The position numbers and the translations under genes are program-made. DNA of 32,000 nt. It comes from Staphylothermus marinus F1. GTDB taxonomy: Archaea; Thermoproteota; Thermoprotei_A; Sulfolobales; Desulfurococcaceae. The DNA lies in the NCBI RefSeq assembly GCF_000015945.1, contig NC_009033.1, positions 180,001-212,000 on the forward strand, in the 5' to 3' direction. Below the pieces are notes generated by a model. That model searched no databases and had not been told where the DNA came from. It saw only the letters and a program-made list of their open reading frames with translations. Below, piece after piece: positions 1 to 32,000 of the stretch (the first letter of the stretch is position 1; each line of letters begins with the position of its first letter).

Positions 1-1
1 T

Positions 2-643
2 AATAAGGTAGTGCCTGAGAACCTGCTTATATTATCTGCTTATAGATTGACACCTCCCATCATGAAGTATTTGCTTGAGGAGAAGCCGGAAGCAGTTATT
101 CATGGAGTAATAGCTCCCGGGCATGTATCAGCAGTTATAGGATCTAATAGTTGGAAGTTTCTACCCGAGAAATACAACATACCAACAGTCGTTGCAGGTT
201 TTGAACCTATAGACGTATTGCTTGCAATATACTATATACTAGATATGATGGATAAAAACGAGCCTAAACTAATAAATGAATACACAAGAGTCGTGAAGCC
301 TGAAGGTAACGTCTTTGCTAAGAAAGTGATGAGCAAAGTATATGAGGTAAGAGATGCTTATTGGAGAGGTATTGGTGTTGTTCCTAAAAGCGGCGGATAT
401 CATTCAAGAGACTATTTAAAACATGATCTATACTATAATCTGGGAATAGAAGACAAACCAATAAAAGATATATTACCGGGTTGTAAATGTCCAGAGGTAA
501 CGCTTGGTATATCGAAACCCACAGATTGCCCATTGTTCATGAAAACATGTACACCAAGTAATCCATATGGGCCATGCATGGTTAGTAGTGAGGGAACTTG
601 TAGAATATGGGCAGAAAATCTGCCTTTAAAAATAAAGACCTAG
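2..643 (+). CDS. hypD: Hydrogenase maturation protein HypD, C-terminal ~210 aa (5' end lies upstream of the window)
   Basis: The frame is open from base 2, with no stop before the listed GTG at 11, so the gene is cut by the window edge. HypD hallmarks are present: APGHVSAVIG (PxHVSxxxG), VVAGFEPID, WRGIG, and the C-terminal Cys cluster PGCKCPEV..DCPLF..CTPSNPYGPCMVSSEGTC. Confidence 0.85.
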   Translation, partial: NKVVPENLLILSAYRLTPPIMKYLLEEKPEAVIHGVIAPGHVSAVIGSNSWKFLPEKYNIPTVVAGFEPIDVLLAIYYILDMMDKNEPKLINEYTRVVKPEGNVFAKKVMSKVYEVRDAYWRGIGVVPKSGGYHSRDYLKHDLYYNLGIEDKPIKDILPGCKCPEVTLGISKPTDCPLFMKTCTPSNPYGPCMVSSEGTCRIWAENLPLKIKT

Positions 644-646
644 TTC

Positions 647-1477
647 TTATACGAGAAGTATGGGTATAGGTGACAATCCAATTAATAATCTTTCATATCT
701 TGAAAGCCCTCCCATTAGAAAAGGTATCTTTGCAATTCTTCTCCAACCACGCATTGTAATCAATAAATACAAATCTTGAGCTTCCTTTAATGCTTTCTCA
801 ACAAAGATATCTAAATTATCGGATCTAATAAGTGTTAAGTCAACTTTTAAACCCATATTTGAAAGTCTCCGAAGTATTTCTTGATCCACTATGCGATCCT
901 TAGTGTGTGGCAGAATTATTCTTAGTCTATGTTTAAAACCATGTTTTTTAATTATATAGTAAGCATACCCTAGCGCTTTATTGATCAGTGCAGGATCCCT
1001 ACATAAAACACCAATACCATTCTTGTTTTTCTCTAATTTATCTCTATTAACATAGGAGTATGGAGTAATAATAAGGATGGGGATCTCTAAGGAACCTATA
1101 ATTTTTGTTGCTGTAGATCCTATTAGTTTTGGGGGCGGGGTAGGAGTAGCCGATGATGTAATTATTACTAAATCTATTTTATATTGTTTAACGTATTTCC
1201 TGATTTCCTTGACGGGGTTACCTTTCAATATTGCTTTTTTAATAGCTGTACAATCATGTTTATTCAAAACTATCTCTATGTCTTGAAAAGCATCTTCAGC
1301 GATCTTTCTAAACGATCCCACGTAGAGACGAGTGTATAGTGATCTCCTCTTCATGCTTGGAATAACTGATACAAGATGATATACCGCATCGGGAAATAAT
1401 GTTATACCGTATTCGGTAGCAAAGGATATTATTTCATTCTTAATGGCTGGTATAAGAATTTTTTTTATATTTAACAT
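647..1477 (-). CDS. Tandem universal-stress-protein (UspA-like) domain protein
   Basis: The USP alpha/beta pattern occurs twice. First copy: KKILIPA..GNPVKEIRKYVKQYKIDLVIITSS..LIGSTATKIIGSLEIPILIITP. Second copy: GIGVLCRD..AQDLYLLITMRG..LMGGLSRYERLLIGLSPIPILLV. The gene lies 20 nt downstream of the permease gene on the same strand. The call rests on motif pattern only. Confidence 0.5.
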   Translation of the reverse strand: MLNIKKILIPAIKNEIISFATEYGITLFPDAVYHLVSVIPSMKRRSLYTRLYVGSFRKIAEDAFQDIEIVLNKHDCTAIKKAILKGNPVKEIRKYVKQYKIDLVIITSSATPTPPPKLIGSTATKIIGSLEIPILIITPYSYVNRDKLEKNKNGIGVLCRDPALINKALGYAYYIIKKHGFKHRLRIILPHTKDRIVDQEILRRLSNMGLKVDLTLIRSDNLDIFVEKALKEAQDLYLLITMRGWRRIAKIPFLMGGLSRYERLLIGLSPIPILLV

Positions 1478-1497
1478 AAATGTTCCCTCTGATCATT

Positions 1498-2793
1498 TTA
1501 TCCATAACGGAGTATTAAATATATTGATGAAACAATAATAGATAAGATCATAACGGTCATTCCATATTTAAGGAATCCACTAAATGATACCGGATACCCG
1601 TGCCTTTCCGAAATACCTGCTACTACAACATTAGCGCTTGCACCAATCAATGTACCGTTTCCACCTAAACAGCTTCCCAAGCTTAACGCCCAATACAATG
1701 GTGTTGCATTATAGTTTAAATGAACCAATATCTCGTCAAGGACTGGTAGCATGGTCATAACAAACGGGATATTATCTATAAAAGCCGATGTTATTGCTGA
1801 AATCCAGAGGATCATAAGCATTAAGACGATATAGCTTCCCGAAAATGAAAGTATACCGGTAGCTATTTCATGCATTAATCCAAGTTTTTCTATACCTTTT
1901 ATAGTCATGAACATTGCAGCAAAAAACACCAGTGTAGTCCAATCAACTCTGTGAAGCACTTCTTCAATATTAATTCTTCTGCCGACGAGTATGAAGAGTA
2001 GAGCGACACCTATTAGAGCAGGTACGGCTGGAGGATAACCTAGAACGTCTTCTAGGGTAAATAAAGATATTACGGACAAGAACGGTAAAATAACTTTTTC
2101 AGCTTGTTTCTTATCTATATAAGCTATATATGATACTTCTCCGAGGCTAACACGTTTCACTTTCGAGTAGAAGTCATGGAACCAATCTCTAGACAAAAAT
2201 CTTACCACAATAATAAATGCTAAAAACACCAATATTATTGCAGGTGCAACATTATATATAAAATCCATGAATCCTAGGTCAGCATGTGATCCTATGAGAA
2301 TATTCGGAGGATCACCTATCAACGTAGCAGTACCACCTATATTCGATGCAAAGACTATCATTATAAGCAAAGGTCTAGGATCCACCCTTAATTTTTCAGT
2401 AATCTCTATAACTATAGGAGATATTATCAGAACAGTTGTTACATTATCGATAAAAGCCGATATTAATGCTGTAGCACCAGTTAGAACAACAACTAATGTA
2501 TAGGGTTTACTAAAATATTTTCCAAGTATTTTTGAAGATAAATAATTAAAAAACCCTGTTTCACTCAGCACACTCACCATTATCATCATAGACATCAACA
2601 ATAATATAGTATCTATGTCTATACTATCTATTAATTCTCGAAAACTAGTGAAGTGAAGGAAAATATTAAGAATCATTACAAGTCCAGCAACTATCAATGC
2701 AACAACAGTCCTATGAGCAATCTCCAGCGTTAATAACGTGTAAAGCAGTATTAATATAAGAGCTCCTATTAATGGGTAAACCGATATCACCAC
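1498..2793 (-). CDS. Polytopic ion/anion permease of the ArsB/NhaD (YbiR/CitMHS-like) type; substrate unknown
   Basis: This is a 431-aa, very hydrophobic protein with an internal two-fold repeat. Paired motifs are SAFIDNVTTVLI / SAFIDNIPFVMT and GGTATLIGDPPN / GGNGTLIGASAN, as in ion-transporter-superfamily permeases. Confidence 0.6.
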   Translation of the reverse strand: MVISVYPLIGALILILLYTLLTLEIAHRTVVALIVAGLVMILNIFLHFTSFRELIDSIDIDTILLLMSMMIMVSVLSETGFFNYLSSKILGKYFSKPYTLVVVLTGATALISAFIDNVTTVLIISPIVIEITEKLRVDPRPLLIMIVFASNIGGTATLIGDPPNILIGSHADLGFMDFIYNVAPAIILVFLAFIIVVRFLSRDWFHDFYSKVKRVSLGEVSYIAYIDKKQAEKVILPFLSVISLFTLEDVLGYPPAVPALIGVALLFILVGRRINIEEVLHRVDWTTLVFFAAMFMTIKGIEKLGLMHEIATGILSFSGSYIVLMLMILWISAITSAFIDNIPFVMTMLPVLDEILVHLNYNATPLYWALSLGSCLGGNGTLIGASANVVVAGISERHGYPVSFSGFLKYGMTVMILSIIVSSIYLILRYG

Positions 2794-2911
2794 TTGTCAT
2801 CGTATGTGCTTTTATTATTACCAGAATTCTTATGTTATATTGATTAACTCTAAAATATTTATCTACAAAAAATATTTAGGAATTGATCACTATATATGTT
2901 GGAGGGTATAT

Positions 2912-3568
2912 ATGAGAAACGATCTAATAATAATTGATAATCCATTAGCGAAATACTACCTAACTATTCTAAGAGATCATAGAACTACTCCCAAAGTTTT
3001 CCGAGACTATATTAGAAGACTTGGTTTCATACTAGGATATGAAGCTTCCAAGTATCTGAAATGGAAAAAAGTATTTGTAGAAACACCACTAGCAAAGTCT
3101 GAGGGGTTAGAAATAGGTAAGCCTGTCCTGATCGTAGGTGTTCTTGGAGCATCAATACCGATGATTGAAGGTATATGGGATGCATTACCATGGGCTGGAC
3201 TAGGCCTTGTTGCAGCTAGAAGACATGAATATCCTGATAGAGTCGAGGTTGATGTATACTATGAGAGATTACCAGAGGATCTATCAATCTATACTATCCT
3301 ACTCATCGATCCTATGCTAGCAACTGGTAAAACAATAGTTAAAGTGATTAAGAAGCTACGAGAGAAAAAAGCGAAAGATATTGTTATTCTAACTATCATA
3401 TCGAGTAAGCCTGGAATTGAATATGTGAGAAGAGAATTAGGAAATATTCCAATAATTACCGTGGCCATAGATCCATTGCTTAACGATAAATTCTTTATAG
3501 TACCCGGTTTAGGAGATGCTGGCGATAGAGGATTGAGCCATGATTATGTTGAAGAGAAAAGAGTGTAA
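2912..3568 (+). CDS. upp: Uracil phosphoribosyltransferase
   Basis: It has the PRPP-binding loop LLIDPMLATGKT and the C-terminal uracil-binding motif IVPGLGDAGDR. The preferred start is ATG 2912, preceded by GGAGGG (2901-2906). The track start at 2804 adds 36 low-complexity residues (MCFYYYQNSY..) that are unlikely to be real. Confidence 0.85.
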   Translation: MRNDLIIIDNPLAKYYLTILRDHRTTPKVFRDYIRRLGFILGYEASKYLKWKKVFVETPLAKSEGLEIGKPVLIVGVLGASIPMIEGIWDALPWAGLGLVAARRHEYPDRVEVDVYYERLPEDLSIYTILLIDPMLATGKTIVKVIKKLREKKAKDIVILTIISSKPGIEYVRRELGNIPIITVAIDPLLNDKFFIVPGLGDAGDRGLSHDYVEEKRV

Positions 3569-3631
3569 ATTAATTATTTATTGATTAATTCACACCTAAC
3601 TTTATATTTCGGGAATTATGCTGAATTATTT

Positions 3632-4588
3632 TTAATAAGTTCTATATTCTTTTCCAAATAACCCATACTTTATAGCTACATGAACTTCTTTGCCTATTAT
3701 GCTAGATATTGTGGATTGAATACGTTTAACAACCTCCATGGGATCATGTTTCAGCTCTGAAGCATACTGTTTTAAGCCAAGTTTTAGAATAAATGCTTTC
3801 CCTGTATCTTGATAGTTTATTTTCCTCAGAATTAATCCATAGTCTTTCAACATGCGTGGTATTAGACCTAATGCTATGCATTTGATTCTGTCACCATTAT
3901 AGCCTAGCGTTATATTATGTTTTTTCTTATGAATAATATTTACAACTATGTTTCCATGAATAGAGGCGTTTTCACATATAATTCCTCCAACAATAAATGC
4001 TACATCTAAAGATGATGGCAATTCACTTACCTCTGACAACTTAATGTTAGCAACAATATCCCTCTCAATCATAGTTAAATGCACAAGATCAACAATTAAT
4101 CCTATCTTAGTGAGCTCGTTTAGTAATAAGTATTCAATATATGGAAAATCTATTGGTTTTTCCTCAACAACGACTTTTTTGGCAACTGGTTTAACTATAG
4201 CGGTAGATCCAGGTTTTTCTCCTTGAATCATGTCTTTGATTAAATCCAGGGGAAACACGTGCATATTTATTCTCTTCTCAGCTAGTGTATCTTTTAATAA
4301 GTTAGAAACTAGGTTTAAGCACTCACTCATTTCGATATCGGGATTATTATCTAGGAAACAATCAAGTACCTCATTTTTATAACCATATAAATGAGCTCTA
4401 ATACTTGTACCCTCAACATTTGTAACTAGGGTAATATATAGGGGATTTTCTTTGCTTTCGCGTAGGAGATTATTTATTGATATTTCTGCATTACTCCTCA
4501 CAGACCTAACTAGTTTTCCCTCGAGGAGGAGTCTGCTCCTAAACACTATATCTCTGAATATTTTAGGCCTCTCTTCTTTAGAGGGCAC
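3632..4588 (-). CDS. Hypothetical 318-aa protein of unknown function, two-lobed with a charged linker (..GEKPGSTAIVKPVAKKVVVEEKPID..)
   Basis: This is a long clean ORF with a GTG start at 4588 and only antisense shadow ORFs inside it. A TATA-like element lies ~22 nt upstream. I recognised no family motif. Confidence 0.5.
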   Translation of the reverse strand: MPSKEERPKIFRDIVFRSRLLLEGKLVRSVRSNAEISINNLLRESKENPLYITLVTNVEGTSIRAHLYGYKNEVLDCFLDNNPDIEMSECLNLVSNLLKDTLAEKRINMHVFPLDLIKDMIQGEKPGSTAIVKPVAKKVVVEEKPIDFPYIEYLLLNELTKIGLIVDLVHLTMIERDIVANIKLSEVSELPSSLDVAFIVGGIICENASIHGNIVVNIIHKKKHNITLGYNGDRIKCIALGLIPRMLKDYGLILRKINYQDTGKAFILKLGLKQYASELKHDPMEVVKRIQSTISSIIGKEVHVAIKYGLFGKEYRTY

Positions 4589-4605
4589 TATGTGGGATAC
4601 ACCCC

Positions 4606-4615
4606 TTTATATATA
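4606..4615 (-). promoter_or_regulatory. TATA-box-like element (minus strand TATATATAAA) for the 318-aa ORF
   Basis: It is centred ~22 nt upstream of the GTG at 4588, within the 88-bp gap after hypB. That spacing implies a leaderless or near-leaderless transcript with its own promoter. TATA-like strings are common in this AT-rich DNA. Confidence 0.3.
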
Positions 4616-4675
4616 GGTAGATCGAAATAGATATTTTTAACGATATATAAAATTGATGCTTCGAATATTTAAATA

Positions 4676-5416
4676 TTAACTGTTTTTGTCAAAAATGTTT
4701 TTAGAAATAGCCACCATTGTTTTCCAGAAGTCAGAATTCTTTATTTTTTCTATATTACCAATAATGTTATCTAAGTCGTGATAGTATGGTATATTACCTA
4801 AGTATCGGATATTATATTTTTTAGAAACACTTACTAGTTTCCTAGTATCCGACATGTTTTCGATTAAACCATTAATTCTATATTTTCCTTCAACTAGTAA
4901 TTCAATTAGTCTCTCAACACTCTTTATCGATAATGGGCTAGGAGTAGCTACTAATAATGCTTCTATTCTATCGCCTAGGTATGTCAATAGTTCTAAGTGT
5001 TCATCGCTAATCCCAGGAGGTGTGTCAATAAATAAATAATCTAGATCACCCCATCTAGTTATAGCTAGTATTTCTCGAAAAGCTTCAGATACCGCTTCTC
5101 CTCTTAGAGGCAATGGATTATCTCCACTATACAGTGCTATACTCATGTATTTTACTCCGTATACTGTTGGAGGGATCACACCTTTTTCCTCAATGATCTC
5201 TAGCTTGTCAGGCTCTATTCCGAGAACAATATGTGTTGATGGATTTGTGAAGTCTAGATCAAGAAGTCCCGTTCTATAACCATTATCCGCTGATATGAGC
5301 GATAAAACTGTAGATATAAGTGTTTTACCGACTCCTCCCTTACTGCTCATTACTGGTATAATATGTTTAACACCCATAAGCCTTTTAGGAATAACTAGTA
5401 GTCTAGGATCACTCAT
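4676..5416 (-). CDS. hypB: Mrp/MinD-family P-loop ATPase, probable ATPase-type HypB (nickel insertion partner of HypA)
   Basis: It has the deviant Walker A SSKGGVGKT and Walker B YLFIDTPPG. Its ATG overlaps the hypA stop (ATGA at 5413-5416), which indicates translational coupling. Thermococcales are known to use an Mrp/MinD-type ATPase in place of GTPase HypB. Confidence 0.7.
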   Translation of the reverse strand: MSDPRLLVIPKRLMGVKHIIPVMSSKGGVGKTLISTVLSLISADNGYRTGLLDLDFTNPSTHIVLGIEPDKLEIIEEKGVIPPTVYGVKYMSIALYSGDNPLPLRGEAVSEAFREILAITRWGDLDYLFIDTPPGISDEHLELLTYLGDRIEALLVATPSPLSIKSVERLIELLVEGKYRINGLIENMSDTRKLVSVSKKYNIRYLGNIPYYHDLDNIIGNIEKIKNSDFWKTMVAISKNIFDKNS

Positions 5417-5823
5417 TTTTCTTCACCAAGCTCTATAGAATCTATTTCAACACCCCTACCCTTAACTATTTCAAAATCTCTAGAACCACATCTAGGACAT
5501 TTAAAGAATGAATACACTGTTTCAGGCACGAAATGAATAGCCTCTCTAATAGATTCATCTACATCATCCATTTTAGGGCTCCACTCATAGCCACATCTCC
5601 TACATTTTAAAACAACAGGTTCATCGATAAGATCAATCTTATCAATTACTATATCACGCAGAGAAAGTAACTGGTTCAGAGAAAAACTAAGAATTTCCTT
5701 ATCAATACTTTGCAGAACACCTAGCTTTACCACTAATCTCTTAACATGATTAATACCTTTCTGTTTAGCATAGTTCTCAACATAATCTAATAATGCCTCA
5801 GCTAGAGCCCATTCATGAACCAT
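5413..5823 (-). CDS. hypA: Hydrogenase nickel-incorporation protein HypA
   Basis: The N-terminal MVHEWALAEALL matches the MHE nickel-site motif. The zinc site has two Cys pairs, CRRCGYEW .. CPRCGS. The 136-aa size is typical. Confidence 0.85.
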   Translation of the reverse strand: MVHEWALAEALLDYVENYAKQKGINHVKRLVVKLGVLQSIDKEILSFSLNQLLSLRDIVIDKIDLIDEPVVLKCRRCGYEWSPKMDDVDESIREAIHFVPETVYSFFKCPRCGSRDFEIVKGRGVEIDSIELGEEK

Positions 5824-6039
5824 TCTTCCACCGCCACATTATCAATATTTTTTGACGAGAATCAGTATAGAAAATAATGCCTTATATGAATATAAGCGAT
5901 TATGATCAATTATGTTCTAACTATCAATTAATAATTATGCACACAAAATTAAGTAATTTATATTTTTAAAACAACATATCTAGTAATAGCTTAACCATGT
6001 CCTAATCATCCAAATACGTCATGTATAGAGGGATAGGGT

Positions 6040-7329
6040 TTGTCGCATGAAACAACAAGAAGTAGTCGAATTCCAGGATTCTATAAGAAAAGCCTTGATG
6101 AAAGACTTAGGATCGTTGCTGAATGGACAGGTTTAACGGAAGAAGAAATTAATTTGTTGAGAAACCTAGGTAATTTACCGGAGAAAATAGCTGATTCAAT
6201 GATTGAAAACGTTATTGGTGGAATGACTTATCCATTCGCAGTAGCTGTAAACTTCAAAATCAATGGTAAAGATTATCTTGTCCCAATGGTTATTGAGGAG
6301 ACAAGCGTTGTTGCAGCAGCTAGTAATGCCGCAAAAATGCTTAGAAGAGGTAAAGGGATAATTGCACGTGCTGGCCCCCAAGAAATGATTGGCCAGATCC
6401 ACCTTGTAAACATTGAAGCCCCCTATTATAAATCAATGAAGATCCTGGAACATAAGGAGGAAATAATAGATCATGCTAAACAACAAGATTCAACACTACT
6501 AAAACTAGGCGGGGGTCCACGTGATTTAGAGGTCAGAGTCCTAAATACTCGTATAGGCCCCGTAATAGTTGTTCATTTAATAGTCGATGTACTAGATGCT
6601 ATGGGAGCTAATGCTGTGAATACTATGGTTGAATCCATTGCTCCCTTACTCGAAAAAATTACTGGCGGAGAAGCAAGGCTCCGAATAATAAGCAATTATG
6701 CTACTCGTAGAATAGTGCGTGCATGGGTTCGAACAGATCCAGAGGATGTTGGCGGGAAAGATATTGCGAGAAAAATTGTTGAAGCAAGTATTTTAGCAGA
6801 AGCTGATCCCTACAGAGCTGTTACACATAATAAGGGCATAATGAATGGAATCATAGCCGTAGCACTAGCTACAGCCCAAGATCACAGAGCAATAGAGGCT
6901 GGAGCACACGCCTATGCTTCTAGATCAGGTGTATATAAGCCGTTAAGCACATGGGAACTAGATGAAGAAGAAATGCTTGTTGGAAGCCTTGAGCTCCCCT
7001 TACAAGTTGGAATAGTGGGTGGCGCTACAAAGGTTCATCCAATAGCTAAGATAGCATTGAAAATACTAGGTGTGAAAACAGCTAAGGAATTAGCAGAAGT
7101 AATGGCCGCTGTAGGCTTAGCTCAAAACCTAGCTGCTCTAAGAGCACTTGTTCATGAAGGAATACAGAAGGGACATATGAGACTGCATGCTAGAAACCTA
7201 GCTATAATGGCGGGTGCTACAGGGGAATTAATAGATAAAATAGCTGAGAGAATGATTAGTGAGGGAAGAATAAGATATGATTACGCTAAAAAATTATTGG
7301 AAGAATATTTGAAAGGCGAATATAAGTAA
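6040..7329 (+). CDS. hmgA: 3-hydroxy-3-methylglutaryl-CoA reductase (class I, archaeal mevalonate pathway)
   Basis: Motifs seen are ENVIGGMTYPFAVAVNFKING, EETSVVAAASN, DAMGANAVNTM, GIVGGATKVHP and the C-terminal GHMRLHARN. The start is TTG at 6040 and the stop is TAA at 7327-7329. Confidence 0.9.
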   Translation: MSHETTRSSRIPGFYKKSLDERLRIVAEWTGLTEEEINLLRNLGNLPEKIADSMIENVIGGMTYPFAVAVNFKINGKDYLVPMVIEETSVVAAASNAAKMLRRGKGIIARAGPQEMIGQIHLVNIEAPYYKSMKILEHKEEIIDHAKQQDSTLLKLGGGPRDLEVRVLNTRIGPVIVVHLIVDVLDAMGANAVNTMVESIAPLLEKITGGEARLRIISNYATRRIVRAWVRTDPEDVGGKDIARKIVEASILAEADPYRAVTHNKGIMNGIIAVALATAQDHRAIEAGAHAYASRSGVYKPLSTWELDEEEMLVGSLELPLQVGIVGGATKVHPIAKIALKILGVKTAKELAEVMAAVGLAQNLAALRALVHEGIQKGHMRLHARNLAIMAGATGELIDKIAERMISEGRIRYDYAKKLLEEYLKGEYK

Positions 7330-7375
7330 AAATATATCAATCATTTTTAACCAAAATAATATATGGCCCAGACAC

Positions 7376-7397
7376 CCAAGCCCCGATGAGGGCTTGG
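7376..7397. other. Perfect 8-bp GC-rich hairpin (CCAAGCCC / CGATGA loop / GGGCTTGG) inside a GC-rich island between convergent genes
   Basis: Pairs 7376-7383 with 7390-7397 were read directly. A flanking GGCCC (7365-7369) can pair with GGGCC (7411-7415). T/A runs lie on both sides (7344-7348; 7436-7441). The element is either a bidirectional 3'-end or terminator structure, or the core of a small RNA. Confidence 0.4.
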
Positions 7398-7425
7398 ATT
7401 AGGGATGAAAGGGCCTGGGACGTAT

Positions 7426-10400
7426 TCACCGCCGCTTTTTTCTAAACCATATAACTAATATAAGCAATGTTGCTATGGCAACAATTATTGATATATAAAG
7501 ATATATTGGCGGGGTCGGAATCCAATTATTGATACTATTATTGTTGCTTATTGTCTTGCTTGTAGTATTCATAGTTATTGATTGATTCGGTATTGATGTA
7601 GTTGATTCAGACGTGTTTGTCCCGGTAATTTCTACTATTTTCGAAACTACAGCTTTATTTCCGGATTTATCCATTGAAATAATTGTTAGATTATGTATTC
7701 CAGGCTCTAATTTTATCTTAGTTATCAAAGATTTATTTGTAGAAGACACATTTTTCAATACGCTTCCATCAACGATTATTTCAGCATATTTAATCGGCGA
7801 ATACTTATCTGACACATTAATTTCTGCAAAGTATTCATTGTCCAGCTTATTTATAGTTATATTTATTGCGGGAGGTTTTCTATCTATTACTAATTTTAGT
7901 AATACTATTCTATAATTCATTCCTTCATCAATAAATATGAATGAGACATAGTATGTGCCGTCGGATCTAAACTCTATTGATTGATTAATAACTTTCCCAA
8001 CGGTAAAACCTAGATAAGTAATGGGCATGTAGTCATCGAGACTTGGTGGTTTATATTTATCTTTCTGAATATTTACACCTGCAAATATCCTCTTACTAAT
8101 ATTATCAAACACTTGAAACCTAAACAGTATACTTCTATTATTTGTATATGTATCATTTATCGGAGATAGAATATTAACAATGGGCTTATGAAGATCAAGA
8201 TAGAAACCTATAATGTAGTTCGAGGAATGCCCAGCAGAGTCTATTCCTTTAAGTTTTAATATATAGTATCCCTCTCCTGGAACCATTAATTTAAACAAGT
8301 ATCCCCCGTCTTCATTAAACACTCCAAGCCTTGCATTATTGTCTATCACTATTCTTGCAATACTGTTGTTTATATATAGTGTAGCGTTTTCCAAGAATGC
8401 ATCAGATATGTTTACATATAATGGTATTAGGTATGATCCATCGTATTCAGTAACATATGTTATGTCTCTCCTTATAGGATTAAATCTGGGCACAACACTA
8501 TTGTTTCTCCACGAGCCACCTACTCCGATAACCGGTATTCTCATATATAGTTTTGGTGGATGATTATCTACAAACCATACATACTTATAAACAATGTTTT
8601 CCCCGTAATAACAAGAAGCATTTATCAATACTTCATGTATACCATCCAATAATTGCGAAGTATCAATAACTATATTAGCATTAATCCGGCCATTAATGCT
8701 TGGAATAGATAGAAACAATTTATCGTCAATATAAACATTTACTAGGAAAACTCTATTACCAGATATATTAAATCGAACTATTCCCTCAATAAACGTATTA
8801 TTTAGTGGTTCTGGATTAATTGATAAAACGGGTTGCTCATAGGTATTATTAAATATGATCCTAAACATTACAACTCTTAAATTTCCAGCTAAATCTACTG
8901 CTTTAAATATTAAGTAGTGTTCTCCGTTAGGATATTCTATTGTGTTAAGCAATAAACCATGTTCTCCCGCGATGTCGGTTTCAAATAATATTTTTGAATC
9001 CAGTATAACAGATAAGTTTTTGAAATGTTCATCATTCACTATGATTGTTAAATTCAATATCCCATTTACAACCGTGTTATTTGTTAATCCACGAATAATG
9101 ATTATTGGAGGATTTGAGTCTTTTACAAGGAACAACCTAATAGTATAGTTTAGATCCTGAACTCTTAGATCCAAATAATACGGTCCATCGGGTAGAATAG
9201 TTGTGTTGATCAAGATATAGTTTGTTCCTTGTGTTAAAGTATAGTTAGCTAGAATTGAATTGTTTATATATATTTCAACTTTATATGTTGAATCCGATAG
9301 TATTTCAAGTGTATATATAGCTCCAACTATGGATTGATTTATTGGATTAACAACTTTAACATGACTGCCTAATACTCTAAAAACTATATTGGTATATGAG
9401 CTAAAACCATATGTATTCCAAGACTTAATTTCTAGAGTATACGTTCCCTCGTCTAGATTTATTTCTTTAAAGAACTGATTATGTTTAGTATATGTGGAAA
9501 ATACTATATCATTGCTTTGATTAAGTATTGATACCTCTGTAATATATACGGCTGATTCATTATCAATAAATGATGCATTTATAAATATAGGGTTAGAAAC
9601 AATGCTTTCATTTCTTGGAGTAACCACATGTATAACTGGCGGTGAGTAATCAACAGTAGTGTTTTCATTAAACCTTAATAATTCGATTACGGATGAAGCT
9701 GTATTGTTTTTATATGCAAACATAAAGTATACTGTGTTATTCAGGTATACAGTATCATATTTTGAAGCTATATGCTGTAGTAAGTGATCCCAGTATATAA
9801 TGTTGCTTTTATTGAGTTTAGTATAAGTTAATACATAGTATTCATTCCATTTTATAATAGGCTCTGGATATGTATCATTGTCATGATCTGTAAGAAATAG
9901 CGTTATACGGGGATTCGTTGAGTTTAAGAACAATCTATGAGTCGCATTGTTAATTACATTAAAATAATTTATTAATAATGATTTATTAGCTACTGCATAG
10001 TAAATAATTGATAAAAAGTTTCCTAAGGGATAAAAACCATATAGTGAAAATTCATTGATACTGATAGGGAAGGGAATAGTGTAGAATATATTCTTTGTAT
10101 CGTCATATATAGCAAGTACTAATGTATTAGTGCTATTTAGTGGTATAATAAAAGTAGTGTTTACTACGATTAGTGGAGGAGTTATTATAGGTGTTCCATT
10201 AAATATTCGAGTTTCTCCATCAACATTAATTGTTGTTTCATTACTACTAATGCTTATTGTTACATTATGATCTATAAGAATTGTTGAAGGATAAATGTTT
10301 GATCTAGTGCCGTAAAATATGTTTCCACAATAAATCATTTTAGATATGAGAGCAGGCTGATTTTGAATAATAGTTTTACTTATTGGATCAATAATTATTT

Positions 10401-10950
10401 CTTCAAGATAAGTGTTCCCATTTAAACTCATCATAGTAGTATATATATGGATTTGATTAGTTAAATTGTCATAATAAATTCCATTAAATCCTGATACAAC
10501 GAGGTTGCCTGTATCTATCATTTTATCGAGCACTTTCTCCACATTATCTAGATTATATAATACTATATGGATAACATCTGATCCATGCTCTAAAATTAAC
10601 AAGTACTTATTAAAAACATAATACGCAGGCTTACCATAGGGTGTGCTAACTGTAAATGAGAAATTCCCATATATAATAGAAGTATTTATCCCGTACGAAT
10701 AGAGCATTAGTAGCTGGTTATCATGTGTGAATAAAGCATAATTCTTAACGATTTGTTCAACCCCTGAACGAAAATGCTCGATCAGATAAGGATTCCCCAT
10801 GGAGTCCGAGAGGCTAGATAAATCTTTATTTAAACTTGTAGCATAGAAGCTATATATTGGAATACTTGATATTATGAGGAGAAACAATAAAAACAACACA
10901 TACAAAGTATTGTATTTTCCAAGCATTACATACACCTTACCTATTCTCAC
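7426..10950 (-). CDS. Large membrane-anchored extracellular glycoprotein with tandem Ig-like repeats (possible S-layer-associated or surface protein)
   Basis: The N-terminus has a signal/anchor segment (MLGKYNTLYVLFLLFLLIISSIPIY). The true start is probably ATG 10926 rather than GTG 10950. I counted roughly four dozen N-x-S/T sequons by eye. About seven ~85-95-aa repeats share the pattern [PK]PxIxI..P.N.[ST]..V.D..V.I.(N/D)G..L.(D/E)G.(H/Y).L.I.A.D..GN. A Ser/Thr/Asn-rich stalk is followed by a C-terminal TM helix ending in the RKKRR stop-transfer motif. Confidence 0.7.
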   Translation of the reverse strand: MRIGKVYVMLGKYNTLYVLFLLFLLIISSIPIYSFYATSLNKDLSSLSDSMGNPYLIEHFRSGVEQIVKNYALFTHDNQLLMLYSYGINTSIIYGNFSFTVSTPYGKPAYYVFNKYLLILEHGSDVIHIVLYNLDNVEKVLDKMIDTGNLVVSGFNGIYYDNLTNQIHIYTTMMSLNGNTYLEEIIIDPISKTIIQNQPALISKMIYCGNIFYGTRSNIYPSTILIDHNVTISISSNETTINVDGETRIFNGTPIITPPLIVVNTTFIIPLNSTNTLVLAIYDDTKNIFYTIPFPISINEFSLYGFYPLGNFLSIIYYAVANKSLLINYFNVINNATHRLFLNSTNPRITLFLTDHDNDTYPEPIIKWNEYYVLTYTKLNKSNIIYWDHLLQHIASKYDTVYLNNTVYFMFAYKNNTASSVIELLRFNENTTVDYSPPVIHVVTPRNESIVSNPIFINASFIDNESAVYITEVSILNQSNDIVFSTYTKHNQFFKEINLDEGTYTLEIKSWNTYGFSSYTNIVFRVLGSHVKVVNPINQSIVGAIYTLEILSDSTYKVEIYINNSILANYTLTQGTNYILINTTILPDGPYYLDLRVQDLNYTIRLFLVKDSNPPIIIIRGLTNNTVVNGILNLTIIVNDEHFKNLSVILDSKILFETDIAGEHGLLLNTIEYPNGEHYLIFKAVDLAGNLRVVMFRIIFNNTYEQPVLSINPEPLNNTFIEGIVRFNISGNRVFLVNVYIDDKLFLSIPSINGRINANIVIDTSQLLDGIHEVLINASCYYGENIVYKYVWFVDNHPPKLYMRIPVIGVGGSWRNNSVVPRFNPIRRDITYVTEYDGSYLIPLYVNISDAFLENATLYINNSIARIVIDNNARLGVFNEDGGYLFKLMVPGEGYYILKLKGIDSAGHSSNYIIGFYLDLHKPIVNILSPINDTYTNNRSILFRFQVFDNISKRIFAGVNIQKDKYKPPSLDDYMPITYLGFTVGKVINQSIEFRSDGTYYVSFIFIDEGMNYRIVLLKLVIDRKPPAINITINKLDNEYFAEINVSDKYSPIKYAEIIVDGSVLKNVSSTNKSLITKIKLEPGIHNLTIISMDKSGNKAVVSKIVEITGTNTSESTTSIPNQSITMNTTSKTISNNNSINNWIPTPPIYLYISIIVAIATLLILVIWFRKKRR

Positions 10951-10952
10951 TA

Positions 10953-10960
10953 CTTATATA
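10953..10960 (-). promoter_or_regulatory. TATA-box-like element (minus strand TATATAAG) upstream of the surface-protein gene
   Basis: It is centred ~30 nt upstream of ATG 10926 and directly abuts GTG 10950. This favours the ATG as the real start with a very short leader. Confidence 0.3.
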
Positions 10961-11051
10961 GAGGATAAGGAGATAATAAACTAAATAAATATATGCAAAA
11001 CATTAATTGGGGTGATGCATCTTTTCAACACGGAAATACGACGTAGCAATT

Positions 11052-11753
11052 ATGGGAGCTGGATACACTGGACTCTACATTGCTTCAAAACTTCTAGAAA
11101 ACAATCATAAAGTTTTAGTTATCGAGTCAGAGCCAGGTTTGACTCATGAGAAATATTATTCGGGAATTAACGGAAATAAGGTGAGGATTTCGAAGCGTTT
11201 CTGGCATTATGTTGATGATCTTGGCCTGAATATAATAGATGAGGATGAATATGGTTTCTGGGTTAGACCATTAGATGTAATCGTATTATTGGCTTCTAAA
11301 GTTATTAGCCTTGGCGGAGAAATAATTGTTGATTCTATTATTGAACCCACATATAAAATTATGGATGATAGAATCATAATTATAGGTGCAAGTGTTAGAT
11401 CGGTTGAGGACGAGGGTGGGCTAGATAAATTTTATATTTTAACTCGAGGAATAATAGATACTTCTCCATCAGCAATCATAGTGAATAACCTTATTGATAG
11501 ATTAAAACTAGGAATACCTATTCAGGGTGCAGGACCACAGATACCGGGCTCAGATGATGTTATAGGTAAAACCACATGGATTTTTCCGGGAATATTAGTA
11601 GCGGGGCTTGCAGCAATATATACTAATGCAGGATACATACCATTTCCAGATATTGGCCCATTATTTGGAAGCGGCTATAGAGCTGTAGAATTATTTGTTA
11701 AGGGTTATCCTAAAAACCCAGAGGATTTCTATAGTTTCCCAAGCATTATATGA
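11052..11753 (+). CDS. FAD/NAD(P)-binding Rossmann-fold protein, distantly Thi4-like (tentative); start codon uncertain
   Basis: It has the dinucleotide-binding motif MGAGYTGLYIASKLLENNHKVLVIES. The C-terminal PGILVAGLAAIYTNAGYIPFPDIGPLFGSGYRAVE resembles the Thi4-family tail (PGL.VAGM..........GP.FG.M..SG). The beta-1 strand (KYDVAI) is encoded upstream of the only in-frame ATG (see findings). Confidence 0.4.
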   Translation: MGAGYTGLYIASKLLENNHKVLVIESEPGLTHEKYYSGINGNKVRISKRFWHYVDDLGLNIIDEDEYGFWVRPLDVIVLLASKVISLGGEIIVDSIIEPTYKIMDDRIIIIGASVRSVEDEGGLDKFYILTRGIIDTSPSAIIVNNLIDRLKLGIPIQGAGPQIPGSDDVIGKTTWIFPGILVAGLAAIYTNAGYIPFPDIGPLFGSGYRAVELFVKGYPKNPEDFYSFPSII

Positions 11754-12777
11754 TATTGATAAGTATTAGGGATAGTATACCTATTAGGAATTGCATAATA
11801 TTCAATGTTATGACTACTCCTTTCTCAGTAGCTTTTCCCCTAATAAGTAATTGGATCTTGATCGCTAAATGGGTCACGCTATAGATTTTATTATATGGTG
11901 GTTCAAGTGTTCCATCATTCCTTACTTTCGCATAATTCTCTTTATATACCCCGTTTATTAATCCCCTTATGAAAAGAATTAGCTCTATAAAGTATAGAGT
12001 GAAAAGCATTAATCCATATTTTTCAAAGTTTCCGAGAATAACTAGGCTTGCATAATATGCTCCTAAACCATATGTAAAAGAATTGCCTGGAAACACTTTG
12101 GCCGGATACCAGTTATATGTAAGGAACGCAATTATTGCTACTAACATTATTAGTGACGCTTCAAAGCTTGGATGAACATTGTTAGTATATGTATATATGA
12201 ATGTGAAAAACATTAATTGCAAACCCATTGATGCTTCTAATCCATTGTATCCGGCAATCATGTTGAAAGCGTTTGCTGCGCCTAAAACGCCTATAGGTAC
12301 TAATATCAAGGGATAAGCTAATCCAAAATCTACTACTCCAATAAATGGTATATTCATAGTTGAATAACCAGCTTTGATCACCATCATGGGAATAGCTAGT
12401 GGAGCCATTAATACTATTCTATATATTGCCCTTAACCCCTTCTTCCACCCAAAAATATCATCTAAAAACCCTAGAAAACTTGCAAGAAATAATAGAAGGG
12501 ATAAAGCCATTAATTCAACAATGTATTTATGTAATCCACCAACATAGATCTCTAGGGCTATAAAGAATAAGATCCCAAAAGCTACACTTATTGAAACCCA
12601 TACACCACCTGCTTCAGCTACTTGTATCATGTATGGTTTATTCATATCTCTGCCTGTGAAACCTATTTCTCGAGCCCGTTTAATCCATAATGGTAAAACA
12701 GTATATGTGATCAGAAAGGATATGATTGCTGATAGTAAAGCATAGAATAAAGTGTATTCTGTAAAACATACACTCAT
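11746..12777 (-). CDS. aglH: Dolichyl-phosphate N-acetylhexosamine-1-phosphate transferase (GT4, MraY/WecA/AglH family), first step of N-glycan assembly
   Basis: This is a polytopic membrane protein with GFLDDIFGWKK (DDxxK Mg site) and NAFNMIAGYNGLE (NxxNxxDGxDGL-type motif in its archaeal form). Its ATG overlaps the xpf stop (ATGA at 12774-12777). Confidence 0.75.
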   Translation of the reverse strand: MSVCFTEYTLFYALLSAIISFLITYTVLPLWIKRAREIGFTGRDMNKPYMIQVAEAGGVWVSISVAFGILFFIALEIYVGGLHKYIVELMALSLLLFLASFLGFLDDIFGWKKGLRAIYRIVLMAPLAIPMMVIKAGYSTMNIPFIGVVDFGLAYPLILVPIGVLGAANAFNMIAGYNGLEASMGLQLMFFTFIYTYTNNVHPSFEASLIMLVAIIAFLTYNWYPAKVFPGNSFTYGLGAYYASLVILGNFEKYGLMLFTLYFIELILFIRGLINGVYKENYAKVRNDGTLEPPYNKIYSVTHLAIKIQLLIRGKATEKGVVITLNIMQFLIGILSLILINII

Positions 12778-13481
12778 CGCTGATCATCGCTCCACTCAGT
12801 ATTAAATATTAGATATATCTCATTAGCTCTCTTCACACCTATCCCCTCAACAACCATGAGCTCCTTAATGCTTGCATTAGCTATATTGCGGAGAGTCTTG
12901 AATTCTCGCAGTAGTTTACGTGCAAGCGTGGGTCCAACAATGCTTTCAGCAACATATAGTATTCTATCTTTCAAACTCATAGGTTTCTTCTCGACACGCA
13001 TCCTATAGATTTTCTTCTCTTCAGTTTTACCTAGACTCTTAGCTTTTGCGATGAGCCATGCAATAGTTGCTTGTTTATTAGGAGTGTTGAGAACAGGGAT
13101 TTCGAAATCCAACATTAAAGTATCTATAACACGTAGCACACTCTGTATCTTCCACCCCCTATATTTCTCTAATACTCCAAGCCATCCTTCAACAATAATA
13201 AATGGTTGATAACCTTCCTTCTCAGCAGCCTCCGCTAAAAGTTTTGCTTGCTCCCATATCCTGTTATCCCTAATACTATTACCAAGATCAATGACTGTTT
13301 TTCTCTCAACCAGAACAGGTTTTTTACCTGGAGCCGCTAATAATAGGAAATCACCAGCAGGTAATGGTTGAACAGCGGTTTTCAAACCATTACTTTGAAA
13401 CTCTTTTCTAAACTCGGGATGCTTCGAGTTTTCGCGGGAATCAATGATTATGTCTACAGGCGATAACAAAATATGTGACAC
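12774..13481 (-). CDS. xpf: Short crenarchaeal-type XPF/ERCC4 structure-specific endonuclease
   Basis: The ERCC4 nuclease motifs are GDFLL .. VERKTVIDL (GDxn-ERK). A C-terminal tandem HhH (LRNIANASIKELMVVEGIGVKRANEI) is present. There is no helicase domain, matching the short archaeal form. The start is GTG. Confidence 0.8.
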   Translation of the reverse strand: MSHILLSPVDIIIDSRENSKHPEFRKEFQSNGLKTAVQPLPAGDFLLLAAPGKKPVLVERKTVIDLGNSIRDNRIWEQAKLLAEAAEKEGYQPFIIVEGWLGVLEKYRGWKIQSVLRVIDTLMLDFEIPVLNTPNKQATIAWLIAKAKSLGKTEEKKIYRMRVEKKPMSLKDRILYVAESIVGPTLARKLLREFKTLRNIANASIKELMVVEGIGVKRANEIYLIFNTEWSDDQR

Positions 13482-13618
13482 TTTGTAAACACCATTCCAT
13501 TACTATGTGTATGCTTGTTTTTGTAATGAGTTATTCATATAATGAATTTAATAAATAACTATTAATTGTATTTCTACAGGGTATTTTCCTTAAACCTAAT
13601 ATAGAGGATAATATATGG

Positions 13619-14962
13619 TTAGATAAGGTTATAGTAGAGGAATTCTGCGGGAGAAGGTATTCCTGCTAATTCTCTGATCTCATTTCTTTTCAGCTCAATA
13701 TATGTTTGAATAACTTCTTCGCTGAAAGCTGGTTTTAAATATTCATGATCTGATTCGAGCTCGTCTAATGCTTCATCTAGGTTTCTAGGTAGTTCTCTTA
13801 TTCCTAGACTTCTTCTTTTTTCGATAGGCATTTTATATACATTCTCTTCTATGGGATCGCCTGGATCAATCTTTTTCTTTATTCCATCTAATCCGGCAAG
13901 TATTATGGCTGATGATGCAAGGTATGGATTAGCTGTTGGGTCAGGGGGTCTATACTCTATACGGGTCATATTACCGTTATCTATGTTTGCTAATGGTATT
14001 CTTACTGCAGCACTACGATTAGCATAGCCCCATACAAGATATACTGGTGCTTCATAGCCTGGTATTAATCTTCTATAACTATTCGTTGTAGGGGAAACTA
14101 TTGCTGATAAGCTTCGTCCATGCTCTAGTAGTCCCCCTATAAAGTATCTTGCAAATTGGCTTAAACCATACTTCTCATCTGGGTCGTGGAATAAGTTTTT
14201 ATCCCCGCTCCACAAGCTTACATGTATATGCATACCGTTCCCATTATCACCCATAATCGGCTTAGGCATAAAGACTGCTTCAAACCCGTTTATTCTCGCA
14301 ATTTTTCTAGCAATCATTTTAAAGTATTGTATAAAATCACCTAAGGAAACAACATTTTCTTTATTACTGGTAATCTCTACTTGACCACTACTAGCCACTT
14401 CGTGGTGATGCTTAACAGTATTTAATCCTGCCTCGTGAAGAGCGGATATTATAGATCTTCTAATATGCGCAACTCTATCAATTGACTCAACTATGTGGTA
14501 TCCCTTTTTCAAGGGTATACTTGCATTATCAGTCCATGGAGACTCTGCTGAATATATCTCTAATATTTGCCTACCAGGTTCAACAATGTATTTTAGTTTC
14601 TCGAAAAGGAAAAACTCCATTTCAACACCCATCACTGACCTATATCCTTCGCTTTGAATTATTTCCTCAGCTTTCTCAGCAATATACCTTGGATCCCTAT
14701 CGAGCCTCTTCCACTCTGGAAGATATACTTGGGAAATATATCCATATACATTTTTATCCCAGGGAAGCACTATCTCTGTCTCTTTAACTGGCTTCAAGAT
14801 TACATCGCTAAAAGATATATCGAGAAAACCATATACACTGCTACCATCAAATAAAGTTGTAACACTTGACGGATCTTTTTCATCGCTGAGCAAGAGAGAT
14901 GTGTTGCGGAAAACACCGATTAAATCGGTAAAATATAGGTTAACGAATTTTATACGGGTCAT
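13619..14962 (-). CDS. glnA: Glutamine synthetase, type I
   Basis: Motifs seen are FDGSS, MPKPIMGDNGNGMHIHVSLW, NSYRRL..YEAP, and the RIE..RPPDPTANPY region. The 447-aa size is typical. Confidence 0.9.
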   Translation of the reverse strand: MTRIKFVNLYFTDLIGVFRNTSLLLSDEKDPSSVTTLFDGSSVYGFLDISFSDVILKPVKETEIVLPWDKNVYGYISQVYLPEWKRLDRDPRYIAEKAEEIIQSEGYRSVMGVEMEFFLFEKLKYIVEPGRQILEIYSAESPWTDNASIPLKKGYHIVESIDRVAHIRRSIISALHEAGLNTVKHHHEVASSGQVEITSNKENVVSLGDFIQYFKMIARKIARINGFEAVFMPKPIMGDNGNGMHIHVSLWSGDKNLFHDPDEKYGLSQFARYFIGGLLEHGRSLSAIVSPTTNSYRRLIPGYEAPVYLVWGYANRSAAVRIPLANIDNGNMTRIEYRPPDPTANPYLASSAIILAGLDGIKKKIDPGDPIEENVYKMPIEKRRSLGIRELPRNLDEALDELESDHEYLKPAFSEEVIQTYIELKRNEIRELAGIPSPAEFLYYNLI

Positions 14963-15075
14963 CTTGTATCATCCTCCACAAATTATACAAGAATCAATTT
15001 TTAATTCCGAACAAAATATTAAGAATTATAGTGAAATATACAGATATTATACGGATAATTAGGAGGGATGATATA

Positions 15076-15540
15076 TTGACTAGGAGTTCAACCATACTTG
15101 ACGATATCGATCTTAAAATATTAGATCAACTAAGAAAATATTCTAGGACGAGTTTTAGAGAAATCGCTTCAAAACTAAACAAGCCTGTCTCAACAATATA
15201 TGATAGAATTAAACGATTAGAGAAACATGGAATTATCCGTGGCTTTTCGATCGATATAGACTATAGAAAACTAGGATACCAGATAAAAGCTCTAATACTA
15301 GTAAATGCAGAGGGTAAAGATCTAATCAAGGTTGAACAAGATATAGCATCTAATCCCAATGTTCAAGCAGTATATGATATTACAGGCGAATACGATATAG
15401 CATTAATAGCTAGTTTCAAAACAATTGAGGAACTAGATGCTTTCGTAAAAAAGCTACTAAGCAAGCCAGGCATTAAACACACAAGGACAAGCATTGTGTT
15501 CAGAACAGTTAAGGAAACCCAACACTTACCCCTCAAATAA
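15076..15540 (+). CDS. Lrp/AsnC-family transcriptional regulator
   Basis: The N-terminal HTH is LDDIDLKILDQLRKYSRTSFREIASKLNKPVSTIYDRIKRLEKHGII. It is followed by a RAM/ACT-like ligand domain (ALILVNA..VYDITGEYDIALIA). The preferred start is TTG 15076, 9 nt after AGGAGG (15061-15066). The track start at 15031 is in the same frame. Confidence 0.8.
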   Translation: MTRSSTILDDIDLKILDQLRKYSRTSFREIASKLNKPVSTIYDRIKRLEKHGIIRGFSIDIDYRKLGYQIKALILVNAEGKDLIKVEQDIASNPNVQAVYDITGEYDIALIASFKTIEELDAFVKKLLSKPGIKHTRTSIVFRTVKETQHLPLK

Positions 15541-15555
15541 AAAGGTGTATATGTA

Positions 15556-16866
15556 TTGGCAGTTAAGGTAAAATGTTTGAAATGTGGGTTTGAAAGTAAT
15601 AATTATAGAGGCTATAAATGCCCTAACTGCGGCTCACTCCTAGAAGTAATCCATGATTTTGAATGGATTATAGAATGGGAAAATAATGGTATATGGATAT
15701 TTTCAAAAATGCTTCCACAAACTAATCACAGAATATCACTGGGTGAGGGATGGACCCCATTAATTAGATCAGATAATCTCTTCAGAAATGAAAACATATA
15801 TTTCAAAGATGAAAGTAGGAATCCAACTGGTAGTTTTAGAGATAGAGCAGCTGCATTAATAGTGAGCGATGCATTAGATCAGGGTGCTAAGAGGTTAGTT
15901 GTTGCAAGCGATGGAAACATGGGTGCGAGCATTGCTGCTTATTCAGCTAAAGCAGGATTACCTGTTACGATATATGTTCCTGTATGGACTGATCCAGAAA
16001 AAATATTATTAATGAAAGCTTATGGTGCAAAAGTAATTGTTAGTGAAGAGGATCTAGACACTCTACTACAATATGTTGAGAGAAGAGCTAGGAAGGAAAA
16101 ACTCTACAATGCATCAAGCACTTATAACATATTAGCTATGGAGGGGTTGAAAACTATTGGTTACGAAATATATCTACAGTACGGAGGGGTTCCTAGTACA
16201 GTATATGTTCCACTAGGTAGTGGATTAACAATTCTAAGCCTCTATCATGGGTTCTCAGAAATGCATTCAAACAATATTATTGATCATATACCTAAACTTA
16301 TAGGTGTTGAAACATGTGCTAATCCTGTATACTCCTCTATACACGGCAACCCTACTAAGTGTAACGAAGAACCAATGCCCGGCTTATATTATAGAAAGCC
16401 TGTGTTGAAAGAATATGTTTCGGAGATCATAGATAAACATGGAGAAACAATTGTTGTGAACAATAAGCAAGTATATATGGCAGCTAAGAAACTCGCAATG
16501 GAAGAGGGATTATTTGTAGAGCCTTCCTCCGCGGTTGCATTAGCTGGAGCACTCAAAATCGGGGGAACTGAGAACTCAATAATATTACTGACTGGACACG
16601 GACTAAAGAGTCCAACCCCCTATACTAGACCTAGTAGAGAAAGATACACTCCATTTCCAGGCTCTACCAAGTCGCTAATATTGAAAATTATATCTGAAAA
16701 ACCAGGTTTGACTGGATATGAAATATGGAAAAGACTTGGGTTAAGAATATCTGTTCAAGCTGTTTATCAGCATCTGAAGGAATTAGAAAAAATTGGACTT
16801 ATATATTCTAAGTTCTCGGAAAACAGAAAACTATATTTTCCAGTATATAAGAAGTCAAGTAGTTGA
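15556..16866 (+). CDS. Threonine-synthase-fold (fold-type II PLP) protein lacking the catalytic lysine, fused to a C-terminal winged-helix domain
   Basis: It has an N-terminal zinc ribbon (CLKCGFE..CPNCGS). ThrC-like motifs are FKDESRNPTGSF-R-DRAA (Arg where the PLP lysine is expected), ASDGNMGASIAAYSAKAGL, VPLGSGLT and EPSSAVALAG. The C-terminal ~65 aa (LTGYEIWKRLGLRISVQAVYQHLKELEKIGLI) look like a PadR/ArsR wHTH. Confidence 0.7.
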   Translation: MAVKVKCLKCGFESNNYRGYKCPNCGSLLEVIHDFEWIIEWENNGIWIFSKMLPQTNHRISLGEGWTPLIRSDNLFRNENIYFKDESRNPTGSFRDRAAALIVSDALDQGAKRLVVASDGNMGASIAAYSAKAGLPVTIYVPVWTDPEKILLMKAYGAKVIVSEEDLDTLLQYVERRARKEKLYNASSTYNILAMEGLKTIGYEIYLQYGGVPSTVYVPLGSGLTILSLYHGFSEMHSNNIIDHIPKLIGVETCANPVYSSIHGNPTKCNEEPMPGLYYRKPVLKEYVSEIIDKHGETIVVNNKQVYMAAKKLAMEEGLFVEPSSAVALAGALKIGGTENSIILLTGHGLKSPTPYTRPSRERYTPFPGSTKSLILKIISEKPGLTGYEIWKRLGLRISVQAVYQHLKELEKIGLIYSKFSENRKLYFPVYKKSSS

Positions 16867-17018
16867 TTAAACAATTTTTTGAGTTTTCAATGTTTTCCAT
16901 TACACGATCACTTATTGGAACCTCTTATTGAATTAAAATGTAATCTTAAAGTTCTTCTTAAAGTATAAACTTTATATTAGATTCCAATAGTATCTGATTA
17001 TAGAAAAAATAGGGGGAC

Positions 17019-17780
17019 ATGAAATTGAGCACCAAGGATAGAGTAGATGTTGTTACAATAGTTACTTATATTGTAGCGGTATATGTTGCAACTATAGCTA
17101 TTCAAATATATCAGCCATACACTGGAGGATACTTTAACTTAGGGGAAGCCGTTATTTATATAGCAGCAATACTTCATGGCCCCATTGTTGCTGCTGTAGC
17201 TGGTGGAATAGGTGCTTCACTAGCTGATCTATCTACAGGTTATGGAATATTTGCTCCTGCCACAGCTGTGATAAAGTTTATAGAGGGTTATCTAGCTGGC
17301 TGGCTCATATGGAGGTTCCGCGATAAAGCAAGGAATATAAAAGCTATTGTAGGAGCACTTATCGGTGTATTATATACATTTCTACTGATCTTATTCGCAA
17401 TATATTATTGGAGCGGCCCAACATATATTGGGCCCAGCCAGATCTTATCTCTAACAATTACTTCAGCATACTTAGATATACCAGTATATGTATGGATCAT
17501 AATTGTTCTAGTAATAGGTGCATTGCTCTCATATGTTCTAGTGAAGAAACTAGTAACAGCTTGGGAACCATTAGCACTTATCTTAGCAGGACTAGAAATG
17601 GTTATAGGGTATTTCCTATATGAATACTTCGTAAGTAATCCATTAACTGGTAGGCAACCTATAGCCGCATTAGCGGAAATCCCTGTTAATATAGGGCAGG
17701 CAGTAATTGGTGCATCTATAGCAGTCCCGCTTGCAACATGGTTGGTGAGAGCTGGATATGGCGGTAGAAAAAGTGATTGA
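17019..17780 (+). CDS. ECF-type transporter substrate-capture (S) component, unusually long (253 aa)
   Basis: This is a multi-TM protein with S-component-like signatures: GYFNLGEAVIYIAAILHGPIVAAVAGGIGASLADL, FAPATAVIKFIEGYLAG and AEIPVNIGQAVIGASIAV. It overlaps the downstream ATPase gene by 23 nt. Confidence 0.55.
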   Translation: MKLSTKDRVDVVTIVTYIVAVYVATIAIQIYQPYTGGYFNLGEAVIYIAAILHGPIVAAVAGGIGASLADLSTGYGIFAPATAVIKFIEGYLAGWLIWRFRDKARNIKAIVGALIGVLYTFLLILFAIYYWSGPTYIGPSQILSLTITSAYLDIPVYVWIIIVLVIGALLSYVLVKKLVTAWEPLALILAGLEMVIGYFLYEYFVSNPLTGRQPIAALAEIPVNIGQAVIGASIAVPLATWLVRAGYGGRKSD

Positions 17781-19077
17781 AGCGAATATTGTTGAAGCAG
17801 GCTATCATAAAGGTTTTTTTATTAAGAATATCTCTTTTGAGCTCAGTAAAGGAGAAATACTCGTTATAACAGGTAGGTCTGGATCTGGAAAAACAACACT
17901 ATTAAAAACCCTGCTCAACATTCTACATTTGTCAAATGGTTATATTAAAGGAGTAGTACTGATTAAAAACAAGCCTATAACGCAGTATTCTAGTGAGGAA
18001 CTCTACAATCTAATATCATATATTCCTCAAGACCCATGGTATGCAGTTATCGGGCACGTGGTCTATGTAGAGTATTGTCATGCATTATCTGTGGCAAACA
18101 TTAAATGTGATCCTAAAAAACTAAAAATATATGGGCTAGACAAACTAGAAAACCACATAACCTATGGCTTGAGCGCTGGAGAGTATCAAAGACTTTTATG
18201 GGCATCAAGTATTGATAAAGGATCAGAAATTCTTTTCCTAGACGAACCACTCATATATATAGATAGCACTAGTAGATCAAGATTCATAGGATTTGTGAAA
18301 AAATTCATTGAAACAGGTGGCACTGCTATAATAGTTGATCACATGCCTGATAACTGGGTAGGATTTGATCCAAAAATACTGGTTCTAGATAAGGGTGTTC
18401 AAAAATATCTCGGACCATATAGGGAAGATCTTCTACCTAAACCGATCATAAAAATAATGAAACAAACCAATCAGTATAAGGGAAGAAAACCTTTACTAGT
18501 TTCTAAAAATATATGGTTCAAATATCCAGGCGAAAACTATGTTTTACGAAACATTAGTTTCAAAGCTTATAGTGGAGAAATAACCGGTATATCCGGAAAG
18601 AACGGTGCAGGCAAGACAACTTTACTGAAAATACTTGCTGGCATACTAAAGCCGAATAAAGGAAATATTGTAAGATATGGTAGAATAATCTATCTACCTG
18701 AAAACCCATTACTATACTACTCCTATCCTACGCCGAGAGAAGAACTATCCGCCTCGGCAAGGGATCCTAGAGAGTTTGAAAGAATCACGAAAAGATTTAG
18801 TCTAGAAGAACTTCTTGACAGACCACTATCTATGCTTAGTAGTGGTGAGCGGCGCCGTATAGCTCTTGCATCAGCTTTTCTTGCAGGTTACGATATTTAT
18901 TTATTAGATGAACCCAGTGGTGGGCTTGATAACTATAGTTTGAAGGAATTATTAGATGAAATAATGTTTTTGAGTAAAAACAATAAGGCAGTCATTATTG
19001 CAAGCCATGATGAAAGACTATATCCCTACTTTGATAAAACATGTATTCTCAGAGAAGGTGCGCTTATATGCGAATAA
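17758..19077 (+). CDS. ecfA: ECF/ABC transporter ATPase, fused duplicated nucleotide-binding domains (EcfA-EcfA')
   Basis: There are two full ABC cassettes. Walker A: GRSGSGKTT and GKNGAGKTT. Signature: LSAGEYQRL and LSSGERRRI. Walker B: ILFLDEP and IYLLDEP. Confidence 0.8.
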   Translation: MAVEKVIEANIVEAGYHKGFFIKNISFELSKGEILVITGRSGSGKTTLLKTLLNILHLSNGYIKGVVLIKNKPITQYSSEELYNLISYIPQDPWYAVIGHVVYVEYCHALSVANIKCDPKKLKIYGLDKLENHITYGLSAGEYQRLLWASSIDKGSEILFLDEPLIYIDSTSRSRFIGFVKKFIETGGTAIIVDHMPDNWVGFDPKILVLDKGVQKYLGPYREDLLPKPIIKIMKQTNQYKGRKPLLVSKNIWFKYPGENYVLRNISFKAYSGEITGISGKNGAGKTTLLKILAGILKPNKGNIVRYGRIIYLPENPLLYYSYPTPREELSASARDPREFERITKRFSLEELLDRPLSMLSSGERRRIALASAFLAGYDIYLLDEPSGGLDNYSLKELLDEIMFLSKNNKAVIIASHDERLYPYFDKTCILREGALICE

Positions 19078-19787
19078 TCGGTATACTAGTAGATCTTGTT
19101 TATAAGTCATTATTCCTTAAGGGGGAGGAAGGATATAGAGCAACTAGTTCTCTATTAAAAATATTGTTATTAGCCTTAATGCTTACGTATTTCCTACTTG
19201 ATCCCTCATTGTACTCGTCAATAAATATTGTATCATTAATATTAGTGCTGGGAATAACTGGTTTTAGCTTATCATGGTTCTTATCATCATTTACATTATC
19301 AAGCATCCCTGGATTATGGTATGCAGTTACAGCCCTCTTATTCTCATATACTGGATTATCAGAGCCTTTATCATATACGGATGCATTAATAATATATCTT
19401 CGCACCACAACATTTTCACTTATCCTCTTATTCTTCGGATCAATTATTAGCCCTGTCAGGCTTGCAAATATATTATTTAGACTAGGTTTTAGAAAGAATA
19501 GTGTTGCACCAATACTACTATGGAGATCAATGCCGTATGGATTAAAGTCTATGCAGGAGTCTTTAGCGATAGGAGAGTTGAAAAAGGAAAATGTTGGAAA
19601 AAGACTGGGTCCAGCAATGGCTTCACTACTAGAATATAGTGACATGGTTAGAGAATCGAACTATTATCGAATAAACACTTTAATGAAGCATGCGTTCCCA
19701 GTCAAGAGCTCGAGGAAACATAATTTACTTCTTATTATAGCCTGTGTTATAATAGGCATATTATTATTGCTTAAAACACTAACGTAG
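19068..19787 (+). CDS. ecfT: ECF transporter transmembrane (T, CbiQ-like) component (tentative)
   Basis: This is a hydrophobic ~240-aa protein immediately after, and overlapping, the fused ATPase gene. The preferred start ATG 19068 overlaps the ATPase stop at 19075-19077. The call rests mainly on position in an S-AA-T module. The long antisense ORF 19100..19645 is a shadow. Confidence 0.5.
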   Translation: MRIIGILVDLVYKSLFLKGEEGYRATSSLLKILLLALMLTYFLLDPSLYSSINIVSLILVLGITGFSLSWFLSSFTLSSIPGLWYAVTALLFSYTGLSEPLSYTDALIIYLRTTTFSLILLFFGSIISPVRLANILFRLGFRKNSVAPILLWRSMPYGLKSMQESLAIGELKKENVGKRLGPAMASLLEYSDMVRESNYYRINTLMKHAFPVKSSRKHNLLLIIACVIIGILLLLKTLT

Positions 19788-19907
19788 ATTCAAATGTAGA
19801 TATCAGTCAGCCACCGCTTCTTCATCCCCTTAAAATAAGAGTCTGCAGTGTTCGGGACCATCCTCATCTATTAGACAATAATTTTTATAATCAAATAATA
19901 TAGGTTT

Positions 19908-20783
19908 TCACAGAAGCCCCTTTTCAACGAGAATTTTCCTCGGCACCGAACAACATGTTTCAATAATTTTGAGACCATATTTTTTAATCAGTAAAGGATG
20001 TGGATTAACAATTCTATTAACTAGTTTGTTCTCAATAAGGATCTCGTCTAATGAGTTTTTTACTGGAGAAGGACGCATACATCCCATACTTAATTCCGTG
20101 TTTAATTTTCTCCTAGCATATTTTAAAACATCAATAACCTGGTTAATTTTTGGTATAGAAACATTTACGAATAATGTTCCGCGTGCAGGTATTATTAGAA
20201 GAAAAACAACTAAGTATGGATTGTAATCTCTTAATAAATCAATAGCTGTGTATTCCCAATCAATACCTCCATATTTTGCACCTATCATAATATGTGGAGC
20301 AATATATGGGGGGCCTTCTCTGGCTAAAGTCTCGTATGTTCTAATGTAGTCTTCGATGGTCTTGTTGAGATGCTTAATATCTCTAATAATCCTATTATCC
20401 AATACTAGTTCGTAATCTACTATATCGACACCAGCGTTTCTCAGCTTTACTGCTAGTTCTTTATCGATTAATCCTGGATGAACGTTTATGATGAGGCCAA
20501 AATTTTTCTTTATCTCTCTTATAGTGTCAAGATATGGTTGGATCGGTAGATATCCCTCCCTAGTAAATCCGCCGCTGATCAATAATCCATGGGCTCCTTT
20601 TTTAGCGTAATATCTTGCTAGATCATATAATTGTTTAGGTGTATATACGTGATCCATGCCTTTCAAGAATCTTCCCATACAGTAGTTGCACATAAGCCAG
20701 CATTTATTGCCAGTAATGCTTATACTGGGAAATTTTTTACTGGGCATAAATACTAGGATCTCTCTACTCAATATAGTTTTCAC
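19908..20783 (-). CDS. Radical-SAM protein, LipS1/LipS2-type (biotin-synthase-related) candidate lipoyl synthase subunit
   Basis: It has a single radical-SAM motif, CWLMCNYC (CX3CX2C). TIM-barrel-like features include GGFT and HPGL, and a C-terminal Cys pair (ETCCSVP) is present. Its GTG start overlaps the upstream radical-SAM gene's stop (GTGA at 20780-20783). I cannot tell from sequence alone which of the two genes is LipS1 and which is LipS2. Confidence 0.6.
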   Translation of the reverse strand: MKTILSREILVFMPSKKFPSISITGNKCWLMCNYCMGRFLKGMDHVYTPKQLYDLARYYAKKGAHGLLISGGFTREGYLPIQPYLDTIREIKKNFGLIINVHPGLIDKELAVKLRNAGVDIVDYELVLDNRIIRDIKHLNKTIEDYIRTYETLAREGPPYIAPHIMIGAKYGGIDWEYTAIDLLRDYNPYLVVFLLIIPARGTLFVNVSIPKINQVIDVLKYARRKLNTELSMGCMRPSPVKNSLDEILIENKLVNRIVNPHPLLIKKYGLKIIETCCSVPRKILVEKGLL

Positions 20784-21781
20784 CTATTTCTCAATTTTTC
20801 TAGTTCACTAATGATACTGTCTAAATACTTCATTACATGGTTTCTGGAATAGAAATTATAGAAGGGGCCGCGGGGACTCTCATTATAGTAGGGTCTATTA
20901 CAATATGGACATCCGCTGGTTATAAATATTCCCATGTATTTCTCTATATGCCTAACTATTTCTTCGAGAATATCATTATTAACTCTAATGCTTTTATCTA
21001 GTATCTCATTGAGCCTATATCCTTTAAGCAAAAAATACCGGATGATTTGAGCTTCACGATAGCGTAATATGTTTATCTCAGGCCTCATTAATCCTTTATC
21101 TATTGGTGTATAAGCGAATAACGCTATATCGGCTCCTCTCATAATAAGATCTTCCATCAACTTATACAGTTCTAATGGTTTCTCACCCAATCCTACAATT
21201 AAGTGAACTATGACCCTCCTATATCCATATACTTTTATGGCTTCATTGATAAATTTCATATATATTCTCCACGAGTACGGTTTATTAACGATTCTAAAAA
21301 TCCTAGGAGACGAAGCATCTAATCCTACTCCAAGATAATCTACTCCATATCCCTTGAATTCTTCGAGATATTTTGATGAAATAGGTGTTATGGCTAAACT
21401 AATAGGTAATTCAGGAACATTATCGTTTATTTCTCTAATAATCTTTAGTGCTTCATCTAGAAACCAAGGCTTAATTATTGTCTGCAAACATATCCTTTTA
21501 ATTTCATCTCCATGTTGTTTAAGAGCATTTACTACCTTACTCAACCCAATAGGTGGCCAGGTAATTCTTGATAAGAATTTTTTCGATAAGGAACTCATTA
21601 TGCTTTGAGCACAAAACTTGCAATGTGCTAAACATCCTTTATCCGAGTATTGTAGCAAGTATATTATATTCATTGGATAACTTATTTGCGGACCATCCAT
21701 TAACCCTAATTTGACGAGAGACCATAAAGATGCTCTAATCATTATGTCATCCATTAAATCATCCTCACCCTTATTGAACAC
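20780..21781 (-). CDS. Radical-SAM protein, LipS1/LipS2-type (biotin-synthase-related) candidate lipoyl synthase subunit
   Basis: It has the radical-SAM motif CLAHCKFC (CX3CX2C) and an additional C-terminal Cys pair (TSGCPYCNRPYYNE) that could hold an auxiliary cluster. It is translationally coupled to the downstream radical-SAM gene and divergent from lplA. Confidence 0.6.
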   Translation of the reverse strand: MFNKGEDDLMDDIMIRASLWSLVKLGLMDGPQISYPMNIIYLLQYSDKGCLAHCKFCAQSIMSSLSKKFLSRITWPPIGLSKVVNALKQHGDEIKRICLQTIIKPWFLDEALKIIREINDNVPELPISLAITPISSKYLEEFKGYGVDYLGVGLDASSPRIFRIVNKPYSWRIYMKFINEAIKVYGYRRVIVHLIVGLGEKPLELYKLMEDLIMRGADIALFAYTPIDKGLMRPEINILRYREAQIIRYFLLKGYRLNEILDKSIRVNNDILEEIVRHIEKYMGIFITSGCPYCNRPYYNESPRGPFYNFYSRNHVMKYLDSIISELEKLRNR

Positions 21782-21887
21782 GTTACCTATTCTTCCAATA
21801 GATTTTTCATAGTTAGATATCTTGTTAAAATTAATTGTTAACTAATTATTAGAGTGAAATAATAAATATAGAGTGGCGTGATACGCA

Positions 21888-22643
21888 TTGTCATCTTGGA
21901 GATTAATTATCGATGAAGCAAATGTTTACTATAATATGGCTATGGATGAAACACTACTTATTTTGAGAGAAAAAGGACTTATTCCAAACACTGTTAGAAT
22001 CTATATAATGCGTCCCAGCGCGGTTACTATTGGTTATTTTCAGAGGATAAAGGATGTATTAAATCTAGACTACTTGGATAAATACGGAATAGATTATACT
22101 CGTAGAATAACTGGTGGTGGAGCAGTTTATCATGATCAAGATGGTGAAATAACATATTCTATAACAACAGATATAGATAGTATTTCCAAGAATATTCTCG
22201 AATCATATAGGAAGATATGTTCAGGAATAGTTGAAGCATTAAAAGAGCTTGGTGTTAAAGCTGAGTACAAACCTATAAATGACATAGTAGTAATGGGGAA
22301 AAAGATCTCTGGAAACGCTCAAACTCGTCGTAGAAAAGCTCTTATGCAGCATGGAACACTTATGTATGGAACCAACATTGATATACTGGCCAAAGTACTT
22401 AAACCCCCAAAAGAAAAACTTTCCTCACATAAAGCTAAAACTATACACGATAGAGTAACTACTCTAGAGAAAATCTTAGGTTACAAGCCTAGAAAAGAAG
22501 ATGTTATTGATGCATTGATAAAAGGTTTCGAAAAAGCTCTAAGAATAAGATTGGTTAGGGATAATTATTGGAAGGAGGAGCTAGAGCTAGCCAATTCGCT
22601 TATTGATAAATACAGGTCTAAAGAATGGATCTTTAAGAGGTGA
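21888..22643 (+). CDS. lplA: Lipoate-protein ligase A, catalytic (N-terminal) domain protein of a split LplA/LplB ligase
   Basis: Motifs seen are RRITGGGAVYHD (lipoyl-AMP binding loop) and GKKISGNAQTRRRKALMQHGTLMY (catalytic lysine region). At 251 aa it lacks the accessory C-terminal domain, which is encoded by the next gene. Confidence 0.85.
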   Translation: MSSWRLIIDEANVYYNMAMDETLLILREKGLIPNTVRIYIMRPSAVTIGYFQRIKDVLNLDYLDKYGIDYTRRITGGGAVYHDQDGEITYSITTDIDSISKNILESYRKICSGIVEALKELGVKAEYKPINDIVVMGKKISGNAQTRRRKALMQHGTLMYGTNIDILAKVLKPPKEKLSSHKAKTIHDRVTTLEKILGYKPRKEDVIDALIKGFEKALRIRLVRDNYWKEELELANSLIDKYRSKEWIFKR

Positions 22644-22647
22644 ATAC

Positions 22648-22935
22648 ATGAACAATTCTATAAAAAAATCTATTACCCATAGAGTTCCGGGAGGAAAAAC
22701 TCTAAAAATTGATGCTGAATTTAAAGACGACGTTATCGTTGACATAGTTATAAGCGGGGACTTTTTCGCTTATCCCGAAGAAGGTATAGAGATGCTTGAG
22801 AATGATTTGAAGGGTAAAACAATTAATGAAGCAATACGGATCATAGATGACTATAGAGACAAGATTGAATTACTTGGAATAAGCCTCGATAATATAAAGA
22901 ATTTATTAATAGAAATATTTCGTGGTGAATCATAA
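22648..22935 (+). CDS. lplB: Lipoate-protein ligase accessory (C-terminal domain) subunit LplB
   Basis: This ~95-aa protein has the LplA C-terminal-domain pattern (GGKTLKIDAEFKDDVIVDIVISGDFFAYPEE). The preferred ATG 22648 lies 4 nt after the lplA stop and just downstream of AAGAGGTGA (22635-22643). This matches the split-ligase arrangement known from Thermoplasma. Confidence 0.7.
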   Translation: MNNSIKKSITHRVPGGKTLKIDAEFKDDVIVDIVISGDFFAYPEEGIEMLENDLKGKTINEAIRIIDDYRDKIELLGISLDNIKNLLIEIFRGES

Positions 22936-23748
22936 TTGATAATTGGTTTCAAAGGCTTCAATATAAAAGATATAATTTACTTATCGATCGGGGTATTCTC
23001 AGGAGGATGCGAGCCATCGGTATCTAACGAGTTGAGGCCTACACTGTTATTGGTGAAAGAAAATAATGGCATAGCTGTTATCAGGGAAAACAATGTATTA
23101 TCAATTATATATGACGGATATAATGCTCCTACAGGAATAATACTGAATCAGAAACACGGAGAAATCTATATGCACACATTCAATGTCGGGAACGAAAGAG
23201 TAGAAGGATACTTGACCCGCTCAAAAATTGATCCAAGAATTTTCGCTGGTTTATATGCATGTATGATAGGTAAGGGCTCTGATCAAAGAAAAGCGTTTCT
23301 AGAAGTCATGGATACTCTAGCATTGGGAGAAGGCGATCCTCTTAAATATATGAAAACTATTATTTCTGAACATAAGGTTTTCCACAGACTTAACAATGCT
23401 TTGAATCGATTAATCAAGAATGAAGAGTTACTGAGAAAAATAATATATAATAAATTAATTATTGGAGGAAGAAGCTTAGGCAATACAGCGTATGTATCGG
23501 CAATAATTAAGACCAGTCATGGTTTTATTAAAGAATGTATTGAGCCCATAAGTATTAGTACCTATAAGGAATACAAATGGATCCAACCCAACAAATTCTT
23601 TATATGTGGTTTACCAAATGAAATAATGGAGTTTGCTTCGAAATATGGATCCGAAAAACATGTTGATCCATATATGGGTAATTGTATTGTGGGCGATGAT
23701 GCTGTCAGGCTTGTTATTTTACTAGAAAAATACTTGTCAAGTACTTAA
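22936..23748 (+). CDS. Hypothetical 270-aa protein, last gene of the lplA-lplB transcription unit
   Basis: The TTG start at 22936 directly abuts the lplB TAA (22933-22935), with zero intergenic bases. I recognised no family motif, no lipoyl-lysine hairpin and no predicted TM segment. Confidence 0.5.
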   Translation: MIIGFKGFNIKDIIYLSIGVFSGGCEPSVSNELRPTLLLVKENNGIAVIRENNVLSIIYDGYNAPTGIILNQKHGEIYMHTFNVGNERVEGYLTRSKIDPRIFAGLYACMIGKGSDQRKAFLEVMDTLALGEGDPLKYMKTIISEHKVFHRLNNALNRLIKNEELLRKIIYNKLIIGGRSLGNTAYVSAIIKTSHGFIKECIEPISISTYKEYKWIQPNKFFICGLPNEIMEFASKYGSEKHVDPYMGNCIVGDDAVRLVILLEKYLSST

Positions 23749-23754
23749 TACTTT

Positions 23755-24144
23755 TTATATTTTTAGATTTTTCTTTAAGAACTCCACAATTTTATTAATT
23801 GTTTCATCGTGTAGGCCGTGCTCCATATAGCATGCATCTATTTCAGCTATATCTCTTGGAACACCTATAGCTACTAAGAACTCGGTTAACAATATATGTC
23901 TTCTATAAACTTTTTCCGCCAAAGACTTGCCTTTCTCCGTTAATTTAATGTATCCTCCTTTTCTATAAACTATATATCCTAATTCATTAAGCCTCTTCAA
24001 ATATTCTACAACACTGCTAGGTTTAATCCCCAATCTTCTAGCTAATTCTCTAACTTTTGGTTTAAGACCTTGTTGTTTCATAGCATATATTGCTTCTAAG
24101 TAATCCTCAGCTCTCCAAGGTTTTGTTTTATCGTGTGATACCAA
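23755..24144 (-). CDS. DtxR/MntR-family metal-dependent transcriptional repressor (short form, no SH3-like domain)
   Basis: The N-terminal EDYLEAIYAMKQQG..VRELARRLGIKPSSVVEYLKRLNELGYI matches the DtxR wHTH (EDYLK.IY). The dimerisation/metal region RHILLTEFL..IAEIDACYMEHGLHDET follows. The gene lies 14 nt downstream of the PDO gene on the same strand. Confidence 0.8.
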   Translation of the reverse strand: MVSHDKTKPWRAEDYLEAIYAMKQQGLKPKVRELARRLGIKPSSVVEYLKRLNELGYIVYRKGGYIKLTEKGKSLAEKVYRRHILLTEFLVAIGVPRDIAEIDACYMEHGLHDETINKIVEFLKKNLKI

Positions 24145-24158
24145 TGAGGAGTAGCCTC

Positions 24159-24956
24159 CTAGCCTTGCTTCTTCATTTCTTTAAGTTTTTCGGCTGCATA
24201 TTTTACAATGTTTATTGCTTCTTCTATAGGCATATAACCATTTATCCTCTCAACAGGTTCTACTCCGTACTCATCCATTTTGTCTGGATCAGTTATTATT
24301 ACGTCTGGAACATATGCTACATTATACATATCTGCTTCTAGAGGTAATTCAATTGCTTCTATTGTTTCAACTAATATCTTATCGTTTATAAGTGCTAATT
24401 GATTGAAAGCATCTACTGTTAATGGGCAATAGGGGCATTCTGGTGTAACAAATATTTTGATATGAAGCGGTACATCTATTTTCTTAGCTTCCTCTATAAC
24501 GTTTTCTGGAAGTTTTATATCATTATTAGCAATGTATAGATGAACATATATGAATGGAGCAAATTCTTGTCCACTTGGCAATCCATAATATCTAATATTC
24601 TTCTTTGGCGATCCATATATGAATGCTGGAACATATCTTGTATGAAGCTGTTTTGCTTCCTCACTATTCTTATCTATGATCTTAAATTCTAGTTTACCAT
24701 CAGCAAGCTCCATAAGCGCTTTTGCTAAGATCTCTGCTTCTCCGCAAGTTGGGCATCCGTGGTGATGATGAACATGAGGATGGGGGTGAATATGAGTTGC
24801 TGTATGCTCGTGTTCATCATCAGGATCATTAGGATCAGGATTGCTCTCTGAACCCTTCTCTACCACTAAGTAATCAACAACTTTTCGCTGGAATTGCTGG
24901 AATATTTGTTTTAACGCCTGCTTAGTTTCCTCATCAAATAATTCATCAGCGCTCAT
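24159..24956 (-). CDS. Protein disulfide oxidoreductase (PDO, double thioredoxin fold) with a His-rich insertion before the first CxxC
   Basis: There are two active sites, CPTC and CPYC (FVTPECPYCP). The RYYGLPSGQEFAPF and YNVAYVPD motifs parallel Pyrococcus-type PDO. The preferred start is ATG 24956 (MSADELF..); the track start at 24971 adds MWCFV. The insert ESNPDPNDPDDEHEHTATHIHPHPHVHHHHG is encoded at 24756-24851. Confidence 0.8.
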   Translation of the reverse strand: MSADELFDEETKQALKQIFQQFQRKVVDYLVVEKGSESNPDPNDPDDEHEHTATHIHPHPHVHHHHGCPTCGEAEILAKALMELADGKLEFKIIDKNSEEAKQLHTRYVPAFIYGSPKKNIRYYGLPSGQEFAPFIYVHLYIANNDIKLPENVIEEAKKIDVPLHIKIFVTPECPYCPLTVDAFNQLALINDKILVETIEAIELPLEADMYNVAYVPDVIITDPDKMDEYGVEPVERINGYMPIEEAINIVKYAAEKLKEMKKQG

Positions 24957-25153
24957 AACAAAACACCACATCCAATTTATCTGATAGGCCTACCTAACAA
25001 TAAACCCACTCACCCTTATATAATCTTCTACATACAAAAGTGGGACTGTATTTAACGTTTTTTAAGCTCTCTACAATTTATTTGGAGCAATTTTTTGAAT
25101 GAGATATTAGTTATAAATAAGAAAATAAATATATATTGATCGGGAAGAAAAAT

Positions 25154-25996
25154 ATGAAGAAGACATTAACAGCAAAGATACTAGAGATTATATGGCAAAA
25201 CCCAGGTTCAAGTATAAAAGATGTGGCTACGATGCTAAATATTAGTTTGCCCACCGCTAGAGCAATACTGTACAAACTAAAGAATAACGGATACATAGAG
25301 AAAACGGGAAAGGGATATGTACTAACAAGTAAGGGTGAATGGTTCATAAACAATGTTCTTCTCAAAGAAAAAACTGCTGGCAAAGAATCAGCAGAACAAA
25401 AACCCGTTGATACACCTAGAAAAAGTGAACAAGTAATTATGGAGAGTAAACAGGAAGTAGAAAAGGATAAAAAGGAAAAACAAGTGGTCATAGAGCAGAA
25501 CCAATTAGCTGGGTTCAAAGAAAAAATAATGAATAAAATAATGCTTCTAGAATCCAGAATAAACGAATTAGAGGAGACAATACAGAGAATAACAACAGAT
25601 CTCGAATCCATTAAGAATATTTTGAGAACTAAGGAAGAATATGCAAAGATAACTGAGAAAATGGAAAAACCCTCTAATAAGCCAGCAATGCTTTTAGGTG
25701 TAAAGAAACAAAGTAAAAGCAGCGAAAACAAGCTTCCAGCACCTATAATGTACATATATGAAGCAAAGAATGCTCTTGGACCACTACTTGACTCTCTGAT
25801 TAGATCTGGAAAAGTAGAAATAATAGGATCGCTTGTTGTTGACTCAGAATTTTATAGTGAATTCAAGAAAAGATTCCCCATAACAATTTCGGAGGCAGAA
25901 AGACTGCCTCCAATGGAGAAGAAATTATTAGAGGAAATGAACCGTGAAGCTATAGTTATAATTCATGCTGGTAAATACTATAAATTGATCAAGTAG
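25154..25996 (+). CDS. Winged-helix DNA-binding protein with a K/E-rich linker, coiled coil and a C-terminal domain of unknown function
   Basis: The N-terminal MarR/ArsR-like wHTH is LTAKILEIIWQNPGSSIKDVATMLNISLPTARAILYKLKNNGYIEKTGKGYVLT. Heptad-like segments follow (IMNKIMLLESRINELEETIQRITTDLESIKNIL). The preferred start is ATG 25154. The fully overlapping antisense ORF 25111..25755 is a low-complexity shadow. Confidence 0.55.
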   Translation: MKKTLTAKILEIIWQNPGSSIKDVATMLNISLPTARAILYKLKNNGYIEKTGKGYVLTSKGEWFINNVLLKEKTAGKESAEQKPVDTPRKSEQVIMESKQEVEKDKKEKQVVIEQNQLAGFKEKIMNKIMLLESRINELEETIQRITTDLESIKNILRTKEEYAKITEKMEKPSNKPAMLLGVKKQSKSSENKLPAPIMYIYEAKNALGPLLDSLIRSGKVEIIGSLVVDSEFYSEFKKRFPITISEAERLPPMEKKLLEEMNREAIVIIHAGKYYKLIK

Positions 25997-26783
25997 CATT
26001 GTTGAGGGGGCTGCATATTTCTCCTGAGAATTTTTGCTTACCCAATCTTATAGCAGTATCTACTAAGCCTATCTTCTTCTCTAAAGTAAAAACAACGCTT
26101 AAAATAGATTCCTCACCTCTCAATAGCTTTGTACAAGCCCTTGTATGACCATCTATAACATAGTATTCTTTATTATAGTTATATACAAGGATTGGCTCCT
26201 CAACTATTTTCCTAGATGGAGGAGGGACTATTTTCTGTGTTGTAATAAGTTCTCTTATGACGAGCTTATCTTTCCAAATATATGCTATTCCACCATGTTT
26301 CTTTTCAATAAAATGTATTATGTTAACCATGTGTCTCCAAGTATTGAGCCATGAACTAATTTTTTCTAATGGATTAAATAATTCTATTTCCCATATTGGA
26401 ATAGATACTCTAGGCTTATAACCTGGAATATTAAGTATTAGAGACTTAACTCTTCTCCTCAGCCAAAGCATTACTCTGGCACGATGATGACCGTCTATTA
26501 TATAGTATCTCGACATACTGCCTCTAATAACTATGATTGGAGAATCGTATCCGTGGAATAATACTTCTTTAAGAACTAAGCCCATTTTATCTGATTCAAG
26601 GTATTTCTGAGTAGAATATAATGTAATTGGATCCAGTGTTTTCTCGCCGATATACTGTATAGTTTTATACTTGTCTTTTAGGATCCAAATTATTTCTCTT
26701 AGTCTTCTCTCAACATCTCTTCTACTAGATAACCTTAATCTTTTAGGGAGAAAATCTTTTTCTTTCATGCTCCACATCATCAT
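25989..26783 (-). CDS. Protein with two ParB/sulfiredoxin-fold (ParB-like nuclease) domains
   Basis: The ParBc core motif occurs twice: SPIIVIRGSMSRYYIIDGHHRARV and EPILVYNYNKEYYVIDGHTRACT (..DGHHR.. pattern). The gene lies 66 nt downstream of taw1 on the same strand. Its 3' end overlaps the convergent wHTH gene by 8 nt. Confidence 0.55.
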   Translation of the reverse strand: MMMWSMKEKDFLPKRLRLSSRRDVERRLREIIWILKDKYKTIQYIGEKTLDPITLYSTQKYLESDKMGLVLKEVLFHGYDSPIIVIRGSMSRYYIIDGHHRARVMLWLRRRVKSLILNIPGYKPRVSIPIWEIELFNPLEKISSWLNTWRHMVNIIHFIEKKHGGIAYIWKDKLVIRELITTQKIVPPPSRKIVEEPILVYNYNKEYYVIDGHTRACTKLLRGEESILSVVFTLEKKIGLVDTAIRLGKQKFSGEICSPLNNAT

Positions 26784-26849
26784 AAATACTGTATGTCAAA
26801 AGCATTCTTTATAATTAAATCTTCTAGGACTAGTTATTCCTTTTATATC

Positions 26850-27944
26850 TTAAGATTTCATTTCTTCGTATTCATGTGTTATTACCCATGCATATTTTTC
26901 TGGGTGTTTCACTCCGTCGGGACAACCTTTTCCATGCCTAATTGGTTCCTTGATCCTGCTAAGTAATACTATTCTACTGGGGATGCTCTCGCTTAGAACC
27001 ATATACCCGGTGAGATCAGCGAGTTTTTTAGCTATTTCTCTTACATATTCGTGTGAAGGCATATTAGCTGGTGTTAGTCTTCCTCTACTATAACCAATGA
27101 ACATATAGGCTTTAACTTCTACATATGTTGGATTACCTTTTTCAATTAGTTTTGCGAATCCCTTCAATGCCTCTTCGGAATCATTAAATCCTTTAATGAG
27201 GGTTATACGGTAGACTGTGGGTGATTTAAAGCTGGGGAATAAATCTATTGTTTCCATTACAAGTTCCCATGCTCGGGGAACTATTGGTCGATTGAACTCC
27301 ATGAATTTCTGTTTGTTCCATGCTTCCAAGCTTAAATATAGCTGGGAAGGTTCTTCTTCTAGCCCAGCTAGGATATCTGGTCTCACACCATGAGTTACGA
27401 GGAATGTTGTCATGCCTCTTTTATGATATTCTTTGATCAGTTCGCCAAGCCTTGGATACAGTGTTGGTTCTCCTGTTAAACTAATTGCAACATGTTTTGG
27501 ATTCATTGCCTCCTCAACCATTAAAGGATCAGCTTTTGGATTGCCCTTAAACCCAGCTACTATTTGTCTATGCACCCTTATGCTTTCCTCGGCAATAATT
27601 TCCGGATCATCTATTACTGGGATCCTCGTTTCATCCCAATGCATACCAATATCTTCAGGCTGTATTCTCCAGCAATGACGGCATCTAAGCCAACACCATG
27701 CTGCAACCGGGGACATTTGTATACATCTATGGCTCTCTATACCGTACCATAAACATTTATAGCAGAACCTCCTGTTTACTAATGCTTCACGTGTCCAATG
27801 GCAACGCTTAACAACACCAATAGTGCCTATAAAATGATATCCCTGTTTCTTCATATGTTCATATATCGCTTTATACACTGGGCTACTATTCCAGAACTCC
27901 TCTCTTTTCCTCCTAACCTCCTCCCAATCAATACTTCTCTGCAT
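26850..27944 (-). CDS. taw1: tRNA 4-demethylwyosine synthase (radical SAM, Taw1/TYW1)
   Basis: It has the radical-SAM motif CWLRCRHCW plus upstream Cys residues for the second cluster (CHWT, CYKC). Motifs ISLTGEPTLYP and VEVKAYMFIGYSR match the TYW1 family pattern. The 364-aa size is typical. Confidence 0.85.
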   Translation of the reverse strand: MQRSIDWEEVRRKREEFWNSSPVYKAIYEHMKKQGYHFIGTIGVVKRCHWTREALVNRRFCYKCLWYGIESHRCIQMSPVAAWCWLRCRHCWRIQPEDIGMHWDETRIPVIDDPEIIAEESIRVHRQIVAGFKGNPKADPLMVEEAMNPKHVAISLTGEPTLYPRLGELIKEYHKRGMTTFLVTHGVRPDILAGLEEEPSQLYLSLEAWNKQKFMEFNRPIVPRAWELVMETIDLFPSFKSPTVYRITLIKGFNDSEEALKGFAKLIEKGNPTYVEVKAYMFIGYSRGRLTPANMPSHEYVREIAKKLADLTGYMVLSESIPSRIVLLSRIKEPIRHGKGCPDGVKHPEKYAWVITHEYEEMKS

Positions 27945-28080
27945 AAAATAAAATCACCTCTCCTATTAGAATTCATTTAAATAACTTAATATAGGAAGCG
28001 GTTTATTCTAATAGTAAAATAAAGATAGTATCCAAAAGGCATCTATACATAAGCAGTAAATATTGGAGGATTATTATAAA

Positions 28081-28800
28081 ATGTTCATTGACCCTCGAAG
28101 AACTATTATAAGTTTCGATATGGCATGCACTCTTTTCTGGGAGCCCGGATGTAAGCCTGATTATCATAGCAGAGTAGAAATCTTTAAGAAAATCACGGAG
28201 ATTACCAGGTCTAGAGGATACATGGTGAAATATGAGGATAATCTTTATGAGCTTTACGGGAGGTTGTGGAGAGAGACCCGGAGGAAAGGGCCGAGGAGAG
28301 AGCTTTGGCATAAATATGTATTAGCTAAAATGCTTTACAGACTCGGGGCGGAAATAGATCATGTGTTTTTAGAAGAAATATATAATTACTACATAGATGA
28401 ATCAGCAAAGCTTTTCACTATACTTCCTCCGCATAAATATTTGCTTCAATACCTTAGAGGTAAGGGTTACAGGTTAATCTTAACAACTGCTACCGGCGCT
28501 CATGATTTACCATTAAAAATACTTAGAAACAATAATGTATCACATTATTTCTCCATGGTTTTCAGCACTCAACTCATAGGCATACCTAAATCAGATCACA
28601 GATTCTATGAGGAAATAGTTGATGTTTTAGGGGTTGATCCTGGAAAAATAATACATATAGGAGACTCTTTAGAACATGATGTATATGCGGCGAGGAAAGC
28701 AGGTTTAAAAACTATATATTATGGTTGGAGAACTCAGTGCAGAGCCAGCGATCCACAGCCTTGCATCACTGATCTACTAGATCTTCTTCACCTACTATAA
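28081..28800 (+). CDS. HAD-superfamily hydrolase (subfamily IA-like) with atypical motif I
   Basis: Motif I is ISFDMACTLF (DxAxT rather than DxDxT; the second Asp is absent, as in phosphonatase or dehalogenase-type members). Motif II is LILTTAT. Motifs III/IV are K..HIGDSLEHDVYAARKAGL. The preferred start is ATG 28081; the track's TTG 28063 is in the same frame. Confidence 0.7.
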   Translation: MFIDPRRTIISFDMACTLFWEPGCKPDYHSRVEIFKKITEITRSRGYMVKYEDNLYELYGRLWRETRRKGPRRELWHKYVLAKMLYRLGAEIDHVFLEEIYNYYIDESAKLFTILPPHKYLLQYLRGKGYRLILTTATGAHDLPLKILRNNNVSHYFSMVFSTQLIGIPKSDHRFYEEIVDVLGVDPGKIIHIGDSLEHDVYAARKAGLKTIYYGWRTQCRASDPQPCITDLLDLLHLL

Positions 28801-29333
28801 GTCCCCATTAATACTCCATAACCTATAATCTTACCCTTAACAGCTTCTAATACATCAGAAGGTCTAGCACCAGCCGTAAGCCCTGTTTCCTCTCTAAGAG
28901 CTAATACGAGGAAATAGTATCGATGTCTTCCATGACCTCTCGGCGGACATGGACCTCCATAACCCACTCTGCCAAAATCATTTATTCCCTGAACACCATG
29001 CTCTGTCTCATCCTCCTTAGGAATATTCTCTGGTAACTCCTTAGTGTTAGGAGATATATCATATAGTAGCCAGTGATAAAATATTCCTACTGGAGCATCG
29101 GGATCATACATAATTAAAGCTAATTCAGCAGTATTATCCGGTGTGTTCTCAAATCTTAGAGGCGGTGAAACATCTTCTCCCTCACACGTGTATTTCCTAG
29201 GTATACGCTCACCATGCTTAAATACTGGACTAGAGACCTCAATAACTTGTTCTGCTTCATTCTTAGCTATCTCTAAGGGATTCTTTTTTCTTCTAAGAAA
29301 GATCATGGTATCACCACTCAATAATGTATACAA
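28788..29333 (-). CDS. PEBP-family protein (YbhB/YbcL-type phosphatidylethanolamine-binding/kinase-inhibitor fold)
   Basis: Motifs seen are YDPDAP, HWLLYDI and GYGGPCPPRGHGRHRYYF. The alternative start ATG 29306 (MIFLRRKK..) is equally plausible. The 3' end overlaps the convergent HAD gene by 13 nt. Confidence 0.8.
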   Translation of the reverse strand: MYTLLSGDTMIFLRRKKNPLEIAKNEAEQVIEVSSPVFKHGERIPRKYTCEGEDVSPPLRFENTPDNTAELALIMYDPDAPVGIFYHWLLYDISPNTKELPENIPKEDETEHGVQGINDFGRVGYGGPCPPRGHGRHRYYFLVLALREETGLTAGARPSDVLEAVKGKIIGYGVLMGTYSR

Positions 29334-29423
29334 TAATATATTTGTTCATAATTGAATTTTACATTTACTCTCAATAATATCGTTAGTAATTTAGTATTTA
29401 ACCCATACAAAACATATATAATG

Positions 29424-29505
29424 GGAGAAATGATGAGCGAACCCGTGTCGGAGCCCGTCCTCACCATCCATTGGGCAGTGAAGATGGTCGGCGTTACTGA
29501 TAAAT
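29424..29505 (+). ncRNA. Candidate archaeal box C/D sRNA (2'-O-methylation guide)
   Basis: The boxes are C ATGATGA (29430-29436), D'-like CGGA (29449-29452), C'-like GTGAAGA (29478-29484) and D CTGA (29497-29500). A 12-nt spacer, GCGAACCCGTGT, lies between C and D'. A second exact 12-nt spacer, TGGTCGGCGTTA, lies between C' and D. The candidate sits in a ~200-bp divergent intergenic region. I counted ~62% G+C over 29437-29496 against AT-rich flanks. A TATTTAA element (29395-29401) is placed ~26 nt before the predicted 5' end. The weakness is a long 25-nt D'-C' spacer with no obvious terminal stem. Confidence 0.55.
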
Positions 29506-29535
29506 AACCATTGAATAAATTATTGGGTGCGCAGT

Positions 29536-32000
29536 TTGGTTAAGGCAATAATTATGGCTGGCGGAGAAGGTACCCGTCTCAGACCACTAACTGTTAATAG
29601 GCCAAAGCCTCTGGTTCCACTAGTTAATAAGCCCTTAATGGAACACGTTGTTCACCTGTTAAAGAGCAAAGGTTTTAAGGATATTGGTGTCACTCTTCAC
29701 TATTTACCAAATACTATAATGAGATATTTTGGAGACGGTTCAGAGTTTGGTGTTAGAATATATTATAGTATTGAGGAAAAACCTTTAGGTACTGCTGGAG
29801 GTGTAAGATTCCTAGCAGATAAATATGATTGGGATGAAACAATAATTGTTATCAGCGGAGACGTTTTCACAAACATTGATCTTGAAAAAATGCTTGAATA
29901 CCATAGGAGGAAAGGATCAATTTTTACAATGGCCGTGAGGAAAACAGATGATCCTACTAAATATGGTATAGCATTATTAGATGAAGAAGGCAGAGTTAGG
30001 AGATTCCTTGAAAAACCTAGTTGGTCCGAGGTATTTAGTGATTTAATCAATATGGGTATTTATATTTTAGAGCCTGAAGCACTAGAAATGATACCTTCAA
30101 ACGAAGAATATGATTTTGCTAAGAATTTGATTCCTAAACTGTTAAGATTTGATAAGCCAGTATATGGGTGGAGAGCTGATAATTATTATTGGAGCGATAT
30201 TGGAAGCATAAACCAGTATAAGGAAACACATAACGATATATTATCTGGCAAAGTAGGAATTGATACGAGTATGTTAGGTTTAGAAGTTGCTAAAGGAGTG
30301 TATGTTGGCGAGAACACTAGTATAGATGATATTGATAATATTATTCCACCCGTTGTCATAGGGAAGGATACGAGAATAAAGAAAAACACTATTATAGGGC
30401 CTTTCACGGTTATAGGTTCAAACAATATTATAGAAAATGGGGTAAGAATAGAGAAATCAATTATATGGGATCATAGCTATGTTGGTCCCGCAACAACAAT
30501 AATTGACTCAATAATATGTAATAATGTACATATAAGCGATCACGTCGCCGTCATGGAGGGAGCAGTAATAGGTGATGATACAAGGATAGGTAGAGGATCA
30601 ATTATAAGGCCTAATATTAAGATCTGGCCTTCAAAAGTAATTGATCCATATACGATTGTATCAATAAATATTAAATGGGGAATTAGATGGTATGAAACAC
30701 TAATAGAGCCGTGGGGAATAACCGGTTTATTAAACATAGAAATAACTCCTGAATTAGCAACCAGAATAGGTTCTGCTTTTGGATCATCTCTTCCTAGGAG
30801 CAGCTCGGTGGTTGTTGCAAGAGATACATATGCTAGTAGTAGAGTAGTAAAACACAGCATTATAGCAGGGCTAATGAGCTCTGGAATAAACATATACGAT
30901 CTCGAAGTATCACCGCTTCCAGTATTAACATATTATATTAAGAAGAAAAAACTTAGAGGGGGAATACATGTTAGCTCACTAGTATATGATCCGTTGAGAA
31001 TACGTATTAAAATATTTGATCATACAGGTAAGTTCATAAATAGATCACAGGCTAAGAAAATAGAAAATATATTCTTCAAGGAAGCATTTAGAAAGGTTCT
31101 CGGAGACCAAGTAGGAGATCTTTACCCAACAATAGATCATATAGACCAATATATTTCAGACATATCAAAACATGTATCGCTCGAAAACATACGCAGACAG
31201 AGACGGGTCCTAATAGACTGCAACTATGGCTCAGCAGGTAGTTTATGGCCGAAACTAGTGAGAGAGCTGGGACTAACTGTTTACCAAGTAAACTGTAATG
31301 AACAATCTCCAATAATGCCTCCTCGAGAACCATTTATACATGCAAGTGTTGATTCAGCAATAAAAATCATCCCTCTCCTAGGCTTATCTGCTGGGTTCAT
31401 TTATGATAGTGATGCAGATAAGCTAATCGTAATTACTGATTCCGGAAAAGTTGTTTCAGGAGATCAGCTCATAGCCTTGGTAGCAAAAATATTATTGGAA
31501 ACGCATGGAAAAGGAAAAATAGTTATTCCGCATAATTCTTCAAAAGTAGTCATAGATACTATTAGAGAATACGGTGGAGAAATTATATTTGCAGAACAAG
31601 GATTAATGGGTTTATCAGAAAATATCAATGAAAATATTTTAATGGCCGCAGATGAGCGTGGAGGAATAATTTATCCATGGCTACATTACGGCTCAGATGC
31701 AATATTTACATCGCTTCTAATACTAGAATACCTTGGATCAACAGGTTATAATCTAAGCACACTTCTCGAACAACTGCCAAGGACAGCCGTGATAAAGAAA
31801 ACACTAGTTATCCCCTATGCTCAGAGAGGAAGATTCATGCGCATGATATATGAAGAATTAAGAGAAAAAGAAATAGATACACTAGATGGGATTAAGATTA
31901 TCGAGGAAAATCTTGGATCAGGATATATCAGACCATTACCTAATGAGCCTTTAATAGAAATAACCGCGGAATCAGATAATCAGGAAAGAGCGGAAAAACT
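29536..32000 (+). CDS. Sugar-phosphate nucleotidyltransferase / left-handed beta-helix / phosphohexomutase-like fusion protein (3' end beyond the window)
   Basis: I translated this by hand, and it stays open to base 32000 in the frame of ATG 29554. The ORF track omits it because there is no stop. The N-terminus KAIIMAGGEGTRLRPLTVNRPKPLVP is the NTP-transferase G-loop, so the start is probably TTG 29536 or GTG 29527 rather than ATG 29554. Hexapeptide repeats follow (..IGENTSIDD..IGKDTRIKKNTIIGPFTVIGSNNIIENGVRIEKSII..). Then come PGM/PMM-like domains with the metal loop FIYDSDADKL. The four minus-strand track ORFs between 29763 and 31333 are shadows of this gene. Confidence 0.8.
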   Translation, partial: MVKAIIMAGGEGTRLRPLTVNRPKPLVPLVNKPLMEHVVHLLKSKGFKDIGVTLHYLPNTIMRYFGDGSEFGVRIYYSIEEKPLGTAGGVRFLADKYDWDETIIVISGDVFTNIDLEKMLEYHRRKGSIFTMAVRKTDDPTKYGIALLDEEGRVRRFLEKPSWSEVFSDLINMGIYILEPEALEMIPSNEEYDFAKNLIPKLLRFDKPVYGWRADNYYWSDIGSINQYKETHNDILSGKVGIDTSMLGLEVAKGVYVGENTSIDDIDNIIPPVVIGKDTRIKKNTIIGPFTVIGSNNIIENGVRIEKSIIWDHSYVGPATTIIDSIICNNVHISDHVAVMEGAVIGDDTRIGRGSIIRPNIKIWPSKVIDPYTIVSINIKWGIRWYETLIEPWGITGLLNIEITPELATRIGSAFGSSLPRSSSVVVARDTYASSRVVKHSIIAGLMSSGINIYDLEVSPLPVLTYYIKKKKLRGGIHVSSLVYDPLRIRIKIFDHTGKFINRSQAKKIENIFFKEAFRKVLGDQVGDLYPTIDHIDQYISDISKHVSLENIRRQRRVLIDCNYGSAGSLWPKLVRELGLTVYQVNCNEQSPIMPPREPFIHASVDSAIKIIPLLGLSAGFIYDSDADKLIVITDSGKVVSGDQLIALVAKILLETHGKGKIVIPHNSSKVVIDTIREYGGEIIFAEQGLMGLSENINENILMAADERGGIIYPWLHYGSDAIFTSLLILEYLGSTGYNLSTLLEQLPRTAVIKKTLVIPYAQRGRFMRMIYEELREKEIDTLDGIKIIEENLGSGYIRPLPNEPLIEITAESDNQERAEK

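Follow-up and report, generated by a model that had tools for sequence, protein, structure and literature searches.

A threonine synthase-like protein with a winged helix as a candidate regulator of an archaeal ECF transporter operon

The 32,000-nucleotide stretch of Staphylothermus marinus F1 DNA analyzed here (contig NC_009033.1; hereafter, the window) encodes a protein that resembles threonine synthase (ThrC), has an arginine in place of the PLP-binding lysine, and ends in a winged helix (wHTH). What does a threonine synthase scaffold do with a DNA-binding domain and an altered active site, and which genes would it control? The original prediction, made from the sequence of the locus, proposed an enzyme-derived sensor or regulator with a logic resembling that of the MocR regulators. 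This is also the best reading of our analysis, which finds a ThrC scaffold that lacks the catalytic lysine and is joined to a wHTH, but the genes that this protein is predicted to control are different from those first suggested. Literature searches on the protein or on a B6 regulator returned no description of a ThrC-like/wHTH regulator.

Domain architecture and active site

The ThrC-like/wHTH protein consists of an N-terminal zinc ribbon, a central PALP domain, and a C-terminal wHTH connected by a flexible linker (Table 1). The AF2 model has a mean pLDDT of 91.6. By sequence and fold alike, the best PDB matches are threonine synthases, with 6cgq, 1v7c, and 2d1f as the top Foldseek matches of the PALP domain (E ~1e-26), which, together with the PF00291 match, confirms the proposed ThrC/fold-type-II PLP pattern. 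Three sequence motifs align with functional elements of solved threonine synthases: ASDGNMGAS with the ASTGNT loop, VPLGSGLT with the PLP-phosphate loop, and EPSSAVA with EPASAAA. The zinc ribbon, also predicted from the start, has four cysteines (C7, C10, C22, and C25), all unchanged throughout an alignment of 46 family sequences. Bathyarchaeia have canonical, Lys-bearing ThrC paralogues with the same ribbon, which argues that it was inherited from a ThrC ancestor.

The C-terminal domain has the topology expected of a winged helix in the AF2 model, with three helices (res. 370–381, 387–394, and 400–413) followed by two strands (res. 416–421 and 424–429) that form a β-hairpin (res. 416–429). 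Foldseek searches with the isolated domain retrieved MarR, Fur, ArsR, PadR, and MecI DNA-binding domains (TM 0.72–0.80, rmsd 1.2–2.5 Å), including MepR, ZitR, Fur, PerR, MecI, PadR (1xma, 6abt), and F-93, so the wHTH called from the sequence is upheld by both topology and fold comparison. Pfam matches over res. 370–427 are weak and comprise HTH_11, HTH_24, MarR, HTH_5, and PadR (E 1e-5 to 1.5e-3). HTH_11 is the only HTH model above its cutoff (25.7 vs. 25); the PadR model PF03551 stays below its own (19.0 bits vs. 27, E 0.0015) and has precomputed matches in many homologues. Six residues of the wHTH, Y404, Q405, H406, L407, L410, and G414, are invariant or nearly so across phyla.

Table 1 Features of the ThrC-like/wHTH locus, in window coordinates
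Feature	Position	Strand	Remarks
ThrC-like/wHTH gene	15556–16866	+	436 aa, TTG start; predicted sensor-regulator
Zinc ribbon, C7-x2-C10 ... C22-x2-C25	15574–15630	+	N-terminal; four Cys invariant in alignment
PALP domain (res. 60–347)	15733–16596	+	PF00291, E 3.9e-75; presumed ligand-binding module
Arg95 codon AGA, Schiff-base lysine column	15838–15840	+	Read directly; alignments to 2d1f, 2zsj, 1uim
Flexible linker between PALP body and wHTH (res. 359–368)	16630–16659	+	pLDDT <50 in AF2 model
wHTH (res. 370–429)	16663–16842	+	C-terminal; Pfam matches, AF2 topology, Foldseek
Recognition helix (res. 400–413)	16753–16794	+	Within the wHTH
Predicted operator TAAAGTATAAACTTTA, palindrome TAwAGT-N4-ACTwTA	16959–16974	.	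45 nt upstream of S-component ATG
TATA-like box TTTATATTA	16971–16979	+	Read from sequence; inferred ECF operon promoter
ECF S-component gene	17019–17780	+	253 aa; PF07155, E 8e-26; predicted regulated target
Fused double ABC ATPase, EcfA-A' type	17758–19077	+	439 aa; two ABC_tran stretches
Putative ECF T-component	19041–19787	+	248 aa membrane protein; position and recurrence only

The arginine codon reported at the PLP lysine does fall in the Schiff-base column. The motif 'nptgsfRdr' aligns column for column with 'NPTGSFKDR' in phmmer alignments to 2d1f, 2zsj, and 1uim, and these three independent pairwise alignments place R95 at the position of K61 (T. thermophilus ThrC numbering). None of the 120 nearest homologues has a lysine here (R in 113, Y in 4, and F in 3), ruling out a strain-specific mutation or a sequencing error. 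In a wider set of 201 family members, the column contains R 176, K 15, Y 4, F 3, L 2, and S 1 times. The substitution is thus characteristic of the family, with Lys in 15 distant members. These 15 share all other family-specific substitutions, the wHTH, and the transporter neighbor described below, which argues that the lysine is dispensable for the function of the family, and their Lys does not suggest that the Arg of the window is an error. The Schiff-base position now drifts among R, K, Y, F, L, and S. A compensating salt bridge between Arg95 and Asp119 was considered and dropped as evidence, because the two columns do not covary cleanly (R/D 94, R/N 80, K/N 15), the pairing of K with N being suggestive.

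The residues that bind the substrate are also replaced. We take T85, T88, N154, S155, and R160 of T. thermophilus ThrC to be the contacts to the phosphate and carboxylate of O-phosphohomoserine. Four of these positions change in the window protein (T85 to D, T88 to M, N154 to S, and R160 to A). Across the 201 family members, the T85 equivalent is D or N in 199, the T88 equivalent is mostly M or L, the N154 equivalent is T or S, and Arg never occupies the R160 position. Lys-bearing members have these replacements too, and all nine canonical ThrCs compared retain the presumed contacts. The TIGR00260 thrC model scores the window protein at 115.6 bits, below its cutoff of 167.1. Judged by these residues, the protein is most likely a catalytically dead descendant of threonine synthase.

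The positions that contact PLP, by contrast, are kept. The N87 equivalent is N in 199 of 201 members, the T317 equivalent is T in 181, and the equivalents of E287, D62, R63, G320, and K322 are essentially invariant. The phosphate loop G-S-G-x-T is likewise conserved (G in 201/201, S in 194/201, and T in 171/201). These are presumably the positions that hold the phosphate, O3', and N1 of PLP in fold-type-II enzymes, and their conservation suggests a pocket kept for a PLP-like ligand.

Relatives of the protein are present in at least 588 species genomes of Thermoprotei, Bathyarchaeia, Thermococci, and Asgard archaea. Several sources label them 'threonine synthase', and the NCBIfam equivalog of that name, NF004170, matches the window protein over its full length (699 bits vs. 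a cutoff of 421). The name is not independent evidence, since NF004170 models the fused ThrC-like/wHTH family itself, and it is probably wrong. Canonical ThrC paralogues form a clade separate from the ThrC-like/wHTH family, and a separate canonical ThrC is found in the same genomes wherever visible. In eight Bathyarchaeia loci, a canonical, Lys-bearing thrC is divergently adjacent to the family gene.

Genomic neighborhood and predicted operator

The original prediction linked the protein to nitrogen or amino-acid control through its upstream neighbors. The arrangement that it described is real: the ThrC-like/wHTH gene begins 15 nt after an Lrp/AsnC gene (15031–15540), and the pair is divergent from glnA (13619–14962). 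The functional link did not hold. In the 80 other loci compared, family members never have an Lrp or GlnA homologue as a direct neighbor; Lrp appears in two of these loci, at least 6 kb away, and GlnA in one, at 5.5 kb. The glnA/lrp intergenic region (14963–15075), proposed as a regulatory site, contains nothing operator-like. The neighborhood statistics and the operator-free intergenic region together led us to reject a functional Lrp/glnA linkage, and the adjacency in the window is apparently coincidental.

The conserved partner lies downstream. In 48 of 81 loci (the window and the 80 related loci), the ThrC-like/wHTH gene is directly followed by a co-oriented ECF S-component gene, and an S-component gene is present in 58. 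The window S-component matches PF07155 with 91.5 bits (cutoff 26.7) and belongs to the COG4720 family, which includes PdxU and HmpT/PdxU2. Its gene overlaps by 23 nt with that of a fused ATPase similar to ECF_ATPase_1 and ECF_ATPase_2, which in turn overlaps by 37 nt with the gene of the putative T-component. The latter has no Pfam or NCBIfam match; it recurs in third position downstream (+3) in six loci and has a homologue in seven. The layout of S-component, fused ATPase, and T-like gene recurs in Thermosphaera chiliense, and that of S-component and fused ATPase at locus L001. A recurrent third gene in Bathyarchaeia encodes a PurM-superfamily protein that is HypE-like and has ThiL-like similarity (93 bits, below cutoff). 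Thermococci and Methanomicrobia-like members have no adjacent S-component, so the regulon is not uniform; in Thermococcus, a small membrane protein and RpiA are found in its place.

A palindrome precedes the S-component gene in the window and overlaps, through its right half-site, a TATA-like box (Table 1). No other exact match occurs in the 32 kb. Over the 1.24 Mb of the window and the 80 loci, all 25 exact matches precede S-component genes (0.95 expected). When up to one mismatch is allowed, the 12.2 kb of S promoters contain 51 sites and the remaining 1.2 Mb contain 27, a ~190-fold enrichment. The site follows the S gene rather than the family gene: it accompanies the S gene at L001, although that gene is divergent, and at L048, where the S gene lies on the opposite strand at a distance of 3.6 kb. 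The arrangement TTCT[TAAAG..CTTTA]TAT recurs in loci L001–L009. The core AGT-N4-ACT is kept in Thermoprotei, Bathyarchaeia, Odin, and other Asgard lineages, so that the sequence of the half-sites, beyond their mere pairing, is conserved across phyla. The same predicted regulator–transporter system spans many archaeal phyla. In the cultured Thermosphaera chiliense, the operator is degenerate (two mismatches), and in Thermococcus intergenic regions a BRE/TATA-like GAAAG-N2-TTTTAAA was all that emerged, with nothing convincing as an operator.

A separate, independent scan of metagenomes for the operator pattern alone gave 54 of 120 matches directly upstream of S-component genes in the same cassette. 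Other matches were attributable to chance and lacked the full palindrome, and the scan of the operator core revealed no second target class. A wider regulon was therefore rejected, with no pdxS, pdxT, or thrC targets seen, as was autoregulation through an upstream operator, because no site with up to one mismatch lies 5' of the family gene. The S-gene leader has no Rfam family above threshold; a CRISPR-DR6 match at 16884–16921 (21.7 bits vs. 39) was taken as chance, and the leader folds no better than shuffled sequences (z = –0.41), which argues against a riboswitch or other RNA element. The predicted link between operator and protein is purely one of co-localization and clade-wise co-variation.

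Proposed mechanism and competing explanations

We propose that an archaeal zinc-ribbon threonine synthase gave rise to a protein without catalytic activity, a small-molecule sensor that would control a C-terminal wHTH through a flexible linker. The protein probably acts as a dimer, as ThrC-type enzymes do and as a palindromic operator with half-sites spaced by 10 bp would suggest. This dimer would bind TAwAGT-N4-ACTwTA over the TATA box and the transcription start region of the ECF operon and block transcription initiation of the S-component, fused ATPase, and T-component genes. A ligand in the old PLP pocket would set the affinity for DNA and tune the uptake of a micronutrient. DNA binding and the repressor direction are, like dimerization and the identity of the ligand, parts of this model. 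We regard it as highly probable that the protein senses a ligand and represses the adjacent ECF transporter operon. That its ligand is PLP or another B6 vitamer is the leading proposal, which we hold tentatively; PLP or a phosphorylated vitamer would then occupy the pocket, the transporter would be a PdxU/HmpT-type B6 importer, and the protein would serve in Archaea as a functional counterpart of bacterial PdxR.

The S-component bears directly on the choice of ligand. Its only PDB sequence relative is HmpT/PdxU2 (4HZU chain S, E 3.8e-9). Glu41 and the D-x-x-T-G-Y motif of HmpT are conserved, and W76 is F or Y in the S-component family. HmpT H84 and Q87 correspond to an invariant K86 and an invariant E89, respectively, so the substrate may not be pyridoxamine; Tyr120, Asn140, and Gln143 of HmpT cannot be aligned. 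The characterized members of COG4720/PF07155, PdxU and PdxU2/HmpT, are B6 transporters (PMC9997740). The substrate identified for HmpT is pyridoxamine; HmpT was first predicted to carry hydroxymethylpyrimidine (HMP), which resembles B6/pyridoxine (PMC4860826). In bacteria, regulons of the PLP-binding PdxR include pdxU (PMC5320631).

The same sensor-repressor could instead respond to, and its transporter import, hydroxymethylpyrimidine phosphate, another thiamine precursor, an O-phospho-amino acid, or some other micronutrient. The K86/E89 pair, the early HMP assignment of HmpT (PMC4860826), the ThiL-like similarity of the Bathyarchaeia PurM-superfamily protein (93 bits, below cutoff), and the D/N at the T85 position, new relative to ThrC and able in principle to contact an amino group, all fit such a ligand. 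We consider it possible but doubtful, given that the conserved positions coincide with the ones that hold the phosphate, O3', and N1 of PLP and that the only characterized relatives of the S-component import B6 (PMC9997740). O-phosphohomoserine itself is disfavored, because the residues that bind the ThrC substrate phosphate are gone. A different role for the palindrome is quite unlikely. It might be bound by another factor, or act as an RNA or termination element, while the wHTH serves protein contacts or partnering with the transporter: binding of the palindrome by the protein is a prediction, the palindrome often sits just past the stop codon of the family gene, a place suited to a terminator, and wHTH domains can mediate protein contacts. 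Against this, the site tracks the S gene even when that gene is divergent (L001) or distant (L048), and it abuts or overlaps TATA-like boxes; an Rfam match is missing and RNA stability is unremarkable, and the half-site sequence is conserved across phyla, in parallel with the near-invariant recognition helix.

Two readings concern the protein as a whole. That it senses an amino acid or a PLP-amino-acid adduct and, together with Lrp, controls glnA or other nitrogen and amino-acid genes is very improbable. It would explain the upstream Lrp/AsnC gene and divergent glnA of the window, as well as the canonical thrC next to and divergent from the family gene in eight Bathyarchaeia loci, but these Lrp and GlnA neighbors are absent next to the family gene in the 80 other loci, the sole exact operator of the window is at 16959 rather than in the glnA/lrp intergenic region, and no operator with up to one mismatch precedes the family gene, the divergent thrC intergenic regions included. 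Barely credible is a working threonine synthase or other PLP enzyme with an accessory wHTH, perhaps a bifunctional trigger enzyme like RbkR or BirA. The fold and PLP-contact residues are kept, Lys persists in 15 of 201 members, and both NF004170 (699 bits) and the names of relatives say threonine synthase; against this, the Schiff-base column has Arg, Tyr, Phe, Leu, or Ser in 186 of 201, the R160, N154, T85, and T88 equivalents are replaced even in Lys-bearing members, the TIGR00260 score falls below cutoff, a canonical ThrC exists in the same genomes where visible, and NF004170 describes this very family.

If the protein is a regulator, a threonine synthase is wrongly attributed on its account to Thermococci, Bathyarchaeia, Desulfurococcales, and Asgard archaea in metabolic reconstructions. 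We know of no B6-responsive regulator in Archaea, and the family is a concrete candidate for one, with a defined predicted operator and target. The uncharacterized ECF S-component subfamily and the PurM-like enzyme are candidates for missing steps of vitamin uptake and salvage. A bolder version, which we consider unlikely, would make the protein the first transcription factor on a fold-type-II PLP-enzyme scaffold and an ancient pan-archaeal B6 repressor, Asgard included, in which discarding the lysine made PLP binding reversible; with the PdxU-like S-component and the HypE-like PurM protein of Bathyarchaeia, it would form a three-gene B6 salvage cassette, the third gene encoding a new B6-vitamer kinase.

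Comparison with known systems

The closest relatives by descent are the canonical threonine synthases, which have the same fold (sequence E ~1e-37, Foldseek ~1e-26) at 28–30% identity. The ThrC-like/wHTH protein has the PLP-contact positions in common with canonical ThrC and the zinc ribbon in common with the archaeal paralogues. It differs from canonical ThrC in the Schiff-base Lys and the T85, T88, N154, and R160 positions, all replaced in the ThrC-like/wHTH protein, in the phosphate loop, which is GNAGN in canonical ThrC and GSGxT in the family, and in ~75 extra residues that make up the linker and wHTH. The differences suggest a pseudoenzyme in which the lysine and the substrate site disappeared, the cofactor pocket survived, and a DNA-binding domain was added. 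On the transporter side, the S-component has 253 residues and HmpT 166, and both belong to PF07155.

The closest parallels by design are other regulators built from enzymes, a group that the ThrC-like/wHTH protein most likely extends. The bacterial MocR regulators (GabR, PdxR, and TauR) also combine an effector domain derived from a PLP enzyme with a winged helix. PdxR senses PLP and has regulons that include pdxU (PMC5320631), the same logic as proposed here. MocR proteins have a fold-type-I aminotransferase domain, an N-terminal GntR-type wHTH, and a retained PLP lysine, whereas the ThrC-like/wHTH protein has a fold-type-II domain, a C-terminal PadR/MarR-like wHTH, an N-terminal zinc ribbon, and mostly no lysine. 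MocR has been reported absent from Archaea (PMC5320631). The two fusions are non-homologous, and their likeness is one of convergent design, not of membership in MocR: the archaeal protein parallels an independent bacterial invention on a different PLP fold. RbkR, a riboflavin kinase fused to a wHTH, is likewise an archaeal transcription factor with a domain from a vitamin-pathway enzyme; found by comparative genomics, it binds a palindrome that precedes genes for vitamin biosynthesis and ECF transporters (PMC5397151). RbkR is bifunctional, with an active kinase of unrelated fold and an N-terminal MarR-type wHTH, whereas catalysis is apparently lost in the ThrC-like protein. This predicted loss would place it outside the bifunctional trigger enzymes RbkR, BirA, NadR, and PutA.

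The ThrC-like/wHTH protein and its family

The open reading frame and the AGA codon at 15838–15840, from which the original prediction derived a catalytically dead threonine synthase (ThrC) fold fused to a winged helix (wHTH), are both present in the sequence. In Pfam, a PALP domain (fold-type-II PLP enzyme, E 3.9e-75) spans residues 60–347, and residues 370–427 weakly match HTH_11, HTH_24, MarR, ArsR, and PadR. The top sequence matches among solved structures are true threonine synthases (2d1f, 2zsj, and 1uim; E ~1e-37 to 1e-35). Because the NPTGSF-R-DR motif superposes on NPTGSF-K-DR in all three alignments, Arg95 occupies the position of the internal-aldimine lysine (K61 in T. thermophilus ThrC, or Tt, numbering). 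The other predicted ThrC motifs map to the ASTGNT loop, the PLP-phosphate loop, and the EPASA segment.

We generated a confident AlphaFold model (mean pLDDT 91.6) from a 46-sequence family alignment, in which a disordered linker (res. 359–368) leads to three helices followed by a β-hairpin. Modelled alone, the C-terminal domain matches DNA-binding winged helices of the MarR, Fur, ArsR, PadR, and MecI types (TM 0.72–0.80), bearing out the proposed fold. All hits of a PDB structure search with the full-length model were plain ThrC or further fold-type-II enzymes, and the fused architecture was absent from the solved structures.

With each species represented by a single genome, a scan placed relatives in at least 588 genomes, distributed among Thermoprotei/Desulfurococcales, Bathyarchaeia (the bulk), Thermococci, some Methanomicrobia-like MAGs, and several Asgard lineages (Odin, Heimdall, Hermod, Promethearchaeia, and Baldr). 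One family locus (L046, DATHCJ010000024.1) was recovered from a MAG that bears the name Candidatus Limnocylindrales bacterium (Chloroflexota); since its sequence nests among Bathyarchaeia members, mis-binning or contamination is likelier than a bacterial member. Four zinc-ribbon cysteines and the recognition-helix residues Y404, Q405, H406, L407, L410, and G414 are invariant or nearly so in the family alignment. NCBIfam NF004170 (PRK05638), a curated 'equivalog', models the full-length fusion and scores the window protein at 699 bits, versus 115.6 for the general thrC model TIGR00260, below its cutoff of 167.1. NF004170 carries the name "threonine synthase", which several sources propagate; for a mostly Lys-less, wHTH-fused family, this is probably a systematic misannotation.

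The Schiff-base lysine position and the putative ligand pocket

Lysine is found at the Schiff-base position in none of the 120 nearest homologues (113 Arg, four Tyr, three Phe), and its loss is thus characteristic of the family and no chance event. Among 201 members, the column contains Arg (176), Lys (15), Tyr (4), Phe (3), Leu (2), and Ser (1). The 15 members with Lys comprise one Bathyarchaeia subclade plus three Asgard sequences and nest within the family clade, which lies apart from canonical ThrC. They have the wHTH and all other family-specific changes, and most keep the transporter neighbour described below; the lysine is therefore dispensable for family function, which fits a binding role rather than a catalytic one.

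We compared the pockets of these 201 members with those of nine Lys-bearing ThrCs, namely T. thermophilus ThrC and eight paralogues adjoining family genes.

Pocket positions (Tt numbering), the roles we take them to have in ThrC, and their state in the family
Position	Presumed role in ThrC	State in 201 members
N87	PLP O3'	N in 199
Loop 187–191	PLP phosphate	G-S-G-x-T; G 201, S 194, T 171
T317	PLP N1	T in 181
D62, R63, E287, G320, K322	structural or PLP environment	essentially invariant
T85	substrate binding	D or N in 199
T88	substrate binding	M or L in most members
N154	substrate phosphate	T or S
R160	substrate phosphate	Arg never

The transporter operon and its predicted operator

Across the window and 80 further loci, we clustered every ORF lying up to 6 kb from the family gene. 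The most prominent partner is an ECF-transporter S-component: 58 of the 81 loci encode it, 48 of them directly downstream in the same orientation. Next come a fused double ABC ATPase and a T-like membrane protein, an order that the window shares with L001 and cultured Thermosphaera chiliense. In the window, the S and ATPase ORFs overlap by 23 nt and the ATPase and T ORFs by 37 nt, suggesting translational coupling. The proposed link to Lrp and glnA did not hold up: none of the 80 further loci has an Lrp or GlnA homologue next to the family gene, making this neighbourhood peculiar to the window.

Features of the window and of two compared loci
Feature	Position	Strand	Remarks
Pfam-less ORF	3632–4588	-	no Pfam match at E <= 1e-5
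Pfam-less ORF	7426–10950	-	as above
Pfam-less ORF	11052–11753	+	as above
ThrC-like/wHTH ORF	15556–16866	+	TTG start, 436 aa
Predicted operator	16959–16974		sole exact pattern match in the 32-kb window; 45 nt before S-component ATG
TATA-like box TTTATATTA	16971–16979		overlaps palindrome
S-component	17019–17780	+	PF07155, E 8e-26 (Pfam)
Presumed ECF T-component	19041–19787		assigned by position alone; no match in Pfam or NCBIfam
Radical-SAM gene	19908–20783	-	adjacent to next
Radical-SAM gene	20780–21781	-	beside ligase gene
Lipoate-protein ligase gene	21888–22643		LplA-B_cat
Operator-like sequence TAAAGCTAAAACTATA	22430–22445		one mismatch; inside lplA coding region
Pfam-less ORF	22936–23748	+	no Pfam match at E <= 1e-5
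PurM-superfamily gene, L012	3431–4435		second gene after family gene
Canonical ThrC, L018	4153–5379		divergent from family gene

In Bathyarchaeia, the S-component is usually followed by a gene of the PurM/AIR-synthase superfamily (L012 and ~28 other loci; absent from the window), apparently in the same operon. Its product is nearest to HypE (2z1e, E 1e-29), with weaker similarity to ThiL and SelD, lacks the HypE C-terminal Cys, and scores under every NCBIfam cutoff; one possibility is an uncharacterised ATP-dependent enzyme, for example a kinase, with the imported compound as its substrate. In eight genomes of Bathyarchaeia (L018, L036, L037, L048, L052, L053, L058, and L062), the Lys-less family gene has a canonical zinc-ribbon ThrC gene, with the lysine in place, as its divergent neighbour, so distinct paralogues coexist in one genome.

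Immediately past the ECF operon of the window, the radical-SAM pair and the ligase gene may form a two-protein archaeal lipoyl synthase plus ligase cluster; T. chiliense has a BPL_LplA_LipB (biotin/lipoate ligase-family) gene ~3 kb past its ECF operon. The window also contains several sizeable Pfam-less ORFs, one of 1174 aa.

The gaps between the family and S-component genes contain a palindrome, TAGTATAGTTATAACTATACTA in Bathyarchaeia and TTCT-TAAAGnnnnnnCTTTA-TAT in the window's clade, with the common architecture TAwAGT-N4-ACTwTA. Exact matches number 25 in 1.24 Mb (window plus 80 loci), versus ~0.95 expected from composition, and each of the 25 directly precedes an S-component gene; this holds even for L048, whose S-component gene is encoded on the opposite strand at a distance of 3.6 kb. 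Allowing one mismatch, 51 sites fall within 12.2 kb of S-gene promoter regions versus 27 in the other 1.2 Mb. At this stringency, no operator was found in the 200 nt upstream of the family gene, a stretch that covers most of the divergent-thrC intergenic regions. The divergently arranged L001 also has the operator. Asgard loci carry the variants TCAAGT-N4-ACTTGA and ATAAGT-N4-ACTTAT, so an AGT-N4-ACT core is common across phyla, which matches the near-invariance of the predicted recognition helix. As an independent test, we used just the operator core to search a metagenome collection: 54 of 120 hits lie directly upstream of S-component genes, and a further five adjoin a family gene at the end of a contig. 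The remaining hits have neither the full palindrome nor a related gene, and no second target class emerged among the 120. The one-mismatch site within lplA is probably non-functional, since chance alone would yield ~1.3 such sites in the window.

A TATA-like box abuts the palindrome in Bathyarchaeia and overlaps it in the window's clade. Archaeal repressor sites usually adjoin or overlap the TATA box, and the palindrome appears to be placed in the core promoter like such a site. An RNA element in the leader is unsupported, because no Rfam family scores above threshold and the leader is no more stable than shuffled sequences (z -0.41).

The family is heterogeneous. The T. chiliense operator is degenerate, and in Thermococcus (L030, L040, L042, L074, and L202), where members are annotated 'threonine synthase', the S-component is not adjacent and the downstream genes encode a 107–123 aa membrane protein and RpiA (ribose-5-phosphate isomerase). 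No convincing operator was found in the Thermococcus gaps, where only a BRE/TATA-like GAAAG-N2-TTTTAAA is evident.

Transported compound and proposed regulation

The only sequence relative of the S-component among solved structures is 4HZU chain S (E 3.8e-9), which is HmpT/PdxU2 from L. brevis. The S-component subfamily keeps HmpT Glu41 and the D-x-x-T-G-Y motif, whereas HmpT His84 and Gln87 are replaced by invariant Lys and Glu. At HmpT-pocket-equivalent positions, all 58 S-components (the window's and 57 homologues) have K86, E89, D70, and E/D43. These invariant but different positions suggest a defined substrate, possibly distinct from that of HmpT. PdxU and PdxU2/HmpT (both COG4720/PF07155) are among only three characterised prokaryotic B6 transporters (PMC9997740). 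HmpT was earlier predicted to carry hydroxymethylpyrimidine, a B6 look-alike, and its substrate was identified as pyridoxamine (PMC4860826). Bacterial PLP-binding PdxR regulons include pdxU, and Archaea lack MocR regulators (PMC5320631). A PLP-pocket sensor adjoining a PdxU-family importer would thus make a coherent B6-homeostasis unit; the evidence for B6 as the transported compound is suggestive, not decisive.

In the best-supported reading, which we consider likely, the catalytically dead ThrC-derived domain would act as a ligand sensor, and the fused wHTH would repress the adjacent ECF transporter operon, with the palindrome in the core promoter of that operon serving as operator. PLP or a phosphorylated B6 vitamer is a plausible ligand, slightly short of probable. 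Our literature search on the protein and on B6 regulators found no description of a ThrC-like/wHTH protein as a regulator. The window protein would resemble MocR/PdxR and archaeal RbkR (PMC5397151) as a regulator derived from an enzyme, but differs from both in its fold-type-II scaffold and in having discarded the catalytic residue.
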